Below are positions 1 through 64,000 of a stretch of 64,000 bases of DNA, piece after piece. The translations under genes and the position numbers were made by a program. Under the pieces are notes generated by a model, which saw only the letters and a program-made list of their open reading frames with translations, searched no databases and was not told the origin of the DNA. Position 1 is the first letter of the stretch, and the number at the start of each line of letters is the position of its first letter. The DNA is from Halobacteriota archaeon (GTDB lineage Archaea; Halobacteriota; Syntropharchaeia; Alkanophagales; Methanospirareceae), in assembly GCA_049287525.1 (NCBI GenBank), contig JBAQFZ010000059.1:3045-67044 (forward strand), in the 5' to 3' direction.

Positions 1-250
1 TCGCCATATACTTCTTGTAGCCTCCTTTTCGGTAGCCACCGAGTGCTATCACGTGATGATACTCTATGCCGTTCTGATTCAAAACCGCTTCTATATTCGA
101 CTGCTTGAAATGCTTGAGTCTTGAGGTGGGGAATCGTCTTACATCCACGATTGCTTCCGTTTGGTATCTCTTGAGCAAGTTCAAGAAGTCGTATTCGCCC
201 CTTTTACTTGTTCCTATGGTCCATATATTCAACTTTTCGCGTGATTGCAT
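1..250 (-). CDS. DUF488-family protein (3' partial; the gene continues beyond the window start)
   Basis: Minus-strand translation from ATG at 248-250 gives MQSREKLNIWTIGTSKRGEYDFLNLLKRYQTEAIVDVRRFPTSRLKHFKQS...GIEYHHVIALGGYRKGGY, which matches the DUF488 signature (IWTIGTS / VDVRRFP / LGGYR). No stop is reached before position 1. Confidence 0.55.
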   Translation of the reverse strand, partial: MQSREKLNIWTIGTSKRGEYDFLNLLKRYQTEAIVDVRRFPTSRLKHFKQSNIEAVLNQNGIEYHHVIALGGYRKGGYKKYMA

Positions 251-271
251 CGCATCGATTCATATCATATC

Positions 272-643
272 TCACGCCCCCGTCGTCTGCGTTGCTGCAC
301 CTAAAGCTTCTCTCAACTGCTGCTGTAACTGTTGATATTTCTTCTGTACTCTCTCTTCCTGCCTCTCTAACGTCTTCACTCTCAAATCGTAAGTCTCCTT
401 CTTCTCAGACAGCTCCTCTTTCACCTCTTCTTTACCCACCTTTATCATCAACTGGCCGACATTCTTGTACACCATGGAGTTATCATCAAGCTTCCCTAAC
501 TCCCGTAATGCACTTTCTGAGTCCTTCAGCAGCGCCTCGACCTGCATCTTCTGCCTTGCCACAGCCTCTATCTGCGCCTTTAGCTGCTGTAGCTGCGCAA
601 GTTGACTTTGCAACACCGGTGGTATCTCACCGCTTCCACTCAT
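272..643 (-). CDS. pfdB: prefoldin beta subunit
   Basis: 123-aa coiled-coil protein with the LQ..QQL..Q...L..Q and KNVGQLMIKV...ELSEKKETYDLRVKTLERQEE motifs typical of archaeal prefoldin beta. Confidence 0.8.
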   Translation of the reverse strand: MSGSGEIPPVLQSQLAQLQQLKAQIEAVARQKMQVEALLKDSESALRELGKLDDNSMVYKNVGQLMIKVGKEEVKEELSEKKETYDLRVKTLERQEERVQKKYQQLQQQLREALGAATQTTGA

Positions 644-720
644 GTTATATCTCCTCTCTTTGTTTTATGATTGATATGGTTAATTTTATTCTTTTGCCTC
701 TTTATAAATATACTAGTAAC

Positions 721-2124
721 ATGCGAGCAGAGAAGGTAGGAATATTGATCATCGCATATGGCTCGAGATCGGCTGCGATGATAGATGCACTGAGCCGAAG
801 TGACAACTACAATGTGCAGTTCTTCGTCGCGGACAAACAGAGGAATCCGTTCAACGAGCAACAAGCAGCGAAGCACGTGGTCATTCCCAATCTGGATGTT
901 GCAAAGATATGCGACTTTGTAGAAGCGAATAAAGCTGATATAGATTTGGGGATATGTGGACCGGAGCAGCCGATAATAGATGGTGTTCGAGACGTAATTG
1001 AGCGTAAAACAGGTGCAGCGATGATCTGTCCCACGAAAAGATATGCGATAGAAGGGAGCAAAATTTCACAACGTATGCTAATTTGTGGATGTTGCGCAGA
1101 TGCGAATCCGATTTTTAAAGTATTCCCGCGGGCTGAATATGCAAGTGTAAGCGAAGCGAAAAGAGCTGTATGGCGATTCCTGGATGAAATTGGGGATGAG
1201 GTAGCGGTGAAACCGGATACACCTGCCGCAGGTAAGGGAGTAGGCATCTGGGGCGACCACTTCACGAGTAGAGAGGCGTTATTTGAGCATTTCATGTCTA
1301 TTTTTAAGAGTAGCGATGTGCTGATAGAGGAGAAGTTAGAAGGGGAGGAATCGAGCTTCCAGGCGTTCTGTGATGGTAAAAGACTCGTGCCGCTTCCGGA
1401 TACACGGGACTACAAACGCGCATTTGATTCCGATTCTGGTCAGAATACAGGTGGTATGGGCTCTTACAAGGCTAAAGAAGCTTGGCTGCCGTTTATGGAC
1501 AAAAAAGATAGAGAAGAAGAGGAGAAGTTGGTTCAGAAGATATTCCACAGACTTAGAGGTAACGGAAGCAATGACGAGTTGAGAGGCGTGCCGTTCTATG
1601 TAGGGTTCATGCACACCGCCGAGGGGGCAAAGATACTGGAGATAAACAGCCGACCGGGTGACCCGGAAATACTGAACATACTGCCCGTGCTGAAGGACGA
1701 TTTTGTGGACCTCTGCTTCCGGATGGTAGAAGGTAACCTCTCGCGATGTGAGTGTGAGGCTAAGGCGACAGTGGTGACGTATGCCGTGCCCATGAACTAT
1801 GGCGGTTACCGGATTAAATATAGTGGCGAAAGCCGTGTGGATTTGAGCGGTGCTCAGGCATTGCAGAAGAAATATCACGATACCTTGAGAATCTATCCGG
1901 GTTCTATGGAGATGAGGGCAGATGGATATGCGTACGCGCTTGGTTCAAGAACGGTTTGCACCGTGGGTATCGGCGATTGCATAGAAGAGGCGAGAGCGAT
2001 TTCCTTAGATGGCATTAGAAACATAGACGGTGCGTTGTGGAATAGATGGGATATTGGTGCTAAGGAGCATATAGAGCGAAGTGTTAGACGGATGAAGGCG
2101 TTGCGAGGGAGAAAAAAAAGATAG
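721..2124 (+). CDS. purD: phosphoribosylamine--glycine ligase (GAR synthetase, ATP-grasp)
   Basis: Starts MRAEKVGILIIAYGSRSAAM and carries the ATP-grasp motifs AVKPDTPAAGKGVGIW and EESSFQAFCDGK. The ORF-track start at 208 is an in-frame upstream extension overlapping pfdB; the real start is ATG at 721. Confidence 0.88.
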   Translation: MRAEKVGILIIAYGSRSAAMIDALSRSDNYNVQFFVADKQRNPFNEQQAAKHVVIPNLDVAKICDFVEANKADIDLGICGPEQPIIDGVRDVIERKTGAAMICPTKRYAIEGSKISQRMLICGCCADANPIFKVFPRAEYASVSEAKRAVWRFLDEIGDEVAVKPDTPAAGKGVGIWGDHFTSREALFEHFMSIFKSSDVLIEEKLEGEESSFQAFCDGKRLVPLPDTRDYKRAFDSDSGQNTGGMGSYKAKEAWLPFMDKKDREEEEKLVQKIFHRLRGNGSNDELRGVPFYVGFMHTAEGAKILEINSRPGDPEILNILPVLKDDFVDLCFRMVEGNLSRCECEAKATVVTYAVPMNYGGYRIKYSGESRVDLSGAQALQKKYHDTLRIYPGSMEMRADGYAYALGSRTVCTVGIGDCIEEARAISLDGIRNIDGALWNRWDIGAKEHIERSVRRMKALRGRKKR

Positions 2125-2182
2125 GGTAATGGATACATTCGTGATGTAAATCCACCAGAACGATAGATAAAGCGTAGACCTG

Positions 2183-3049
2183 CTACTTCAACAACATCTC
2201 CGTTTTCTGAAGCGCCAGCAAATCATCAGTGCTCAACTTTTCACCATCTCTAAACCGCTCGTAAATACTCTTCGCCGCCTTTCGCGCTTCCACACGCTCT
2301 TTGAATCCCCAATCTTCCTCTATTTTTCGCCTCAACCCCGTTATTACGTGATTAAAGTCCTCTACGTCACGGATATATGTTAGATATTGCCGGTGTGCGT
2401 CATCCGCCTTCTCCTGTGCCTCTAAGAACTGCCGGTGTGCGTCATCCGCCTTCCTATGTACCCTATCCGCTTCTTTAAAGCTCTCCACCATCTTATCATG
2501 GCACTCATGAGAGAGCTTCACGTGGCTTAACACCTCTTCGTGATATTTATCCGCTTCCTCCCGGTACTTTTGTGCACTCAGCAGCAATTCCTTCAACTTC
2601 TGGTCCTTCTCCCATTCCTTCTGCATCAGGACTAGCTCCTTCCTCAGCTCTGCAATCTTCGCCACCAATTTCCGCTCTTCATCTTTACTCAGCACCTCTA
2701 CCTGCTGCTTCAATTCTAACTCATCTATGCGTGTCCTGAGCCCTTCAAAAGTTCGAATGCTATGCATGTCATTCTTCTTCCGCAACTTCTCCACCATCGA
2801 ATAGTACTTAGACGCTTTTCTATTCAACTCGCCCCGATTTGCCTTATTCGCCTCTATTAAAGCTTCATATTCCTCTCTTTTCTTCTTAAAAATCTTCGCC
2901 TTCTCTACTTCCTCGCGGATTCGACCATTTAATTCGTCCCTTAAATCTGCCCACTTACTCGCCTCTGCATTCAATTCAGTCCTTCTTCTCTTATATTCTT
3001 CCGCTTTCTTTATTACTTCCGCTCTCTTTCTCTCTAATTCATCAAGCAT
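2183..3049 (-). CDS. conserved archaeal coiled-coil protein
   Basis: 288 aa, almost entirely heptad-like K/E/R-rich sequence. Contains an internal direct repeat KADDAHRQFLEAQEKADDAHRQYL. Confidence 0.55.
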   Translation of the reverse strand: MLDELERKRAEVIKKAEEYKRRRTELNAEASKWADLRDELNGRIREEVEKAKIFKKKREEYEALIEANKANRGELNRKASKYYSMVEKLRKKNDMHSIRTFEGLRTRIDELELKQQVEVLSKDEERKLVAKIAELRKELVLMQKEWEKDQKLKELLLSAQKYREEADKYHEEVLSHVKLSHECHDKMVESFKEADRVHRKADDAHRQFLEAQEKADDAHRQYLTYIRDVEDFNHVITGLRRKIEEDWGFKERVEARKAAKSIYERFRDGEKLSTDDLLALQKTEMLLK

Positions 3050-3160
3050 CCTTACATCTCACCGTTACCCGGCTCATCTCTACTTTCGCTGAACGCCCCC
3101 TTATCGCATCCTATTCCTTTCGCCTTTTATAACACTTAATCCCCAACCCTTTATAAATAC

Positions 3161-4432
3161 TTACATACTATACAACTCGGGATACTTATACGCATCACCC
3201 TCATCGAAACAATAAAGAACATGACAAAAATCACGCTTTAACGCTATAACTTCTTCCTTCACACGGTTTTCATCTTCGCCTCTTATCACCACCCGTGCTA
3301 TAAGAGTCGCGATCTCACGCATCTCCGATTCCTTCATGCCTATTCTCGTAAGCTCCTGTACGCCCAATCTGATGCCAGACGGTTTATCCGGGGCTTTATC
3401 GAATGAGAACATATTCTTATTTAATATTATATTCGCCTTCTCCAACTTCTTTGCGACTGCATCACCGCCGCCAACACTGCGCACGTCGACTGCAATTTGA
3501 TGCGACTCGGTAAACCCTTTATGTTCACATAACACCTCGAACCCTTCCTCGTATAGATACTGTGCCAGCGCTTTTGCATTTGATTGTATCTGTGCTGCAT
3601 ACTCCTTGCCAAATTGCATCATTTCCACCAGCGTAACTGCCAGTCCCGCGACATGATGCAGATGATGGTTGCTCACCGTTCCTGGAAAGACCGCTTTGTC
3701 TATTTCGTCTTTCAAATACCCTTTACACATGATTAGCCCACCCTGAGGTCCGGGGAATGTTTTATGCGTGCTGCTCGTGACTACATCCGCACCTTCGCGT
3801 AGCGGGTCTTGAAATCGCTTCCCTGCTATGAGCCCCAATACATGCGCGCCATCGTACAGGATCGTTGCACCCACTTCTTCCGCCGCCGCCCGGGCTTCCT
3901 GAACGGGATGAGGGAATAAGAATAGGCTGGCTCCAAACAATAATAGCCGTGGCTTATTCGCTCTTATCGCCTTCTCCATTTCAGCCACATCTATATTCAT
4001 CTCTTCCGGGTCGAAAGGGAACTTTTGCAACTTTAAATTCAGTATCCCGGGCACAGAATATTTCGCATGGCTTATATGACTGCCATCAGGCACCGACAGT
4101 GCCATTATTTTATCACCGGGAGAAGTAAGAGCAAATAATGCAGCTATATTCGCATTAACACCGGAAATCGGCTTTACATTCACATGTTCTGCATCGAACA
4201 GCTCTTTTGCATACTCTATTGCTTTCGCCTCTATCACGTCTATGTACTGGCATCCCTGATAATATCGGTTTCCCACATCTCCCTCCGCATACCTGTGCGA
4301 CAGGTCCGAAGCGAGAAGCTTTCTGACCGTACCGCTTGTCACGTTCTCACTCGCGATTAGCGGCAGTGCATGTTCATAAAGGTCAGTATGCCGCCGCACC
4401 GCTTCTATAATCGCTTCGATCTTATCCTGCAT
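3161..4432 (-). CDS. glyA: serine hydroxymethyltransferase
   Basis: Motifs LIASENVTS, SHRYAEG..GNRYYQGC and HVNVKPISGVNAN, plus the TSSTHKTFPGPQGG lysine/PLP loop. Confidence 0.9.
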   Translation of the reverse strand: MQDKIEAIIEAVRRHTDLYEHALPLIASENVTSGTVRKLLASDLSHRYAEGDVGNRYYQGCQYIDVIEAKAIEYAKELFDAEHVNVKPISGVNANIAALFALTSPGDKIMALSVPDGSHISHAKYSVPGILNLKLQKFPFDPEEMNIDVAEMEKAIRANKPRLLLFGASLFLFPHPVQEARAAAEEVGATILYDGAHVLGLIAGKRFQDPLREGADVVTSSTHKTFPGPQGGLIMCKGYLKDEIDKAVFPGTVSNHHLHHVAGLAVTLVEMMQFGKEYAAQIQSNAKALAQYLYEEGFEVLCEHKGFTESHQIAVDVRSVGGGDAVAKKLEKANIILNKNMFSFDKAPDKPSGIRLGVQELTRIGMKESEMREIATLIARVVIRGEDENRVKEEVIALKRDFCHVLYCFDEGDAYKYPELYSM

Positions 4433-4441
4433 AATTAGCTC

Positions 4442-5362
4442 CTATTTCCCTAACAGTATAGAAAGGATAGCCATTCGCACGGGAACGCCATAGAAAGACT
4501 GAGTGAAATATCTTGCGTTTCTTGTCCCGTCCACCGCCGCATCTATTTCGTACACCCTCGGCAGCGGATGCATCACCACCACCTCTTCATTCGCCTTTAA
4601 CATTTCGGTAGTTATGCGGTAAGTCCCGGCAACTTTGTTATATTCCGCGGGGTCTGGGAAGCGCTCTTTTTGTATCCTCGTTACATATAAGACGTCCACG
4701 TCCTTTATCACTTCTTTTATATCAGTATATTCAAAAGTTTCCGCGCCTGCTTCTTTTAAGTCGGATCTTATCTCTTCCGGCATCTTTAATGCGTTTGGTG
4801 ACACAAAAAATAGTGTTGCACCGTACAATGAGAGTGCATAAGCAAGAGAATGAACCGTTCTTCCATATTTCAGGTCACCTATTAATGCAATCCTTAGCCC
4901 ACCGAGCAGCCCTTCCCGCTTTATCGTGTATAAATCGAGTAAAGTCTGCGTAGGATGCTGCCCCGCACCGTCCCCCGCGTTTATTAGCGGTACTGAGGAG
5001 AACGAAGCAGCCATTCTCGATGCGCCCTCCTGCGGATGTCTGAGTGCAATCACATCACAATAGCCCGAAACCGTCCTTATTGTATCTGCTAAATTCTCGC
5101 CCTTCGCCACCGAACTCGACTCCTGTGAAGATAAGTTTATTACCGCTCCACCTAACCTCTTCATCGCCGCTTCAAACGATAGTCTTGTCCGTGTGCTTGG
5201 CTCGTAGAAGAGATTTGCCAGTAGCGTACCCGCCAGCAAATTGCCTCTTCTCTCTCCTGAGCCGCATGCATACTGCTCCAGCTCTTCTGCCCGGCTTAAG
5301 ATATAATCTATTTCTTCCTTTGAAAAATCGCGTATCGAAATGATATGGCTCTTTGTGAACAT
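4442..5362 (-). CDS. pyrB: aspartate carbamoyltransferase catalytic subunit
   Basis: IISIRDFSKEEIDYIL..., STRTRLSFEAAMKRLGG and HPTQTLLDL...GDLKYGRTVHSL are canonical ATCase motifs. Confidence 0.9.
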   Translation of the reverse strand: MFTKSHIISIRDFSKEEIDYILSRAEELEQYACGSGERRGNLLAGTLLANLFYEPSTRTRLSFEAAMKRLGGAVINLSSQESSSVAKGENLADTIRTVSGYCDVIALRHPQEGASRMAASFSSVPLINAGDGAGQHPTQTLLDLYTIKREGLLGGLRIALIGDLKYGRTVHSLAYALSLYGATLFFVSPNALKMPEEIRSDLKEAGAETFEYTDIKEVIKDVDVLYVTRIQKERFPDPAEYNKVAGTYRITTEMLKANEEVVVMHPLPRVYEIDAAVDGTRNARYFTQSFYGVPVRMAILSILLGK

Positions 5363-5512
5363 CCTGCTATAAGAGTAGCCGTGTAGATAATAAAATTAAC
5401 GGGATGGATTGAATAAATAAATAAATAAATACAAATAAAAAGATAAAAATAGAGAAAATAAAAATAGGAGAGAAAAAGACCTATTCACCCTAAAACTTCC
5501 GCTTCTTCTCCC

Positions 5513-5791
5513 TTACGCCTTTGTCTTCATTGTGATTTCCATCGAGGAAACGTTCGCTTTATCTCCTCCTTCCCCTTCTATCACTTCCGTCCCTATTTTT
5601 ATGTCCTTTATCTCTACGCCGGGCATAAACTTATTCTTCACCACTTCCGCGGTATCCACAGCCCTTGAGATCGCTCGTCCTCTCGCTTTTATCACTACAT
5701 CGCCAAAACCGCTGTTGAACTGCGTCACTACTGCCAGGACATAACTCATTACGGGTTTGTTTCCGACATATATCACGTTGTCTTCTGCCAT
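5513..5791 (-). CDS. albA: DNA/RNA-binding chromatin protein Alba
   Basis: [25 protein letters not shown]...[24 protein letters not shown]. The real start is the internal Met; the ORF-track start at 5854 adds a hydrophobic N-extension. Confidence 0.8.
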
Positions 5792-5856
5792 TTTTGCATC
5801 ACCTGAAAGTAAATACAAGGAGCATATATAAAAAACTTTCCAAGCGGTTGGCACTC

Positions 5857-6261
5857 TCAGTTATCGCTATTAATATTTACCTTCTTGCCATATCTCTCCT
5901 CAGGCTCGAATACCTTTTCCACCACTATCTCACCGTCTATCGTGCGGTAGAAACACGACCGATAGCCCATATGGCATGCTGCACCCCCGATCTGCTCCAC
6001 CTTTAACAGTACTGCATCGCCATCGCAATCTAAAAAGATATCCTTTATCAACTGCTCATTGCCCGAAATTTCGCCCTTTCGCCAGAGCTTCCCCCTGCTT
6101 CGGCTCCAGTAATGCGCTTTCCCCGTCTCTATACTGAGTCGCAACGCCTCTTCGTCCATGTATGCAAGCATGAGCACCTCTCCTGTTTCGTAATCCTGCG
6201 CTATTGCAGCTATCAACTTCTTCTCCTCTTTTCCCCCTGCTACTACCATCTTTCGCTTCAC
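5857..6261 (-). CDS. hisI: phosphoribosyl-AMP cyclohydrolase
   Basis: Motifs [45 protein letters not shown] and [28 protein letters not shown]. Confidence 0.85.
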
Positions 6262-7157
6262 TTCCCTTTTCCGTCTTTGCCCATCAACGCAGCCAGCATC
6301 TCTTTCTGTAATGTCACGATTAAATCGCCAATCAAGCCAAATATGAGGAACTGGACGCCGGAAATGATCATCAAAGAAGTAAAGACGGTGAGAGGTACGT
6401 GTGTTATCCTATTTAACCACTCTAATACGACATAACAGCCAGAAATGACGCCGATAGTTATGAAAGATAAGCCAATGATACCGAAATAGAAGAGGGGGTT
6501 ATGCGTCTTCGCAAGCACGTAGAGCGTATAGGCAATCCGTGGCCCGTCCCTAAAGAAATTGAGCTTTGACTCGCCTTTCCTCTTCTTATAGGTAATAGGG
6601 ACTTCTTTTAGCCGGATACCTTTCTTTACCGACTCTATTACCATCTCGGCTTCTATTTCAAACCCCTCTTTCACAAGGTTCATCTCTTTTACCGCCGTAT
6701 TCGAGAACGCACGGTAGCCCGACAATATATCATTCAATTTTAAACCATAACCAAAGCTGAATACACGGTTCAATACCCAGTTGCCGAACCGGTGAAATCT
6801 TACAAATGCACCACCATACGCGAATCGGTTACCAATCACGTGGTCCGCCTCACCGTTGTATATCGGTTCAAGCAATTTATGGGCCTCCGAAGGTGAATAG
6901 GTACCATCTCCGTCAATCATCACTATTAAGTCACTTTCTATCTCTTCAAACGCCTGTCTGACCGCGTTACCTTTTCCCTTACCGCGCTGAATTTTCACGC
7001 TTGCCCCTGCTCTCTGCGCTATCTCCCGCGTTGCGTCTGTGCTATTACCATCAATCACGAATATATTCTTGAATCCTTCACTTTTGAACTCGCCTATTAG
7101 CTCGCCTATCGTCACTTCTTCGTTCAGCGTTGGTATCAGAATACATACGTCGCTCAT
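6258..7157 (-). CDS. family 2 glycosyltransferase (dolichyl-phosphate sugar synthase-like, C-terminal TM helices)
   Basis: [18 protein letters not shown]...[15 protein letters not shown] and [10 protein letters not shown] (DxD), with a C-terminal hydrophobic tail. The start overlaps the hisI end by 4 nt. Confidence 0.78.
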
Positions 7158-7168
7158 TAGATTAGCAC

Positions 7169-7636
7169 CTATTTCTCTTCCTGCCCTTCCTTGCTCAGCA
7201 CCCTTACGCTATCCCCCCTTACGGTGACTGGTATCGGAACCATCGCCTCAAATAGTTCAATGGTGAGTTCTTCATGCGATTCATCTACTTTCTTCACACG
7301 TGCCTTCTCGCCTTTAAAAGGGCCCGAAATGATCTCTATTATGTTCCCTTCATTTATCCCGGTTACTGATGGTTTAGGTGTGAGAAAATGCGCTACCTCC
7401 TCAAATCCCGTACCTCCCTTGATCAACCCCCTTGCATGTTGTATGTTCTGGATTATTTGCTCTATCATCTCCGGGAAAGAAGCTTCTATCAACACATACC
7501 CCTTAAGCTCATCGGGCACTAAAATCGCCTTTATGCCATGCTCTTGCTTATCCATCCCCCGGATAGAGCTCAGTATCTGATTAGCAACCGCTTGCTCTTG
7601 ATTTACCGTTGTCTTCACTGTATAAATCACTGTCAT
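7169..7636 (-). CDS. spt5: transcription elongation factor Spt5 (NusG homologue)
   Basis: NGN domain (VIYTVKTTVNQEQAVANQI...GYVLIEA) plus KOW (GPFKGEKARVKKVDE). Lies in the conserved ftsZ-secE-spt5 block. Confidence 0.85.
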   Translation of the reverse strand: MTVIYTVKTTVNQEQAVANQILSSIRGMDKQEHGIKAILVPDELKGYVLIEASFPEMIEQIIQNIQHARGLIKGGTGFEEVAHFLTPKPSVTGINEGNIIEIISGPFKGEKARVKKVDESHEELTIELFEAMVPIPVTVRGDSVRVLSKEGQEEK

Positions 7637-7639
7637 AAC

Positions 7640-7867
7640 TCAAAACCCCTTCGGTATAACGGTCATCAAAAGGTATATAGAGAACCCTATGAGACCAATC
7701 AACGCCATTGCAACACCAGCAATCTTTGAAATCTTGATGAACTCATCCCTTTTCGGCCTCGTTGCCAATTTCAGTATCCTTACATACTCCATTAACGCCT
7801 TTGAGATGAACTCAGGATTAATTTTTTCCACAATTTCTTTCAGACCTTCTTGCATTATAGACCTCAC
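7640..7867 (-). CDS. secE: protein translocase subunit SecE / Sec61-gamma
   Basis: 75 aa; YVRILKLATRPKRDEFIKISKIAGVAMALIGLIGFSIYLLM is the SecE TM anchor. Conserved position between ftsZ and spt5. Confidence 0.72.
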   Translation of the reverse strand: MRSIMQEGLKEIVEKINPEFISKALMEYVRILKLATRPKRDEFIKISKIAGVAMALIGLIGFSIYLLMTVIPKGF

Positions 7868-7881
7868 CTACATCTCGGTAT

Positions 7882-8955
7882 TTACTGCACTATTTCTATG
7901 CCATATCGCTCCCGTTTCAAGTCCCTTCGTGCGTATATCTGTTCGGATTTAACTCCCGTAACCACAAGCAGGGTTCGCATCATGTTCTTCAAATCCGGAT
8001 TTATCTGCACACCCCAGATTATCCTTGTCTCCGGGTTCATCAGTTTGTACACTTCCTGAAGTGACCCTTCTGCTTCCGCTACTGTCATGTCCTCCCCACC
8101 AGTTACATTGATCAGCGCGGCTTTCGCATCTGTCACATCCACCTCGAGCAACGGCGAGCTTAACGCTTTTTTAACCGATTCTACCGCTTTATCCTGACCG
8201 TCTGATTCGCCAAAGCCGATCATCGCCATCCCGCCGTCCTTCATCACCGTTCTCACATCTGCGAAGTCCAGATTTACAAGTCCCGGCTTGGTTATCAACT
8301 CCGTTATCCCCTTGACTGACCTCATCAACACTTCATCGGCTACTCTAAAAGCCTCGTTTAACGGTAACCGTGGCACTACCTCCAATAACTTGTCATTTGG
8401 TATCACGATTAAAGTATCAGTATTTTCACGCAGTTTATCGAGTCCAATCTCGGTGTTCTCTATTCTTATGTTCCCTTCGGCACTGAAAGGTAATGTCACT
8501 ACACCTATGGTAAGAGCGCCCGCGTACTGTGCTGCCTCTGCCACTACTGGCGCTGATCCCGTGCCTGTGCCGCCACCCAATCCACAGGTTACAAATACCA
8601 GGTCCGCATCTTCTACCATAGACTTTATTTCCGCTTCATTTTCCCTCGCCGCCTCCTCACCTAACTTCGGAATACTGCCCGCACCCAACCCCTGCGTTGT
8701 CCGCCTCCCTATTAATAACTTCCGCTCTACCTTTGAAAACAACAAATGTTGGGCATCTGTGTTCAAAGCAAATAGCTCGGCGCCAAAAATACCCTCCTCC
8801 GTCATCCGCTGTATCGTATTGGTCCCGCTTCCACCGCATCCAATTACCTTTATAATCGTCTTTGACCTTCCCAATATCGTCTCCAGGTCCTCATTCTCTA
8901 CTGTATCCATTCCTTCTCCCTCAGAAATCACTTCGCTCCCCATTTTTTGATTCAT
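7882..8955 (-). CDS. ftsZ: cell division GTPase FtsZ
   Basis: [17 protein letters not shown], the tubulin signature [14 protein letters not shown], and NTD/T7 loop motifs. Confidence 0.92.
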
Positions 8956-9039
8956 CGTCCCTACTCCCGCTTCTAATCACAATAATAAGAGAAGAGTAAA
9001 GATAAAAAGTATTTCACTTGATAACAGTTCCTCCAGCTA

Positions 9040-9122
9040 TGCGGAGGAGGGGATTCGAACCCCCGAACCCCTACGGGACAGCGACCTCAACGCTGCGCCT
9101 TTGTCCACTTGGCAACCTCCGC
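9040..9122 (-). tRNA. tRNA-Leu (anticodon GAG), long variable arm
   Basis: Reverse complement GCGGAGG-TT-GCCAAGTGGACAAAGGC-G-CAGCG TTGAGGT CGCTG-(14-nt variable arm)-GGGGGTTCGAATCCCCT-CCTCCGC-A. CCA is not encoded. Confidence 0.78.
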
Positions 9123-9187
9123 AAAGCAAAACTTCCCTCTTCAAGAAAGAAGAGCTTATTAAAGAAAAGCATTTTGCTACCTCTACT

Positions 9188-10396
9188 CTACGTCAGAAGA
9201 GTCTTCCGTGCCTTGTCTTCCACGATTGCCATCACATCCTTCAGGGGTACGCCCAGTTCTCTTGCAACTCGCTTTGCATCTTCAAATTCCGCTGCTACGT
9301 TTAGCAAATCCCCCCTTGCATCTCTGCCTATTTTCACGCATACTTCTCGCTCTACACCCCTTACGCGTACCAACACCCTCTTCTGCTCTCGATTTGCGAT
9401 AAACCTGTGTCTTACTTGCATAACGCGAACACCTAACGACCCTGTTTCTGCCATTATTCGATGTGCTATGCGTGAGACGTCCTTTGGTGCGGTAATCACC
9501 TGGATAATGTGACCGCTTCTGCCCTTCTTCATCAGCGTGGGTACAATGGCTACCTCTTTCGCGCCGTCTGCCATCAGAACTTCAATCAGATTGCCCATTA
9601 ATTCGCCTGTAACGTTGTCAACGTTTGTTTCCAGCACTTCGACCTCGTCGCTTAACAGGTATGTATCGGCTTCACACACGCTTGCTCTCAAGACGTTAGG
9701 CATTGGTAAGTCCCGAGAACCCGCGCCGTAGCCAGTCTCTTTAACACGTAAGGGCGGTAAGAACGGTACGGACTGCTGTACGAACTGCGCGAGAATCGCG
9801 GCACCCGTAGGAGTAAGTAGTTCGGATAAGGACGCAAAAGGACCACTTTGGTACAATAAGGACGCTCTTTTCAATATTTCAACGGTTGCCGGTGCAGGAA
9901 CAGGAAGGAGCCCATCTTCCGTCTCCACAAATCCTGTTCCTACTGAAATTGGCATGCTTGCAATGCAATCAGCCTGAAAGTCCAAAAAAGCCATGCTACT
10001 CACTACTATGTCCCCTATTGTATCCATAGCACCGAGTTCGTGAAAAACCAACCTTTGCCTGGGCTCACCATGCACTTTCGACTCGGCATCTGCTAAAGTG
10101 TCAAATATGCTCAATGAATTGTCTATTATCTCCCTACGTAATCCACTATTCGCTATGGTCTTTACGATTTCCTCGTACGACTTCACCCTTCGCGCCTCCC
10201 ACTTATTGCTCTTACTCACGAATTGCACCTTTTTAGCCCGGATGCCTCGCTTTTCCACTTCTTTTACTTCCATGCTCAGGTCAAAGACAGAAATGGCATC
10301 CGCTACCTTCGATTCATCAATCCCTAAATCCAGTAGACTACCAATAATCATATCGCCTGAGGCGCCAGAAAAAGGTTCGAGTACTAATAGCTTCAT
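9188..10396 (-). CDS. larC: LarC-family nickel-pincer cofactor nickel insertion protein (DUF111)
   Basis: N-terminus MKLLVLEPFSGASGDMIIGSLLDLG is the DUF111/LarC signature; 402 aa. Confidence 0.75.
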   Translation of the reverse strand: MKLLVLEPFSGASGDMIIGSLLDLGIDESKVADAISVFDLSMEVKEVEKRGIRAKKVQFVSKSNKWEARRVKSYEEIVKTIANSGLRREIIDNSLSIFDTLADAESKVHGEPRQRLVFHELGAMDTIGDIVVSSMAFLDFQADCIASMPISVGTGFVETEDGLLPVPAPATVEILKRASLLYQSGPFASLSELLTPTGAAILAQFVQQSVPFLPPLRVKETGYGAGSRDLPMPNVLRASVCEADTYLLSDEVEVLETNVDNVTGELMGNLIEVLMADGAKEVAIVPTLMKKGRSGHIIQVITAPKDVSRIAHRIMAETGSLGVRVMQVRHRFIANREQKRVLVRVRGVEREVCVKIGRDARGDLLNVAAEFEDAKRVARELGVPLKDVMAIVEDKARKTLLT

Positions 10397-10487
10397 CTTA
10401 TTCTAACATGGATTTGAATGGATAGATAAAGGATTAACGAAAAAATAACGGTGAGTTTATATTAATAAAGTATTATATATACTGAAA

Positions 10488-10919
10488 GTGGAGAAAGCGG
10501 AAGCGATGTTGTCCCCCATACGGATTTTACATGTAGATGATGAACCCGCGGATTTGGAGATAGCGAGGATACTAATAAAGCGTGAAGTGAGAGATGATTT
10601 CGATATAGTGGGCGTGCGTTCTGCTAAAGAAGCGCTGGAAACGCTTGAAAGTGGCCAATTTGATATTGTCATCGCGGATTACTGGATGCCGGGAACGGAT
10701 GGTATAGAGCTATTAGCATCGCTGAAGAAGAGCGAGAAGTATGCACATCTGCCTTTTATTATGTTCACCGGAAAAGGAGGACCAGAAGTAGCTAAAGAGA
10801 GTTTTGAGAAGGGTGCAGATAGATATATTGCAAAGGGCGGGGACAGCGCGGCGAAGCAGTGCCATGAGCTGGTGAAAGCAGTGAAGGAGTTAGTGAGAGG
10901 GGAAGGGGAAGAAGAGTGA
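10488..10919 (+). CDS. CheY-like response regulator receiver domain protein
   Basis: ILHVDDEPADLEIARILI, DIVIADYWMPGTDGIELL and PFIMFTGKG carry the receiver Asp/Lys motifs. Confidence 0.8.
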   Translation: MEKAEAMLSPIRILHVDDEPADLEIARILIKREVRDDFDIVGVRSAKEALETLESGQFDIVIADYWMPGTDGIELLASLKKSEKYAHLPFIMFTGKGGPEVAKESFEKGADRYIAKGGDSAAKQCHELVKAVKELVRGEGEEE

Positions 10920-10941
10920 GGGTAACCTTCTGACGGTGTAT

Positions 10942-12342
10942 TCATAGATAAGGTGTTAACGTGAGCTGATGGTATACACCCGTGGGGGATAGTGACGAGA
11001 TGTTATACAGGATAGTGTGTGGTTTAACGCCGTAAACGTTAATTGTCCCGGAGAGGGGTATGAACCGGAGATGAACATTTGCCATCTCTCGTATCTCATT
11101 CTTCAACTTTGTGGATGGTTTCAAAATACCTATAAAAACGTCATCGGTTGTTCTCACCCACGACACTATCCAGGAAAGCATGCCTCTTATCTCTTCCTCG
11201 GTGTAAATATCCAATCGCGATAGACCGATAACATGTAATACCGGCTTATTCAACTTCTTATACGCCTCCAGATGTTGCAATAAGTACGTTTTCCGTGACC
11301 CTGCTTCTCTTTCGGTAGCTATCTTGAATGAACTCATCTCTTCACGTTCCGCTTCTGAAATAGAGGGTATCCGCAGGTGTTTATCCAGCACCCTTTCATC
11401 CAGGTAATCTAAAAGAAGCCACTTCACCGAAGAAGAAGAATAGGCACCCTCCTCAGGCATATATATGACACTGCAATCATTCAGCATGAAATTGGAGATG
11501 GTATGGAACAATACGGGTTGGTAACTCTGACTTATACTATCATCCGCTATTTCCAGTAGTACAAAGCTGCCCTTCGGATACCCGCCAATAATCAAATCTA
11601 AATCTTTTATCCCCGTGGAATAATACGGATTGTGTGCTCCCCCGTTCTCTTCATTCCTTTTTAATACACTGTGCCTGCCACTGCCCAATTCGGTGGCGGG
11701 GGTCGCAAAAAGCGTGAACTTCCCGGCTTCCAGTGAGAAGAGGTAACTGGTACGACCAATCCGAAAACCTCTCAACTTATCTATATACATTCTTCTTATT
11801 GTTCGTTCGTCTACTTGATCCTTTTCTAATCTTATAATACTGTCAACGAGATAATCCAGCCTCTTACTACCAGAATACTCGGTGATTAAAAGTAAACGCG
11901 TTTTTGTCTTTCGTGCAATATCCAGCATAGAGTTCTCAAGCTTTTCTATGCTCTTCTGGTTTTCATTACCTATTTGAAACGATACGGCATCCCAGCTATC
12001 TATTATCAAACTTGTAACGTCCTTCTCGGCGACGAGGCTGTAAACAGACCTCAAGAAGCTTGAAGCGTCTCCGTATAGCACCTGGAATTCGGATTCGGAA
12101 AATTCCGATTGCGTAGCATCAATAATATTTTTAGGGGGTACTCGCATTTCCAAACCCGGGAACTGGGCATACAACACGGAAGGGTCTATACGCGTTGAGA
12201 TATAAACCCCTTTTGCTTCGTTCCGGCACAACCGTTCGAGAAGCGTAATCGCATAAGTGGTCTTACCAGTACCAGGAGCACCTTTTAACAGGATGGTATA
12301 ACTCTCCAGTGATTCAAGTGCATTTTCTACTTCGTACATCAT
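10942..12342 (-). CDS. KaiC/GvpD/RAD55-like RecA-superfamily ATPase (tandem, second domain degenerate)
   Basis: N-terminal Walker A (LLKGAPGTGKTTYAITLLERL) plus a second KaiC-like half (IIGGYPKGSFVLLEIADDS) that lacks a P-loop. Confidence 0.6.
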   Translation of the reverse strand: MMYEVENALESLESYTILLKGAPGTGKTTYAITLLERLCRNEAKGVYISTRIDPSVLYAQFPGLEMRVPPKNIIDATQSEFSESEFQVLYGDASSFLRSVYSLVAEKDVTSLIIDSWDAVSFQIGNENQKSIEKLENSMLDIARKTKTRLLLITEYSGSKRLDYLVDSIIRLEKDQVDERTIRRMYIDKLRGFRIGRTSYLFSLEAGKFTLFATPATELGSGRHSVLKRNEENGGAHNPYYSTGIKDLDLIIGGYPKGSFVLLEIADDSISQSYQPVLFHTISNFMLNDCSVIYMPEEGAYSSSSVKWLLLDYLDERVLDKHLRIPSISEAEREEMSSFKIATEREAGSRKTYLLQHLEAYKKLNKPVLHVIGLSRLDIYTEEEIRGMLSWIVSWVRTTDDVFIGILKPSTKLKNEIREMANVHLRFIPLSGTINVYGVKPHTILYNISSLSPTGVYHQLTLTPYL

Positions 12343-12404
12343 CTATCACCCATTAATATTTTAACGCATAAAGAAAGTTTTGATGGACACCAAACCACAG
12401 TCAA

Positions 12405-12761
12405 TTAGCCGTTCACCTCCCCCACTCGCTTCGCGTTTGCTTCTCTTGACCTTCTTTCTATTATCTCTTCTATGCTCTTACTTTCTTTTATACTCTGTAT
12501 GGAACTGATGAACGCAAAGAGAGTCTTTGCATAAGGACTGTTATCGTCCGCTTTTATCACCATTGACTTCCCTATATCTATCTCTTTTAATATACCTGCA
12601 TCCACGAGGTCTGTTATTACTTTCCTGGCAGTGACGTGGCTCACGTCGAGGGTCTTTGCAAGCCCGGTGATATTATTGAAATAACCGTTGTTGTTGTAGA
12701 ATATCCGGATTATTTTGAGATGTATATTATTCTTCCCGAATATTTTCTTTAGTATGTCCAT
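12405..12761 (-). CDS. winged-HTH transcriptional regulator
   Basis: 118 aa; ITGLAKTLDVSHVTARKVITDLVDAGILK is HTH-like. Confidence 0.45.
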   Translation of the reverse strand: MDILKKIFGKNNIHLKIIRIFYNNNGYFNNITGLAKTLDVSHVTARKVITDLVDAGILKEIDIGKSMVIKADDNSPYAKTLFAFISSIQSIKESKSIEEIIERRSREANAKRVGEVNG

Positions 12762-13047
12762 ATGATACTACCTGTTAGTGAAATCACTATATATTTCTTT
12801 TGGTTATCTAAAAAAAAATTGCGGTCATCCCGAAAAAAAAATTAAACATACACGCAAAAAAAATGCTGCCGTTTTCACTTCTGTGGTGCAATGATATGTA
12901 TCTCTAAAAACCGACGTGCTATTTTAAGCATAAATAACCCATACGTTTTATATCCGGCGCTGATAGCTTACGCTAAAACATCCTCGAACTCGATATTATC
13001 CCGCGCCCTCATCTCGCCACCTTTTTCCATTTCAAAGGAAAAACCTT

Positions 13048-14664
13048 TCACGACGTCAATATCTCCTCGAACAATTCCGCCTCCAGTTCATGCAACATTG
13101 GTATCCCCGTGACTTCCGATGCGAGTTTGCTCATTGATGCAATATCACTTTGGTCTATCAAATCCAGTTTGAACTTACGTGTACCTGCGAGCAACTGCTT
13201 TAAGCCGAGCCCCAACCTCTCGCTGAGATAAGTGTAGACACCGACCGCAGACCAGGGTATCTCCTTACCCACTTTATCACCGTATTCCGTTTTTAACTCT
13301 TCGGCAACGATAAAGAACTTTCCTGGATCGTTACCATATTTATTCGCAAAATCCCGTGGTAATCTGCCTTTTTCTGCGAGTTCACAGAAATACAGAGCTT
13401 TCATCGCTGCCGTTAATGGTGACCTCGCCATCGTTATTGATTTCACGAATGGCCCTTTGCCATTGTTGCCATCGAAATTGCTAAGCGCTATCGCCTTGAA
13501 CATCTGCGTCTCGTTGATGAACCCACCAGCCATGCTTATATCCGGCACGTATTTACCCTCTCGCTCCAGTATCCGTGCACACGTTAATACCTGCGCTTCT
13601 AAATAAACGGTAGGCGTGCTCATCTCATTCATCATCGGCACCGGACTCATTCCCGTGCCACCACCAGCGCCGTCAAACGTTATATAATCCACTTTGGCTT
13701 CCGATGCTACTTTCATCGTCCATGCCACATCTACTGGGCGATAAGCCCCGGTTTTTATCGTTACGTATTTTGCACCTATGCCACGTAGCCATTCGACATC
13801 TTCTACAAAACTGCGCTCCTCCGGGAATCCCACTCTGCTGTGCCGCTCAAATGTCTTGAACAAGCCATCATGAAACGCTTCTTGAACCGCTGGCGCTTCC
13901 GGGTCAGGCTGCACGATGTATCCTCTCTTCTTCAGTTCCAATGCCCTTTCCAGCGAAGGTACACGTATTTCACCACCTATTGCCTTTGCTCCCTGCCCCC
14001 ATTTCCTCTCCACTATATTCACGTCCAATTTTGACACTATGTATTCATCCACACCGAACCTCTGGTCTTCTACATTCGTCTGCACTGCGACCTCACCGTA
14101 TTTGCCGTCCCAGTATTCCTTGAAAAGCCTGACCCTTCGTTCCATCTCCGGCGAGTTCGTCACTTTTCCGTTCGTGAATACCGATTCTTTGTCAACGCCG
14201 CAAACATTCTCGCCGATAATAATTATTATTCCTGAGAGTGCGGCACCGATAGCAAGCGCATCCCAGTTGTTTCTGCCCACATCCGTAGACCCGAAAGCGC
14301 CACTTGCCAGTGGTGTCTTTAGCGGAATACCTCCTATCTTCGATTCTATGCTCACATTCGGAAATACTGCTACATCCGGGTCCGGTTCTATTCCTTCTGC
14401 ACCCCGTAATTTCGAGAGGATATTGAAGTCAGACCAATCGAGTCCATAATCCTTGTTCGACGCGGCAGTACTCCATCCATACTGCTCCAGTTCCGGATAT
14501 AATACCTCTCGACCCCGGAACGCACTCTTTCCTATTTCGCATAGCACTGTACACTCCTTCACGCATATCGGACACATTCCACTCAGCGTATTCACATCTC
14601 TCCTTCTCACGGACGTTCCCGTGGTAGACCTCGCATTTGCATATATATCAGGCATTTCAATCAC
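13048..14664 (-). CDS. glutamate synthase large-subunit FMN-binding domain (GltB domain 2) homologue with N-terminal Cys cluster
   Basis: Motifs GGIPLKTPLASGAFGST, FDGAGGGTGMSP and ISMAGGF match the GltB FMN domain. N-terminal Cys cluster CPICVKECTVLC. Confidence 0.75.
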   Translation of the reverse strand: MIEMPDIYANARSTTGTSVRRRDVNTLSGMCPICVKECTVLCEIGKSAFRGREVLYPELEQYGWSTAASNKDYGLDWSDFNILSKLRGAEGIEPDPDVAVFPNVSIESKIGGIPLKTPLASGAFGSTDVGRNNWDALAIGAALSGIIIIIGENVCGVDKESVFTNGKVTNSPEMERRVRLFKEYWDGKYGEVAVQTNVEDQRFGVDEYIVSKLDVNIVERKWGQGAKAIGGEIRVPSLERALELKKRGYIVQPDPEAPAVQEAFHDGLFKTFERHSRVGFPEERSFVEDVEWLRGIGAKYVTIKTGAYRPVDVAWTMKVASEAKVDYITFDGAGGGTGMSPVPMMNEMSTPTVYLEAQVLTCARILEREGKYVPDISMAGGFINETQMFKAIALSNFDGNNGKGPFVKSITMARSPLTAAMKALYFCELAEKGRLPRDFANKYGNDPGKFFIVAEELKTEYGDKVGKEIPWSAVGVYTYLSERLGLGLKQLLAGTRKFKLDLIDQSDIASMSKLASEVTGIPMLHELEAELFEEILTS

Positions 14665-15766
14665 CTCTTATGGTTTGCAATGTAAAAGCATACGGATTCG
14701 TTAAACATGCAGAACAAATCTCCATTTGGTCCTGTATCATGCCATAATTCCTCATTTTCTTATTAAAAGCAAATCTTTCTATCTTTTTTATTCCCTCACC
14801 ATCCAGCTTTTTCGTCTGTATTGACTTTTCTGAAATAGCTACGAGTTCCACTCCTACTTTTGTCCGAATTATTAATGACGTGCATCCAGCCGGCGAACCA
14901 GCCGAGCCAGCGGAAACATCCGCAAGCTGTGAGGTGAAATCTTCACATATCCTGCATGTATCCCGCACGCAGGGGTCCAGTTCTTTAGTTGGAATACCAA
15001 ACTCATTGTCCTTTGTCACCACCATGAATTTCCCCTTTGTAACATAAAACCTCTCCACCTCTTTGATGTCTATTCCACGTTCAGCGAGGAAGATAACCAG
15101 ATCACGGTGCCAGAAAGCCTCAGTGCCGAAAAGCCCGATTAAGACCTTCACCCGATCCAACTCCAAAGCAGGGTCACGCAATGCTTGAAGTCTTCTCACC
15201 GCTTCTATATTACAGCCAGTACCGACCATTGCGATATTTTCATAACCGCGGTCTATCGCCTCCCATACGCCAAGGATAGAAGGGCAGGCTGTGTATTTTG
15301 GACCTATGCCAAGCAAGACGTCTCCCGGTGTAGTGGCAACAAAAGGTTCGGCTTTCCAATCTTCTGTCCTCGTAGCGACAACCGCAGCATCTATAAATCC
15401 ACTTCTTAACGCTTCATATAGCATTGCTGTTACAGCACTGCTATCCTGCCCCACCTCTCTTATGCCCCTTTCCGTTGCTCTTGCACTTAAAATTTCCTGG
15501 TAGTACCCAAGAATCCGCCCCTCGGGTGAGGAAGTGCAGGGGCTGAAATCACATACGCCATAATCCTTCCTTGGACACTCATCCTCACATAAACGACAAG
15601 CTGCGAACGTGCGAGGACAGAAACTGAAACAGAAACCCTTTGACACTGTTCCACCACAGCCCTTATCCCACACTATCTCTTCTTCGCTATACTTCTTGAA
15701 ATCCGGTATGAACGCCGCACACGCACCACAATAGCAGCATACCGGGAAGCTTCTTACGTTTGCCAT
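14657..15766 (-). CDS. FrhB/FdhB/FpoF-family coenzyme F420-dependent oxidoreductase beta-subunit-like protein
   Basis: N-terminal Cys-rich Fe-S motifs (CCYCGACAAF, CRLCEDECP) followed by the FrhB-like AMVGTGCNIEAVRRLQ segment. Overlaps the upstream GltB-domain gene by 8 nt, consistent with one operon. Confidence 0.7.
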   Translation of the reverse strand: MANVRSFPVCCYCGACAAFIPDFKKYSEEEIVWDKGCGGTVSKGFCFSFCPRTFAACRLCEDECPRKDYGVCDFSPCTSSPEGRILGYYQEILSARATERGIREVGQDSSAVTAMLYEALRSGFIDAAVVATRTEDWKAEPFVATTPGDVLLGIGPKYTACPSILGVWEAIDRGYENIAMVGTGCNIEAVRRLQALRDPALELDRVKVLIGLFGTEAFWHRDLVIFLAERGIDIKEVERFYVTKGKFMVVTKDNEFGIPTKELDPCVRDTCRICEDFTSQLADVSAGSAGSPAGCTSLIIRTKVGVELVAISEKSIQTKKLDGEGIKKIERFAFNKKMRNYGMIQDQMEICSACLTNPYAFTLQTIRGD

Positions 15767-16128
15767 AGACTTCTTCTCCTCTTTTTCATCAGTAATGCTT
15801 TCCCGTGTTCTATATTCATAATAGTATTAAAAGACTATTTGAGAACTTTTCATAAAAATTATGATGCCCGCATCATTGCCATACGGCATACAAGTTCTGG
15901 ACTATTTTCATGCGAGTGAACACATATACGAGGCAGCGGAGGGATTGAATCTTCTAATAAAACAGTTTGCCATACTCGCTTGAAGCGGTCAGGAGCGTGG
16001 TGGTACGCGGAAAAGGCGAATCAAATGCTCGCGGTACCCCAAACCATCCAGCAAATCGTAACAATATTCGTAGTTGCCACTTGCCTAAAATACAATCGTC
16101 ATATCTTCCAGACCTGAAAAGAAATCCT

Positions 16129-17895
16129 CTATCTCTTTATAGAAGCGAACTTAAAGATACCATCCAATGATGACTCACTGCCTCTAACCAACCCCTCCCT
16201 TGTATTCACCACGTCCTTAGCTTCAAGCCAGCCACGCCGGGCAGTTGCCACACCGTATTTTATTACCGTACCCATCTGCATCGCATCATGCGAATCTGTT
16301 GATACGGCAACCAAAACACCGTAATCCTTCGCCATACGGCAATGCACATCCTTCAAATCCAGCCGATTTGGAAACGAATTTAATTCTAAGATAGTACCAG
16401 TATCCTTTGCCTTTTGCATGAGCTTCTCCATATCCACTTCATATGGCTCTCGCTTACCCAGAATACGACCCGTGGGATGCGCAATTATATCCACATTAGG
16501 GTTATCCATCGCAGTGATAATCCGTTTCGTCATCGTGTCCCGGTCCTGTGAGAATTTAGAATGAACCGCACCCACCACCACATCTAAGTCCTTCAATATC
16601 ACATCCGGGTAGTCCAAAGAGCAATCCGGCTTAATATCCACCTCAGACGCGGATAATACTCTGAATTTTATGCCCTCAACTTCAAATCGCGTGTTCACCT
16701 TATCTATCTCTACCTGCCGCTCCGCTATCTTCTCCACGGTCATGCCACCTGCAATACCAACCGCAGGCGAATGGTCTGCAACAGCGATATACTCATAACC
16801 CAGCGCAATAGCCGCATCCGCCATCTCCGCTATACTGTTCTTACCGTCACTCCATTTGGTATGCACATGCAAATCACCTTTAAGGTCGCTAACCTCAATC
16901 AGTCCGGGGATTCTACCCGCTTTTGCGGCTTCTACCTCACCACTGTCTTCTCTCAGCTCTGGTGGGATATATGCGAGACCCACGCTCTTGAACACTTCCT
17001 CCTCCTCCTTCCCGCCTATTCTCTCATCGCCGCGGAAGATGCCGTATTCATTTATCTTCAGCCCGTTCTTCACGCCTAACTCCCGTATTCGTATGTTATG
17101 ATGCTTGGAACCCGTGAAATAATGAGCAGCCGCGCCAAAGGAATCCGCGCTCACTACTCGCAAATCCACGTCCATGCCCGTTAATACAATGCTTGACTTC
17201 GTCTCGCCCTTCGCTACTATCTCTTCCACACCGTCCAGACCGGTAAACGCATCCATCACGGCCTGCGGGCTATTCGAGACTACCAATAGGTCTATATCGC
17301 CTACTGTCTCTCGCATTCTGCGTAAACTGCCTGCAATGGTTATAATATCCACTACCTTCTGCTTCTTCAATTCGTTCACTATTGATTCGGCATAAGGTAG
17401 CGCTTTGGAAAGTAGTACACGACCTTTATAGCTTCTGTATTGCGCTATCCCCTTTAATATGTTCTCTTCTACCTTTGTTCCTAACCCCGGTAGGCGTTCC
17501 AGCTTATGCGACTTTGATGCTTCTTCCAGTTCTTCTATACTGCTTATCCCAAGCTCGGCGTGCAATCTGGCTATCGTCTTCGGACCGACACGGGGAATGG
17601 CTAAGAGTTCAAGTAAGCTGGGTGGCACTTCCCGCCTGAGCTCTAAGTGTCGCTTACAATCGCCTGTTTCCACTATCTCCACTATCTTCTTCGCAATAGC
17701 ATCACCCACACCCGGTATCTTCTTCAATTCTTTGACGCCACCACGTTCCGCAATCACTTTCAAATCCTGAGTTAAAGACTCTATCGTCATCGCGGCACGC
17801 CGATAAGCCCTTATTTTGAATGTGTTCTCGCCTTTTATCTCTAATATCTCTGCAATCTCCGCGAATATCCGTGCTATGTCAAGATTTATCATCAT
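16129..17895 (-). CDS. polX: DNA polymerase X family with C-terminal PHP phosphoesterase domain
   Basis: MMINLDIARIFAEIAEILEIKGENTFKIRAYRRAA, pol-beta nucleotidyltransferase GDIDLLV, and a PHP domain (DLHVHTKWSDGK, AVADHS). The start is taken at the internal Met to avoid overlap with the helicase. Confidence 0.83.
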   Translation of the reverse strand: MMINLDIARIFAEIAEILEIKGENTFKIRAYRRAAMTIESLTQDLKVIAERGGVKELKKIPGVGDAIAKKIVEIVETGDCKRHLELRREVPPSLLELLAIPRVGPKTIARLHAELGISSIEELEEASKSHKLERLPGLGTKVEENILKGIAQYRSYKGRVLLSKALPYAESIVNELKKQKVVDIITIAGSLRRMRETVGDIDLLVVSNSPQAVMDAFTGLDGVEEIVAKGETKSSIVLTGMDVDLRVVSADSFGAAAHYFTGSKHHNIRIRELGVKNGLKINEYGIFRGDERIGGKEEEEVFKSVGLAYIPPELREDSGEVEAAKAGRIPGLIEVSDLKGDLHVHTKWSDGKNSIAEMADAAIALGYEYIAVADHSPAVGIAGGMTVEKIAERQVEIDKVNTRFEVEGIKFRVLSASEVDIKPDCSLDYPDVILKDLDVVVGAVHSKFSQDRDTMTKRIITAMDNPNVDIIAHPTGRILGKREPYEVDMEKLMQKAKDTGTILELNSFPNRLDLKDVHCRMAKDYGVLVAVSTDSHDAMQMGTVIKYGVATARRGWLEAKDVVNTREGLVRGSESSLDGIFKFASIKR

Positions 17896-17903
17896 TAAGA
17901 TAT

Positions 17904-19031
17904 CTAATTGACTCCTGTACGGGGCGCTTTCCATTCATGGATTTTGGTGTGCGCACTGGCTTCTACAAGCCAGAGGTCACGGAGCTGGTCAGTAGTAATG
18001 AAAGTGATAGCCGTGCCTTGTTTACCCACGCGAGCCGTTCTACCAATTCGATGTACGTAAGTCAGGGGTTCCTGTGGGATGTCATAGTTGAAGACATGGC
18101 TGATGTCTGGAATATCAATGCCACGCGCCACTACATCCGTACAGATGAGATACCGTATTTTGCCCTCACGCAGTTTTCCTATTGCTTTCTCGCGTGCTGT
18201 CTGGGTGAGGTCTCCATGAATTCGTTCGACCGAGAAGTTACGTCTTTTGAGGATCTCGTAGAAAGACTCGACCCATTTCTTCGTTTTGCAGAATACAAGT
18301 GCCTTTGTTGGTCGCTCCTCTTTGACGACCTGGAAGAAGGCGTCCATCTTCTTCTTTCGGTCTACTTTGACGTAGTACTGCTGGACATCACGGACTGTTA
18401 ATTCGTCTTCTTCAACGTTGGCAGAGAGGAATTCCGGATTGGACATGTACTTTCCAGCCAGCATGCGAACCTCTTTGGGCATGGTCGCCGAGAACAACAA
18501 CGTCTGTCGCTGCTTCGGCATGTTTTCTATTATCCATTCTATATCCTTGATAAAGCCCATGTCAAGCATACGGTCTGCTTCATCGAGGACAACTGTTTCT
18601 GTTTTGTTGAGCTTGAGCGTTCCCCTATCCATGTGGTCCATTACACGCCCAGGTGTGCCCACAACGACATGGACGCCTCGTTGAAGCTGGTTTATTTGTG
18701 TGTTGATAGAAGCACCGCCGTACATCAAAGCCACGCGGCTGCCCGGGCCACCTACTTTCTCGAACTCCGCGGCTACCTGGATTGCAAGTTCACGAGTCGG
18801 CGTCAATACGATTGCCTGGACGTTTTTAGCATCAACCCGTATCTTTTCTGTTATTGGTATGGCAAATGCAAGGGTCTTGCCAGTACCGGTCTTTGCCTGC
18901 CCGATTATATCCCGGCCATTGAGTGCTATGGGTATAGCCATCTCCTGGATGGGCATCATCTCCTCGAAGCCCATTGAGCGTATATTTCGCAGAATGCCGC
19001 TTCGAATGTTGAGTGTCTCAAATTTTGTCAT
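17904..19031 (-). CDS. DEAD-box ATP-dependent RNA helicase
   Basis: Q-motif FEEMMPIQ, AKTGTGKT, DEAD (VLDEADRML), SAT, HRIGRTAR. Confidence 0.9.
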   Translation of the reverse strand: MTKFETLNIRSGILRNIRSMGFEEMMPIQEMAIPIALNGRDIIGQAKTGTGKTLAFAIPITEKIRVDAKNVQAIVLTPTRELAIQVAAEFEKVGGPGSRVALMYGGASINTQINQLQRGVHVVVGTPGRVMDHMDRGTLKLNKTETVVLDEADRMLDMGFIKDIEWIIENMPKQRQTLLFSATMPKEVRMLAGKYMSNPEFLSANVEEDELTVRDVQQYYVKVDRKKKMDAFFQVVKEERPTKALVFCKTKKWVESFYEILKRRNFSVERIHGDLTQTAREKAIGKLREGKIRYLICTDVVARGIDIPDISHVFNYDIPQEPLTYVHRIGRTARVGKQGTAITFITTDQLRDLWLVEASAHTKIHEWKAPRTGVN

Positions 19032-19248
19032 TATAGATACTACATGAGTATAGAAAGATATAAAGGCAGATTAATTATTGCTTCTCCGGGCAACTCCTAC
19101 CCGGGTTGTTATGCAACAGTCCTTTTTATTTTAATAGCAGCCATCACCTTCGCTTTCGTCCATGAGCATTTATTTATATTATAAGGCATCCCGCAGTAAA
19201 CAGCGAAATAGCAGAGGGATTGGACGTTACGCCGTCCAGCATCAATAA

Positions 19249-19320
19249 GGCCGGGGCTGGGATTCGAACCCAGGTCTTGGGATCCACAGTCCCAAGGGAT
19301 ACCTCTACCACACCCCGGCA
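19249..19320 (-). tRNA. tRNA-His (anticodon GUG)
   Basis: Reverse complement GCCGGGG...TGGGA CTGTGGA TCCCA...CTGGGTTCGAATCCCAG CCCCGGC C. Anticodon loop CTGTGGA. Confidence 0.75.
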
Positions 19321-19396
19321 TTCATTTATATAATCTGCTATTTGGTTTATGGTATTAGCTTATAAAAAAATCCTGTACAAATATAGTATTTGAAAG

Positions 19397-20167
19397 ATGG
19401 TTAAGATTGGGAACGTGGAATTAGGACTCAGACCGGTGATAGCAGGCGTAATGAGGGAGTTATCCATTCAGGATGCAGTCCGGGCGAAGAGCAGCGGTGC
19501 TGATGTAATAGAACTAAGACTAGACCTTTTGAAAAGCGAAGACCGGCGCGTGGAACGGGTGAACGAGTTCTTAGGACTGCTAAAGATGCCGGTTATCATA
19601 ACGAACAGGCGGAGAGAAGAAGGTGGCTCTTTTGCAGGCACAGAAGAGGAACAGATTGCCTTGCTTAGTAGCATCCTCGAAACCAGGCAGGTAAACGCGG
19701 TGGACATCGAATTTCTCTCGCATGAAGTGATAAAGCGGCGACTGATAGAGCAGGCAAATAAGCTTCTGATACCCGTTATTCTATCTTTACACGATTTAAA
19801 AGGCATGCCAGATCATGAGAAGATATTGAAAATCATAGATGATATGTATGACGAAGGCGGGAGCATAGCAAAGATTGCCGTGACGCCGAAGACGTTAAAC
19901 GATGCTTTATTCTTGCTCACACTGACGCATGCGGTATCGAAAGCCGGGAAGTCGTTAGTGTGTATTGGCATGGGCTCTGGCCCGATAGGTAGACATCTGC
20001 GACTAATAACGCCGGTATACGGGTCGGTACTGACTTACGGGTTTATTGGAAGCGAAGAGAGCAGCGTGGCTCCGGGGCAGTTCGGTGTGAAGGAGCTGAG
20101 ATACACACTGGATATGCTTGGATTAGGAGCTGCAAGAAGAAGGAATAATGGGGCCGGTGCGATTTGA
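19397..20167 (+). CDS. aroD: 3-dehydroquinate dehydratase, type I
   Basis: Motifs PVIAGVMRE, GADVIELRLDLL, MPVIITNRRREEGG and AVDIEF match type I DHQase. The 3' end overlaps tRNA-Trp on the opposite strand by about 19 nt. Confidence 0.78.
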   Translation: MVKIGNVELGLRPVIAGVMRELSIQDAVRAKSSGADVIELRLDLLKSEDRRVERVNEFLGLLKMPVIITNRRREEGGSFAGTEEEQIALLSSILETRQVNAVDIEFLSHEVIKRRLIEQANKLLIPVILSLHDLKGMPDHEKILKIIDDMYDEGGSIAKIAVTPKTLNDALFLLTLTHAVSKAGKSLVCIGMGSGPIGRHLRLITPVYGSVLTYGFIGSEESSVAPGQFGVKELRYTLDMLGLGAARRRNNGAGAI

Positions 20168-20222
20168 ACGCACGATCGGCGAGTCTGGAGCCCGCTGCCC
20201 TCCCGAACTAGGCCACGACCCC
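20149..20222 (-). tRNA. tRNA-Trp (anticodon CCA), no intron apparent
   Basis: Reverse complement GGGGTCG-TG-GCCTAGTTCGGGAGGGC-A-GCGGG CTCCAGA CTCGC-...-GTGCGTTCAAATCGCAC-CGGCCCC-A. Confidence 0.72.
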
Positions 20223-20312
20223 GTATATCCTGTATGCAGTCTAGTTATTTATAAAAGCGGTATATAATAAAAACCAACGAAAACGAGATTACACCCGATT
20301 CTTTGAGTATCT

Positions 20313-21089
20313 TCATCTAAAGAAGTCATCCGCTCTACGAAACAGCACATCCTTTATGTCTGATTCACGTGCTTTAAAACGTAGCCCACGCACAATTGCA
20401 ACTGGTATGCCCTCCATGAATTCGCCCATCACGAGATTCGCAGCCGCACATACTTCATCCGCAACGGCTTCCTTTGTTATCCGTGCGATTTTACCGAATC
20501 TGTCCTGCTCGCCTCGCCGGTCCAGCAGTGCGGGAACGCCGGAAACGCCCAGGCATATCCCGGTAATTCCGCTTCGAAACGCCCTGCCGAAAGAATCAGA
20601 AGTTAATACCGAGACCTCTTTGCCACATCGCTCTTCTATATCAGTCCTGAATCGAGAAACACTGCCCTGGGGGTCTTCGGGTAGCAAAACCGCTCTTCCC
20701 GCCTCTACGTTTGACTCGTCAACGCCCGCATTTGCGCATACAAATCCATGCTTTGTCTCCACTATGATATTGTTCCCCGCTATTCTTACAATCTCTATTG
20801 TTTCGTTCAGTATAAGTTGAACGATTCGCGGGTCTTTTTCCGTTTCTGCCGCAATTCGCGCCGCTTCATTACCCACTTTCACTTCCGAAAGGTCTACGAC
20901 CCTACCTTCGCTCTTCGCTATTATCTTAGAAGTGAAAACGATGGCATCTCCCTCTTCCAGGCATAACCCGCTCTTTTCCAGTGCCTCAAAGAGCAGTGCA
21001 ATTAAATCGTCTCCCGCCCGTATCTCAGGAAAACCGTTGACACCTATTATTTCCAGATGGTTAGAGAATTCAAACTGATTCTCGCTCAT
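20313..21089 (-). CDS. cofE: coenzyme F420-0:L-glutamate ligase
   Basis: CofE family: IVFTSKIIAKSEGR and GFVCANAGVDESN, 258 aa. Confidence 0.82.
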   Translation of the reverse strand: MSENQFEFSNHLEIIGVNGFPEIRAGDDLIALLFEALEKSGLCLEEGDAIVFTSKIIAKSEGRVVDLSEVKVGNEAARIAAETEKDPRIVQLILNETIEIVRIAGNNIIVETKHGFVCANAGVDESNVEAGRAVLLPEDPQGSVSRFRTDIEERCGKEVSVLTSDSFGRAFRSGITGICLGVSGVPALLDRRGEQDRFGKIARITKEAVADEVCAAANLVMGEFMEGIPVAIVRGLRFKARESDIKDVLFRRADDFFR

Positions 21090-21104
21090 TCTTTATTTGT
21101 TTCT

Positions 21105-21137
<33 letters not shown>

Positions 21138-21192
21138 GACGGACTTTAAAGTAAACGTGAACATTGTTAAATATAAAGGGATGGGATAAGGA

Positions 21193-21381
21193 ATGAAGAA
21201 AGAGCTGATGGATATACTCGCCTGCCCGATGTGTAAGGGCGATTTAGAATTGAGCATAGCAGAGGAAGTGGAAGGCGGCGAGATAGAAAAAGGGAGTTTA
21301 TATTGCAAAAATTGCGACCTGCGGTACCCCATAGAAGAGGGCATACCCAACCTATTGCCACCGGAACTGAAGGTAGAATGA
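21193..21381 (+). CDS. Trm112-like zinc-ribbon protein
   Basis: 62 aa; ILACPMCKG...LYCKNCDLRYPIEEGIPNLL matches Trm112/UPF0434. Confidence 0.72.
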   Translation: MKKELMDILACPMCKGDLELSIAEEVEGGEIEKGSLYCKNCDLRYPIEEGIPNLLPPELKVE

Positions 21382-21413
21382 GAGTATAATTCACGGCGTC
21401 CCGGGACGGTGAG

Positions 21414-22049
21414 ATGGAAAGAATACAGCAGAGGATATACCTTAGTAGAAAGAGTCGGAATTCAATAGAGTTTGAGCATGAAGTATTAAGGATTCCACTG
21501 AAGTTGGGCGGTGAGACGAGCTTTGAGATACTTATCATCAATCACGGCGAGCCAACACATGTGCATTTCTCGCTTGGCGAAGATATGGCGGACAAAGTGA
21601 TGATACTGCAGGATAAGGTCTATGTAATAGAGAAGGAAAAGATAGCAGCGATTGTAAGACTGCCGAAGAGCTATGCCGATGCGTTAGAAGAGGAAGAGAT
21701 GGGTGCAGGCGATATATTCGTGAGTAGCGGCTATGGCGCCACGAAGAGGAGTTTTTCGGTGGAGATAGTAGAGCAGGAGACGGAAGAAAGGACGGTACCG
21801 ATAGAAGAGAGAATAGACGAAGTAGAGGCAAAAAGAGAGATAGAGGAAAAGAAGGAGGAAGTGGTGAGAGAGATTGCAATATCTCTGGAGAGACTGGCTT
21901 TTTTGCGTCGGTTGGCGGTATCCGCAGCGGCAATAGCACTATTTTTTATCGCGTTCGCCCTTAGCTCTTACACTAATCAGCCTATAAATTTCACTTTTGC
22001 GTTAATTGCCGCGGCAATCTTCTTATTTATCGTGATTTATAATCAATAG
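21414..22049 (+). CDS. hypothetical protein, soluble N-domain plus acidic linker plus C-terminal double TM anchor
   Basis: 211 aa; coding-like composition; C-terminal hydrophobic segments LAVSAAAIALFFIAFAL and FALIAAAIFLFIVIY. Confidence 0.4.
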   Translation: MERIQQRIYLSRKSRNSIEFEHEVLRIPLKLGGETSFEILIINHGEPTHVHFSLGEDMADKVMILQDKVYVIEKEKIAAIVRLPKSYADALEEEEMGAGDIFVSSGYGATKRSFSVEIVEQETEERTVPIEERIDEVEAKREIEEKKEEVVREIAISLERLAFLRRLAVSAAAIALFFIAFALSSYTNQPINFTFALIAAAIFLFIVIYNQ

Positions 22050-22083
22050 CAATGAATGCGAGAAGGGAGCTAAAAAGAGGAGG

Positions 22084-22986
22084 ATGTTCCGGCAAAAAAA
22101 AGTCACTGTGGTTGCTATTGTAATATTGGCGGTGATGGGTATAGCGGCGGTTACGGTTTGCATTTGTAGCTCGATGACCACGATAATTGTTATTTCACCG
22201 TCCACTAAAGCCGTGACCCCAGGAGAGACATTCACGGTTGATATACTCGTGACGCCCAATCAGCCACTAAAGGGAATAAATCTGGATTTGAAAATAGACC
22301 CGTCGCTTATTACGGTGAACAGCGTAGCAAATGGAGGGATGTTTACGGGTAGTTGTTTTGGTTCTAATAATATCGGTGATGGTACAGTCACTATATTTGG
22401 TGTCGCTGCTCTCGGTGGGGCAATATCCAGACCCGGCACATTCGCCATGGTCTATATGACTGCAAATTCTGAACACACCGGGACTACTACACTACATTTT
22501 TCACGTGTGAGTGTAGAAGGTCAGGAAGGAGAAGTAAGAAGTGCAGTGACTGATGGACTTGTTACCGTCAGACAGCCAGCGGTTTTTGATACGGGTTACG
22601 GCTCCTATCCGAGCATAGCCGGTACACATACCGGGACAATAACGCCAAACCGGGATATAATGGTTTACATGCTTTACACGTATCCATGCCCGGGTACGGG
22701 TGGGCATACGGCATCTGTAATTATAAAGGATAACACCAATATAACCGGGGATTGGCATGGTTACAAAGGGGATTGGGACGGCATTCGGTTCTCTCCACAG
22801 TTCGTATTACTGACAGGGCATACTTATCATTACCGTATATGCACGGGTTCATATCCACAGATAATTCATAATCACACCCTTGGAAACGAATATGGAATAA
22901 TCAACTGTACGCGGTTTATTGATGTAAATGGTCGGTCGTATAATGATTGGATACCGGCGTTTCGATTAGAGGGTACATTTATTTGA
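22084..22986 (+). CDS. secreted cohesin-domain protein with conserved C-terminal domain (paralogue of 56565..57524)
   Basis: Signal/TM followed by cohesin-like VTPGETFTVDILVTPNQPLKGINLDLKIDPSLITVNSV. The C-terminal domain shares VFDTGyGsYPSIaGTHtGTITP...MYTYPCpGTGGH...TGSYP...NGRsyNDWI with the protein at 56565. Confidence 0.65.
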   Translation: MFRQKKVTVVAIVILAVMGIAAVTVCICSSMTTIIVISPSTKAVTPGETFTVDILVTPNQPLKGINLDLKIDPSLITVNSVANGGMFTGSCFGSNNIGDGTVTIFGVAALGGAISRPGTFAMVYMTANSEHTGTTTLHFSRVSVEGQEGEVRSAVTDGLVTVRQPAVFDTGYGSYPSIAGTHTGTITPNRDIMVYMLYTYPCPGTGGHTASVIIKDNTNITGDWHGYKGDWDGIRFSPQFVLLTGHTYHYRICTGSYPQIIHNHTLGNEYGIINCTRFIDVNGRSYNDWIPAFRLEGTFI

Positions 22987-23008
22987 ACACCATCCAGAGA
23001 CAATATAT

Positions 23009-23518
23009 ATGGGATTAACGGAAGAGGAGTTGCGATTCGTAACTGACAGGATGTTAGGCAAGTTAAGCGTGTGGTTACGTGTTCTTGGACACGATACGGT
23101 TTACGTTGCGGATTTAAAAGCTATGGGCGCTGCTGCTGAGGATAAAGCCCTTGCCGCTTTTGCAAAAGAAGAATCGCGAATATTGCTCACACGAGACAAA
23201 GACCTCGTGACTCTGGCGAGGAAGAAGGGTGTACAATGTCTGTATATACAAGCCGATGATGTGATGACACAATTGAAGGAACTGCTTCGGTATAACTTAG
23301 ACATAAACCTCGAACCTGTGCCGCAAAGATGTAGCGTGTGCAATGCACGTATACGGAGGGTAACGAACGAGGAATGGGATATGTTGATGGGGAATAGCTA
23401 TGTACCAACGAGCGAGGTGGGAAAGAGAGAATTCTGGGTTTGTGTGCGTTGTGGTAAGATATACTGGGCAGGAAGCCACTGGCGGAATATGCGTGAGCGG
23501 TTGAGGCAGTTGCAATAA
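23009..23518 (+). CDS. Mut7-C (DUF82) PIN-like ribonuclease domain protein with C-terminal zinc ribbon
   Basis: RFVTDRMLGKLSVWLRVLGHDTVY... and C-terminal CSVCN...CVRCGKIYWAGSHW. Confidence 0.65.
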   Translation: MGLTEEELRFVTDRMLGKLSVWLRVLGHDTVYVADLKAMGAAAEDKALAAFAKEESRILLTRDKDLVTLARKKGVQCLYIQADDVMTQLKELLRYNLDINLEPVPQRCSVCNARIRRVTNEEWDMLMGNSYVPTSEVGKREFWVCVRCGKIYWAGSHWRNMRERLRQLQ

Positions 23519-23562
23519 ATAAATCTTTTTATGCTCTGAAGATTAAATAGTAGATAGAGAAA

Positions 23563-24537
23563 ATGGCAAAAAGAGGAGTCCAATATTTTACACTTTCTGA
23601 GATAGAGCCCCGCATATGGTTCATGCTGACCGGCTGTAACTTCCGCTGTAAGGGCTGTTTCCGACCTGCTCGCGATGGCGGAGGCACCTTACTCAGTGCG
23701 GAAGAGACACTGGAGTTTGCAGAGCAGGCATGCCTCAGGCATTACGGGCTGATTCCGGTCAAAGCGATGATTACGGGTGGCGAGCCTACACTTGACCGGG
23801 AATACCTCCTGACACTCGTTAGAGGCTTGAAGGCGAGAGGATTCAAAGAGATTATTTTGATGTCCAATGGTTACGAGATTGGACGAGAAGAGAATTATGC
23901 CCAGGAGTTAGTAGCTGGAGGTTTAACCGAGGCGCATATAGACGTCAAAGCATTCTCTGAAGATATTCATATAGGGTACACGGGTAAATCGAATAAACCA
24001 GTATTAAACGCCGTGCGATTATTAAACGAGACGGGCATAGAACTGCTTATTCAGACAGTTTACATGCCTGGTATCGTGGACGATAAGGAGATAGAGCGAA
24101 TAGCACGGTTCCTTTCAGCCATAGATAAAGCGATAAAATATCGGATAAACCCGTTTACGCCCACATTCGCATTTGAAGAAGTTACCAGGCGTCCAACCAT
24201 AGAAGAGATGGAATCCGCTTACAAACTCGCTTCCCTCTATCTACCTAACGTGATAATAAGCAGGAGTTGCTATCGTGAATATCCCACACCACCAGCACAA
24301 GAGACCTGGATAACCGTATATCCTGACCTCACAATCAAAAGGAGAAGCATAAAAGACCAGGAAGAGGATAGAATTTCATGGCTCAGTCATGCAAAGGCGA
24401 AATCACGGGCAGAGGTACTTCAAGCGCTTAATCGCGCAGACCCGGGATATCTCCATGAACTGGGCGAGGTAATAATGAGAAACGCGACTTATTATGCAGC
24501 GCCCAGCACAAATCGCACACCGAAAAACGTTAAATGA
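23563..24537 (+). CDS. radical SAM protein (activase-like)
   Basis: CNFRCKGC (the CxxxCxxC motif), ITGGEPTL and a TIM-barrel-like length. Confidence 0.7.
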   Translation: MAKRGVQYFTLSEIEPRIWFMLTGCNFRCKGCFRPARDGGGTLLSAEETLEFAEQACLRHYGLIPVKAMITGGEPTLDREYLLTLVRGLKARGFKEIILMSNGYEIGREENYAQELVAGGLTEAHIDVKAFSEDIHIGYTGKSNKPVLNAVRLLNETGIELLIQTVYMPGIVDDKEIERIARFLSAIDKAIKYRINPFTPTFAFEEVTRRPTIEEMESAYKLASLYLPNVIISRSCYREYPTPPAQETWITVYPDLTIKRRSIKDQEEDRISWLSHAKAKSRAEVLQALNRADPGYLHELGEVIMRNATYYAAPSTNRTPKNVK

Positions 24538-24539
24538 GC

Positions 24540-25247
24540 TCAATCTTCGCCCGTCTCCATCAACCTCTCAAGCACCTTCTCCAGGTACGCTTTACTTTTT
24601 GCGGCATCTGCAACTATTTGTTTATAGTCCAGTACCTCACCGGCAATTATACCATGAGCATAATTGTCCACAGTGCTTATATTCGCGTATCTAAGCCCCA
24701 GCTCCTTTGCAAGTGTCGCTTCTGAAGCCATGCTCATGCCTACCACATCTGCATAGCTCTTTATGAAGTTTATCTCCGCCCGGGTTTCGAGCCTTGGTCC
24801 CTGAGTCTGGAAATAAACGCCCTGCTTCACGAGGCGGTCCCTTACAACCTCTTTCGCCACTGTTATTATTGCAGTTCTCAAACCTTCATCCAGGCTCGGT
24901 GTAATATGAACGAGTTTGTGCTCATAAAAGGTGGGTATGCTGCACAGGTTTATGTAATCGTGAGGAACAACCAGTGACCGGGGTTTTATATCGCGCTTCA
25001 AACTGCCAGCGGAAGTAGCACCTATGACTTCCTCTATGCCCAGCTCCTTAAATGCCATTATATTTGCCCTGTAATTTATCCTGTGTGGCGGTATATTTGT
25101 CGCTTTACCATGTCTTGGGATGAAGACGCAGGCAGCGGTAACGAGAAGGTAAACTGAGCCGTATATTGTCTTAACCTCCTTCGCCTGCGCACCTTCAAGT
25201 AACCTCGTGCCGAAGAGGCTTGTGCCGCCAATTATCCCGAGTCTCAT
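24540..25247 (-). CDS. mtnP: S-methyl-5'-thioadenosine / purine nucleoside phosphorylase
   Basis: MRLGIIGGTSL..., ...PRHG...PHRINYRANI and VVGMSMASEATLAKELGL match the PNP/MTAP family. The start is taken at the internal Met. Confidence 0.82.
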   Translation of the reverse strand: MRLGIIGGTSLFGTRLLEGAQAKEVKTIYGSVYLLVTAACVFIPRHGKATNIPPHRINYRANIMAFKELGIEEVIGATSAGSLKRDIKPRSLVVPHDYINLCSIPTFYEHKLVHITPSLDEGLRTAIITVAKEVVRDRLVKQGVYFQTQGPRLETRAEINFIKSYADVVGMSMASEATLAKELGLRYANISTVDNYAHGIIAGEVLDYKQIVADAAKSKAYLEKVLERLMETGED

Positions 25248-25257
25248 TTTGCACGAC

Positions 25258-27021
25258 TCACAAGTAATAATATTTACCCGTTTCCTTCTGTTCACGGTCT
25301 TTCGAGGACCCCAGCTTATTTATCCGTGGCCTGAGCGTGCTTTCATCACGTCTGAATGTCACACCCAATTCCTTCAAAAATATGTCCATGCCCTCTCGCA
25401 TCTCAAAACAACCTCTTATCTCGCCTCGTATGCCCGGTTCTCCTTCAAAGACCATTAACCTGTCGCTTAACAGATCTATCATATATATGTCGTGGTCTGC
25501 AATCAACATAGATACGCCCCTTCGCTCTGCATACCGCCTGACTGCTTTTATCAACCGCACCTTCTGCTCCACATCCAGATGCGCTGACGGCTCATCCAGC
25601 ATATACAAAGACGCTTCATGACAAAGACAGGCAGCAATCGCAACGCTTTGCAGTTCACCACCACTGAGTTCTTTTATCTTCTTCGTCTCTATCTCCGGTA
25701 TTCCCAATGGGTGTAACACATCAATAATAGCCGCTTCGCTTAATTTTAGCGAATAAAAGAACTCCTTCACGCTTATATCCCGCTCGCCCTTCAGGTACTG
25801 CGGCTTGTAAGAGATGGTAATGTCAAAAGATATTTTGCCAGTAGTCGGCTCTGTCTCACCTGCTAATACGCGCATAAACGTGCTTTTCCCGATGGCATTT
25901 CTTCCGACCATCCCCAATACCTCGCCAGTCGCTATATCGCCTTGCTGTGCCACCAGTACAAAACCGTCTTTATCATACCGCTTCTCAAAGCCGTTGTATT
26001 CGATGAACACCGCTCTTTCTTCTCGTTTCTCCCGTGGCGGATGTGCGGTGAATTCTATTGGCTTCTCCCGTATACGCACGTTCTCGGCATGCAAGAAGCC
26101 ACCCAAATATTCTTTTATGCCTCTATTCGTGCCCTTTGGCATCGTAACTACGCCATACTCGCCGGGCTTACCGTATATGAGGTGAACATAATCGGCGAGC
26201 ATATCAAGGATAGCGAGGTCGTGTTCCACCACAACCACGGGTTTATCTTTCAAAACAGTTTTTATACCTTTTGCTACATTCACACGTTGATAAATGTCCA
26301 GATATGGTGTTATCTCATCAAAGAAGAAGAAATCCGCTGCTCTTACCATACAGCCAATGATCGCAACCCTTTGTAGTTCGCCACCACTCAGCTCATTTAT
26401 ATCCTTATTCCGTGCTTCTTCAAGTTCAAAACTCGTCACGAGTTGTTCTGCCACGCCAGTTTCGTCTGCTTTTTCCAGTAACTCGTGGACTTTACCATCA
26501 AAGAATTCAGGAATTGCATCCACATATTGAGGCTTATAAGACACTTTTATTGCCCTTTTTGATAGCTTATCAAAGTAAACCTGTAATTCTGAACCGCTGT
26601 ATCGCTTTATTATCTCGTTCCAACCGGTTTCTGATTCTATATTGCCAAGGTTCGGAACCTGCAAGCCCGATAATATTCTGATTGCCGTGCTCTTCCCCGT
26701 ACCGTTCTCGCCTAATAGTCCGGTTACTTTGCCTGATTTTGGTATCGGAATACCATAGAGCACGAACCCGTTTTCGCCATATCTGTGTGTCGCTTCTCCC
26801 TTTAGCTCTTCCGGTAAGCCTATGATAGAGATAGCCCCAAATGGGCATTTCTTTATGCATATTCCACAACCTTCACATAGCTCTTCGGATATTACCGGTT
26901 TACCATCATTGCCCAGGACGATGGTCTCTGTTCCTGTTCGTACCATCGGGCAATATTTCAGGCATTCATACTCGCATCTCCGCGGCTGGCACTTATCCCG
27001 CTTCAGTATCGCTATCCGCAT
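25258..27021 (-). CDS. abcE1: ABCE1 / RNase L inhibitor (ribosome recycling ATPase)
   Basis: N-terminal 2x[4Fe-4S] region (CQPRRCEYECLKYCP...CEGCGICIKKCP) plus two ABC cassettes (GENGTGKST, LSGGELQR). Confidence 0.9.
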   Translation of the reverse strand: MRIAILKRDKCQPRRCEYECLKYCPMVRTGTETIVLGNDGKPVISEELCEGCGICIKKCPFGAISIIGLPEELKGEATHRYGENGFVLYGIPIPKSGKVTGLLGENGTGKSTAIRILSGLQVPNLGNIESETGWNEIIKRYSGSELQVYFDKLSKRAIKVSYKPQYVDAIPEFFDGKVHELLEKADETGVAEQLVTSFELEEARNKDINELSGGELQRVAIIGCMVRAADFFFFDEITPYLDIYQRVNVAKGIKTVLKDKPVVVVEHDLAILDMLADYVHLIYGKPGEYGVVTMPKGTNRGIKEYLGGFLHAENVRIREKPIEFTAHPPREKREERAVFIEYNGFEKRYDKDGFVLVAQQGDIATGEVLGMVGRNAIGKSTFMRVLAGETEPTTGKISFDITISYKPQYLKGERDISVKEFFYSLKLSEAAIIDVLHPLGIPEIETKKIKELSGGELQSVAIAACLCHEASLYMLDEPSAHLDVEQKVRLIKAVRRYAERRGVSMLIADHDIYMIDLLSDRLMVFEGEPGIRGEIRGCFEMREGMDIFLKELGVTFRRDESTLRPRINKLGSSKDREQKETGKYYYL

Positions 27022-27271
27022 TTTACGTTATTCTATTCTCTTCTCCTCTCTGATTCTGGTATGGTGTTTTATCTATTAGTAGTGGAGCGCATAGCTAAAA
27101 AAAAAAGAAGGAAGTTGCACCTGTCAACCCGTGAATACTTTTGTCATCATTCCCTGGCATTATCTAAGCATTTGTCAAAAGTAAATACCGAAAACTTTAT
27201 AAATTGAATGCCTTCATATCTCTTTTGGCTAGTGCAAGAAAAAACGCGAGCGAAAAATAGAGGAGTGAAAT

Positions 27272-29158
27272 ATGGAAGATAAAAGGACGATAGATATACT
27301 AAAATCAAGGCTGGAACTGGAACACTACCAGAAACTTATCAGGATAGATAATCCGGAACTCCTTGCATTCATTGCCAGGTATATTGAGCTTTGTAATCCG
27401 GATAAGGTCTTTGTCCGCACCGATTCTACGGAAGATATACGGTATATCAGGGAGGAAGCGATACGCGCGGGCGAGGAGCAGGAACTTGCCATAAAGGGAC
27501 ATACGGTTCATTTCGATGGCTATTACGACCAGGCAAGGGATAAGACTAATACGAAGTTCCTTATACCGCCGGATGTTGATTTAGGCCCGGGAATAAATGC
27601 AATGGATAGAGTAGAGGGGCTCAAAGAGATTCATGATACTATGCGCGACATCATGCGTGGGCATCAGTTGTTTGTGCTTTTTTGCTGCTTGGGACCGCAT
27701 AATTCAGTATTCGCCATTCCCGCGGTTCAGCTCACCGATTCCGGCTATGTAGCGCATTCGGAGGCACTGCTGTACAGACCTGGCTATGAAGAGTTCTTAA
27801 GAGGAAGGCAATCCGTACGGTTCTTAAAGTTTGTACATTCCGCGGGTGCACTGGACGATAGGAAGACCTCGATTAACTTAGCAAAACGCAGAATTTATAT
27901 AGACCTCGAAACGGAGACGGTGTATAGTGTGAATACGCAATATGGCGGTAATACAATCGGTCTGAAGAAGTTAGCGATGCGTCCAGCAATCACTCGTGCA
28001 TCAAAAGAAGGCTGGTTGACAGAACACATGTTTATCATGGGTGTGCATGGTCCCGCGAATAGGGTAACTTACGTTACAGGCGCGTTTCCATCGCTCTGTG
28101 GAAAGACCTCAACGTCCATGCTGCCTGGAGAAACAATAGTCGGTGATGATATAGCGTACTTAAGGGAAAAAGAGGGTGTGATACGTGCCGTCAACCCGGA
28201 GAGAGGTATTTTTGGAATAATACAGGGTATAAATTCGGAGGACGATCCATTAATCTGGAAGACGCTTCACACCCCTGGAGAAGTTATATTCTCCAATGTG
28301 CTGGTTACAGAAGATAAAAGCGTATTCTGGATTGGTAAAGACGAAGAAGAGCCACTAAAAGGTTTTCATCATTCTGGCGACTGGGAACGTGGAAAGAGAG
28401 ATGAAGGGGGCAAAGAGATCTCACTTTCGCATCCAAATGCACGGTTCACGCTTGACCTGAAGAGCTTAGACAATGTGGACCCGGAGTTCGACAATCCAGA
28501 AGGTGTGGTAATAGGCGGAATAATCTACGGCGGAAGGGATTCGGACACGAAAGTGCCGGTTGAAGAATCCTTCAACTGGGTGCATGGCGTTATTACTATG
28601 GGTGCGGCACTGGAGTCGGAATCAACAGCGGCAACGCTGGGCAAAGAGGGGGAACGGAAGATAAATCCTATGTCGAACCTGGATTTCCTCTCTATTCCTA
28701 TTGGTAGGTATATAGAATCACATCTAACTTTTGGCGCTAAATTGACGAATCCACCGCCCATATTCTCCGTGAACTATTTCCTGCGAGATGCCGGGGGTAA
28801 TTTCATGAATGATAAGACAGATAAGGCTGTGTGGCTAAGATGGATGGAACTGCGTTCACATGGCGAGATGGAAGCATTAAAGACACCTACTGGTTTGATA
28901 CCAGAGTACGAAGCCCTTAGGGGGCTGTTCCAAACCGTACTCAACAAAGACTATCAGAGAGAAGATTATACAAAACAGTTCACTGTTAGGGTGGCGGCGA
29001 ATTTAGCCAAGCTCGAGCGGGTAGAGGCGTTCTACCGGACAAAAGTAAAGGATACGCCAGAACTTGTGTTCACGGTGTTTGAGGAGCAAAGGCAAAGGCT
29101 AATCAAAGCAAAAGTGGAATATGGGGATTACATCGCACCTGATGATGATGATGCATGA
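27272..29158 (+). CDS. pckG: GTP-dependent phosphoenolpyruvate carboxykinase
   Basis: Motifs FPSLCGKTSTSML, YGGNTIGLKKLAMR and GDDIAYL match the PCK-GTP family. Confidence 0.88.
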   Translation: MEDKRTIDILKSRLELEHYQKLIRIDNPELLAFIARYIELCNPDKVFVRTDSTEDIRYIREEAIRAGEEQELAIKGHTVHFDGYYDQARDKTNTKFLIPPDVDLGPGINAMDRVEGLKEIHDTMRDIMRGHQLFVLFCCLGPHNSVFAIPAVQLTDSGYVAHSEALLYRPGYEEFLRGRQSVRFLKFVHSAGALDDRKTSINLAKRRIYIDLETETVYSVNTQYGGNTIGLKKLAMRPAITRASKEGWLTEHMFIMGVHGPANRVTYVTGAFPSLCGKTSTSMLPGETIVGDDIAYLREKEGVIRAVNPERGIFGIIQGINSEDDPLIWKTLHTPGEVIFSNVLVTEDKSVFWIGKDEEEPLKGFHHSGDWERGKRDEGGKEISLSHPNARFTLDLKSLDNVDPEFDNPEGVVIGGIIYGGRDSDTKVPVEESFNWVHGVITMGAALESESTAATLGKEGERKINPMSNLDFLSIPIGRYIESHLTFGAKLTNPPPIFSVNYFLRDAGGNFMNDKTDKAVWLRWMELRSHGEMEALKTPTGLIPEYEALRGLFQTVLNKDYQREDYTKQFTVRVAANLAKLERVEAFYRTKVKDTPELVFTVFEEQRQRLIKAKVEYGDYIAPDDDDA

Positions 29159-29177
29159 ATCCGGCATACATAGATAG

Positions 29178-30215
29178 CTACTTCTTCTTTATGTTATCCG
29201 CCCTCTTCCGCTTATGCTCGACCAGGAAGTCCAGTTGTGCAGGGTCTGCCTCTCCAAAGTCCGCATACCCCTTCTCTCTAATGAACTCTATTACCCTCTT
29301 CGCATTCGCTTCGCGTACGGATATCGTAGAGAATCCGGGGGCACTACCTACGCTACCCACACTCACATCGGCTTCCACCGCCGTGAAATCACAGCAAACG
29401 TGGCAGCCACTCGGGAGTATCTCTTCGAGTACCTTCACCTTAAAATTCACTTCGCTATCCGTCATAGTAGCGATGAACTTACCTTTAGTTATGTCTGTCT
29501 TAACGAGCTTCGAGAAATCCACGCCCTTCTCCTGCAGGTATCGCGAAATATCCGAGTAATGGAAATTTTCAGTGCAGAACAATCCCACCACGAGTTTTAC
29601 CTTCTCCCGGAAAAGGGGATATTCCCGCTGCAGTCTTCTAACACCCGACACGATGCAGGGCGTACCGATAACACCTACACCTCTCTTCGTGAACCTCACC
29701 GCTTTCTTCAACTCCGGGAGTACATCTGCGAACGTATATTTTGTGCCTCCAAGTGTGGAACTCGCAAGCTGCTCGGGCTCTCGCACATGGAATATCTCAG
29801 TCGCCCAGTTCTCGTCCCTGCCCACGAATAAACCCCGGTCTATCAGCCCCAGCTCCATTGCAGAAACGATAAGTTCGGTTACCATCGCACCATCCTGCCC
29901 TGCGAACCGCTTTGACCGCCCGGCAATGAATTCGATTGAGGAACCCATACCACTTAATGGTTCGTAAACAAACCGCGGGCATACCCGTACACAGGCACCG
30001 CAGTCAAGACATCTGGTCTCATAATCTGGAAAATCTACTTTATCCCCTACTATCTCCCACTCGCCGCCGGGGCATACCGCTGCGCACGTCAAGCACCGAC
30101 TGCATATCTTCGTATCTATAACCACTGATTTCAGGTTCTCAAAGTACAATTTATCCTTTAACGGTTTATCATGCCTTTTTATTTCCCATTCGGATTCGCC
30201 TATTACTGTTGCCAT
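29178..30215 (-). CDS. FpoF/FqoF-like protein: N-terminal 2x[4Fe-4S] ferredoxin domain fused to a FrhB-family F420-binding domain
   Basis: CSRCLTCAAVCPGG...CLDCGACVRVCP followed by the FrhB-like GVIGTPCIVSGVRRLQRE. Confidence 0.7.
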   Translation of the reverse strand: MATVIGESEWEIKRHDKPLKDKLYFENLKSVVIDTKICSRCLTCAAVCPGGEWEIVGDKVDFPDYETRCLDCGACVRVCPRFVYEPLSGMGSSIEFIAGRSKRFAGQDGAMVTELIVSAMELGLIDRGLFVGRDENWATEIFHVREPEQLASSTLGGTKYTFADVLPELKKAVRFTKRGVGVIGTPCIVSGVRRLQREYPLFREKVKLVVGLFCTENFHYSDISRYLQEKGVDFSKLVKTDITKGKFIATMTDSEVNFKVKVLEEILPSGCHVCCDFTAVEADVSVGSVGSAPGFSTISVREANAKRVIEFIREKGYADFGEADPAQLDFLVEHKRKRADNIKKK

Positions 30216-30240
30216 TTTGAGGTAGTATTAGGAGAAAGGC

Positions 30241-30747
30241 TTATATAATCTTTTCGTTTTTTTTATTATTTACAAAAACGGCGATGATGTCCCCTCTTGC
30301 TATTAGCCCTACCAATTTACCCGCGGCGTCTACCACGGGAATACGCTTAAAATCGTGCTTGTGCATTATCCGTGCCGCATTAGAGATTGGGTCATCGGGA
30401 GAGATAGTTACCGGGTCTTTTGACATCACGTCCTTCACCTTGCCATCAAACAGTGTATCAATGTCGTCCGGAATCTTCTTTACCTTCTTCATGTAGCGGG
30501 ATATAGAGAACACCGGAAAAGGATTAAGCGGGTCTATATCGGGAAATGGAACCGAAGCAGTCAATTTCATGATGTCCTCCTCACTGATTACGCCAATAAC
30601 CCTGCTCTGGTCATCAATCACCGGTGCCCCACTAATTCGCTTCGTTTTGAAAGTAGCAGCCACGAGAGGTATTTTATCGTCTGGTTTGAATGCTATTACA
30701 TCGGTTCTCATCAACGCTTTAACTTTAATGCCTGCCTTCGTTTGCAT
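30241..30747 (-). CDS. CBS domain pair protein
   Basis: Two CBS motifs (VMRTDVIAF..., VMSKDPVTISPDD...) with GVI/GLI signatures. Confidence 0.75.
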   Translation of the reverse strand: MQTKAGIKVKALMRTDVIAFKPDDKIPLVAATFKTKRISGAPVIDDQSRVIGVISEEDIMKLTASVPFPDIDPLNPFPVFSISRYMKKVKKIPDDIDTLFDGKVKDVMSKDPVTISPDDPISNAARIMHKHDFKRIPVVDAAGKLVGLIARGDIIAVFVNNKKNEKII

Positions 30748-30766
30748 TTCTTACCACCCGCTTATT

Positions 30767-31240
30767 TTATTCTTCCTCATACAGCGAAGCGATAATATCT
30801 GCTCGGGTAACTATTCCTACCAATTTACCGTCACTATCCACCACGGGTAATCTATTGAATCCCTTTGTGTGCATAATCTGTGCTGCATCGTCAATTAACG
30901 CATCCGGGGAGATCGTTTCGGGATTTTTTGACATTACCTCCTTCACTTTCATCTTGCTCGCTTTTTCGATGTCTTGCTGTATATCTTCCAGATCCTCGCC
31001 AAATAACTGTATAAGGTCGTGAATCGTAAAGATAGACGTGTACCAGTGGAAATTATCCAGTAGTTTTAAAATATCCGCTTCACTAATCACACCTACTACT
31101 TCTTCACGGTCATTGAGAACAGGAACCCCAGCTATCTTTCGCTCTTTTAATACGCTCGCAACATCCAGTAATGAATCGCTATCCAATACTGTAATTACTT
31201 CTCGTGTCATAATCTCTTCCACTTTCTCCTTCTCTTTCAT
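30767..31240 (-). CDS. CBS domain pair protein
   Basis: IMTREVITV...GVPVL and VMSKNPETISPDA...LPVVD. Confidence 0.75.
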   Translation of the reverse strand: MKEKEKVEEIMTREVITVLDSDSLLDVASVLKERKIAGVPVLNDREEVVGVISEADILKLLDNFHWYTSIFTIHDLIQLFGEDLEDIQQDIEKASKMKVKEVMSKNPETISPDALIDDAAQIMHTKGFNRLPVVDSDGKLVGIVTRADIIASLYEEE

Positions 31241-31339
31241 TGCTCTTCTCCCTATTATCTCCTTTCTGCTGTTTGTTCTTTTAATTTTAAATATTGGAAT
31301 TTATATATTTGGCAGGGATAGTAAATAAATAAATAAAGA

Positions 31340-31825
31340 ATGAAGATAGGTGTAATCTCGGATACACATGCAAAAGACTTAGTGGACTTACCCGTGCGAA
31401 TTCCAGAAGTCCTACGCGATGTAGATTTGATAATTCATGCCGGTGACTATACAACTATAAATTTGCTTGACCAACTGCGGTACCTGGGTAATTTCAAAGG
31501 TGTTCACGGCAACATGGACACAAAAGAGCTCAGAAGGGAACTACCCGCGAAAGAGATTCTTGAAATAGAGGGATTCCGAATTGGTATCACCCATCCTGCG
31601 GAGGGCGGCAGTCCAATCGGGTTGGAAAAACGCGTAGGTGCGGAATTCGGTACGGATTTAGACCTCATTATTTATGGGCACACGCACAAGCCAGTGAATA
31701 AACGAATCGGTAATGTTATCTATTTCAATCCGGGTAGTGCGACCGGAGTTTTTCCCGCAAGATACCGGACTTACGGTATATTAAGAATAGAAGACGAGAT
31801 AGAAGGTGAACTCATAATATTATAA
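31340..31825 (+). CDS. YfcE/MJ0936-family metallophosphoesterase
   Basis: MKIGVISDTH..., IHAGDYT and IYGHTHKP...FNPGS. Confidence 0.8.
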   Translation: MKIGVISDTHAKDLVDLPVRIPEVLRDVDLIIHAGDYTTINLLDQLRYLGNFKGVHGNMDTKELRRELPAKEILEIEGFRIGITHPAEGGSPIGLEKRVGAEFGTDLDLIIYGHTHKPVNKRIGNVIYFNPGSATGVFPARYRTYGILRIEDEIEGELIIL

Positions 31826-31842
31826 GAATAAGACGTAAAGCA

Positions 31843-33732
31843 ATGGCAACGAAGGCAGGTTATGAAGAGGTAGGATTAAAAGCGGGCCTGGAGATACATC
31901 AGCAGTTAGACACGCAGACGAAACTATTCTGTAAATGCCCTACCCGGCTGCGAGACAAGAAAGAGTCAAACTTCTCGTTTATGCGATATTTGAGGGCGTC
32001 AAAGAGTGAAATGGGTGAGGTGGACGCAGCAGCACTTGAAGAGGTGAAATATAGCCAGACGTTCCTATACAAGAGCTACGACAGCACGTGTCTGGTGGAG
32101 AATGACGAAGAGCCACCGCGTGAATTGAACCGGGAAGCGATAGACATCGCGCTGGAAGTTGCGCTAATGCTGAAGATGAGTCCGCTGGATGAGATACATA
32201 CAATGCGAAAAATCGTGATTGACGGCTCAAACACATGTGGATTCCAGAGAACTGCGTTGATTGCGACCGATGGTGTGCTCCAGACGGAAGAAGGACATGT
32301 CAGGGTGGACTCGCTTTGCCTTGAAGAAGATGCGGCACAGAAGATAGAATCAGAAGGTGACGCTGTTGTCTATTCGCTAGACCGGCTGGGCATTCCGCTT
32401 GTGGAGATATGCACGGCACCGGATATAAGAACGGTGGACCAGGCGAGTAAAGTGGCAGAACAGCTCGGGATGATATTACGGTCCACGGGAAAAGTGAAGC
32501 GAGGTTTGGGGACAATCAGGCAGGACATAAACATCTCAATAGAAGGGGGAGCTCGTGTGGAGCTAAAAGGCGTTCAGAACCTGCGACTGATAGGAAGGCT
32601 GGTGGAGAACGAACTGATACGGCAGTTAAAGCTTATAGAGCTAAAAAAAACGTTGAATAAAAGGGGTGCAAGGGTCGAGCACCGGATAGAAGATTTATCC
32701 TGCATATTCATGAACTCGGCTTCCCGGGTGATAAAAAAAGCGGATGGCAACGTATATGGGGTATGTCTGCGTGGGTTCGCAGGGTTACTCGGGGTGGAGA
32801 TACAGCCGGATAGAAGATTCGGCAGTGAATTCGCGGATTTCGCAAGGAAATATAGCGCGGGTTTGATGCACACCGATGAACTGCCTGCGTATGGTATAAC
32901 GGAAGACGAAGTAAAGTGTCTGCGGGGCGTGTTCGACGCTGTGGCTGAAGATGATTGCGTGGTGATTGTGGCGGCGGGACGAGAACGTGCAGAGAAGGCG
33001 CTGAAGGCGGTGCTGCTGAGGGCAGAGGCAGCGATGCGAGGGATACCAACGGAGACAAGAAGAGCGTTACTAAACGGAACCAGCGCATATATGCGTCCCC
33101 TGCCTGGCGCCGCGAGGATGTATCCTGAGACAGACGTGCCGCCGGTAGAGATAGATATGCAGAAGCTGGAGCAGATTCAATCCAACCTTCCTGAAACGTT
33201 TGAGCATCGAAAAGCCCGTTATATGGAGACGTACCACCTAAATGACGAACTTGCGGATAAAATTGCACGTAACGTTAATTTTACGCTCTTCGAGCAGATA
33301 TTGGATTCGTATGAAGACATACCAGCAACGCTGGTGGTCAGGACTCTTACCGATACGCTGGTCGAATTGATGCAGGACGGAATGGAGGTAGAGCTGCTGG
33401 AGAATCAGCATTTCATGAACCTGTTCGAGCAGCTCTCGGCAAATGCGTTTGGCAAGGAAGCGATACCGGCTATTTTGAAGTTATTGGCGAAGGAGCCAGA
33501 AATGAGTGTGGAGCAGACAATAGCAGAAATAGGGCTTAAGGTGGATATGGCTGAAGTTAAGCAGCTCATAGTGGATATAGTGAACTCTAAGATGGCGTTT
33601 ATACGTGAGAACGGTGTAAGGGCGGTGGGGCCGCTGATGGGTGTGGTAATGAAGGAATTACGCGGGAAAGTGGATGGAAAGGTGATAAATAAGATACTGG
33701 AGGAACAGGTGAAGGAAGTTCTTTCTGGATGA
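31843..33732 (+). CDS. gatE: glutamyl-tRNA(Gln) amidotransferase subunit E
   Basis: GLKAGLEIHQQLDT..KLFCKCPT is the GatE N-terminal signature; 629 aa. Confidence 0.9.
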   Translation: MATKAGYEEVGLKAGLEIHQQLDTQTKLFCKCPTRLRDKKESNFSFMRYLRASKSEMGEVDAAALEEVKYSQTFLYKSYDSTCLVENDEEPPRELNREAIDIALEVALMLKMSPLDEIHTMRKIVIDGSNTCGFQRTALIATDGVLQTEEGHVRVDSLCLEEDAAQKIESEGDAVVYSLDRLGIPLVEICTAPDIRTVDQASKVAEQLGMILRSTGKVKRGLGTIRQDINISIEGGARVELKGVQNLRLIGRLVENELIRQLKLIELKKTLNKRGARVEHRIEDLSCIFMNSASRVIKKADGNVYGVCLRGFAGLLGVEIQPDRRFGSEFADFARKYSAGLMHTDELPAYGITEDEVKCLRGVFDAVAEDDCVVIVAAGRERAEKALKAVLLRAEAAMRGIPTETRRALLNGTSAYMRPLPGAARMYPETDVPPVEIDMQKLEQIQSNLPETFEHRKARYMETYHLNDELADKIARNVNFTLFEQILDSYEDIPATLVVRTLTDTLVELMQDGMEVELLENQHFMNLFEQLSANAFGKEAIPAILKLLAKEPEMSVEQTIAEIGLKVDMAEVKQLIVDIVNSKMAFIRENGVRAVGPLMGVVMKELRGKVDGKVINKILEEQVKEVLSG

Positions 33733-33807
33733 TAGATAATATGTGAGCGTTTCGTTTTAGTGTAGTTAGTGCAACCTTTATATTAGAAGAAGGAGATGTA
33801 TGTAATT

Positions 33808-33934
33808 GGGTATAGCGGCCATAGCGGCGGGGAAACTCCCGGACTCATCCCGAACCCGGCAGATAAGCCCGCCAGCGTTCCTTACGGTACTTAGTTGTGC
33901 GAGCACTTGGGAACTAAGGATCGCTGCTATGCCC
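33808..33934 (+). rRNA. rrf: 5S ribosomal RNA (standalone; no 16S or 23S in the window)
   Basis: GGGTATAGCGGCCATAGCGGCGGGG..CCCGGACTCATCCCGAACCCGGCAGATAAGCCCGCCAGCGTTCC...GTACT...TGGGAAC...GCTGCTATGCC. Conserved 5S loop A and helix II/III motifs. The 5' and 3' ends pair (GGTATAGCGGC with GCTGCTATGCC, including G:U pairs). Confidence 0.7.
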
Positions 33935-34004
33935 AACCCATTTCTTTCCGTTTTCCCAACCAAAGTAGCAGGGTGCCTATTTGTATATATATGCACGGTG
34001 ATGA

Positions 34005-34667
34005 TTGATGCCCGCTAGTAATACGAACTGGAATGAAATAGAGAAGGCGGTAAAGCGGTGTACGAAGTGCAAAGAGGCAGGTTTTATGGAGGTTAACTGT
34101 CCAGATGATCGAATACCCACATCAGAGCCACAAAACGTAAAACTACTGTTTGTTTCCGAAGCACCACCCCTGAATAACCGTTACTACTTCTTCCACGAGA
34201 GCACAAATGATAGACTGCGAAATAGTGTATTTGCACTTTTACGAACTGACCTCGACTATGAAATAAGCACGATTGCGGATTTTATTGCTACTGGTTTTTT
34301 TCTCCTCCCGACTGTGAAGTGCCCCAGCGCAAAAGAAGGACGAAATGCCGCACCCACCAGAAACGCCATAAAACTCTGTGCAGAACTGCATCTCAAACGT
34401 GAAATCGAGCATATAATGCCGGATGGTATCTGTTTATTAGGCAGAACAGCGTTACAGGGCTTTCTTATCTTACGTGATATGTGGGAGGCGCGAAGCTGCG
34501 GCAGTGTGGGCAGGACTTTGACCGAGTCCGCGGGAAAGGTGTTAGAAGTGAAGATTTTGGATAAAGACATCAAGGTTATCATTTCTTATTGGCCCACGAA
34601 GCGGCATCGTAAGTTTCATGAGATAAGCGAACACATAAAGATATTGTTGGACAAGAAAATAAATTAG
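34005..34667 (+). CDS. putative uracil-DNA glycosylase superfamily protein (family 4/5-like, Cys cluster); tentative
   Basis: CTKCKEAG...NC near the N-terminus; LLFVSEAPP resembles the UDG I(M)FVGEAPG motif. Weak overall similarity. Confidence 0.35.
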   Translation: MMPASNTNWNEIEKAVKRCTKCKEAGFMEVNCPDDRIPTSEPQNVKLLFVSEAPPLNNRYYFFHESTNDRLRNSVFALLRTDLDYEISTIADFIATGFFLLPTVKCPSAKEGRNAAPTRNAIKLCAELHLKREIEHIMPDGICLLGRTALQGFLILRDMWEARSCGSVGRTLTESAGKVLEVKILDKDIKVIISYWPTKRHRKFHEISEHIKILLDKKIN

Positions 34668-34995
34668 TGAGACTGATTAACGCTCGTGGGCTCTGCCCAC
34701 GTCCCGGCAAGCCCGGAAAGGGTTTGTTTCACGAGAAAAATCTTAGAGTTCTTGCTTAGATTTCTTGTCTTGTGTTAATCTTGTGAAATCTCGTGGTTTA
34801 TTAATTGCAATTTATTACTGGAATGACTATAATATAACAAACATGACAGATGAAAAGTTACCATGAAACCGTTTTTAGTCGCGGCGTACCCGTTACTATG
34901 ATAGAAGCGAGGGCGATAGATACTAAGCAAGCTCAGGAAATGGCAGAATCGCGTAGAGAGACGGTTGGAAATAGAGTGAATCTCAAAATCGGAAA

Positions 34996-35030
34996 AAATG
35001 AAAAGCCAGTTGTTCACTGGCTTATTTTTA
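34996..35030. terminator. bidirectional hairpin plus T/A-run terminator candidate at the 3' end of the surface-protein gene
   Basis: aagccag ttgttcact ggctt followed by atttttat on the plus strand; the reverse complement is also followed by ttcattttttcc. Confidence 0.45.
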
Positions 35031-36452
35031 TGCTATGCTAAATATCCCGGAATCATACGCCACAGGCGTCCATTTCGTTGATTTTGCCACTGCACGGAAT
35101 GCTTTATGTCCAGAAACTCCGGCTGGTATCTCAGCCCTGAGCGGTATCACCGCCTCGCCCCTGCCTGGTATTGCAACGTACGTAGACGTCCAGTTGAACC
35201 ATGCCATATCTGCTTGCCAATCCGGCGGTAGGTCACTATTATTGGTCAAATGAACGTGGAACAAGTCATCGAAGTTCTCGGTGCTCACGATTTTTATACT
35301 GAGATTCACTGTGGTACCCGCGGTTACGTTACTGAATCTCGGAAGAACAGCAACGCCAAGTCCGCCTTCGGGTCTTAGTTGTCCAGTCAATCTGATGAAT
35401 CCCGAGTAGTTACCGCCGGGTGTTTCGTTCGGTACATGTAACGAGAAATTTATCGGTGTTGGGATGCCACCTTTCAGATTTATATCGAATAAAACACCCG
35501 GGGAGAGAGTAAGCCATTGTTCAACCCCTTTTATCTTCGCATCCAGTTTATCTGCGGGTATAAGCCCTCCCGTCGCTGCTGTCATGTTCCAGGACTCTAT
35601 ACATAAAGCAATTGGTTCATTGCCCTCGTTCATGATCGTGGGCATGCCGGGTGTTGCCATGTCATCGTCACCGTCAACCCATTTCGTTTCGCTGCGGTTG
35701 ACAATGCCATAGTTTATCGCTGAGAAGTCAACCCTCAACGCTACTGAGGATAGATATTCGATGGTGCTCGTGTTATAACTATAATTACCGGTGTGATCGA
35801 ACACCTGTGTACAAACCGTATAGAGTCCGGCAGGATCAGAACAGGCGAAATTATCTTGAGCCACATATATCCACCCAGTTCCGTGCTCGAGATATTCTGT
35901 AATCTCCTCCTTCTCCTCAAATGTGATTGAACCTTCCGCGTATGCGTCTTCCACCGCATCATCACATGCTGCCCTGTCATCCAGTGGTTCAGCAACTGAC
36001 ATATCTTGCAGCTTGGAGTTACAACTACACGTTTCGTTGCATGGTTCACCGCAACATGACTCACCACCCGGACCGGGATAGAATGTTCTGACAACCACTT
36101 CTTTAATAGCCGCTTTGCCGTTTGTGCCACATGCAACAGCATACTTGCTTACTTTCACTGTCTGACCGGGGAAGGGATATACCTGCGTAAACACCTCTCC
36201 TAGCGTATTGTTGTACCGCCGCCAGTTATACTGCACTTTCGGTTGCTGCTTCACCGACACAACCCGGGCATGGGTAGGGACATTTACAGCGGCAAGACCC
36301 TCTGAACTCGTATAATTATAATTGGGATGGTTGATGCTGATGCTGATGTCCGCCGCGTTAGTACCTGTACCTGGCTGTGGGTTAGCACTTGCTATTGCTA
36401 TGCCCATGACTACCAAACCAACTCCAATTAAAATTAAAACTACTTTTTCCAT
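35028..36452 (-). CDS. secreted cysteine-rich cell-surface protein, paralogue of 37759..39096; shares its C-terminal ~110-aa domain with 39237..42077
   Basis: Signal peptide MEKVVLILIGVGLVVMGIAIASA. Conserved blocks ALDdRaACDDAVEaAY, GTGWIYV, CSDPAG.YTVC.QVFDH, IESWNMT, IPADKLDAKI, EQWL.L.PGVLF and FSLHVP shared with the 37759 protein. Many N-x-S/T sequons. Confidence 0.6.
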   Translation of the reverse strand: MEKVVLILIGVGLVVMGIAIASANPQPGTGTNAADISISINHPNYNYTSSEGLAAVNVPTHARVVSVKQQPKVQYNWRRYNNTLGEVFTQVYPFPGQTVKVSKYAVACGTNGKAAIKEVVVRTFYPGPGGESCCGEPCNETCSCNSKLQDMSVAEPLDDRAACDDAVEDAYAEGSITFEEKEEITEYLEHGTGWIYVAQDNFACSDPAGLYTVCTQVFDHTGNYSYNTSTIEYLSSVALRVDFSAINYGIVNRSETKWVDGDDDMATPGMPTIMNEGNEPIALCIESWNMTAATGGLIPADKLDAKIKGVEQWLTLSPGVLFDINLKGGIPTPINFSLHVPNETPGGNYSGFIRLTGQLRPEGGLGVAVLPRFSNVTAGTTVNLSIKIVSTENFDDLFHVHLTNNSDLPPDWQADMAWFNWTSTYVAIPGRGEAVIPLRAEIPAGVSGHKAFRAVAKSTKWTPVAYDSGIFSIA

Positions 36453-36453
36453 T

Positions 36454-37668
36454 TTATCTTATCCCGTCTTTCCTCATGGATAGAATTAATACAGCGCAGA
36501 AGATGGCGATTAGCGCACCAACTACGCCTATTGCTGGTAAGCCCTTCTTTTCTTCCGTGCCCTGAACTTCAAGCTGGAGTTCCTTCGGCTCCGTCTTCTT
36601 CCCCTCGTAGACCGCATAGCCTGTTATGCGGTAGCTGCCGGGTTTATCCAGTTTGAGGTAAGATGTGAGCGTAGTCGTCTCTTTCACCGGAACTTCAAAC
36701 TCGTCACTCTCGATTGTTTCTATGAGTTTTCCATTTCTGTGTACTTCACCCATGAACTTCGCATTTGTATCTATCTTACCCGTATTCTTGAAAGTTGCAA
36801 TCGTTTTTATCATTTCACCAACTGCGGGTTCGCCTTCATAGGATAGAGTACTCAAAATGCCTTCTCTCGTTAAAGTTCCCTTTTCAAGAACTTTAAAAGG
36901 TTGCTCCCGTTCATATAGAACATTGCTATCCAGTGATACCCGGACATTGACGAGATAATCACCAACTGCCTCTCCTTTTGTATCCCATTCAACAGGTATC
37001 TCCTCCAGTATATGAGGCTTCACCGCTTTTTCGGCTTTAGAGAATTTATCAATCACCATACCGGCTTTGCTAATATTAACAGCGATAACCGGCTTTGCCA
37101 CTACATTTCCCGTATTCCGGAACATCGTTTTTATTCGCAATGGATACCCTAACTCGGTATCCTGCAAGGTGATGCCGTTTACAACCCCTGTAAGAATCTG
37201 CTTACCCGTAACAAGAATAGTTACGTCAACAGGCATTCTGATTAACATCTGTGCACCAACGCCACTACTGCTTGCAGATGCGGGTACGTTCTCAACATAT
37301 ACCGTCGAGTTGTAGTTGCCGCTCGGTGCATCCACCGGTATCCGGAACTTGAGTAGTATCCGGGTAGAATTTTTACCGGGTACCGTTATATTTGTCAGCT
37401 CATTTCCCGTTTCATTATAATTATAGTAGCTAATCCAGTTGCTGAGTTCTCCTTCGGCATACGGTCTGAACGTCGTGGTCATCTCATCTGTGTTATGTAC
37501 AATTATCACATGCTCGTACTCTTCGCCCCTAAGCGCATCTGTTATCAAAACCCGGGAAGGCACCACGCCCAGCCCTATCGCACCGGCATTCGCTATAAAC
37601 ATAAGAAGCAATACCAGCATCACTCCGATCATAATGCCCGGTCTTCTCATTTGCGTTTCCATCTTCAT
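36454..37668 (-). CDS. secreted protein with C-terminal TM anchor and basic tail (type-I membrane-anchored surface protein)
   Basis: Signal peptide, beta-rich body, C-terminal GLPAIGVVGALIAIFCAVLILSMRKDGIR. Confidence 0.5.
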   Translation of the reverse strand: MKMETQMRRPGIMIGVMLVLLLMFIANAGAIGLGVVPSRVLITDALRGEEYEHVIIVHNTDEMTTTFRPYAEGELSNWISYYNYNETGNELTNITVPGKNSTRILLKFRIPVDAPSGNYNSTVYVENVPASASSSGVGAQMLIRMPVDVTILVTGKQILTGVVNGITLQDTELGYPLRIKTMFRNTGNVVAKPVIAVNISKAGMVIDKFSKAEKAVKPHILEEIPVEWDTKGEAVGDYLVNVRVSLDSNVLYEREQPFKVLEKGTLTREGILSTLSYEGEPAVGEMIKTIATFKNTGKIDTNAKFMGEVHRNGKLIETIESDEFEVPVKETTTLTSYLKLDKPGSYRITGYAVYEGKKTEPKELQLEVQGTEEKKGLPAIGVVGALIAIFCAVLILSMRKDGIR

Positions 37669-37758
37669 CTTATCAGGATTTGCTTTTAATAATAAAAAAA
37701 TAAAAACCCCGTAAAGGGGCTTACTCTTACTTATATAGTTCTATTTTTTTAGGTTTTT

Positions 37759-39096
37759 TTAACTGCTGTGTTTTCCCGTCAGTCTAATGCACCCGGTATA
37801 GTCGCCCTCCGGTGTATCGGTTGGCACGTGTAGCGAGAACTCTATCGGTGTGGGCACGCATCCTGGCAGACTCACGTTAAATAATACACCCGGTGGCAAT
37901 GCAAGCCACTGTTCAATCACGTTTATCTTGGCATCCAGTTTATCTGCGGGTATAACTCCACCCCCTGTTGAAGTCATGTTCCATGATTCTATAACAATGT
38001 CCATCGGGTCGTTACCATTGTTCTTCACATTGCCAGGGGTTACCCATTTCGTTTCGTTCCGAGTGACATTGCCATAATCCACCTCTGAGAAGTCTATCGC
38101 AAGCGCTATTATTGACAGATACTCGAATGTGTTTGCCATGCAGTCGAATAAACCTCCGTGGTCGAATACCTGAGCGCAGACGGTGTAGTTTCCCGCAGGG
38201 TCAGAGCAGTTGAAGTTGTTGTGCTCGACGTATATCCAGCCGGTGCCATTATCGAGATATTTCATGATGTCCGCCTTCTCATCCGCTGTGAGTAGTCCGT
38301 AGGTACGATATGCAGCCTCCACAGCATCATCGCATGCAGTCCGGTTGTCCAATGCCGTTGCCACGGATTCCTCTTTCAGCACGCAATCGCCAGGTTCACA
38401 ACAGTTTGATTCGTTGCACGGGGTGCAATTGCAAGCACTGCCATCACCGAGCGGCTTGAACGTTCTGACAACCACATTGCTAATGTCGTCCTTGCCGTCT
38501 GGGTCGCAAACAACGACATACTTGTCCACGGTTACGTTCTCACCCGGGATTGGATATACATTCGTATACCCATCACCCGGCGTATCATCTGGTGTCTCCC
38601 ATTTATACTGTACATTTGGCTCCTTGGGTATCACAATGACACTTGCATACGTGGGCACTCCGGGATTGACAGTGGTCTTGAGGTTGTGGTATGTGCTATT
38701 CTCTACAAGCAGACCCATGTAGTAAGCATTTCCAGTCACATTATGGTAGTAGTCACCAGGTGTAGCACTGGCGGGCACTCCTATGCCTAGTATAGAGTAT
38801 CTCGTTTCGTTGGCAGGTAAGTCAAACCCCACCGGGTTAAACGAATATGTCCATCCGGTTTGTTCTGGTTCGATGGTGAAATTCACATACTCGGTTTCCG
38901 TCGTTATGCTTTCAACACTCACGTTGTATGTTGCGGTTCCCCCCGGGCATACTTCATCTCCTATCGGTGTGACATCCATTGTAAACCCAGGGTGGCCTAA
39001 CTTGGCAGAGGATGCTCCTACAAGCACTGCCAATACCATAGACGCTACAAATACCGTCTTTAATATTGTTCTTTTTTCCATTTTTACTTTTTTCAC
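37759..39096 (-). CDS. secreted cysteine-rich cell-surface protein, paralogue of 35028..36452
   Basis: Signal peptide and the same conserved blocks as the 35028 protein (VVRTFkP, ALDNRTACDDAVEAAY, GTGWIYVE, ESWNMTS, IPADKLDAKI, FSLHVP). Confidence 0.6.
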   Translation of the reverse strand: MKKVKMEKRTILKTVFVASMVLAVLVGASSAKLGHPGFTMDVTPIGDEVCPGGTATYNVSVESITTETEYVNFTIEPEQTGWTYSFNPVGFDLPANETRYSILGIGVPASATPGDYYHNVTGNAYYMGLLVENSTYHNLKTTVNPGVPTYASVIVIPKEPNVQYKWETPDDTPGDGYTNVYPIPGENVTVDKYVVVCDPDGKDDISNVVVRTFKPLGDGSACNCTPCNESNCCEPGDCVLKEESVATALDNRTACDDAVEAAYRTYGLLTADEKADIMKYLDNGTGWIYVEHNNFNCSDPAGNYTVCAQVFDHGGLFDCMANTFEYLSIIALAIDFSEVDYGNVTRNETKWVTPGNVKNNGNDPMDIVIESWNMTSTGGGVIPADKLDAKINVIEQWLALPPGVLFNVSLPGCVPTPIEFSLHVPTDTPEGDYTGCIRLTGKHSS

Positions 39097-39236
39097 CTCC
39101 TATTTACCTTTTTCCCTTCCTAACCTTCTCCTTCACTTCCTTACCTTTCTTTCTCTTATTTTTTTAAAAAAAAAAATAAGCCAGCGTATGTATTGCTTGC
39201 TCCATTTTTTATTTTTTGTTTTGGTCGTTCTTGCTT

Positions 39237-42077
39237 TTACTTTATTTCGAGGAAGCCTGTATCAAACACTGTTGGTGTCCACAGCGTTGATTCTACTACT
39301 ACCCGGAATGCTTTCTTGCCCGCTGGAACTCCAGTTGGTACGTCTGCTCTGAGTGGTATCAGTACCTCACCACCTGCGGGTATCGCAACTTCTTTCGACG
39401 TCCAGTTGAACCATGCCAGATCGGCTTTCCAATCGTTTGGTATAGACTCGTTGGTCAGACTAACGAGGAATACATCGTCAAAGTTCTCGGTGTTCACGAT
39501 TTTTATACTGAGATTCACACTGCTGTTCACGGTGTTGAATCTTGGTGTAACCGCTGTACCGATTCCGCCTTTTGGTATGATTGACTCGAACACGTTCTCT
39601 AAGCAGTTGTTCTCTTCGTCACTCTCATTTACCTCGTCCTGGTTATCTGCACACACCACTATGGTATCGTTCGTGCCTGACATCGTGAACGGACCCACGG
39701 TGTTCGTGTAGCATTTACCAGCAGCAAGTGCCGGTACTGCATCCTCCATCACATCTACTCCGTCTATCGTGATGGTCGTGTTGCTCACGCCTGCATCTGC
39801 TTCTCCTTTGTTGCAGACCGTGTACGTGATGTTGTAGGTCTTATCCTCCGGACTTACCCATTCCTCGTACTTTGCCCGGATTACCAGGTCTGGCTTTCCT
39901 GGCGTGTTTATCCACGCATCGTCCCAGTCCATAAACCATTTTCCGTCATATTTGCCCTTTGCATACTGAACATTACGGTCAGCGCCACAGTCAACCACAC
40001 GCGCATCCGCTTCAATAACTATTGTATCATTTATTGTACCATTTCGTGTAAGTACAAAACGTGGGCAGTATTCGTTTACACTCCACTCACGGCTGACAAC
40101 GAGGTCTATGGTTACTTCTTCCACGTGGTATTCCGTTGCTTCGCCTGTCCTATTGTTACTTAAGACGATGAGGTCACACTCGCTGAGTATTCCATATCCA
40201 GGTTCTTCAGGGTTCTGGGTGTCTGTCCAGTTCACCAGCTCGTAGCTGTCCTTACAGCAGCAGACCTCTTCCCATTGCGTTTCCCACGGATTACTGAGGT
40301 CTATCTCCTGATGATCCCGTTCTGAATCGAAGTATAGCATGACACCATCCGGCTCCGTACTCGTTAATTTGAGCGTATAAGGCAGCAATTCCACATGGTA
40401 CCATGTCTTTCCATAGTATTCTGTTATGAACGTCCAATCCATGTTTGGATATGAAGTGCCGTCTCTCCATCCCTGACCGCGTGGGTAGAGCTCATATTTG
40501 TCCCAATAGAACCAGTGATAATCGCCATCCGTAGTAAGTTCAATGTAATATGTTTCATTTGGTATTAATTCAACTGGTGTTATGAAATGGAACTGCACCC
40601 ATACGGGCGTGTTCTTGTCTCCGAGCGCACCTAATTGCAACGTCGAACTTCCAATAGGAATCCTATTGGAATTATAGATTGCAACTGTTACGTTTCCCTG
40701 TTCGCCCCATAATGCGACACGTACTGCATCGAGTGTTGACACTGTTGGCACAAAGCTCTGGTAATCTTTTAGCGGCTCATTCTGAAGTGCATCTGAGGTA
40801 ACCGATTTTACCTGCCACTGGTCTACCACTTTCTCGCCTTCCATGTCTATCTGATCGCAGTGGCTGAGTTTACCATCGCCGTTTGTGTCTTCCCAACTAC
40901 TCAGGTGGTATTTCTTATCGGGCTCAGGACATAGCTCATTGAATCCGTTGCTGATTGGCGCATACGGGTCCCACGAGAGGTTCGCGGGATGTAATATCTT
41001 CGGCTTGAATGGGTAAGGTGGTACCAGCGTATCATCTATGGGGACATTTCCTATTTCCATTTTGATGGTCATATTGCCTGCAAATTCTAAGCTGCAGGAT
41101 GCCAAGTCCCAGAATCTTATATTCGTCAGGTTAACATCGCCGGTGTTCTGTACTTCGCATTTGAATTTATAGATGTCGCCAATCCCGGCACCGTATATCT
41201 CGTCTACCCATTCTTCGTTTACAGGGTCCCACACGGTCTTGTTTACTTCTATACCCGGCTCGTGGCAGGGTGGACATTCGAATTCGTTCTCTAAGCAGTT
41301 GTTCTCCTCTACTTCCTCGTCTACTACATTATCGTAGTCCGCGCAAACCAACACCGTTACATTCCTACCGCAAGGGCACTCGAACGTGCCAACGGTGGAC
41401 GTGTAGTTCTCGCCTGCTGCCAGTGGCGGTACAGGGTCTTCTACCACTCCGTTAGCAGCCGGGAAGCCAGCTACCGCGATGGACGTGTTGCTCGCGCCGG
41501 CATCGCCTGCTCCTTTGTTTGCTACCGTGTAGGTTACCATTATGGTATCATTCACCAATGTCTCGTACTTATCGGTGATTACTAGGTCTGGCTTCTCATT
41601 GTCTCTACAACTGAATGTGCCGTCATGCCATATTGCCGGTGGGTTGCCATAAGATTGATTCCCCAGTTTACAACTTTCATTGAGGTCCAGCAGAGTTGTG
41701 CAGTAGCCCTCGTTTTCGCAATGGATTGTAATAGTCGCGAGCTTTAAACGCTCTCCTGTTATATCGCTTACGGAAGGAGATGCTCCGATTATATGCGTTG
41801 CGCCCTTGTCGTATTTCACAAGGAACATCGAAGGGAAATCCCCAGGTGCTGCTTTTGTAATATTCGCGCAACAGGGGTCGTATTCGATCCAGATGTCGAA
41901 ACCAACTACACCCTCAGTTGCATTCAGTAGTATATCCACATCTGTTGTATTGCAATACTCAGCAGAGCTGTTCTCTGGTTCGAACCATACCGTGTTTGGT
42001 GGCAGTGCTGCTACCACGGAAGCTGACATTGCAAATAATAATGTTACTATTCCAAGCACTACTATTTTGTTATTCAT
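39237..42077 (-). CDS. giant secreted surface protein (946 aa): N-terminal cohesin-like domain, 2x CARDB repeats, C-terminal domain shared with the 35028 protein
   Basis: Signal peptide. Two CARDB-like repeats (PDLVITDKYE...VANKGAGDAGASNTSIAV...EENNCLENEF and PDLVIRAKYE...CNKGEADAGVSNTTITI...EENNCLENVF). The C-terminal RFNTVNSSVNLSIKIVNTENFDDVFLVSLTN...WKADLAWFNWTS is homologous to the C-terminus of the 35028 protein. Confidence 0.7.
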   Translation of the reverse strand: MNNKIVVLGIVTLLFAMSASVVAALPPNTVWFEPENSSAEYCNTTDVDILLNATEGVVGFDIWIEYDPCCANITKAAPGDFPSMFLVKYDKGATHIIGASPSVSDITGERLKLATITIHCENEGYCTTLLDLNESCKLGNQSYGNPPAIWHDGTFSCRDNEKPDLVITDKYETLVNDTIMVTYTVANKGAGDAGASNTSIAVAGFPAANGVVEDPVPPLAAGENYTSTVGTFECPCGRNVTVLVCADYDNVVDEEVEENNCLENEFECPPCHEPGIEVNKTVWDPVNEEWVDEIYGAGIGDIYKFKCEVQNTGDVNLTNIRFWDLASCSLEFAGNMTIKMEIGNVPIDDTLVPPYPFKPKILHPANLSWDPYAPISNGFNELCPEPDKKYHLSSWEDTNGDGKLSHCDQIDMEGEKVVDQWQVKSVTSDALQNEPLKDYQSFVPTVSTLDAVRVALWGEQGNVTVAIYNSNRIPIGSSTLQLGALGDKNTPVWVQFHFITPVELIPNETYYIELTTDGDYHWFYWDKYELYPRGQGWRDGTSYPNMDWTFITEYYGKTWYHVELLPYTLKLTSTEPDGVMLYFDSERDHQEIDLSNPWETQWEEVCCCKDSYELVNWTDTQNPEEPGYGILSECDLIVLSNNRTGEATEYHVEEVTIDLVVSREWSVNEYCPRFVLTRNGTINDTIVIEADARVVDCGADRNVQYAKGKYDGKWFMDWDDAWINTPGKPDLVIRAKYEEWVSPEDKTYNITYTVCNKGEADAGVSNTTITIDGVDVMEDAVPALAAGKCYTNTVGPFTMSGTNDTIVVCADNQDEVNESDEENNCLENVFESIIPKGGIGTAVTPRFNTVNSSVNLSIKIVNTENFDDVFLVSLTNESIPNDWKADLAWFNWTSKEVAIPAGGEVLIPLRADVPTGVPAGKKAFRVVVESTLWTPTVFDTGFLEIK

Positions 42078-42113
42078 TTTTTATCTTTTCACCTCCTAAT
42101 TTTTTATATTCGT

Positions 42114-42196
42114 GCACTTACCACGGTACCATGCTGCAAAGCAGTAGGTAAATCCCCATGCATCTCGGACCGTTTAAACCGTGGTTTCTTACTTCT
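42114..42196 (-). ncRNA. conserved ~83-nt 5' leader element (copy 1) between the promoter and the GGAGGTGA Shine-Dalgarno of gene 39237..42077
   Basis: gcacttaccacggtaccatgctgcaaagcagtaggtaaatccccatgcatctcggaccgtttaaaccgtggtttcttacttc is about 90% identical to 47403-47486. Internal complementarity: ccacgg/ccgtgg and tgcaaagca. Confidence 0.45.
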
Positions 42197-42257
42197 TCCT
42201 GTCCATATCCTCTCTTTTTTCATCTTTTCCCTCCTTCCTATTTTTATAAAAAATAAT

Positions 42258-42277
42258 AAGCGGCAGTTTGCCGCTTA
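42258..42277 (-). terminator. GC hairpin directly after the stop of the dockerin gene 42280..43296
   Basis: aagcggc agtttg gccgctt; on the minus strand it is followed by a T-rich tract (reverse complement of aaaaataataa). Confidence 0.5.
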
Positions 42278-42279
42278 TT

Positions 42280-43296
42280 CTATTTTTCCCTGCAACAACA
42301 GCAGTCCAATGCTTCTCCATACATGTAGTGACGAGCGATTTTTATCGCATCGCCCAGGAAGTCTATATTTCCACTGCAATCCACGTCTCCTGCCCACCTG
42401 CATTTTATGGGGTCGCCGTACATGTAGTGCCGTGCCACACCTATCGCATCGCCCAAAAAGTCCACGTTCCCGTTCATGTTCACGTCACCACACTTCCATG
42501 TATTGGTCAGGCAGTTGTTTGTTTCGTTGCTTTCGTCCACGGTATTATTGAAATCAGCACATACCGTTATGTTATCGCTTAGTGGTGTGTATGTCCATAC
42601 ATAGTTGAAACAACCGATATGACTATCGCCTGGTGCCAGAACTACTGGTACTGGGTCGTATTCCACTTCGAGACCGTCAACATACAACATCGTGTTATGC
42701 CCCGCAGAAGCTGTTCCATTACCCGTATTCGTTACGTTATAGCATATCGTGCAGTTATCAGTCCATGTATCAGTGACCTCCAGGTCTGGTCTTTCCCCGC
42801 ATGAGAATGTGCCGTTTTTCCATTCTACATCGAGTGGTAAGGCAGGTGGTGGTGATAGCAATGAACTACCCTCAATGAATCTCAAAGGAGTGGTGCAGAA
42901 ACTCGTACTGTTGCAGCAGTGAATCGTTAGAGTTCCAATTTGGAAAGTCCCATTTTTCGGACTCAGGGTCATGAACGCTATCCACTCTCTGCCATCAACG
43001 CTTCTATCCCACGTCGAATTTTGGGGTGGTAGCCAATTAGTAGTGTTAATTTCCCAAGTTGTTACATTTGCACACCCTGGATCATAAGAGAGGTATATCG
43101 TGCCACCTGCACAACCACGTTCGTCAGTTACATTAGCCCACACCTCTACCTCTGCAGTATTGCAATAAGGTGCATTGCTGTCCTCTGGTTTAAGCCATAC
43201 CAAGTTCTCTGCGGGCTGAGCGGAAGCTGCCGTTATCCAAACCATTGCAAATAACGCAGCTATTCCAAGGAATACTATTTCATTTTTGTGTTTCAT
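42280..43296 (-). CDS. secreted adaptor protein: N-terminal cohesin-like domain, CARDB-like domain, C-terminal type-I dockerin, ends CCCCREK
   Basis: Signal peptide. The N-domain is homologous to the N-domain of the 39237 protein (VW..PE.S.A.YCNT...YDP.CANVT). The dockerin has two Ca-binding repeats GDVNMNGNVDFLGDAIGVARHYMYG / GDVDCSGNIDFLGDAIKIARHYMYG. Confidence 0.68.
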   Translation of the reverse strand: MKHKNEIVFLGIAALFAMVWITAASAQPAENLVWLKPEDSNAPYCNTAEVEVWANVTDERGCAGGTIYLSYDPGCANVTTWEINTTNWLPPQNSTWDRSVDGREWIAFMTLSPKNGTFQIGTLTIHCCNSTSFCTTPLRFIEGSSLLSPPPALPLDVEWKNGTFSCGERPDLEVTDTWTDNCTICYNVTNTGNGTASAGHNTMLYVDGLEVEYDPVPVVLAPGDSHIGCFNYVWTYTPLSDNITVCADFNNTVDESNETNNCLTNTWKCGDVNMNGNVDFLGDAIGVARHYMYGDPIKCRWAGDVDCSGNIDFLGDAIKIARHYMYGEALDCCCCREK

Positions 43297-43539
43297 CTTT
43301 TCTTCTTTCGCCCCTAGATTTTTTACTCTTTCCTTAAAAAATTCTGATAAAGATGTTCTATTTAAAAGCTTTTCGGATAAATTTCTACTGAAACATTGCT
43401 CAAATCAAGCAAAATTAATAATTGATGTTAAGATAGCCCAAAAAATCTGACCGAAATCTCTATTTTTTCTCTCAGCCTATGCTTCTTATTCATCCCTTTT
43501 CTTTTCGCCTTCCCCCATCTTTTTATAAATAAAATGAAT

Positions 43540-43556
43540 AGCGGCATTCAGCCGCT
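43540..43556 (-). terminator. hairpin overlapping the stop codon of gene 43548..46061
   Basis: agcggc attca gccgct. The same sequence is present at 47538-47558. Confidence 0.45.
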
Positions 43557-46061
43557 TATCTTACAGCAACATTTCAGGTCATACTGACCCGGATAGCCGA
43601 CGTAGTATAGCAGGTCTATCACGTCCGACATGTCTATCCGCTTATCGCAGTTCACATCCGCTGCCCATTCATTACAAAATCGGTATTGACCGGGGTAACC
43701 CACATAATATAGCAAGTCTATTACATCCGGCATGTCCACTACTTCATTGCAGTTTACGTCACCGCATTTCCATGTCTCGGTCAGGCAGTTATTGGTCTCG
43801 TTGCTCTCTGCCATAGTATTATTGGAGTCGGCGCATACCGTTATGATGTCGCCTGGTGGCGTGTATGCCCATGTGTAGTTGAAACATCCAAGGTAACTCG
43901 CATTTGGTGCCAAATTCACGGGTACAGAATCATATACCTTTTCAACACCGTCCACAAACAGCATTGTATTATGCCCTGCTGGTGCTGGTGCCGTTCCATT
44001 TCCGACGTTCGTCACGTTATAGCAAATAGTGCAGTTTTCTTGCCACGTATCCGTGATTTTAAGGTCTGGCTTCTCTTCTGGATATTTAACGGTTAACGTT
44101 ACAGTCACTGCATAAGGGTCCTCATCCGGATCATTAGAACTTATATTTAACCAGCCATGATATTCACCTGGAGAAAGACCGGTACAATTAACGCATACGT
44201 TCACCAGTTTTGAGCCACCCGGGGAAACCGTGAATGTTCTTGGATTGGCATCAAGCCAGCCTGAACCTGATTGATAATGAATTCCGATGTCATCCACCAC
44301 CAAACTACCGTTTCCCGCGTTGGAAACCGTGAATGTCTTGCAATTTACTCCTGCAGTAAGATTTGCATAATAAACAAAATTCTCTATTGCGCATTCGCCA
44401 TAACCAACCTTGAAATAGCCATCACCGTTCCAGCCAGAGCCCCAACTGTTTTTTACAATCCAGTAGTCACCTGTTTCATCGTAACCCGCTATTACAACTG
44501 CGTGATTCACATCGTTATCATCGGTGCATCTGTAAACCCCATTTACATCGAAATACCCGCCAAATTCTGAGCCTATGCCCATAGCAACAGAGAGCGGACC
44601 TTTTTCTATCAAACTATCTTTAATTGTTTCTATATCGCTTGGCACACTCCCGGTCTCGTCTATTTTCTTTAGCCTATCGCTCCAATCGGGACATCTATAT
44701 CTATCAGAACAAGGGCAATTTCGTGCAATATACGGGAAGCAAGCCTCGTCAGTTATTCCTTCGTCCCTTATAAATTCAAGTGCTGTTGAATGCCATCCCC
44801 CATTGCAATCTCCACAAACTATGCAGCAATCCGATACTAAATACTGCTCTGAAAGGTCGAAATCCAACTCCGGATTGTCATACAAGATATTGTATTCAGG
44901 TTCTACTATGCCTACGCCAGAAAAAGCCCAGCAACTGCCACAACTGCCTTGATCCTTAACCGGGGTCATCCAATCGCCTCCGTCTTTATTCCTCCAGTCG
45001 AAGTGGTTCGGGAGGCTTATCTCCTTTTCTTTAATTTCTTTCTTATTAAAGTCCGTATCGCCAACACTCTTATTCTTATTTTTGCCAAGTTTTATCTTTC
45101 CCACCTTACACTTCTCGCTTAAATTCAGTAGCTCCGAAACAGTTTTGCGGGTGCCATCAGGCAGCACACAGGTAGTAGAGTTCGTAGCAAAGCAGTCCTT
45201 CTTTCCTTTTGATGCTATAAGCCAACCCTTTTTAGCACAATAGGAAAACTCTCTCCCACACTCACCACGATAAAAAGCCCAGGCATCGCATTCCGCTTTG
45301 TCGGGCATCACACAGATGCCTCGCTCTCCTTTTTCTCCCTTTTCTATTTTGTATTCGTAGCCCATATCCATGCAGTAAACGGCAGCGGGATTTTTGATGC
45401 CTATAACTTCTCCTTCTGCTTTAGTACTGCCACTCTGAGTGCAGTTAAATTCTGACCCTTTCAAGGTTGTTATATCTGCATTAAGGCTACATGCCTCCTC
45501 ACAGCATTCGAAGTCCAGATGTTCTGGTGTTACGTTAATATCTGGCTCGCCACTGAGCCTGACCGTATTATTGCAGCACTTTGTCGGTAGTTCATCGCAG
45601 TCGCCAGGCACCACTTTAGAGCAGAACTTGTAGTCGCCTATTTCCCATCCCCCGGGAACAGGTGCGTATAACGTAACGGTCCACGTTATATAATATCCAC
45701 CGGGAAGCCAGTCAGATGTCGAATCCGTCCATATTAGGGTACCATCCGGAGCATATTCGTAGAAGTAGATGGTATAATAGCTGCCATCACCATAGTTTGC
45801 AAATTGTGAGTAATCTATGAAGTCGTCATAAGGTTCGTAGCAGGGATACTCTGACCAAACACCGTCGCCATACCATCTGAAGTCACACCCTCTGGCAATA
45901 GGCACATCGTAGTAGTCTTCAATTGGGGACTCTTGTTTTGAGATACTAATATTCAACTCCTGAAACTCCACAAATGCTCCTGACCCGGAGAGCAATGATA
46001 GTGTTAATATCATTGTCATCACTATCGCTATTACATTTATATTTCCTCTTTTAGTGTCCAC
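43548..46061 (-). CDS. secreted multidomain protein: papain-like (C1A) cysteine peptidase, CARDB-like domain, C-terminal dockerin, ends KCCCKISG
   Basis: C1 peptidase motifs KDQGSCGSCWAFS, NHAVVIAGYD and WIVKNSWGSGWNGDGYF. The CARDB PDLKITDTWQENCTICYNVTNVGNGTAPAPAGHNTMLFV is near-identical to the one in 47555..50014. Dockerin repeats GDVNCNEVVDMPDVIDLLYYVGYPGQY x2. Confidence 0.75.
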   Translation of the reverse strand: MDTKRGNINVIAIVMTMILTLSLLSGSGAFVEFQELNISISKQESPIEDYYDVPIARGCDFRWYGDGVWSEYPCYEPYDDFIDYSQFANYGDGSYYTIYFYEYAPDGTLIWTDSTSDWLPGGYYITWTVTLYAPVPGGWEIGDYKFCSKVVPGDCDELPTKCCNNTVRLSGEPDINVTPEHLDFECCEEACSLNADITTLKGSEFNCTQSGSTKAEGEVIGIKNPAAVYCMDMGYEYKIEKGEKGERGICVMPDKAECDAWAFYRGECGREFSYCAKKGWLIASKGKKDCFATNSTTCVLPDGTRKTVSELLNLSEKCKVGKIKLGKNKNKSVGDTDFNKKEIKEKEISLPNHFDWRNKDGGDWMTPVKDQGSCGSCWAFSGVGIVEPEYNILYDNPELDFDLSEQYLVSDCCIVCGDCNGGWHSTALEFIRDEGITDEACFPYIARNCPCSDRYRCPDWSDRLKKIDETGSVPSDIETIKDSLIEKGPLSVAMGIGSEFGGYFDVNGVYRCTDDNDVNHAVVIAGYDETGDYWIVKNSWGSGWNGDGYFKVGYGECAIENFVYYANLTAGVNCKTFTVSNAGNGSLVVDDIGIHYQSGSGWLDANPRTFTVSPGGSKLVNVCVNCTGLSPGEYHGWLNISSNDPDEDPYAVTVTLTVKYPEEKPDLKITDTWQENCTICYNVTNVGNGTAPAPAGHNTMLFVDGVEKVYDSVPVNLAPNASYLGCFNYTWAYTPPGDIITVCADSNNTMAESNETNNCLTETWKCGDVNCNEVVDMPDVIDLLYYVGYPGQYRFCNEWAADVNCDKRIDMSDVIDLLYYVGYPGQYDLKCCCKISG

Positions 46062-46092
46062 TTTTCTTTTTCACCTCATATTCTTTATTCTT

Positions 46093-46521
46093 TTATTGGT
46101 CTCTCATCACCTTTTCTTTCTTCTCTCCATTCCTTTTCACTACATACAACCGCATTTCAGTTCGTACTGTCCCGGATAGCCGACGTAATACAGCAGGTCT
46201 ATTACATCCGACATGTCCACCGTTCGTCACATGATAGCAAATCGTGCAGTTAGCTGGCCAGCAGACCCATTTATCGGTGATCTCCAGGTCTGGCAGTAAC
46301 ATTGCTACTTCCGTCAACGGATGCCAATCTCCGCCTTGTTGTATACCACCAGACGAATTGTAGGGTAGCATTGTATCACCAAGCCCATCGTCATCTTCAT
46401 CCGTACCGGCATAGTCGCTCCAGTAGTTACCGCCAGACCAGAACCCGCCGACGATGTTTGTTCCCGGGATAGATTTTATTACTGCTGCCCCACTTTTGCG
46501 CATTTTCATAATTTTACCCAT
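46093..46521 (-). pseudogene. decayed duplicate of the beta-helix/dockerin gene 47555..50014 (N-terminus fused to a C-terminal segment, internal deletions, frameshifted end)
   Basis: The first 17 aa, MGKIMKMRKSGAAVIKS, are identical to the start of the 47555 gene. They are then fused to IPGTNIVGGFWSGGNYWSDYAGTDED.DGLGDTMLPYNSSGGIQQGGDWHPLTEVAMLLPDLE, which is residues ~590-650 of that gene. The DNA at 46201-46330 is near-identical to 48014-48130. Confidence 0.7.
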
Positions 46522-46642
46522 TTTTCTTAAAATTAAAAACCATGACGGGGCTTAGGCTCATATATAGTTATCGAATAGGGATATTGCATAATTAAGGCAA
46601 AATTGGACTATGGCAGCAATCTGACCCGAGTTGAGCAAGTGG
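46522..46642 (-). promoter_or_regulatory. duplicated upstream (promoter/5'UTR) segment, near-identical to 50024..50142
   Basis: ggggcttaggct.atatatagttatcgaatagggatattgcataattaaggcaaaa.tggactatggcagcaatctgacccgagttgagcaag occurs in both places. Contains TATA-like atatatagtta. Confidence 0.5.
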
Positions 46643-46751
46643 AGAGATTTCGTGGAAGACATTGGATGAAAATGTGAAAAAGAGGCTTACGAGGAATCCC
46701 GCACTCTCAAGTAGGGAAAAAAAAGGAAAAAGGTAGATGGATGTCTAACAC

Positions 46752-47339
46752 CTACTTCTCCATCCACATTTCGGCATACTTGAATTCAACCAGCGAACCG
46801 TAGTCGCTGACTCCAGGATCATAGTCCCCTATAAACCCTGTGGCAGTAGCCTCTCTGAACTTTGAATTTTCACTGTACTTGCTCATAAAGTCACCGGATT
46901 TTGACATCATTTTGAACATGCCTTTTTCCAAATCACCCCCACCGGTCCACTGAGCTTGGATGGCTACTGTCTGCACAGTCCCATCAGACACGAACAACTC
47001 TATATCCACAGGAGAGAGAGTTGCAGTGCTCAGTTGTTTATCTACGTCAAAAACATCCTCGGTAGTGAACTTATAACCCCACTTATCCTCCGACAGCCAC
47101 TCTCCCAGCTCAGAGTCGTACCAATACTTGTAAATACTCAAGTACATATCGGTCCCATCGTCGGTCTCCGTCAGCGACAGGAAGGTATAAGTATACAGCT
47201 CAGGCGATTCCTCTACCCAATCCGCATAGGCTGAAACACCCTTTTCTCGATTGATTGTCTTTGATTCCAACGCTACCACCGCTTCACACATGCTCAATGC
47301 AATAACTAACGCTAGCAGGATTGCCGCTATTTTATTCAT
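46752..47339 (-). CDS. secreted hypothetical protein (signal peptide)
   Basis: MNKIAAILLALVIALSMCEAVVA signal; 195 aa; preceded by a GGAGGTGA RBS and leader-element copy 2. Confidence 0.5.
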   Translation of the reverse strand: MNKIAAILLALVIALSMCEAVVALESKTINREKGVSAYADWVEESPELYTYTFLSLTETDDGTDMYLSIYKYWYDSELGEWLSEDKWGYKFTTEDVFDVDKQLSTATLSPVDIELFVSDGTVQTVAIQAQWTGGGDLEKGMFKMMSKSGDFMSKYSENSKFREATATGFIGDYDPGVSDYGSLVEFKYAEMWMEK

Positions 47340-47402
47340 TTTTATTTCTTTTCACCTCCTATTATTTTGGGTATTTATAAAGCACCCCTCCTCGGCGCTG
47401 AT

Positions 47403-47486
47403 GCACTTACCACGGTACCATGTTGCAAAGCAGCAGGTACATCCCCGTGCATCTCGGACATTTTAAACCGTGGTTTCTTACTTCCT
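47403..47486 (-). ncRNA. conserved ~83-nt 5' leader element (copy 2) upstream of gene 46752..47339
   Basis: gcacttaccacggtaccatgttgcaaagcagcaggtacatccccgtgcatctcggacattttaaaccgtggtttcttacttcc. See 42114-42196. Confidence 0.45.
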
Positions 47487-47554
47487 TTTCTCATCTCCAT
47501 TCTTTTTCTTCAGTCTCTACTCGCCTATTTTCATAAAAAAATAATGGGCGGCAT

Positions 47555-50014
47555 TCAGCCGCTTATTTCTATGCAACAGCATTTCAGTTCATACTGCCCA
47601 GGATAGCCGACGTAATACAGCAAGTCTATCACGTCCGACATGTCTATGCTGCTCTTGTCGCAGTTCACATCCGCTACCCACTCGTTACAAATTGTATATT
47701 GCCCCAGATAACCCACATAATATAGCAGGTCTATTACATCCGACATGTCCACTACTTCATTGCAGTTTACGTCACCGCATTTCCATGTCTCGGTCAGGCA
47801 GTTGTTGGTCTCGTTGCTCTCTTCTATCGTATTAGTGGAGTCGGCACATACCGTTATGATGTCGCCTGGTGGCGTGTATGCCCATGTGTAGTTGAAACAT
47901 CCGGTGTAGCTCGCATTTGGTGCCAAATTCACGGGTACAGAATCGTATACCTTTTCAACACCGTCTACAAACAGCGTTGTATTATGCCCTGCTGGTGCCG
48001 TACCATCTCCGACGTTCGTCACATGATAGCAAATCGTGCAGTTAGCTGGCCAGCAGACCCATATCCCGATTAGCTCCAGGTCTGGCAGTAACATTGCTAC
48101 TTCCGTCAACGGATGCCAATCTCCGCCTTGTTGTATACCACCAGACGAATTGTAGGGTAGCATTGTATCACCAAGCCCATCGCCATCTTCATCCGTACCG
48201 GCATAGTCGCTCCAGTAGTTACCGCCAGACCAGAACCCGCCGACGATGTTTGTTCCCGGAATAGGTGTGATATTCCATACGTTGGTTCCAGCATCATCAT
48301 CATCATAAGCGTTGTTCGTGTTGTCGAAGTAGTTATTGTAGATCGTATTGCCATTGGACAATATTAGAGTGATACCGATGCCGTTAGTGGTTACATTATT
48401 ACCCGTTATCGTAACGTTATCAGAATTATTCAGCCTGATACCACCCGCATTATTGGCAATCCGGTTCTCGCTGATATTGACACCATCCGGGCTGTTATCC
48501 AGATCAGATAAATTGCTCTTCGATGGCTGCATTCCTGACTCATAATCCTCACTTAGCAGCGCAAGTGCAGTAGGCGGCGCAGCATAATCAGCACTTACGA
48601 TTGGCTGCTGCAAAGCGCCACCATCTGCTACTGTGGCACCTGCAAAACCAGGCATCATACCAGAACCTGAACCAGAACCAGAGACGTAATCAAGCAGAAT
48701 GGCGTAGTCACTGTTGTTAACGATAGTATTGTTGTGAATCGAAGCATTGGTGAATGAGTAGAGTTTGATGCCGTAAGCATAACTAAAAGCCGCGTTGGCC
48801 GCGATGTAGTTATCTGAGACAATGGCACCCGAACTTTCTTTCAGATAAACACCGTATCCAAGATAGTCCCCAACTCCATTGTCTACCAGGGTATTTCCTG
48901 TAATCGTCAGATTCGCAGGAGCCGCCGCAGTATAAAAAAGCGTACTTAATATCCCATGATATATGTTATGCGATGCAGTGTTATTACAAATCGTGATGTT
49001 CTCGGTTGGCGAGTCCCCCAGAAAAATGCCGTGATACCCATTATTGTTCGCCGTGTTATTGTAAATCAAAGCGTCACTGCTCTTGTATATAACAATCCCG
49101 TGTACATCATTCTCCGATGCCGTGTTATTGATAACCGTATTGTTATAAGCCGTGTCATGGATATACACCCCATACATATTGTGCCTTGCCGTGTTGTTGG
49201 TTATTGTTGCGTTACGGGACGTCCAAGATAAAATGCCGGTCCCCGTATCTTGAGTAAGATTGAAATTATAGGAGACTTCATTACTGTCAATCAGGCAGTT
49301 ATCCGAAGAATACAGACGTATACCTTCCCAGTCATTATAATTGGCAGTATTGCGTATCAGCTTGTTATTATCTGATTCATAAAGATAGATCCCCATATGC
49401 CATTCGTTCGAGTTCGCGGTGTTGTTCGTGAGCGTATTGTTATCGCTTGAAGCCCACAAGTAGATGCCGTACTGTTTGTTCGCGCTTGCGTTGTTGTTGG
49501 CAATAGTGTTGTTAAATGAGTTGTACAAATAGATACCGCAATTGTTCGAGTTTACTGTGTTGTCCGTGATGCAGCAAGTATTAACGCCGCTAAGGTAGAT
49601 TCCCGCCTTAGCATAACTCGTTGCTCCTATCAACGTGAATCCTGAGATGTTCACCCGGTTTTGGTTCACCTCAACGACATGATCGCTTGCGTCGTTCGCT
49701 TGCACAATCACTACATCCCTGTTCTCGCCTTGCAACGTCAGCGACTTGTTCACGATTACGTTATCAAGGTAACTGCCGTTGTACACGTAAATCAAGTCGC
49801 CCACAGTCGCGTTATTTATTGCCGATTGTATCGGTGTTGAACTCGCATTGAACTGCGCCGGGGCAATCCACCACCCGCTTGTGTTCACATAAATTGCGGT
49901 TGCCGACGCAGTGCCCACGCTACCAAACGTCAATACGATAAACAGGAATAGCACAAGCACAACAGATTTTATTACTGCTGCCCCGCTTTTGCGCATTTTC
50001 ATAATTTTACCCAT
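47555..50014 (-). CDS. secreted right-handed parallel beta-helix (PbH1/NosD-like) protein, CARDB-like domain, C-terminal dockerin, ends KCCCIEISG
   Basis: Many PbH1 repeats (NTVNSNNCGIYLYNSFNNTIANNNASANKQYGIYLWASSDNNTLTNNTANSNEWHMGIYL...). NosD-like C-terminal GGNYWSDYAGTDEDGDGLGDTMLPY. CARDB and dockerin as in the 43548 protein. Confidence 0.75.
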   Translation of the reverse strand: MGKIMKMRKSGAAVIKSVVLVLFLFIVLTFGSVGTASATAIYVNTSGWWIAPAQFNASSTPIQSAINNATVGDLIYVYNGSYLDNVIVNKSLTLQGENRDVVIVQANDASDHVVEVNQNRVNISGFTLIGATSYAKAGIYLSGVNTCCITDNTVNSNNCGIYLYNSFNNTIANNNASANKQYGIYLWASSDNNTLTNNTANSNEWHMGIYLYESDNNKLIRNTANYNDWEGIRLYSSDNCLIDSNEVSYNFNLTQDTGTGILSWTSRNATITNNTARHNMYGVYIHDTAYNNTVINNTASENDVHGIVIYKSSDALIYNNTANNNGYHGIFLGDSPTENITICNNTASHNIYHGILSTLFYTAAAPANLTITGNTLVDNGVGDYLGYGVYLKESSGAIVSDNYIAANAAFSYAYGIKLYSFTNASIHNNTIVNNSDYAILLDYVSGSGSGSGMMPGFAGATVADGGALQQPIVSADYAAPPTALALLSEDYESGMQPSKSNLSDLDNSPDGVNISENRIANNAGGIRLNNSDNVTITGNNVTTNGIGITLILSNGNTIYNNYFDNTNNAYDDDDAGTNVWNITPIPGTNIVGGFWSGGNYWSDYAGTDEDGDGLGDTMLPYNSSGGIQQGGDWHPLTEVAMLLPDLELIGIWVCWPANCTICYHVTNVGDGTAPAGHNTTLFVDGVEKVYDSVPVNLAPNASYTGCFNYTWAYTPPGDIITVCADSTNTIEESNETNNCLTETWKCGDVNCNEVVDMSDVIDLLYYVGYLGQYTICNEWVADVNCDKSSIDMSDVIDLLYYVGYPGQYELKCCCIEISG

Positions 50015-50639
50015 TTTTCTTAAAATTAAAAATCTTGATGGGGCTTAGGCTTATATATAGTTATCGAATAGGGATATTGCATAATTAAGGCAAAAATGGA
50101 CTATGGCAGCAATCTGACCCGAGTTGAGCAAGAAAAGAGAGCCAATAGGAGATGTTCCGATAATAGTTCCAGGTTTACAACTTTTATGTCCAGATTGTAT
50201 TGGAGACGATTGATAGTTTATTGATACAATCCTTCTTTTCATGAAATTAAAGCGGGAGCATGTTCTATAATACTATCTAAAGGAGAAGGAAAAGGAAAAG
50301 GGTGGATATTATGGGACCGATATAGCAATACTTGCTAAAGAACCGGAAGTAAGATGGTATTCCATCAAAAAGAGGTTGAAAGAATGGCTATTGCGTCCTC
50401 CGCCAGTTTTGACAGGATATTCACACTCTCAGACCATCCGATCAAAGAGGATAATAAAAGCCAGGATGGAACTTTTAAGACCTGAACAGCAAGGCATGTA
50501 CCGCCTACACATCATCATCCACATGTTTAGATTCTGCTCTTATGCGTTATTGGCATTAACAAGTCCCTTATTTACGGGATTTTTGAATAGTAAGTTTTAT
50601 ATAGGTGTAGGGGGTATCCATCCTACATAGCAATCAAAA

Positions 50640-51416
50640 GATACAAAGCGAGGCAATCGTGTATACTTGGAAGAGTACAAATCCATAAGGCAAGGAAAAA
50701 AGGTTATTAGCAAATTCATACGCTACATCGGTCCCGAGGACAAACTATCAACGAGTGAAAAAAACGCGCAATCCCGGGAAATTGCTGTCCATCAGGGTGA
50801 TCAACAGAGTCATCGACCCTGAGAGTGTCACCCAAATGGAACGCTGGGTGCCCACTACGGATCTTCCTTATCTGGCTGGGATTTCAGCTAAGGAAATCAC
50901 AAAAGATGCGGTTCTTTCAGCACTCGATTTTGTATGCGTGGATGACCACGGCAGTGGACGTGTCGCTGATCTGAGCGCTGAACTGGGATACAACCCCAAA
51001 AGGATCCGGCGTCGCCAAGTGAACCTCGCAGTGCTGGTATCAAAGCATGATAAACATCCCATCGCGCATTTTGTCTACAATGGAAGCCGTCACAGCATAA
51101 TAACCGTGAAGAATCTCCTCGCTCGCTTGAGCATCGGGTAAGGGCGTATCTGTTCGTGTGCATGCTGGCATATTGGCTATTATCTGTGCTTCAGTGGAAG
51201 TTGAAAGAAGCTTCGGGCAAAGAGGATTCGTGGGAACGTGCAGATACGCTGTTGCAAGACCTTGCCAGAGTAGAACGGGTGGAGGTCACGTTTGGTAATG
51301 AAATAAAGACGTGGTACCTCAATGTGACGAAGGAGATAACGGATACTCTGAAGGAAATCGGCTTGATAGATTTACTTAAAGAGGAAACACACCTCTCTGA
51401 TTGCCTAGAAATGTAG
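50640..51416 (+). mobile_element. frameshifted/truncated transposase remnant (possibly IS1634/IS4-superfamily)
   Basis: Several short ORFs in different frames: ..IVYTWKSTNPIRQGKKVISKFIRYIGPEDK.. (an N-terminus of the kind seen in IS1634-like transposases), MKKTRNPGKLLSIRVINRVIDPE...YNPKRIRRRQVNLAVL, and MLAYWLLSVLQWKLKE.... It lies at the boundary of the duplicated segment. Confidence 0.3.
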
Positions 51417-51441
51417 GGGGTACATCTTCGCTAAGCAGGTA

Positions 51442-52128
51442 TTAAAACTTTCCAGACACAGGATTCCTTGGCGGAGCATCCCCTACTACAAATTTCACTT
51501 CATAATACTTCAACTGGATATTGTCATTAACAGAAACCGCATAATCAAGCCCTTCGTCAAATTCGTTCACAATTATAATTCCTCTGACGCTCTCACCGTT
51601 CTTCGCTAAATTCCGGTTAATCCAGCCCATATATCGTTGAATCTGACCTACTACTTTATCGCTTTCTTTTCCCTTTTTTGTTTCAACCACGACAAAATCT
51701 CTATTCCTATCACTGCACAGAAGGTCTATGCGACCAACAGTCTTTGTATCGTATTCCTTTTCCTTCAGTTCAAGACCCTTTTCTATCTGCGATGGGTCGC
51801 TTGCCAGATAGTTTATCAAATCTTTTTCTAAACTCACAGAATAAGGTGGAATCTCTACAGCCTCTTCTTCATCCTCAAACTCTTCTGCTAAGGCATAATA
51901 GCCTTTTTCAAGTCCTTCGGTAGATAAAATCCCTTCTTTTTTGAGTTTGTTTAGATACGAAGTAAGTCCTGATGGTGTTCTATACCCTTTTTTGACGTGT
52001 TCGGGTTGGCTGCTTCTTATAAAATCGATGATTGCGTCTCTATGTGCTGTGTGCTCTTTCTTTTCGTTTCTCAGATAGTACACAATCAAATCTCTTACAC
52101 GCATCTTCTCTAAATCAAGCATTTCCAT
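51442..52128 (-). CDS. wHTH + PD-(D/E)xK nuclease domain protein (NucS/DUF91-like C-terminus)
   Basis: C-terminal GRIDLLCSDRNRDFVVVETKKGKESDKVVGQIQRYMGWI matches the D..ExK nuclease core. Confidence 0.5.
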   Translation of the reverse strand: MEMLDLEKMRVRDLIVYYLRNEKKEHTAHRDAIIDFIRSSQPEHVKKGYRTPSGLTSYLNKLKKEGILSTEGLEKGYYALAEEFEDEEEAVEIPPYSVSLEKDLINYLASDPSQIEKGLELKEKEYDTKTVGRIDLLCSDRNRDFVVVETKKGKESDKVVGQIQRYMGWINRNLAKNGESVRGIIIVNEFDEGLDYAVSVNDNIQLKYYEVKFVVGDAPPRNPVSGKF

Positions 52129-52208
52129 CTTCTGCCCTCCTTTTTTCTCCTTTCCCCAGCGCCGCTGCGAAACACACTTTAAATCTCATCAACATTTTTT
52201 AACACTTC

Positions 52209-52583
52209 TTATGATGCCTTTATTTTTGGCGCTTCGACAAACAAACCAAGTGTACCTCTAATTTCAAGCCCAAGTGCCTTTGCAGCATTTCTGCCTCTTT
52301 TTTCGTCAATCAATATTCTAGCACCGGAGTGCAGTGCCAGAGCAATTGCCTCCGCTTCTCCTTCATCAACCACAAGCATGAGTGCCTTCACCAATTCGGT
52401 GTTTTTCACTTCAGTAGCCTTAATCCAAGGATTATTTCGGAATAGAATAGACCCTTCAGTTTTTCTCCGTAACTCTCTCGCGACAGCCTCAGGGGCCAAA
52501 ACTTCTTCATGCACCTCTTTAAGAATAAAAAGTAACCTCGATTTAAACAACACCACTAAGGGACCGGTATCAGAAACGATCAT
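52209..52583 (-). CDS. PIN-domain protein (DUF3368-like) type II toxin candidate
   Basis: Starts MIVSDTGPLVVL; 124 aa; 4-nt overlap with the upstream UPF0175-like gene. Confidence 0.6.
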   Translation of the reverse strand: MIVSDTGPLVVLFKSRLLFILKEVHEEVLAPEAVARELRRKTEGSILFRNNPWIKATEVKNTELVKALMLVVDEGEAEAIALALHSGARILIDEKRGRNAAKALGLEIRGTLGLFVEAPKIKAS

Positions 52584-52855
52584 ATTTTGCCAAGTTCCTC
52601 TTGTAAGTCCTCCACGGTGATGTTTGTGTAGCTGATCTTCCTTTTTCCTAACTCGTAGAGAAAATCCCAGAGAGTTAACTTTGCAGTATCCGCAGCTTGT
52701 TTCAATGTCATCTTCCCCTCTCGGTAAAGCTCCACAGCTAAAGCTATTCTCGCCTCGTGATATTTCTTCTGGAGTTCGAGCATGTTATCCGCCAAAGCTA
52801 CGAGTTTATCGTGCTTTGCTACCTCCTCATGATTGGAGAAGTCATTGAAGGGCAC
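52580..52855 (-). CDS. UPF0175-family antitoxin candidate (start may be the internal Met at ~52783)
   Basis: ALAVELYREGKMTLKQAADTAKLTLWDFLYELGKRKISY matches UPF0175, which is known to pair with DUF3368 PIN proteins. Confidence 0.55.
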   Translation of the reverse strand: MPFNDFSNHEEVAKHDKLVALADNMLELQKKYHEARIALAVELYREGKMTLKQAADTAKLTLWDFLYELGKRKISYTNITVEDLQEELGKI

Positions 52856-53040
52856 AGAAAGCTTCTTTAGGTTTGCGATTTTGATTTCTGGTATTTGTAT
52901 AGCTCACCGCAAACAAAGTTCATTGGTGAGCAATTCTTTGAGTTCATCATAGACATCCTTTCCCTGTAACCGCCACGTAGCGAAGACTGAAGCGATGTAT
53001 AAGCCCTTACAGGGCTTGCGGGGTTATAGGGGCAGAGCCC

Positions 53041-53629
53041 CTATTGATAATATTCAGCACCATTCTCGGATCTAAAAGTACCGATGACCTTCCGCATAAG
53101 CACGTGCTCCCTGATAACCTGCTCGCTGAGATTGTTCGTTGGCTCCATTCCAGGGTAAAGGAGGCATGTATACCCGCTTCCCAGACCGTTTCGGATATAC
53201 GTTACCGGCTTCTTCAGTTCTTTGAACGTGCTGAATTGCTCCGCTATCAAACTTTAGGAAAGTTTGATCAAAATGCTTCGCTATCTGCCATTTCCCTATC
53301 CCACACTTCTTTCTGCTGTATCCGCTCTTCCATGGATGCAGGCGGGTCTTTCCCGAGGAACTCCTTTAATGCCTTGAATTTTGCATGAATGGTCTTTGAT
53401 AGCTCCTTACCGCCGGGCTTTTCGATGAACGCCCTTAGGCGTGATGTCGAAGGAATTGAGGTTTTAAATTCTCGTTTATCTTTATTAGCTCTGCATTCTG
53501 CTTTGTTAACCCAGCATTCTGCTTTTCTAGTTCTGCTACCTTTTCTTCCAGCGCCTCTATCTGGAGCATCAAACTTCGATAATCGCTCGCTGTTACTGAC
53601 ATCTCCACACTCAGACTTTCAGCCATCAA
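53041..53629 (-). mobile_element. IS66-family transposase (TnpC) remnant, internally deleted pseudogene
   Basis: N-terminal leucine-zipper piece (LQIEALEEKVAELEKQNAGLTKQNAELIKINENL, 53435-53629). C-terminal piece with the IS66 TNNxSEQ..R.....RK...G..S..GA motif (PTNNLSEQVIREHVLMRKVIGTFRSENGAEYY, 53041-53250). The ~400-aa middle is missing. Adjacent palindromes at 53003-53042. Confidence 0.55.
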
Positions 53630-53690
53630 AAGTAATATGGTGCCATATATTTAAATAAAGGTATTTCCCACTCCAACATATAATGAGCAT

Positions 53691-55520
53691 ATGCACATGT
53701 CCGGAAAAAATCGAAAAGTTTTTAAAGGGATATGTAGCTATACAACTAAAATGAACAAACATTTGTGTACTGCCATGCTGATATTCTCAAAGAGTGCAAG
53801 GTTGGAGAGGTTTAAGAAAGAGCTTCTTCCTCTTATCTTGCTGTTTGCCCTGGCCTTTACAATACGCTTCATGGGTGGCGCATGGGAAACTAGATGGGAC
53901 AACGATGCGTACATGGCGAGACAGTCCGAGCATATCTATTCGTTCGGACACCCGGCAGTTCCGGACCCTTTCAGCTCATCGCCCTTATATCAGCCGGGTA
54001 TGGCATATCTTCTCGCCTTCGTGGGCTGGATAACTGACTTTATCCCATACAAATTTGCGCTGCCAGGCATGATCATCTCAGAGGGACTGGTGCCACCCTT
54101 GCTCGGGGCTGCCACCGTGCTGGTTGTATACTGGTTTGCAAAAAGCCTGTTTAATAAGCCTGCGGGAGTCATTGCGGGAGTTCTTGCTTCATTCTCCTAT
54201 TTTCTGATTTCCCGAACCATGAAAGGGTTCGTCTTCCACAACGCGCTTTCCCTTTTTCTCATCATCTTGACTGTTACGGTTGCTTGGCAAGCGCTCAAGA
54301 CGATTGAGGAATCCTTTCCACGTGATTTTAAGAGTCGAACTGTCTATTTGGCAACGATCCTCGCTCCGGCAGTTCTTATCGGCCTTACGGGTTTCACATG
54401 GGGTGGCTACTTTATCCTGCATGCGATACTGTTTTTTTACGGACTGCTGCTCACCGCTTTCACTTTGATCAGCCGCAATTCTCTGAATAGCGATAAAAAT
54501 TATCTGCTGAAGACCTGGGTGTTCATCTGTTCTACTCTGCTTTTAGGCTCTCTACTCGCATTAATGCTTTATCCGGTACGTGGACCACCGGAGATACTAA
54601 GAGCGGCACAGATGCTGCGATTTGCAGAAGGGCCGCTGGTCTATAAATTTACGGCAGACCTCCATGCGCCAGTACTCGGCAACTTTGACGCTCTTTTTGG
54701 ATCATTTCTGGTGATTGGGGTTGCCCTGACCGCAATTGGCGTATACGGTCTTTACAAACGCGACGAAGAACGAGGATTATATCTCCTTGTTGCACTGCTC
54801 GTTACCCTGGTTCCTGCAGTCAGAGCATACCATTTCATCGACATATTCTCAATGTTTGCGTATACTGCCCTCGGCATAGGTGCCGCGTTCCTCGTGGAAA
54901 GAGCAAGACGGAACGAGCAAAAATTCCTGTGGAAAAAGCTGGTGGCAGTAGCTGTTCTCATAATCTTAGGCATCGCATTCGTCAATCCTGTTATTGGTTC
55001 TTTACCTGCTGTGCGTTTTTCCTATACGATTAAACCAGAATGGAAAGATGCGTTTTGCTACATCAAAAATAATACGGACCCGGATTCCCTGTTCATCAAC
55101 TGGTGGGACTATGGCAATTCATTAGCGTATTTCGCACAACGGCGGTCGGTAATCGACCAGATGCACTTCCCAGACGATGAAGTAACGGCGGTCTCATCGG
55201 TCATCATGGCAACGGACCCTGAGGAAGGATTGCAGATAGCTCGAACTCTCAAACAGCAACACAATAGCTCAGAAGTATATCTGATGCTCTTTCTAAATGA
55301 TGCTTTTATATCGCCCGTGATAGGTTATGCTGCTGGGTACAAACAAGCATCCGTTAATGAGTCTATCGTGATGATTTGCGATGAGCATGGGCGATTGGTT
55401 GGGATGAATGATCTCACAAATCAGACTACCTACTACCGGCTCTGGACTAAACAGTCCATAGCTGGCTACACGCCTTTTTATGCGAATAATGAAGTAAAAA
55501 TATATAGGTTAAACGTGTAG
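53691..55520 (+). CDS. aglB: archaeal oligosaccharyltransferase AglB (STT3 family), short form
   Basis: Multi-TM N-terminus; INWWDYGNSLAYF is the WWDYG motif; 609 aa. The start codon is uncertain (alternative Met at +20). Confidence 0.78.
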   Translation: MHMSGKNRKVFKGICSYTTKMNKHLCTAMLIFSKSARLERFKKELLPLILLFALAFTIRFMGGAWETRWDNDAYMARQSEHIYSFGHPAVPDPFSSSPLYQPGMAYLLAFVGWITDFIPYKFALPGMIISEGLVPPLLGAATVLVVYWFAKSLFNKPAGVIAGVLASFSYFLISRTMKGFVFHNALSLFLIILTVTVAWQALKTIEESFPRDFKSRTVYLATILAPAVLIGLTGFTWGGYFILHAILFFYGLLLTAFTLISRNSLNSDKNYLLKTWVFICSTLLLGSLLALMLYPVRGPPEILRAAQMLRFAEGPLVYKFTADLHAPVLGNFDALFGSFLVIGVALTAIGVYGLYKRDEERGLYLLVALLVTLVPAVRAYHFIDIFSMFAYTALGIGAAFLVERARRNEQKFLWKKLVAVAVLIILGIAFVNPVIGSLPAVRFSYTIKPEWKDAFCYIKNNTDPDSLFINWWDYGNSLAYFAQRRSVIDQMHFPDDEVTAVSSVIMATDPEEGLQIARTLKQQHNSSEVYLMLFLNDAFISPVIGYAAGYKQASVNESIVMICDEHGRLVGMNDLTNQTTYYRLWTKQSIAGYTPFYANNEVKIYRLNV

Positions 55521-55651
55521 CAATTTGAATTTATTTTCCCCTTAACGAACTGCATTCGGTATCAGGATAGAGACTTATCACTTCTAAAGCTTCTTTTATC
55601 GCATCAGAAATAAAATCCGGTGGTCTCGTTCTATCTCAGTTTGTTAGCCTC

Positions 55652-56485
55652 TCAACTCAACTCCAATGGCTTTGCCTCTGACCACATCTCATCAAATTTC
55701 TCTCTCAGCTCTTTTGCTAATTTCACATCCCATATCTTCGTCATCGCAAGTATTGAAGCGGGATTCTTTGGATTTGCCACTTCTAAAACGACCTTTTCGC
55801 GGTCAATAACCTCAAAATAAGAAGGAATAGCTTTTTTCATCACTCTTATTTCAACTTTATCCATTATTTTCTCTTTTACGCCAAGCTCTTTCAAATATTC
55901 CAGCTCTGGTATTATGAACTCTTCATTCAGCAGTGCTTTTATTTTTACTCCCCTCTCGGTAGCTTTAATCACCTCATAAAGTATGAGGTTATATTCACTA
56001 TCTTTAAACACACACTCCCCGTTTTGAGATTCACAGTCTAAGATAACGCAGCAGATTTCTTTCTCCGCCTCTTCAAAATTGGATTTTATCATTTCCGCAA
56101 CTTCTTCTATCCCGACCGCGGTTGTCCAGAAGGTTCTTTCTTTAGGTCTCGCAGGAATTCTCTTTGAAATAATTTCTTCTACCTGTAATGCTGCTTCAAT
56201 CGTCTTCTGCAACTGCTTTTCCATATTCTCCCTCTTTTGCTGCAATAGCGTCTTAAACGCCAATCGGGGTTTTCTTGCTATGTATCTCTTTGGTCTGGTG
56301 TTTTGAACCTCAATCAACCCCCTGGCAGCGAGCGAATTCAATTCCTGATACACTCTGCCAAACGGGATTTTTGTCGCCTTGCATATCACGCTTGCCTCGG
56401 CAATACCCAATTCCACTACTTTCAGGTACGCCTCAATCTCATAATTGCTCAACCCGAGTTCCTTGAGCAGTCTCTTCACTTCCAT
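55652..56485 (-). CDS. TrmB-family transcriptional regulator
   Basis: N-terminal LKELGLSNYEIEAYLKVVELGIAEASVICKATKIPFGRVYQELNSLAARGLI is a TrmB HTH; 277 aa. Confidence 0.72.
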   Translation of the reverse strand: MEVKRLLKELGLSNYEIEAYLKVVELGIAEASVICKATKIPFGRVYQELNSLAARGLIEVQNTRPKRYIARKPRLAFKTLLQQKRENMEKQLQKTIEAALQVEEIISKRIPARPKERTFWTTAVGIEEVAEMIKSNFEEAEKEICCVILDCESQNGECVFKDSEYNLILYEVIKATERGVKIKALLNEEFIIPELEYLKELGVKEKIMDKVEIRVMKKAIPSYFEVIDREKVVLEVANPKNPASILAMTKIWDVKLAKELREKFDEMWSEAKPLELS

Positions 56486-56564
56486 TTTACAACATCTTTA
56501 TAGGTTTTTTGTTGAGTATAAATCTTATCTATTCTATTGTAATTTAGATATATCAATATAAAAA

Positions 56565-57524
56565 ATGTATTATTTTGGGATTAAAAAGATGAGAAAAAGG
56601 GGAAAAATGGGAAGGAGTGTTTTAGCAGGTGGCATAGTTATCTGCATCGTAGCGGCTTTTATCAGCTCTTTGGCAATTCTAGTTCCGGCATTGGCTGCAT
56701 TGCAAGCAGAAGACACTGTGAAGGTCACCGTGAATGCACCTGAGTATGTAAACGGGACTTTTAATGCGAGCATAGATGTGGATAATATTACGGATTTCAA
56801 CTCAGGGCAATTCGACCTTTCCTTTAATTCAAGCGTGGTGAACGTAACTGGCGTAGGGGATGGTGAAATAGCGGGAGAAACGGTGCCGATATTCATGTGG
56901 GATTTCGTTAACGCAGACAAGGTGCGGGTGCTTGTCAGTATGCCAATGGGAGTAGGTTTAAATGGCTCAGGGCACTTAGCAGAAGTGGAGTTCGGGGTAA
57001 GAGGAGAAGAGGGAGATAGAAGCAAGCTGGACATTTCTGGTGGGCTGCTCGTGGATACCGAAGCGAAGGAGATAGAAGTGGAATGGTATCACGATGAAGT
57101 AACAGTTAAAATTAAAGCAGTTGTGTTTGATACGGGTGAAGGAACGTATCCAAGCATCTTTGGAACGCATGAAGGAACAATTACACCTGCTAAAGATATT
57201 TCCGTGCATAAGATGTACACATACCCATGCACAGGGACGGGTGGGCATTCTGAATATGTAAGGATTTGGAATGCCACATTGGATATGGATATAAGTGCTA
57301 CCTGGAAGGGCTATACCGGAAATTACCACAACATCGTTTTCCACGAACCATTCACACTATCCGCAGGAGAAACTTACAACTACACCATTAGAACAGGTTC
57401 TTATCCGCTGGTCCATCACACTGAAGAATTAGAATTAGACGGGGGAATGATGAGGTGCACAAAATTCACAGACGCAAATGGTCGCACTTTTAACGATTGG
57501 ATTCTGGCGATGAAACTCTGGTAA
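56565..57524 (+). CDS. secreted cohesin-domain protein with conserved C-terminal domain (paralogue of 22084..22986)
   Basis: Signal peptide. Cohesin VKVTVNAPEYVNGTFNASIDVDNITDFNSGQFDLSFNSSVVNVTGV...LAEVEFGV. The C-domain is shared with the 22084 protein. Confidence 0.68.
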   Translation: MYYFGIKKMRKRGKMGRSVLAGGIVICIVAAFISSLAILVPALAALQAEDTVKVTVNAPEYVNGTFNASIDVDNITDFNSGQFDLSFNSSVVNVTGVGDGEIAGETVPIFMWDFVNADKVRVLVSMPMGVGLNGSGHLAEVEFGVRGEEGDRSKLDISGGLLVDTEAKEIEVEWYHDEVTVKIKAVVFDTGEGTYPSIFGTHEGTITPAKDISVHKMYTYPCTGTGGHSEYVRIWNATLDMDISATWKGYTGNYHNIVFHEPFTLSAGETYNYTIRTGSYPLVHHTEELELDGGMMRCTKFTDANGRTFNDWILAMKLW

Positions 57525-57540
57525 GAGGTATGGAAGAGAG

Positions 57541-58446
57541 ATGAAGGAAGAAAGAAAGGATAGATGCGATAAGGAGGTAGGAAGAAGAGAAAGAAGTTGC
57601 AAAGGAACCTTGAAGTTGCCAATAGTGGCTAAAGCAGTTTTACTTGTCTTAATGGCAATAGCGGTTACGTCTCTCACGCTTGCTCCCGCAGCAGCACAGG
57701 AAGCAGATGTTACAGTTTCGGTTAATGCACCGGAATATGTAGAGGGAAATACTTTTGTCGCTACCATAGCAGTGGATAGTGTAACCGACTTCAATTCAGC
57801 ACAGTTCGACCTATCTTTTAATCCCGATGTTGTGAAGGTAAGCAATGTAAAGGAGGGGGAAATAAACGGAGAGAATATTCCGATTGTCATGTGGGTTTTA
57901 AACAATGATAAGGATACTGTGCGGGTGCTTGCAAGTCTGACAATTGGAGAAAGTGAGAGCGGCTCCGGGTACTTAGCAGAAGTGGAGTTCGAGGTAAAAG
58001 GAGAAGAGGGAGAGAAAAGCGAGTTAAACCTCTCTAACGGGGAACTTGTTAATGAGACCGGGAAAATAATGCTATCGAATTGGCATGGTGCTGAGGTAAC
58101 AATAGGTGTTACGCCTACACCAACGCCAGAAGAGGAGGAAGATGAAGAAGAAACTACGCCAACGCCTACACAGGAACCCGAAGTAACTCCTACACTTACG
58201 CCGGAAGCAAATATAACAGAACCAATAGTCACAACGCCTACGCCAACATTAGCACATGGTGTAACGCCATTGCAAGAAGCAACACCAGCGGTAAAAACAA
58301 CGCCAAAGCCAACAGCACCGCCAACCACTGAGGAAAAGCTAACGCCCACACCAACGCCAAAGCCTGCCGCTCCAGGATTCGAAGCTATGTTTGCAATAGC
58401 AGTGATGCTGGCAGTTGCGTATGTTTTCAAAAAAGTGGGAAGGTGA
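57541..58446 (+). CDS. scaffoldin-like surface protein: one cohesin domain, Thr/Pro/Glu-rich linker, PGF-CTERM archaeosortase anchor
   Basis: Cohesin ADVTVSVNAPEYVEGNTFVATIAVDSVTDFNSAQFDLSFNPDVVKV...YLAEVEFEVKG. Linker TPTPTPEEEEDEEETTPTPTQEPEVTPT.... C-terminus PAAPGFEAMFAIAVMLAVAYVFKKVGR (PGF, then TM, then basic tail). Confidence 0.7.
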   Translation: MKEERKDRCDKEVGRRERSCKGTLKLPIVAKAVLLVLMAIAVTSLTLAPAAAQEADVTVSVNAPEYVEGNTFVATIAVDSVTDFNSAQFDLSFNPDVVKVSNVKEGEINGENIPIVMWVLNNDKDTVRVLASLTIGESESGSGYLAEVEFEVKGEEGEKSELNLSNGELVNETGKIMLSNWHGAEVTIGVTPTPTPEEEEDEEETTPTPTQEPEVTPTLTPEANITEPIVTTPTPTLAHGVTPLQEATPAVKTTPKPTAPPTTEEKLTPTPTPKPAAPGFEAMFAIAVMLAVAYVFKKVGR

Positions 58447-59810
58447 TAAAGGGAAAAATGAAAAGCAAAACGAAAATATTAGAAATAGCAATCGTGCTGT
58501 GCCTGGTGCTGTTAGTTTCTATGTCTACCTTACCAGGAATTGCCGCTGATCAAAACCAGGAAATGCAAAAAGTAAGTGCAAGCGAGGTTACAGCAGTTTT
58601 AGAGATTTACGGCAACGCAAATGAAGACAATACCATTGACATGCGTGACTTCACCTACACGGCGAGAATAATCTGCTGGTTAGAAGAGGAAACGGATTTG
58701 GCAGATGCAAATTATGACGGAAGAATAAGCGTGGCTGATATGACGCAGATAGGGCTGATTATTCTCGGCAGGGAAAGTGAGCTTACGCTTAGTGATAGCG
58801 CAGATAGAACGGTGACGATATACAAGCCAGTTGAGCGAGTAGTTATCGCGTATTGGATCGATACCGCTGTGACGTTACAGGCACTAAAAGCCGAGGATAC
58901 CGTGGTTGGTGTTACTGATGTCATAAAAGACGAGACAATACTCTTCCCCGAGCTCAGCAAACTCCCAAGTGTTGGATCAGATCCCGATCCTGCTGCTCTC
59001 GATTTTGAGAAGATACTGGAGCTTCGACCCGATATGGTCTTTACAGGAGGTTCTTCAGCGAACCCAACCGCCTATGAAGAAATTGCACGAAGGATACATT
59101 CTGTAAATCCAGACATCGCAGTAATTTTCTTTACTTTCTGCGACCCGGTGCTTTACATCGAGGAAGTAAGAAAGACAGGATATATCTTTGATAGGAAAGA
59201 GGAAGCAGAAGAGCTTATTAAGTTCATTGAGGAACATCTAAATGAGATTAAGGAAAAGGTTAGTAACATCCCTGAAGATATGAGACCAAAAGTTTACTAT
59301 GAGTTTTTCTTTGATTACTACACGAGCGGTGAAGGAACAACCTTTGGCGGAGATATCGAAACGGCTGGTGGAAAAAATGTCTTTGATGACCTTTCAGGCT
59401 TCGGCTACTCGTTGATACCTATGGATCCTGAAGAAGTGATAAATCGCACCCCAGAAGTTATAATTCACCATGTGGGAGGGGCTTATGCTGGTCAAGTTGG
59501 TTGGGGAACAGATGATGTAACTGCACTGCGTGATAAAAGAGAAGAGATTATGAATCGCCCCGGATTTGCTGCTATTCCCGCAGTGAAGAGCGGAAGCGTT
59601 TACACGCTCGCATCTGATGTTGTACTCTCCCCACTCTATCCAGTGGGTATAGCGTATTATGCAAAGTGGTTCTATCCAGAGCTATTCGAGGATTTGGATC
59701 CAAATGCGATTCATCAGGAATACCTCACTAAGTTCCTCAGAATAGACTACGACTTGAGCAGGCACGGCGTATTCGTGTATCATCCAGAGCAGCATCCAGA
59801 TGGAAGGTGA
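58443..59810 (+). CDS. dockerin-fused ABC-type substrate-binding protein (class III, FecB/BtuF/FhuD-like)
   Basis: Signal peptide. Dockerin repeats IYGNANEDNTIDMRDFTYTARIICWL / ADANYDGRISVADMTQIGLIILG. Then an SBP fold (TVTIYKPVERVVIAYWIDTAVTLQALKAEDTVVGVT...LELRPDMVFTGG). Confidence 0.72.
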   Translation: MIKGKMKSKTKILEIAIVLCLVLLVSMSTLPGIAADQNQEMQKVSASEVTAVLEIYGNANEDNTIDMRDFTYTARIICWLEEETDLADANYDGRISVADMTQIGLIILGRESELTLSDSADRTVTIYKPVERVVIAYWIDTAVTLQALKAEDTVVGVTDVIKDETILFPELSKLPSVGSDPDPAALDFEKILELRPDMVFTGGSSANPTAYEEIARRIHSVNPDIAVIFFTFCDPVLYIEEVRKTGYIFDRKEEAEELIKFIEEHLNEIKEKVSNIPEDMRPKVYYEFFFDYYTSGEGTTFGGDIETAGGKNVFDDLSGFGYSLIPMDPEEVINRTPEVIIHHVGGAYAGQVGWGTDDVTALRDKREEIMNRPGFAAIPAVKSGSVYTLASDVVLSPLYPVGIAYYAKWFYPELFEDLDPNAIHQEYLTKFLRIDYDLSRHGVFVYHPEQHPDGR

Positions 59811-60035
59811 TAATATGCTAGTGGTAGATAGCAAGCAGGTAGTGAGATAGCATGAAAATAGAAAATATGTCCCTTATTATGTGGTGCAAATCCCCGAGGG
59901 GGCGAAACGATAGGAAAGAAAGCGAAGGTATAGATAAAAGAAAAGGAGGTGAAAAGTATGACCTACGAAGAGTTTATGGAAGCTGGCTGCTTCAGCAACC
60001 ACTAAATAAACCTATGTTTGTGGGTATTACAAAAA

Positions 60036-60082
60036 ACTGAAAAATCGGGTGGTGGGGTGTCTCCCACCCCCTTTTATTTAAA
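60036..60082 (+). terminator. GC-rich hairpin plus T-run between the SBP gene and the cyclase operon (terminator and/or promoter TATA)
   Basis: gggtggtgggg tgtct ccccaccc followed by ccttttatttaaag; ATG of the cyclase at 60103. Confidence 0.4.
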
Positions 60083-60102
60083 GATGAAAAGGGAATGCAC
60101 AA

Positions 60103-61806
60103 ATGGATATAATGAGTGTGATAGATAGATCGAGGGAATATTTAATTACAAAACAGAGACAAGACGGATCCATTTATGGTGAAGTTGAGTACAGCATTTG
60201 GCCTAGTGCAGCATATCTGCTATTATTAAATTATCTTGGAGTTCATCACGGGAGAAAAATGGATTTAATTGAATGGATTATTGACCATCAAAATGAAGAT
60301 GGAAGTTGGGGAGTTATAACAGACAAGTCTAATGGAGATTACCAAAATACACTAATGGGGTTAGCAGCTGTAAAGGCGTATATGGGCAGAGACAGAGCAG
60401 AGAGAGCAAGAGAATGGGTTCAAACATTTTCAGGTGACAAACTATTAACTCCTTTTACAGCAATCCTCCTTTCGACTAAGGAAGAAGATATAAGAATTCC
60501 AATTCCAATATATCTCACCTCAGTCAAATTTGGCAAAAATTTAGGTAAACTTCATATGATATTCCCGAAACTTTTTTCATGGAGTATTTTCTTTTATCCT
60601 CCATCATGGCTTGGAGAGGATATTCATCCTTCCTTTCAAATAATATCTGTGTTAAAGAGAAAAAAGGATAAGAAAAAACTAAATTATTTTGACAAAATGA
60701 TCGTTAATCGTGCTGAAAAAAAGCTTACCGAGTTGCAGTTAGAAAATGGTAGTTGGTCATGCCTGGCGTTATCTACAATGTGTGCGATATATGCACTTCA
60801 TGAATTGGATCATGACGTCGGCAGTGCACCAATCACCAAAGGATTACAGTTTCTTAGCAATTTAATGGGGCAAGAAGGCAATTTTAATTTGTTCCGACTG
60901 AAGGTATGGGAAACCTCCCTTGCAGTAATAGCGCTAACTGAAAGTGATATGCCTCCGGGCAATCCAATAATAATAGCAGGAAATTTCCTGATTAGAGCTC
61001 AAACAGAAAAAGGGGGGTGGTCATTTGACTTCCCCAGCAACGTACCCGATAATGACGACACTGCCTTATCCCTTTTAGCGCTAAACCGTATACCAATCGA
61101 ACAAAAAAGTAATGCAGTTAAGCATGGTATAGATTATCTCATAAGAATGCAAAATGATGACGGCGGTTGGGGTGCTTTTGACAGGAATCAGTGCCGTAAA
61201 GACCCCGGGAAAAAACCGCCTTTTGAATTGTTATGCCTAATGGATCCCAGTACTGCTGACGTAACCGGGCACGTTCTCCAGGCATTGAAGGATGTGGGTG
61301 GCTTAGATAAATCGTCAAAGATAATTAGAAAAGCGATCAAGTGGTTGAAGAATGATCAAATAAAATGTGGTGCGTGGTGGGGCAGATGGGGAATATGCTA
61401 CATATACGGTACAAGTCGAGTGTTACATGGGTTAAAAGCTGTTGGAGAAAACTTACATTCTGATTATATTTTAAAAGCTATAAGATGGATGCAAGAAATC
61501 CAAAATCCTGACGGTGGTTGGGGTGAAGATATTGCCAGTTCTCGCTCTAATGAGCCAATATTTGGTCCAAGCACTGTAGAACATACAAGTTGGGCCTTGT
61601 TAGCACTGATGGATGTAAATATTGACCTCCGCTCAGAAGTAATAAGGAGAGGGATAGACTTTTTATTAAAATCTCAAATGGAAGACGGGAACTTTCCAGG
61701 AGTGCATACTGCAGATGGTATAGATCCGGTAAAATACGAATTGTACTCTGTTATATTTCCGCTTTGGGCACTATCAAAGTTCCAAAAAATGATAGGAGGG
61801 AGTTAA
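60103..61806 (+). CDS. squalene-hopene-cyclase-like class II terpene cyclase (SQCY / prenyltransferase-squalene oxidase repeat protein) with DxDDTA catalytic motif
   Basis: Five or more QW-type repeats (HQNEDGSWGV, LQLENGSWSC, AQTEKGGWSFD, MQNDDGGWGAFD, IQNPDGGWGED). DNDDTA at 61048-61059. SHC-like N-terminus (REYLITKQRQDGSIYG...YLLLLNYLG). Confidence 0.75.
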   Translation: MDIMSVIDRSREYLITKQRQDGSIYGEVEYSIWPSAAYLLLLNYLGVHHGRKMDLIEWIIDHQNEDGSWGVITDKSNGDYQNTLMGLAAVKAYMGRDRAERAREWVQTFSGDKLLTPFTAILLSTKEEDIRIPIPIYLTSVKFGKNLGKLHMIFPKLFSWSIFFYPPSWLGEDIHPSFQIISVLKRKKDKKKLNYFDKMIVNRAEKKLTELQLENGSWSCLALSTMCAIYALHELDHDVGSAPITKGLQFLSNLMGQEGNFNLFRLKVWETSLAVIALTESDMPPGNPIIIAGNFLIRAQTEKGGWSFDFPSNVPDNDDTALSLLALNRIPIEQKSNAVKHGIDYLIRMQNDDGGWGAFDRNQCRKDPGKKPPFELLCLMDPSTADVTGHVLQALKDVGGLDKSSKIIRKAIKWLKNDQIKCGAWWGRWGICYIYGTSRVLHGLKAVGENLHSDYILKAIRWMQEIQNPDGGWGEDIASSRSNEPIFGPSTVEHTSWALLALMDVNIDLRSEVIRRGIDFLLKSQMEDGNFPGVHTADGIDPVKYELYSVIFPLWALSKFQKMIGGS

Positions 61807-62799
61807 ATGGAGTATACACCATTTTTATTGATATTTCATATAACAGGAAGATGCAATTTACAGTGTGCATACTGCTATGCAAGCTCATATGACCGGACAG
61901 ATTTAAAAATTGAGGTGGTACAGGATATATTATCACAAGCCGCCGAGTTTGACACCAGACATGTCATTTTAAGTGGTGGCGAACCTCTGCTTCATCCTGA
62001 TTTCTATGAGATTGTAGAATACGCAAAGGAACTTGGGCTGAAAGTTCATATAACATCAAATGGCACGATGATTGATGAAATTGCTGCTGAGAAATTAAAA
62101 TCACTTGATGCAAACGTTACAATCAGCCTTGATGGTTCCTGTGTTGAGGTCAATGATCCGTTACGTGGAGCGGGAACGTTCAAAATGGCAATGAACAGCA
62201 TTGATAATCTTGTCAACTCAGGCGTCTATACCTCAATGCGGATGACTCTGGTAAAGCAAAACGTCAATGATGTGCGTAATTACATAGAACTGGCTATGCA
62301 ACTCAATGTCAATAGATGCATAATTGAACGGGTGACAGGTATTATAGAAATTCCGCAGTCCATGGAATTAGAACCATCAATCGCTGATGTGCTCCGATCT
62401 TTTAAAATCATGTCAGAATACAGGAATGTGAATGGGTTCAATGTCGGATCAAATGATCCACTATGGTTATTATTTCGAAAAGATATAGTGGAAAAATACA
62501 AAAACAAAACACATATATGTGGTGGATGCGTTGCTGGAGTAACAACAATAACCGTTAATCCTGACCTTACGGTCACTCCTTGCCCCAGGTTACCAATTAC
62601 GGTCGGTAATTTAAAAGATGATTCACTGGGAGATATCTGGCACAATTCTGATGTTCTTCAAAACTTACGAGATAGGGATCTTTTCGAGGGTTGTTCATCC
62701 TGCAACTACAAATACATTTGTGGTGGTTGTAGAGGTGCAGCACACGCTCATGGGTCATATTTAGGTAAAGATCCACACTGCTGGAGGGTAAACAGATGA
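61807..62799 (+). CDS. radical SAM / SPASM-domain enzyme 1
   Basis: N-terminal CNLQCAYC with SGGEPLL. C-terminal Cys-rich SPASM (CGGCVAGV...CP...GCSSCNYKYICGGCRGAAH). Its ATG overlaps the cyclase stop (TAAATG). GGAGGG RBS. Confidence 0.8.
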   Translation: MEYTPFLLIFHITGRCNLQCAYCYASSYDRTDLKIEVVQDILSQAAEFDTRHVILSGGEPLLHPDFYEIVEYAKELGLKVHITSNGTMIDEIAAEKLKSLDANVTISLDGSCVEVNDPLRGAGTFKMAMNSIDNLVNSGVYTSMRMTLVKQNVNDVRNYIELAMQLNVNRCIIERVTGIIEIPQSMELEPSIADVLRSFKIMSEYRNVNGFNVGSNDPLWLLFRKDIVEKYKNKTHICGGCVAGVTTITVNPDLTVTPCPRLPITVGNLKDDSLGDIWHNSDVLQNLRDRDLFEGCSSCNYKYICGGCRGAAHAHGSYLGKDPHCWRVNR

Positions 62800-63764
62800 A
62801 ATGCGTACTGTTAGTCACTGAATCATGTAATCTGAGATGTAAATACTGTTATATCAGCGCTGGCGAAAATAATGCGCCACTTGCACCAACGCAGCATATA
62901 ATGCATATTATTGACCTGCTGGATACAATTGGCATAAAAAAGTTAATCATCGGCGGAGGAGAGCCTCTCTTAAGAGAGGATATATTTGACATTTTAGATA
63001 AAGCTACTGCAAGAATGCCCACGCATTTACTAACAAATGGAACGTTGATAAACGAAAAAACAGCAAAAAAAATGGCTTTGAGTGGAATAGATGGTGTGAG
63101 CATTAGCCTGGACTCTCCTATGCCAAAAGTCCATGATGAACTTAGAGATGGGTCATTCACCTCGGTTATCAATGGTATAAAACTTTGTGTAAAAGAGGGG
63201 CTGAATGTTGACGTAGCGGCGTGTGTGACTACGAAAAACTTTGATTATGCACTGGATTTAATACTTTTTGCTGAAAATATTGGTGCCACTTCAATCACTT
63301 TTGAAGGCTTAAATCCCGTTGGGAGAGGAAAAGATTGTGCAAACTTAGCATTAACAGCAAGACAAACAGATACATTTTTACAAACTATATATGAGATACT
63401 ACATGATATAAAGCCGAACATTAAAGTAGTAGTATTTGACCCACAATGGGTCAGATGGGACCGTAGTGCAATGGGTTGTGAAGTAGGAAAAACCTTCTTC
63501 GGATTGCGCTCGAATGGTGACATACTTCCATGCACTAATCTCCCTATAACCTTGGGGAACATATTAGAAGATGACTTCTCAGCTATATGGAACTGCGAAA
63601 TGATGAATGCCCTCCGCACGAAGCGAAATGGCGGCTGCAATACATGTCAATATCGAGACCGATGTGGTGGATGTCGAAGTAAAGCGTATGCTGCGGGGGA
63701 TATATTTGGAAGTGATCCATCATGTTCGCAGGCACCGGAAGAGGAGGAGGTGAGGCAATGGTAA
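62796..63764 (+). CDS. radical SAM / SPASM-domain enzyme 2
   Basis: CNLRCKYC, GGGEPLL. C-terminal CEVG...C...GCNTCQYRDRCGGCRSKAYA. Start overlaps the upstream stop (ATGA). Confidence 0.8.
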   Translation: MKCVLLVTESCNLRCKYCYISAGENNAPLAPTQHIMHIIDLLDTIGIKKLIIGGGEPLLREDIFDILDKATARMPTHLLTNGTLINEKTAKKMALSGIDGVSISLDSPMPKVHDELRDGSFTSVINGIKLCVKEGLNVDVAACVTTKNFDYALDLILFAENIGATSITFEGLNPVGRGKDCANLALTARQTDTFLQTIYEILHDIKPNIKVVVFDPQWVRWDRSAMGCEVGKTFFGLRSNGDILPCTNLPITLGNILEDDFSAIWNCEMMNALRTKRNGGCNTCQYRDRCGGCRSKAYAAGDIFGSDPSCSQAPEEEEVRQW

Positions 63765-64000
63765 AACGCTTAGCAAAATTGGCAAAATTCATAGAGCTGC
63801 CTCGACCGCCATTGCTTGTTGTTCCTGCCGCTTTAGGAACTTGTGGGGTATTCCTTTCTTGTGCGGATTCGAATTTCATTGCACTGATACTTGGAGCGTT
63901 AATTCCAGGTTTAGCCTGGGCTGGCGGGCTAGTATTCAATGACTATTTCGATATAAAATCCGATATAATAAGATATCCAGAAAGACCGATTGCTTCAGGC
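63758..64000 (+). CDS. UbiA-family aromatic/isoprenoid prenyltransferase (5' partial; continues beyond the window end)
   Basis: Not in the ORF track because no stop lies inside the window. Translation: MVKRLAKLAKFIELPRPPLLVVPAALGTCGVFLSCADSNFIALILGALIPGLAWAGGLVFNDYFDIKSDIIRYPERPIASG. Contains the first Asp-rich motif NDYFDIKSD. The ATG overlaps the upstream stop (ATGGTAA). Strong GGAGGAGGTGAGG RBS. Confidence 0.65.
   Translation, partial: MVKRLAKLAKFIELPRPPLLVVPAALGTCGVFLSCADSNFIALILGALIPGLAWAGGLVFNDYFDIKSDIIRYPERPIASG

Follow-up and report, generated by a model that had tools for sequence, protein, structure and literature searches.

How could an archaeal cell keep hold of a transporter's substrate-binding protein (SBP) that lacks a membrane anchor of its own? 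The question is raised by two adjacent genes in the 64-kb stretch of DNA that was analysed here as a whole (the window). A first-pass annotation had read the first of them as a cohesin scaffoldin with a PGF-CTERM signal, and the second as a dockerin-tagged SBP tethered to it. Both open reading frames, 57541–58446 and 58443–59810, are confirmed, and our analysis supports the tethering, indirectly, through the operon order, a dockerin tag under constraint, the co-variation of tag and cohesin, the absence of an anchor on the SBP itself, and the presence of FecCD permease and ATPase genes in related cassettes. Judging from the genes, the cassette probably serves the non-covalent surface display of a transporter binding protein via cohesin–dockerin contact. 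The features of the locus are listed here.

55652–56485, minus strand: TrmB-family regulator (TrmB HTH and DUF7436), divergent; Pfam TrmB 59 bits, DUF7436 84 bits
56565–57524, plus strand: first gene of the cassette, with a signal peptide, one cohesin and a C-terminal module; Pfam Cohesin 25.8 bits
56718–57107, plus strand: cohesin of the 56565 product (aa 52–181)
57117–57521, plus strand: uncharacterised C-terminal module of the 56565 product (aa 185–319)
57541–58446, plus strand: putative anchoring cohesin gene, with a signal peptide (aa 1–52), cohesin, linker and PGF-CTERM
57709–58104, plus strand: cohesin of the 57541 product (aa 57–188), from Pfam Cohesin
58105–58365, plus strand: Thr/Pro/Glu linker of the 57541 product (aa 189–275), from composition
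58366–58443, plus strand: PGF-CTERM of the 57541 product (aa 276–301), from Pfam
58441–58457, plus strand: gene junction, with an AGGTGA Shine-Dalgarno-like motif overlapping the cohesin stop; ATG 58458 lies downstream
58443–58547, plus strand: SBP signal peptide, with n-region KSKTK, a long h-region and c-region LPGIAA; predicted cleavage before D36
58596–58778, plus strand: dockerin-like module of the SBP (aa 52–112), with Ca-loops at aa 58–69 (nt 58614–58649) and aa 88–99 (nt 58704–58739)
58779–59810, plus strand: class-III (Peripla_BP_2) substrate-binding core of the metal-chelate/siderophore type, from Pfam, AF2 and Foldseek
60054–60079, plus strand: short GC hairpin (GGGGTG/CACCCC), then a T-rich run, from the letters of the sequence

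The cohesin genes and the probable transcription unit

The gene directly upstream of the SBP encodes, as had been annotated, one cohesin (Pfam PF00963, 41.1 bits), a Thr/Pro/Glu-rich linker and a putative PGF-CTERM (Pfam PF18204, 23.4 bits against a cut-off of 18.8; NCBIfam TIGR04126, 13.0 against 24.5). The linker is 29% T, 24% P and 16% E over 87 residues and leads into the tripartite tail AAPGFEAMFAIAVMLAVAYVFKKVGR, composed of a PGF motif, a hydrophobic helix and a basic end. This protein has 357 homologs, the named ones mostly from Methanophagales/ANME-1, and the same PGF-type tail is kept among its homologs. The label of scaffoldin does not fit it, and it is better described as a single-cohesin anchor. 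Sequence matches to ScaB-type cohesin structures are only weak (E 0.02–0.35). Pfam places all three cohesins considered here above its cut-off of 24.1 bits, including those of the 56565 product and of a further gene at 22084 (40.9 bits).

The first gene of the cassette encodes a cohesin 47% identical to that of the 57541 product, and its protein carries no PGF-CTERM. The C-terminal module of this protein matches no Pfam family and has 115 homologs, the named ones again mostly from Methanophagales/ANME-1. The window is syntenic with a locus of ANME-1 GoMg1 (L003), in which a TrmB gene on the minus strand, a gene for cohesin plus C-terminal module, a cohesin–PGF gene and a dockerin-SBP gene follow one another; there the ortholog of the 56565 product has three cohesins together with the same C-terminal module. 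The TrmB ortholog in this locus is 85% identical and occupies the same position, and the divergent TrmB gene of the window is a candidate regulator of the cassette.

The cohesin and SBP genes had been thought to be co-transcribed on the grounds that start and stop overlap at 58443/58446. The cohesin stop codon, TGA 58444–58446, lies within the AGGTGA motif, 10 nt before ATG 58458, and the NCBI protein call for the SBP is 450 aa, with an SBP family consensus N-terminus of MKTK. The call and the consensus make an 11-nt spacer likelier than a GTGA overlap. The true start is thus probably ATG 58458, and the supposed overlap is probably a spacer holding the ribosome-binding site; co-transcription itself is likely with either start. 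Downstream of the SBP, a 62-aa open reading frame (59852–60040) was set aside as probably spurious, and the hairpin at 60054–60079 is likely to mark the 3′ end of a three-gene unit. Taken jointly with the display function, we think it fairly probable that 56565–57524, 57541–58446 and 58443/58458–59810 are transcribed together as a single unit in an ANME-1-type archaeon.

The substrate-binding protein and its dockerin-like module

The predicted layout of the 58443–59810 product is borne out, with a signal peptide, a two-repeat dockerin-like module and a class-III Peripla_BP_2 core. That the domain downstream of the dockerin has an SBP fold is established by Pfam (PF01497, 92.3 bits against a cut-off of 27.5, aa 140–392), in agreement with AF2 and Foldseek. 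The AF2 model of the core has a pLDDT of 87.9 and shows the two-lobe fold with its long linking helix (252–273). Foldseek matches it to YiuA (9if3_D, E 6e-24, TMt 0.80), MolA (3psa), FepB of Veillonella (4mo9) and CeuE of H. pylori with Ni-His (4ls3), and the YiuA/MolA/CeuE (NikZ-like) cluster gives the best structural matches, at E 6e-24 to 1e-18 and TMt 0.76–0.82. No other sequence found exceeds 68% identity to the window SBP.

The dockerin assignment is less direct. Taken alone, the window SBP falls below the gathering threshold of Pfam Dockerin_1 (PF00404; 17.8 bits against 22.9, E 0.0039, aa 59–102), and the two repeats proposed by the first-pass annotation are upheld instead by a profile of the family, by an AF2 model of high confidence and by the conserved presence of cohesin genes alongside. 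The module contains two 12-residue loops, NANEDNTIDMRD (aa 58–69) and DANYDGRISVAD (aa 88–99), with D/N in the first, third and fifth positions and D in the twelfth, and each is followed by a helix (67–77 and 97–108) in a region with pLDDT above 90. It is a duplicated loop–helix unit with 30-residue spacing, and these tandem Ca-loops and helices, about 30 residues apart, have the architecture of a type I dockerin. A single-sequence AF2 model of the dockerin by itself was discarded as implausible (all-beta, pLDDT 50.8). Within the SBP family, 16 of 35 members match Dockerin_1 with E values no higher than 0.01 (4.7e-6 in the strongest case), and PF00404 is among the precomputed Pfam domains of one homolog (P0079). 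When a profile of the family tag is compared with the PDB, the top five matches are true type-I dockerins aligned over both repeats, at modest E values of 0.002–0.01; the CelS and Cel9 dockerins align over both repeats, and EF-hand proteins score lower, mostly through single-loop matches.

By sequence, this dockerin subtype is specific to SBPs. It comprises 561 cluster representatives; the best 150 of these include 93 with a length of 380 aa or more, and 92 of them carry the SBP core. SBP paralogs of the same locus have dockerin tags that are 83% identical, with cores only 38% identical.

The protein has neither a lipobox nor a C-terminal anchor, as the tethering proposal supposes. A C-terminal TM segment or PGF-CTERM was ruled out: the window SBP ends in VYHPEQHPDGR, with no hydrophobic tail and no PGF-CTERM, and a C-terminal hydrophobic anchor occurs in 0 of 190 family members. 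A lipobox was likewise ruled out, the Cys of the h-region being preceded by I-V-L and not by [GAS] at position −1; in relatives this Cys is replaced by Y, F or M, and a canonical lipobox is found in only 5 of 179 family members. An N-terminal hydrophobic segment is present in 179 of 181 members, and 110 of 179 match a strict c-region pattern (P/G, then small-x-small). AF2 places a helix at residues 10–27 of the window SBP, with low pLDDT on either side, and we infer cleavage of its signal peptide from the LPGIAA/DQ-type c-region only. One observation speaks against the tether, as the h-region, at about 20 residues, is long enough for a possible uncleaved N-terminal signal anchor.

Conservation of the pairing and the proposed mode of display

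The pairing of cohesin and SBP genes recurs well beyond the window. Starting from the SBP, 24 cohesin genes are found in 13 of 77 loci and the window, and in every cohesin-containing locus but one (L033) a cohesin gene directly adjoins a dockerin-SBP gene. Starting from the cohesin, all seven contigs show the order (extra cohesin protein)–cohesin(PGF)–Peripla_BP_2, the last present in one to five or more copies. There are 21 adjacent pairs, two of them near-duplicates, giving 19 distinct loci in ANME-1 and ANME-2; in 15 of the 21 pairs, the gene beside the SBP encodes a protein with one cohesin and a PGF-type tail. Because adjacency recurs in 19 distinct loci and in 7/7 cohesin-seeded look-ups, the pairing goes beyond chance. 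The identity of the adjacent cohesin tracks that of the dockerin (partial Mantel r 0.71, p ~2e-4), a co-variation for which shared lineage is a confounder, since the dockerins of a genome are homogenised and its cohesins follow that genome too. SBPs of this family also form tandem arrays of up to nine paralogs with near-identical tags, and many Methanothrix arrays have no cohesin gene within 10 kb.

The first-pass annotation saw no ABC permease or ATPase gene adjacent to the SBP; in fact neither a FecCD permease nor a transporter ATPase is present anywhere in the 64-kb window, with about 8 kb of the source contig lying outside it. The only window protein with at least five TM segments is AglB-like (53691–55520). 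The sole ABC-like open reading frame (25258–27021), which we take to be ABCE1/RLI-like, was dismissed as a partner ATPase, as it encodes 587 aa with a Cys-rich ferredoxin-like start and lies 30 kb away. In related cassettes, FecCD (304–312 bits) and ABC_tran genes occur within two loci (L012, L025), and in the syntenic GoMg1 locus a FecCD gene lies six genes downstream of the SBP. Across loci, SBPs far outnumber nearby permeases. The window contains no archaeosortase (ArtA) gene; one related cassette (L083) has an archaeosortase-family (Exosortase_EpsH) gene four genes upstream, and ANME-1 genomes carry EpsH-related proteins (PMC5244752).

In the pathway that we infer, from archaeosortase processing through physical binding and the choice of cohesin partner to the identity of the ligand and its delivery to a permease, the 57541 product would be secreted and its PGF-CTERM cut by archaeosortase, leaving it lipid-anchored, with its cohesin held out on a stalk of 87 residues, rich in Thr, Pro and Glu and probably glycosylated. 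The SBP would be secreted in turn, its signal peptide cut after LPGIAA, and its N-terminal, Ca-dependent dockerin could plug into the cohesin of the 57541 product or into that of the 56565 product, which is 47% identical to it. This contact would retain the anchorless SBP at the cell surface, where it may capture a metal chelate or tetrapyrrole-like ligand for delivery to an ABC importer of the FecCD/BtuCD type, whose genes would lie in another part of the genome.

Other arrangements of the same parts can be envisaged. The dockerin-SBPs might sit on unanchored or multi-cohesin proteins (one cohesin here, two to six elsewhere), in a cellulosome-like assembly for extracellular capture or storage of scarce metal cofactors, possibly shared within a consortium and loosely coupled to permeases. 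Proteins with two to six cohesins do stand beside the PGF-cohesin in seven loci (L003, L012, L025, L027, L049, L081 and L085), and the long SBP arrays with near-identical tags, the excess of SBPs over nearby permeases, and a 56565 product whose cohesin comes without PGF-CTERM all suit this idea. We nonetheless think it rather unlikely for the window, which has one SBP and single-cohesin proteins only; FecCD/ATPase pairs occur within cassettes, and such an assembly overlaps with the tether instead of excluding it. It is improbable, too, that the SBP retains its N-terminal helix as a membrane anchor and uses the dockerin to recruit cohesin surface proteins or to organise SBPs round the permease. 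The length of the h-region and the modelled helix allow for this, as does the distance of only about 7 residues between hydrophobic core and dockerin in many family members, but the conserved helix breaker and small-x-small motif (LPGIAA/DQ) are typical of signal peptidase I sites, and a lipid-anchored cohesin encoded directly upstream would be redundant.

The remaining alternatives concern the dockerin itself. A further type of cohesin (22084) and a further type of dockerin are present in the window, so that the assignment of a partner rests on adjacency; a Cys-rich dockerin is encoded at 43548–46061. This adjacency might reflect co-regulation only, the true partner being a cohesin encoded elsewhere (on the S-layer, another cell or the bacterial partner). 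The tag would then serve adhesion or exchange at the level of the consortium, as the ANME literature proposes for cohesin–dockerin pairs generally. In its favour, there are some 110–150 dockerin and 80 cohesin domains in ANME-1 genomes (PMC5244752) and cohesin/dockerin proteins in syntrophic SRB partners as well (PMC10553843). The gene order is, however, strictly conserved in 7/7 look-ups, the dockerin subtype is SBP-specific, and the co-variation is with the adjacent cohesin, all of which leaves a distant partner distinctly improbable. Least of all do we expect the module to be a generic EF-hand-like calcium site with no role in cohesin binding. The sub-threshold Dockerin_1 score of the window SBP and the EF-hand proteins lower in the profile's PDB list would agree with such a site; the best PDB matches are dockerins across both repeats, and the duplicated unit with its 30-residue spacing, the adjacent cohesin genes, the 16 of 35 relatives that match Dockerin_1 and the PF00404 of P0079 argue the other way.

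The cassette could be one unit of a so-far undescribed modular display system in ANME-1 and ANME-2, and perhaps Methanothrix, in which a few lipid-anchored or scaffold cohesins serve up to nine interchangeable SBP paralogs with genome-uniform tags, and one FecCD importer takes up their varied ligands, which would be metal chelates or else cofactors of the tetrapyrrole type (Ni, Co, F430, cobamide or heme precursors). We offer this wider reading tentatively, as a possibility with which the recurring neighbours of these cassettes fit, namely CobN/ChlD chelatases, NifH/DK-like reductases, CfbE and NirJ/AhbD-like radical SAM enzymes. ANME archaea have a very large need for nickel and cobalt tetrapyrroles; to our knowledge they have not yet been grown in pure culture, and there is little understanding of how they obtain metals and cofactors within sediment consortia. 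If true, modular display would be a cofactor-scavenging machine important to methane-oxidising consortia. More immediately, the conserved operon yields specific, cheaply testable partner predictions for the undeciphered ANME cohesin–dockerin network, and the retention of transporter receptors supplies a concrete function beside the usual guess of adhesion.

Comparison with known systems

Domain counts for ANME dockerins and cohesins have been published (Timmers et al. 2017, PMC5244752), and dockerin-bearing SBPs are reported as common in ANME, with cellulosome cohesin–dockerin anchoring described in general terms, by Chadwick et al. (2022, PLoS Biol, PMC9012536). The S4 tables of that paper include GOMG1_23 5570–6844 with PF01497/TroA_f, which is the dockerin-SBP of locus L025, and the fusions come from the same lineage and are of the same kind as that of the window. 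To the extent of its searchable text and tables, the paper catalogues the fusions and leaves their partners open, with no link to PGF-CTERM cohesins or to a conserved cohesin–SBP operon. The display that the first-pass annotation called unusual is so relative to archaea generally, but not within ANME lineages, where this SBP family has it as its standard format and where it had already been noted in print (PMC9012536). The dockerin–SBP fusion was thus reported in 2022, the pairing with a PGF-CTERM cohesin at the operon level is a modest addition, and the gain for the window gene is incremental because the fusion class has already been published.

The structures closest to the SBP core, those of YiuA, MolA and H. 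pylori CeuE, have as known ligands Fe-siderophore or iron, molybdate/tungstate and Ni-(His)2. These proteins lack a dockerin, unlike the window SBP, and their ligand specificity is not transferable to it because sequence identity is only 22–28%.

Sulfolobus has a "bindosome", a surface assembly of sugar-binding proteins that carry pilin-type signal peptides and depend on the Bas system for their assembly. Compared by description only, it too displays archaeal SBPs through protein–protein assembly and not through a lipid or TM anchor, but it differs in its type IV pilin-like assembly, its SBP classes and its phylum.

In cellulosomes, surface anchoring is provided by sortase- or SLH-anchored cohesins such as ScaE of Ruminococcus flavefaciens (LPXTG) and SdbA/OlpB of C. 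thermocellum. The likeness lies in a covalently anchored protein that presents a cohesin and a secreted protein whose two-repeat, Ca-binding dockerin plugs into it, as predicted here from the genes, with PGF-CTERM/archaeosortase as the archaeal counterpart of LPXTG/sortase. The cargo of the window is a transporter binding protein and not a glycoside hydrolase or scaffoldin, its dockerin is N-terminal, and a membrane lipid is the predicted anchor, the archaeon having no cell wall of bacterial type.

The haloarchaeal PGF-CTERM SBPs (NCBIfam TIGR04281, peripla_PGF_1) belong to the same Peripla_BP_2 fold class, and the window SBP matches their model at E 6e-20 with 71.6 bits against a cut-off of 325, which places it outside that family. 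Since these proteins carry PGF-CTERM directly, the same fold is already known as archaeosortase-anchored, and both systems would retain an SBP through the archaeosortase system. In TIGR04281 the signal is on the SBP itself, whereas in the window it is on a separate cohesin protein, giving what may be a split, modular version of the same anchor.

The three-gene cassette and its junctions

The solute-binding protein (SBP) is encoded by the last of three genes, all co-directional in the ORF listing of the window:

56565-57524, + strand: first cassette gene, 319 aa (ORF listing)
57541-58446, + strand: middle cassette gene, 301 aa (ORF listing)
58443-59810, + strand: last cassette gene (SBP), 455 aa as a mechanical ORF

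The first-pass annotation was accurate in describing a cohesin, a Thr/Pro/Glu-rich linker and a PGF-CTERM archaeosortase signal in the middle gene product (57541 protein). Cohesin (41.1 bits) and PGF-CTERM (23.4 bits) both score above the Pfam cut-offs. After its signal peptide the protein has the cohesin at aa 57-188, then a linker of 87 residues (Thr 29%, Pro 24%, Glu 16%) and a tail (AAPGFEAMFAIAVMLAVAYVFKKVGR). The first gene product (56565 product) also matches Cohesin (25.8 bits), with 47% identity between the two cohesins, and probably offers a second docking site. In ANME-1 GoMg1 the ortholog has three cohesins, so that a multi-SBP assembly is conceivable. The 56565 product also carries a C-terminal module that is found mostly in ANME-1. 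This module (about 135 residues, encoded at 57117-57521) follows the pattern GTYPSIxGTHxGTITP...RCTKFTDANG...W, matches no Pfam family and also ends the product of 22084-22986. Its 115 homologs, the named ones mostly from Methanophagales/ANME-1, include cases where it follows PKD or NosD domains, and it could serve in surface attachment or binding.

The stop TGA of the 57541 gene sits within AGGTGA, with an ATG (58458) 10 nt further on. The mechanical ORF starts at GTG 58443 (455 aa) and the NCBI call at ATG 58458 (450 aa), and relatives in the family alignment begin MKTK. Based on the Shine-Dalgarno position, the NCBI call and these N-termini, the true start is probably ATG 58458. The two genes would then be separated by an 11-nt spacer that contains a ribosome-binding site, and would not share the 4-nt start/stop overlap claimed initially. 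The tight coupling of the three genes nevertheless stands; a comparable GAGGT lies 11 nt 5' of ATG 57541, and the 292-nt gap 3' of the SBP gene holds a short GC hairpin and a T-run.

Fold and anchoring of the binding protein

An SBP fold had been proposed downstream of the N-terminal repeats, and Pfam agrees (Peripla_BP_2, 92.3 bits), as does a Foldseek search of the PDB with this core, in which class-III structures are nearest: YiuA (E 6e-24, TMt 0.80), MolA, Veillonella FepB and H. pylori CeuE, the last in a structure that binds Ni-(His)2. By structural similarity the core is a class-III metal-chelate/siderophore-type SBP, with a ligand that is not assignable because identity to the nearest structures is 22-28%.

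The repeats themselves (the tag, aa 52-112) match Dockerin_1 at 17.8 bits, under the 22.9 cut-off. As this score is too low for the SBP alone, the dockerin assignment was tested in other ways. The SBP has 1,524 homologs, and most of the top 120 span 96-99% of the query, N-terminal segment included; the family alignment conserves IYGNANEDDTIDMRD...LADAxYDGxIxVxD...LIILGRE, and Dockerin_1 matches 16 of 35 relatives at E <= 0.01. When a profile of 30 diverse tags was run against the PDB, the five best matches were genuine type-I dockerins (4fl4, CelS 2mte/1daq, C. cellulolyticum 2vn5/2vn6; E 0.002-0.01) aligned over both repeats, while EF-hand proteins ranked lower and mostly matched one loop. 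An AF2 model of the whole SBP (pLDDT 87.9) places helices 67-77 and 97-108 straight after two Ca-loops, with pLDDT >90. The claim of dockerin repeats thus survives on family profile, relatives and model but not on the Pfam score, and we take the module to be a dockerin-type domain, with a sequence that by itself falls short of formal Pfam membership.

A lipobox or transmembrane anchor on the SBP had been named as grounds for refutation. Hydrophobic C-termini are found in 0 of 190 family proteins, and a canonical lipobox in only 5 of 179. The h-region Cys of the SBP is ruled out as a lipobox: I-V-L comes before it, and relatives have Y, F or M in its place. An N-terminal hydrophobic segment, present in 179 of 181 members, leaves a minor possibility that it stays uncleaved as a signal anchor; a helix breaker and a small-x-small site usually come next, reading LPGIAA|DQ in the SBP. 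Judged from these sequence features, signal-peptide cleavage is likely, and the SBP probably has no anchor of its own.

Conservation of the cassette and proposed pairing of tag and cohesin

Among genomes, a Methanosarcinales MAG and ANME-1 GoMg1 match best (61% identity each). The GoMg1 locus (L003) is syntenic with the window, with a TrmB gene on the opposite strand (85% identical), a cohesin gene with the same C-terminal module, a cohesin-PGF gene and a dockerin-SBP gene. This places the origin of the window in a relative of ANME-1 (Methanophagales). The TrmB-family regulator of the window (TrmB HTH plus DUF7436; 55652-56485, - strand) is divergent from the cassette, and the two share a 79-nt, AT-rich intergenic region (56486-56564); given its identity and position in GoMg1, it may control the cassette.

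HMMs built for the SBP core, tag and cohesin were applied to 77 related loci and the window. They identify 250 SBP-core ORFs, 196 of them tagged, with tandem arrays of up to nine common, and 24 cohesin genes in 13 loci plus the window; in every cohesin-containing locus but L033, a cohesin gene directly adjoins a dockerin-SBP gene. To counter the bias of SBP-centred sampling, a second survey took homologs of the 57541 protein as its starting point (357, the named ones mostly Methanophagales/ANME-1). All seven contigs looked up from this side run [another cohesin protein]-cohesin(-PGF)-Peripla_BP_2, the last present in one to five or more copies. At 21 cohesin-to-SBP junctions with gaps <=400 bp (19 distinct), the neighbour is a single-cohesin protein with a PGF-type tail in 15. 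Both ANME-1 and ANME-2c-type Methanosarcinales (L027, L032, L049) have the cassette; in Methanothrix, arrays of this SBP family usually have no cohesin within 10 kb. In L083, from a relative catalogued as a Methanosarcinales archaeon, an Exosortase_EpsH (archaeosortase-family) gene (679-1503) lies four genes upstream of a cassette of cohesin, cohesin with PGF-type tail and three SBPs. Untagged SBP paralogs in Methanothrix/Methanosaeta and Methanosarcinales MAGs (L002, L004, L005, L006, L030 and others) bear a shorter module, VPGDxNGDKIVSxEE...EGKITxxQLEEIKHIH, resembling one good dockerin-type Ca-loop and a degenerate second, with no cohesin gene within 10 kb.

Same-locus paralogs have tags that are 83% identical and cores that are 38% identical (217 pairs), the pattern expected where a small number of sockets has to accept many cargoes. 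When 1.84 billion representatives were searched with the 67-residue tag, 561 clusters matched. Within the top 150, the SBP core is present in 92 of the 93 proteins that are 380 aa or longer, and the tag is always near the N-terminus; this dockerin subtype is thus essentially dedicated to SBPs. Across 18 loci, adjacent-cohesin identity correlates with dockerin identity (r 0.71), also when SBP-core identity is controlled for (partial r 0.71, permutation p about 2e-4). This co-variation is consistent with pairing and is not decisive, since shared lineage can give part of the signal.

Three secreted surface proteins (43548-46061, 47555-50014 and 42280-43296, all - strand) end in a dockerin of a second, Cys-rich type, with two copies of CGDVNCNEVVDMxDVIDLLYYVGYPGQY and then CCC. 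They are listed as a papain-family protease with CARDB (Dockerin_1 just 15 bits in Pfam), a NosD/beta-helix protein and a CARDB protein. The cohesin of 22084-22986 is a candidate partner for this type, as its sequence is only 23% identical to the 57541 cohesin.

Transport context and relation to known systems

We propose that an archaeosortase would lipid-anchor the PGF-CTERM protein, whose long and probably glycosylated stalk would present the cohesin; the secreted SBP would dock there by its N-terminal dockerin and so stay on the surface, available to a FecCD-type importer. Several indirect lines of evidence converge in support of such cohesin-dockerin tethering, as first suggested: conserved gene order, tag constraint and no own anchor. 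Two genes upstream, 53691-55520 (+) encodes an AglB/STT3-type oligosaccharyltransferase, which may bear on any glycosylation of that Thr-rich stalk; its only NCBIfam match is the 'archaeosortase A system-associated' STT3 subfamily (69 bits, cut-off 450).

The reported lack of an adjacent ABC permease or ATPase gene extends to the whole 64-kb window, in which no FecCD permease or transporter ATPase is found. Elsewhere, L025 reads FecCD (304 bits), ABC_tran, COH2, COH1-PGF and three dockerin-SBPs, L012 ends in FecCD (312 bits) and ABC_tran, and the syntenic GoMg1 locus has a FecCD gene six genes 3' of the SBP. These neighbours in or near cassettes tie the dockerin-SBP family, at the level of gene context, to ABC importers of type II, each translocator having many receptors.

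Tetrapyrrole- or metal-related genes repeatedly lie 3' of cassettes, which hints at a cofactor-related ligand. They comprise CobN-Mg_chel (about 1,265 aa) and a ChlD-like AAA/VWA protein in L078 and L086; a NifH-like gene and two Oxidored_nitro genes, then FecCD, in L003; and methyltransferases, two Oxidored_nitro genes and CfbE_C in L001. Proteins of ~1,230-1,270 aa, probably CobN-like by size, recur in Methanothrix/Methanosarcinales arrays. In the window, 60103-63764 (+) opens with a squalene-hopene-cyclase-like gene, unusual in an archaeon (567 aa; SQHop_cyclase_C 275 bits; NCBIfam hopene_cyclase 264 bits, under the 431 cut-off), then has two radical SAM/SPASM genes whose best NCBIfam matches are NirJ2/AhbD-type tetrapyrrole enzymes (170-200 bits, under cut-offs).

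ANME-1 has 112-149 dockerin and about 80 cohesin domains (Timmers et al. 2017, PMC5244752). The dockerin-SBP fusion class is already known in ANME: Chadwick et al. 2022 (PMC9012536) describe substrate-binding proteins with dockerins as common there, and their S4 tables include the SBP of L025; the covered portion of that paper mentions PGF-CTERM for cytochromes only. Likewise, covered portions of ANME papers with the terms PGF-CTERM, cohesin and dockerin leave the three unconnected, and the cohesin-SBP operon pairing is in no paper from a full-text search of cohesin/dockerin with PGF-CTERM, solute-binding proteins and these lineages. The observation as a whole is confirmed, with the dockerin score and the start/stop overlap corrected; its novelty is limited, the addition to the published fusion being an operon-level refinement that gives specific partner predictions. 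The closest archaeal contrast is the TIGR04281 haloarchaeal SBPs, which carry PGF-CTERM on the SBP itself; the window SBP is a weak match and a non-member. The closest functional analogue of the cassette is found on Gram-positive cells, where sortase- or SLH-anchored cohesin holds cellulosomes.

Follow-up and report, generated by a model that had tools for sequence, protein, structure and literature searches.

The window analysed here is a 64,000-nucleotide stretch from an archaeon related to the methane-oxidising ANME-1, and its 3′ end carries four coupled plus-strand genes encoding a class II terpene cyclase resembling squalene-hopene cyclase (SHC), two radical-SAM enzymes (rS1 and rS2) and a UbiA-family prenyltransferase (Table 1). 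The ORFs and junctions of this unit, which an earlier note had described, were confirmed, with two corrections of detail. Stop and start codons overlap as ATGA at rS1/rS2 (62796-62799) and as ATGGTAA at rS2/UbiA (63758-63764), whereas at cyclase/rS1 (TAAATG, 61804-61809) they abut without overlapping. A GGAGG ribosome-binding site (RBS), previously ascribed to every gene, lies 8-10 nt 5′ of rS1, rS2 and UbiA, but the cyclase gene has AAGGGA only. The hairpin and T-run upstream of the cyclase gene were recovered by a terminator scan; they do not, however, separate the cluster from an unrelated upstream gene, since a 15-codon ORF with a strong RBS, which the earlier note overlooked, precedes them and belongs to the cluster.

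Table 1. Coordinates of the features at and next to the cluster, numbered along the window.
Feature	Coordinates	Strand	Evidence
Peripla_BP_2 substrate-binding protein (ferrichrome/heme/B12-type)	58443..59810	+	Pfam Peripla_BP_2 4e-26; NCBIfam ferrichrome-type SBP 1.2e-22
RBS of peptide ORF, GGAGGTG	59945..59951	+	Read from sequence
15-codon ORF, MTYEEFMEAGCFSNH plus stop, candidate precursor peptide	59958..60005	+	Conservation in 21/21 related loci
G+C-rich hairpin (60051-60068) then T-run, terminator/attenuator-like	60051..60080	+	Terminator scan
SHC-like beta-gamma class II terpene cyclase, 567 aa, DNDDTA 61048-61065	60103..61806	+	Pfam, NCBIfam, PDB, AF2
rS1, radical-SAM/SPASM, 330 aa, CNLQCAYC 61852-61875	61807..62799	+	Pfam Radical_SAM 5e-30, SPASM 2e-11
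rS2, radical-SAM/SPASM, 322 aa, CNLRCKYC 62826-62849	62796..63764	+	Pfam Radical_SAM 6e-27, SPASM 8e-10
UbiA-family prenyltransferase, N-terminal 80 aa, NDYFDIKSD 63938-63964; gene cut by window end	63758..64000	+	Pfam UbiA 5e-7 (80-aa fragment)

The AT-richness that had been noted by eye proved real when computed. The four cluster genes have a GC content of 0.39-0.43 and a GC3 of 0.31-0.35, and in GC3 they fall below each of the window's 42 other large ORFs (mean 0.482, sd 0.046, minimum 0.367). This atypical composition is consistent with horizontal acquisition, which had been raised as a possibility.

The cyclase matches Pfam SQHop_cyclase_C (7.5e-82) and SQHop_cyclase_N (7.6e-24) and, in the PDB, SHC (1gsz, 2.8e-65), with PDNDDTAL pairing with PDVDDTAV and the DxDD motif aligning to SHC D374-D377. 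DNDD (61048-61059) and the following TA (61060-61065) correspond to residues D316-A321, of which D316, D318 and D319 are invariant among 76 homologues. The AlphaFold (AF2) model (pLDDT 93.3, pTM 0.94) has a beta-gamma class II fold and finds its best structural match in SHC (Foldseek, TMq 0.81). Judged by sequence and predicted structure, the protein truly belongs to the SHC-type beta-gamma class II cyclases, as had been proposed. Counted along the 1gsz alignment, the equivalents of SHC H451, D447, W312, F365, Y420, W489, Y495, Y609 and Y612 are kept as H390, D386, W269, F308, F359, W429, Y435, Y545 and Y548. The acid and A/B-ring residues of SHC are kept, whereas its D/E-ring residues are missing; F601 and F605 have no aromatic equivalents, the I261-Y267 segment differs, and the score against NCBIfam hopene_cyclase is 264 bits versus a cut-off of 431. 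The cyclase clade is small, with members in anaerobic archaea and Clostridia, and UbiA and radical-SAM genes always flank it, in Archaeoglobus-labelled and Clostridial genomes as well. Class II cyclases can no longer be regarded as exclusive to bacteria and eukaryotes, since Asgard and other archaeal diterpenoid cyclases (bioRxiv 10.1101/2025.02.07.637177) and archaeal MstE-like sequences (PMC12324236) have been reported; neither report mentions an SHC-type archaeal clade.

Both middle genes encode radical-SAM and SPASM domains, as expected. Their best PDB matches are the peptide (RiPP) maturases SkfB, PqqE, CteB and SuiB, whereas Tes is matched weakly (6e-7 for rS1, 6e-4 for rS2), so that the two enzymes have no specific affinity to Tes/Grs-like lipid enzymes and the suggested Tes- or GrsA/B-like C-C chemistry on isoprenoids is not supported. 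Orthology to AhbC, AhbD or NirJ was likewise rejected, with 123-200 bits against cut-offs of 500-650; the top NCBIfam models are NirJ2 and AhbD (166-200 bits), followed by other SPASM families at 115-160. Orthologues of rS1 (47-87% identity) occur in ANME-1 relatives, a Freyrarchaeum-labelled contig, Methanothermobacter, Methanobrevibacter oralis and Methanobacterium petrolearium, and rS2 lies directly 3′ of rS1 in every related locus. The UbiA gene, absent from the ORF track behind the earlier note, was also confirmed: the full protein (P0260, 297 aa), from the same NCBI contig, matches the 80-aa fragment exactly, although NCBI annotates an alternative start at 63722. The best PDB match of its orthologue is M. 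jannaschii DGGGP synthase (DGGGPS; 6m31, 3e-24), with chlorophyll synthase next, yet the orthogroup comprises only 20 clusters and is separated from true DGGGPS by a drop to 28% identity.

Each of the 21 related loci whose sequence extends upstream has the 15-codon ORF once; they represent 12 distinct lineages and include Methanotrichaceae-labelled and Freyrarchaeum-labelled loci, M. petrolearium and M. oralis. M1, Y3, E5, F6, G10, C11, N14, H15 and the stop are invariant. Entropy by codon position (0.43/0.26/0.77, versus 1.26-1.49 in the flanks) and synonymous variation in seven of the nine invariant codons indicate that the ORF is coding and, on this alignment evidence, under purifying selection. 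In most of the 12 lineages the ORF is preceded, at an equal distance, by a GGAGG-like site, of which L102, L111 and M. oralis L097 have a weaker or partial version. RNAfold predicts a hairpin after the ORF and ahead of the first enzyme gene in 11 of 12 lineages. Its stem differs in sequence between lineages, and a T-run comes next in each of the 11 but M. oralis (10/12 lineages); M. petrolearium has a long T-rich tract only, without a hairpin. Several loci have a second small hairpin directly past the peptide stop codon. The Archaeoglobus-labelled and Clostridial cyclase clusters were searched for a conserved small ORF and none was found, so that the cyclase clade as a whole is independent of the peptide.

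The conserved core is an archaeal unit of peptide, rS1 and rS2, usually with UbiA; a cyclase gene and a B12-radical-SAM gene join it as accessories, both shared with M. petrolearium. This linkage, like the enzyme families and folds, is well established, and the cyclase lies beside radical-SAM and UbiA genes in relatives too. In ANME-1 relatives (L087-L090; 88.9% nucleotide identity to window positions 59849-63952) the order is peptide-cyclase-rS1-rS2-UbiA-B12-radical-SAM, and in M. petrolearium the peptide is accompanied by orthologues of all five enzymes (45, 62, ~59, 58 and 75% identity). The B12-radical-SAM gene, whose best NCBIfam match is HpnJ (HpnR is also matched), is known only from relatives, the window ending before its expected position. 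Among 13 metagenome loci with a UbiA orthologue, rS1-rS2 lies 5′ of it wherever the contig reaches upstream, and the peptide ORF precedes rS1-rS2 wherever that position is covered. M. oralis has peptide-rS1-rS2 alone, with no UbiA or cyclase within 10 kb. Close relatives such as L101 and L111 contain the core but no cyclase gene, so the cyclase is not needed to make the core product; it is an accessory and probably moved horizontally. A Methanotrichaceae-labelled core locus carries a different, unrelated 440-aa DxDD cyclase homologue (PDADDTAL) directly 3′ of UbiA. A CrtI/CrtISO-like FAD enzyme (152-158 bits; 33 bits as protoporphyrinogen oxidase) adjoins the core in eight loci and was counted for isoprenoid tailoring of the core product. 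Homologues of the Peripla_BP_2 protein (48-57% identity) adjoin the core in L104, L105, L106, L087 and L090, and this recurrent neighbour may belong with the cluster; further uptake-type genes that recur nearby are those for ECF S paralogues and CbiQ. Nitrogenase-like D/K/H genes follow the cluster in L087 and are not conserved with it elsewhere.

We put at about even chances the reading that a single biosynthetic gene cluster, with a RiPP-like core and terpenoid tailoring, occupies the region and that its peptide-derived product is prenylated and then cyclised in its tail. A short conserved ORF beside SPASM radical-SAM enzymes is a classical sign of peptide maturation systems (PqqA/PqqE, MftA/MftC), and the ORF is similarly paired with rS1-rS2 here. 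The co-occurrence of rS1-rS2 and the ORF in M. oralis, even without UbiA and cyclase, points to a peptide substrate and not to the purely isoprenoid route of the earlier note, in which an acceptor of glycerol or aromatic type would receive a polyprenyl chain through UbiA, the cyclase would close rings on that chain and the radical-SAM enzymes would modify the isoprenoid like Tes and GrsA/B, yielding a cyclised ether lipid or quinone-like compound. That route accords with the closeness of UbiA to archaeal DGGGP synthase, with the CrtI-like desaturase and B12-radical-SAM enzyme accompanying the core, and with the pairing of UbiA and class II cyclase, on which bacterial meroterpenoid pathways such as that of MstE are known to be built (PMC12324236). 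We nevertheless consider it unlikely, given the weak Tes matches and the tiny, divergent UbiA orthogroup, and it leaves the strongly conserved peptide without explanation. It is quite improbable, in our estimate, that the ORF encodes a leader or arrest peptide with a regulatory role, in which case ORF, hairpin and T-run would govern read-through while the radical-SAM enzymes act on an imported small molecule, followed by UbiA and cyclase. The widespread hairpins, including the second one past the stop, the uptake components nearby and the lack of a leader in the peptide, of an RRE domain in rS1 and rS2 and of a peptidase gene in the cluster fit such a role and were counted against a peptide pathway; however, eight scattered residues are conserved at the amino-acid level across very distant archaea, the ORF has no run of regulatory codons, its pairing with SPASM enzymes is the maturation sign named above, and the terminator hairpin begins 45 nt past the stop codon, too far away for a ribosome stalled at that codon to reach.

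The cyclase could also act independently on free squalene or polyprene, forming a hopanoid-like or sporulenol-like hydrocarbon, and merely be inserted beside a peptide cluster. SHC is indeed its nearest solved structure, DxDDTA is kept, the composition is atypical and close relatives lack the gene, but we hold this to be very improbable: the gene sits between the peptide ORF and rS1 with its stop abutting the rS1 start, the association recurs in M. petrolearium, an unrelated DxDD cyclase homologue joins the Methanotrichaceae-labelled core, the hopene_cyclase cut-off is far from reached, the F601/F605 aromatics and I261-Y267 segment of SHC are not matched, and no squalene synthase or hpn genes occur in the annotated part of the window (about 30 of the 42 large ORFs outside the cluster). 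Barely credible is a tetrapyrrole cluster, with AhbD/NirJ-like enzymes altering heme-, F430- or corrinoid-type side chains and a chlorophyll/heme-O-synthase-like UbiA prenylating them. The top NCBIfam models, the second-best UbiA relatives, the heme/B12-type binding protein, CbiQ and the L087 nitrogenase-like genes agree with it; against this, the radical-SAM scores fall far under the cut-offs and barely exceed those of other SPASM families, the FAD enzyme is not protoporphyrinogen-oxidase-like, the nitrogenase-like genes do not consistently accompany the cluster, and the peptide again goes unexplained.

For the prenylated peptide-derived product, we infer the peptide to be the substrate, and step order, acceptor atom, chain length and ring number are inferred likewise. 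The peptide would be made in excess over the enzymes, because the terminator-like hairpin 3′ of its ORF would be leaky. rS1 and rS2 would each place one radical-mediated modification on it. By analogy, the candidates are a C-C bond joining Tyr3 to Glu5, as in PQQ or cyclophanes, and a ranthipeptide-like thioether between Cys11 and Asn14. The DGGGPS-like UbiA would then take a polyprenyl chain from polyprenyl diphosphate and attach it either to this modified peptide or to a small molecule cut out of it; to our knowledge, peptide prenylation by UbiA enzymes is not known. With Asp318 of DNDDTA, the cyclase would protonate the terminal double bond of the chain and close a few distal rings, expected to number two or three, not five. 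In close relatives the B12-radical-SAM enzyme, whose gene would lie just past the window end here, may methylate the product. The siderophore-type binding proteins and ECF/ABC transporters nearby tentatively suggest a lipopeptide that is secreted or anchored in the membrane and may bind metal. We found no published description of such a peptide-cyclised isoprenoid hybrid. If the proposed pathway is true, these archaea would make a hitherto undescribed compound in which a ribosomal peptide is combined with a cyclised isoprenoid.

The cluster at the end of the window opens with a conserved 15-codon ORF that lies 5' of the four enzyme genes (Table). On re-reading the sequence, we found the four coupled plus-strand ORFs and their junctions as the earlier note had described them, and all of the corresponding Pfam families were matched: SQHop_cyclase_N/C in the SHC-like cyclase (567 aa), Radical_SAM and SPASM in each of the two radical-SAM (rSAM) enzymes rS1 (330 aa) and rS2 (322 aa), and UbiA in the last gene. 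The GGAGG ribosome-binding sites (RBS) claimed for every gene are present before genes 2-4, while gene 1 has AAGGGA only.

Table. Features of the peptide-rSAM-UbiA cluster and its cyclase in the window.
Feature	Window position	Strand	Remark
RBS of peptide ORF	59945-59951	+	GGAGGTG
Peptide ORF	ATG 59958 to TAA 60003-60005	+	15 codons; product MTYEEFMEAGCFSNH
Cyclase gene	60103-61806	+	ORF
rS1 gene	61807-62799	+	ORF; ATG abuts TAA stop of cyclase
rS2 gene	62796-63764	+	ORF; ATGA overlap with rS1
UbiA gene	start 63758 (ATGGTAA overlap) or 63722	+	cut by window end

Calculation bore out the AT-richness that had been noticed by eye: GC3 is 0.31-0.35 across the four genes, lower than in all 42 other large window ORFs (mean 0.482, sd 0.046, minimum 0.367). 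The surrounding genes are those of an ordinary archaeal chromosome, including FtsZ, GatE, RLI/ABCE1, FrhB-type F420 enzymes, LarC and PEPCK. A deposited protein identical to the window cyclase (MFZ2070917.1) comes from a MAG named "Halobacteriota archaeon", and the 90% cluster of the cyclase includes a protein named "Methanophagales archaeon", which makes it likely that the window comes from an ANME-1 relative. Directly upstream of the cluster (56565-59810) are a gene for a cohesin-domain protein (57541-58446) and one for a 455-aa Peripla_BP_2 protein; another cohesin-domain protein is encoded at 22084-22986, and in the ANME-1 relatives L087 and L090 the equivalent place is occupied by two or three cohesin genes. 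Elsewhere in the window, a row of large minus-strand genes (39237-50014) encodes CARDB-domain proteins that are probably secreted or surface proteins. The row includes genes for a papain-family protease bearing DUF333 (43548-46061) and for a NosD/beta-helix protein (47555-50014). Pfam gave no match at 1e-5 for three consecutive minus-strand ORFs at 35028-39096 (474, 404 and 445 aa). A further radical-SAM gene (23563-24537; 324 aa; Radical_SAM and Fer4_12, no SPASM match) is located 36 kb upstream of the cluster.

Nucleotide identity in a 50-70-nt block upstream of the first enzyme gene is 72-88% among loci with proteins only 50-70% identical. The peptide ORF in this block occurs exactly once, at the equivalent position, in all 21 loci with upstream DNA, which represent 12 distinct lineages. 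Its product is MDYEEFKEIGCFHNH in Methanobacterium petrolearium, MEYKEFLEAGCFCNH in a Freyrarchaeum-labelled contig, MTYEEFLEAGCMSNH in a Methanotrichaceae-labelled contig and MSYEEFLMLGCKHNH in Methanobrevibacter oralis; M1, Y3, E5, F6, G10, C11, N14, H15 and the stop codon are invariant. Entropy by codon position is 0.43/0.26/0.77 within the ORF and 1.26-1.49 in its flanks, and seven of the nine invariant codons show synonymous third-position changes. Because of these features, we conclude that the peptide ORF is coding and under purifying selection, and not merely an RNA or DNA element. There is no NCBIfam model for the peptide, and we found no published description of the ORF. A TATA-like A/T-rich box (TATAGATAAAAG, ~59929-59940) is located just 5' of the peptide RBS, and similar boxes can be seen in four related loci (L104, L106, L107 and M. 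petrolearium L006). A 62-aa ORF at 59852-60040 was rejected, as it overlaps the peptide ORF in another frame and its translation is not conserved beyond the shared nucleotides; it is probably not a gene.

The hairpin at 60051-60068, previously taken as separating the operon from the gene upstream, does not mark that boundary, since it follows the conserved peptide ORF of the cluster. A hairpin lies 3' of the peptide ORF in 11 of the 12 lineages, G+C-rich and with a T-run in all 11 except M. oralis; in M. petrolearium a long T-rich tract alone takes its place. The stems differ in sequence between lineages and keep their complementarity. RNAalifold returned no consensus for the intergenic region after the peptide ORF, because the hairpins were not registered in the MAFFT alignment; they were identified by folding each sequence individually. 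No Rfam family reached gathering score in any of four related loci, and 55-64 kb of the window had just two matches, both at chance level.

Both radical-SAM enzymes carry a CxxxCxxC cluster motif (CNLQCAYC in rS1, CNLRCKYC in rS2) and a C-terminal, Cys-rich SPASM domain. Their closest solved relatives in a PDB search are SkfB, PqqE, CteB and SuiB. No specific similarity to the lipid enzyme Tes, which the earlier note had named together with GrsA/B, was seen: PDB 7tol (Tes, GDGT-MAS) was matched at 5.9e-7 and 6.4e-4, over the rSAM core only, and Tes is absent from the 25 best NCBIfam matches of rS1 and rS2. They are not orthologues of AhbC, AhbD or NirJ either, falling far below the NCBIfam cut-offs for NirJ2 (170 and 200 bits vs 500), AhbD (166 and 179 vs 500) and AhbC (123 and 110 vs 650). 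The UbiA protein has the Asp-rich motif NDYFDIKSD in the window and a second such motif, DNIIGRFPDIEVD, in P0260, the full-length UbiA of the window organism (297 aa, same NCBI contig); the orthologue in L087 matches Pfam UbiA at 8e-36. P0260 is one of 20 clusters that form a UbiA orthogroup at 58-100% identity, after which identity drops to 28% (proteins annotated as DGGGP synthase). Like DGGGP synthase of M. jannaschii (6m31), the enzyme has the UbiA fold, aligned over its full length (E 3e-24), and both Asp-rich motifs; unlike DGGGP synthase, it belongs to this separate orthogroup, is always encoded after rS1-rS2 and misses the equivalog cut-off (138 vs 296 bits).

The linkage of cyclase, radical-SAM and UbiA genes, a point that the earlier note had raised for checking, is conserved in the close relatives L087-L090 and in M. 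petrolearium. The cyclases of L087-L090 are 93% identical to that of the window, and L087 shares 88.9% nucleotide identity with window 59849-63952. The full order in L087-L089, the contigs that extend far enough, is cyclase, rS1, rS2, UbiA (294 aa) and a B12-binding rSAM (468 aa), followed by nitrogenase-like D, K and H genes; the last four genes are known solely from relatives, as the window ends inside UbiA. The nitrogenase-like genes (L087:12834-16252, also in L088 and L089) encode D (487 aa), K (418 aa) and NifH-like proteins on the same strand as the B12-rSAM, with gaps of 59 and 79 nt in L087. The L087 NifH-like gene scores 337 bits against a cut-off of 350 in the NCBIfam model "nitrogenase reductase-like protein", and neither M. 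petrolearium nor the other core loci keep these genes with the cluster. All five enzymes have orthologues in M. petrolearium (cyclase 45%, rS1 62%, rS2 ~59%, UbiA 58% and B12-rSAM 75% identity). In its locus L006 (AP027739, 1225546-1247012), the cyclase is split into 54-aa (N-terminus) and 488-aa ORFs, rS2 and a second UbiA copy are each in two ORFs, and the orthologous cluster looks decayed or frameshifted. ABC exporter genes lie between the cluster halves, and the cluster is followed by genes for three paralogous 173-175-aa membrane proteins together with CbiQ and ABC genes.

The core of peptide, rS1 and rS2, usually with UbiA, extends well beyond these genomes. The rS1 orthogroup (47-87% identity) reaches a Candidatus Freyrarchaeum-labelled contig, Methanothermobacter, M. 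oralis and Methanobacterium ferruginis, and a metagenome scan with the UbiA alignment recovered 13 orthologous loci, in which rS1-rS2 precede UbiA wherever the contig reaches upstream. In M. oralis, rS1-rS2 are the only enzyme genes of the cluster type present. A CrtI/CrtISO-like FAD oxidoreductase (~505 aa; carot_isom 152-158 bits) neighbours the core in eight loci, Peripla_BP_2 proteins 48-57% identical to the product of window 58443-59810 recur near it, and in Methanobacteriales its neighbours are paralogous ECF S-component-like membrane proteins with CbiQ and ABC genes. In the Methanotrichaceae-labelled L106, whose UbiA is identical to protein P0270, the gene directly after UbiA (11145-12467) encodes a distinct cyclase homologue of 440 aa, with PDADDTAL and 26% identity to window cyclase residues 196-531; four Peripla_BP_2 paralogues and an upstream CrtI-like gene are also found there. 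Relatives with core enzymes ~90% identical have no cyclase: in L101 (rS1, rS2 and UbiA 88-92% identical to those of L087) it is absent, and a class I SAM methyltransferase follows UbiA instead. This methyltransferase gene (L101:3369-4055) is apparently split into two ORFs. From these loci we conclude that cyclase and B12-rSAM are interchangeable tailoring additions to a core that is itself conserved.

SHC-type cyclases have so far been regarded as bacterial and eukaryotic, and to our knowledge the archaeal class II cyclases reported to date belong to diterpenoid or MstE-like branches. In a collection of 5.8 billion proteins, we found about 23 clusters at least 36% identical to the window cyclase, from ANME-1 relatives, "unclassified Archaeoglobus"-type genomes, M. 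petrolearium, metagenome contigs and Clostridia (Ruminiclostridium sufflavum); canonical SHCs are ~30% identical to this clade. A contig scan with the cyclase alignment, using the generic pattern QNxDGGWGE, gave among the matches listed only bacterial SHCs (26-35% identity) and no close relatives. An unrooted NJ tree (100 bootstraps), built without OSC, Lon15 and AtoE references, gave 100% support to the archaeal-plus-Clostridial clade and 94% to a subclade in which the window cyclase groups with protein P0002 and the M. petrolearium sequence; a further split with 100% support separates canonical SHCs from an assemblage of the clade, Bacillus SqhC-type sequences and two more unknown groups, a likeness to SqhC. 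UbiA and radical-SAM genes adjoin every clade cyclase with readable context. The order is rSAM, UbiA, cyclase, rSAM in Archaeoglobus-labelled contigs and UbiA, cyclase, rSAM in contigs with protein P0013. In R. sufflavum and a Logan contig it is NUDIX, polyprenyl synthase, (DXS), UbiA, cyclase, UbiA, cyclase, five SPASM rSAMs and a U32 peptidase-family protein; R. sufflavum has a B12 rSAM after these. This Clostridial terpenoid cluster (L093, R. sufflavum QKMR01000008; L094), with DXS in L094, thus carries two UbiA and two SHC-like cyclase genes, and its five SPASM rSAMs are paralogous, CefB/PapB-like and 460-490 aa long. The Archaeoglobus-labelled, P0013 and Clostridial clusters have another UbiA (323 aa) and other rSAMs than the window, and no conserved small ORF was found in the Archaeoglobus-labelled and Clostridial clusters, where the sole matches were artefacts antisense to genes.

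The best solved-structure match of the cyclase in a PDB sequence search is the SHC of A. acidocaldarius (2.8e-65), followed by oxidosqualene cyclases (OSC; ~1e-23 to 1e-28) and drimenyl-PP synthase (1e-9). An AlphaFold (AF2) model built from an alignment of 76 homologues (pLDDT 93.3, pTM 0.94) has the double alpha-barrel of a beta-gamma didomain, as anticipated in the earlier note, and Foldseek ranked SHC best over the full length (TMq 0.81), then OSC and drimenyl-PP synthase. The cyclase PDNDDTAL aligns with SHC PDVDDTAV, the DxDD general-acid motif at SHC D374-D377. Counted along the HMMER alignment, SHC D374/D376/D377 correspond to D316/D318/D319, all invariant in the 76 homologues. Also kept are the counterparts of SHC H451, D447 and Y495 (H390, D386, Y435), of W312, F365 and Y420 (W269, F308, F359) and of W489, Y609 and Y612 (W429, Y545, Y548), and across the clade the majority of the retained residues vary little or not at all. 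SHC F601 and F605 have no aromatic counterpart in the segment AAAIDPGKY (ADGIDPVKY in the window), whichever gap placement is used, and LALSTMC stands where SHC has IQPPWFY (I261-Y267), the I261/Q262/P263/Y267 end of the cavity. Sequence comparison thus suggests competent protonation machinery and an A/B-ring template with a different far cavity end, from which we infer that the enzyme may form fewer rings or act on a substrate other than squalene.

The cyclase resembles SHC (1gsz/2sqc) and SqhC in its QW repeats, its DxDDTA acid with a His/Asp/Tyr support network and its A/B-ring aromatics. Unlike them, it is only ~30% identical, is ~60 residues shorter (567 aa vs ~630), and misses both the TIGR01507 hopene-cyclase equivalog cut-off (263.8 vs 431.1 bits) and the squalene_cyclas subfamily cut-off (263.7 vs 322.7 bits) in NCBIfam; its genomic partners are UbiA, rSAM/SPASM and small-peptide genes, not hpn or sporulene genes. 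No squalene-synthesis or hpn gene was seen in ~30 of the 42 other large window ORFs or in the related loci.

A short conserved ORF directly 5' of SPASM rSAM genes is a hallmark of PqqA/PqqE, MftA/MftC and sacti-/ranthipeptide systems. As such an ORF precedes rS1 and rS2, whose closest solved relatives are of this kind, we read the core, by analogy, as a putative RiPP-like or peptide-derived-cofactor system; three-residue cyclophane systems share the same arrangement. The invariant Tyr/Glu and Cys/Asn of the peptide fit known crosslink chemistries. In the proposed pathway, rS1 and rS2 would crosslink or otherwise modify the peptide, UbiA would add a polyprenyl chain, and lineage-specific enzymes (CrtI-like desaturase/isomerase, class II cyclase, B12-rSAM or class I methyltransferase) would tailor that chain; in the window lineage, the SHC-like enzyme would cyclise its distal end via Asp318. 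The transporter and binding-protein neighbours suggest that the product could be secreted or surface-bound, perhaps metal-binding, which is the weakest part of the argument. With rather more doubt than confidence, we propose a new natural-product class, in which UbiA would prenylate a ribosomal, rSAM-crosslinked 15-residue peptide or a cofactor-like fragment of it, and an SHC-like cyclase would then make the tail a polycyclic, methylated terpenoid; methane-cycling archaea would carry out every step anaerobically.

Several features count against a peptide pathway and also distinguish the cluster from PQQ, mycofactocin and RiPP systems. The 15-aa peptide has no leader, the cluster contains no peptidase gene, and rS1 and rS2 (322-330 aa; Radical_SAM, Fer4_12 and SPASM matches only) have no RRE/PqqD-like domain; no MftB partner is present, and no PqqD-like gene was seen in related core loci. 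Unlike known SPASM RiPP systems, rS1 and rS2 miss all NCBIfam equivalog cut-offs, and the core is followed by UbiA and isoprenoid-tailoring enzymes, a combination that no RiPP class we know of employs; nor do we know of UbiA enzymes that prenylate peptides. The small ORF and hairpin could together be a regulatory arrest peptide. It is also possible that the pathway is purely isoprenoid, making a cyclised or cross-linked isoprenoid as the earlier note had modelled it, or that the cyclase acts independently of its neighbours, but each of these readings leaves some observation unexplained. The same is true of a possible tetrapyrrole pathway, which was prompted by NirJ/AhbD-like, ChlG-like and nitrogenase-like matches and downgraded on the NCBIfam scores.

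The prenylate-then-cyclise logic proposed for the window cluster is like that of the MstE/merosterolic acid and Lon15/longestin pathways, in which a membrane UbiA prenylates an acceptor and a class II cyclase then protonates and cyclises the prenyl tail (PMC12324236). Those pathways are bacterial and aerobic, and lack a ribosomal peptide or SPASM rSAM; moreover, MstE is a monodomain enzyme with DxD that matches the cyclase model weakly (Foldseek E 1.6e-8, TMq 0.39), and Lon15 acts on an epoxidised substrate. Asgard halimadienyl-PP synthases are archaeal class II diterpenoid cyclases, demonstrating that archaea can cyclise prenyl chains (bioRxiv 10.1101/2025.02.07.637177). They belong to the diterpenoid (CPS/Rv3377c) branch and use GGPP, whereas the window cyclase falls in the SHC/OSC half of the family and matches Rv3377c in sequence at only 6.7e-6.

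The enzymes of the cluster belong to known superfamilies, but the cyclase falls outside the SHC equivalog and the UbiA enzyme outside DGGGP synthase; no description of the combination of peptide, SPASM rSAMs, UbiA and SHC-like cyclase was found in the literature searched. The cluster joins the RiPP and terpenoid fields via UbiA, an enzyme type not known to us in RiPP pathways, and the 15-aa ORF makes this orphan operon testable by co-expression of four or five small genes. Because Clostridia pair UbiA and SHC-like cyclases with many rSAM enzymes, the latter may fill the anaerobic tailoring role of the P450s of aerobes. A predicted intact SHC-type cyclase in ANME-1 relatives, M. petrolearium and Archaeoglobus-labelled genomes raises the question of cyclic terpenoids from strictly anaerobic archaea, and bears on the source assignment of 13C-depleted polycyclic terpenoids at methane seeps. 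If our proposal is correct, archaea from Methanobrevibacter to an Asgard-labelled contig would share a system not described before, the peptide-rSAM-rSAM core, and ANME-1 relatives would contribute polycyclic terpenoid biomarkers to methane seeps.
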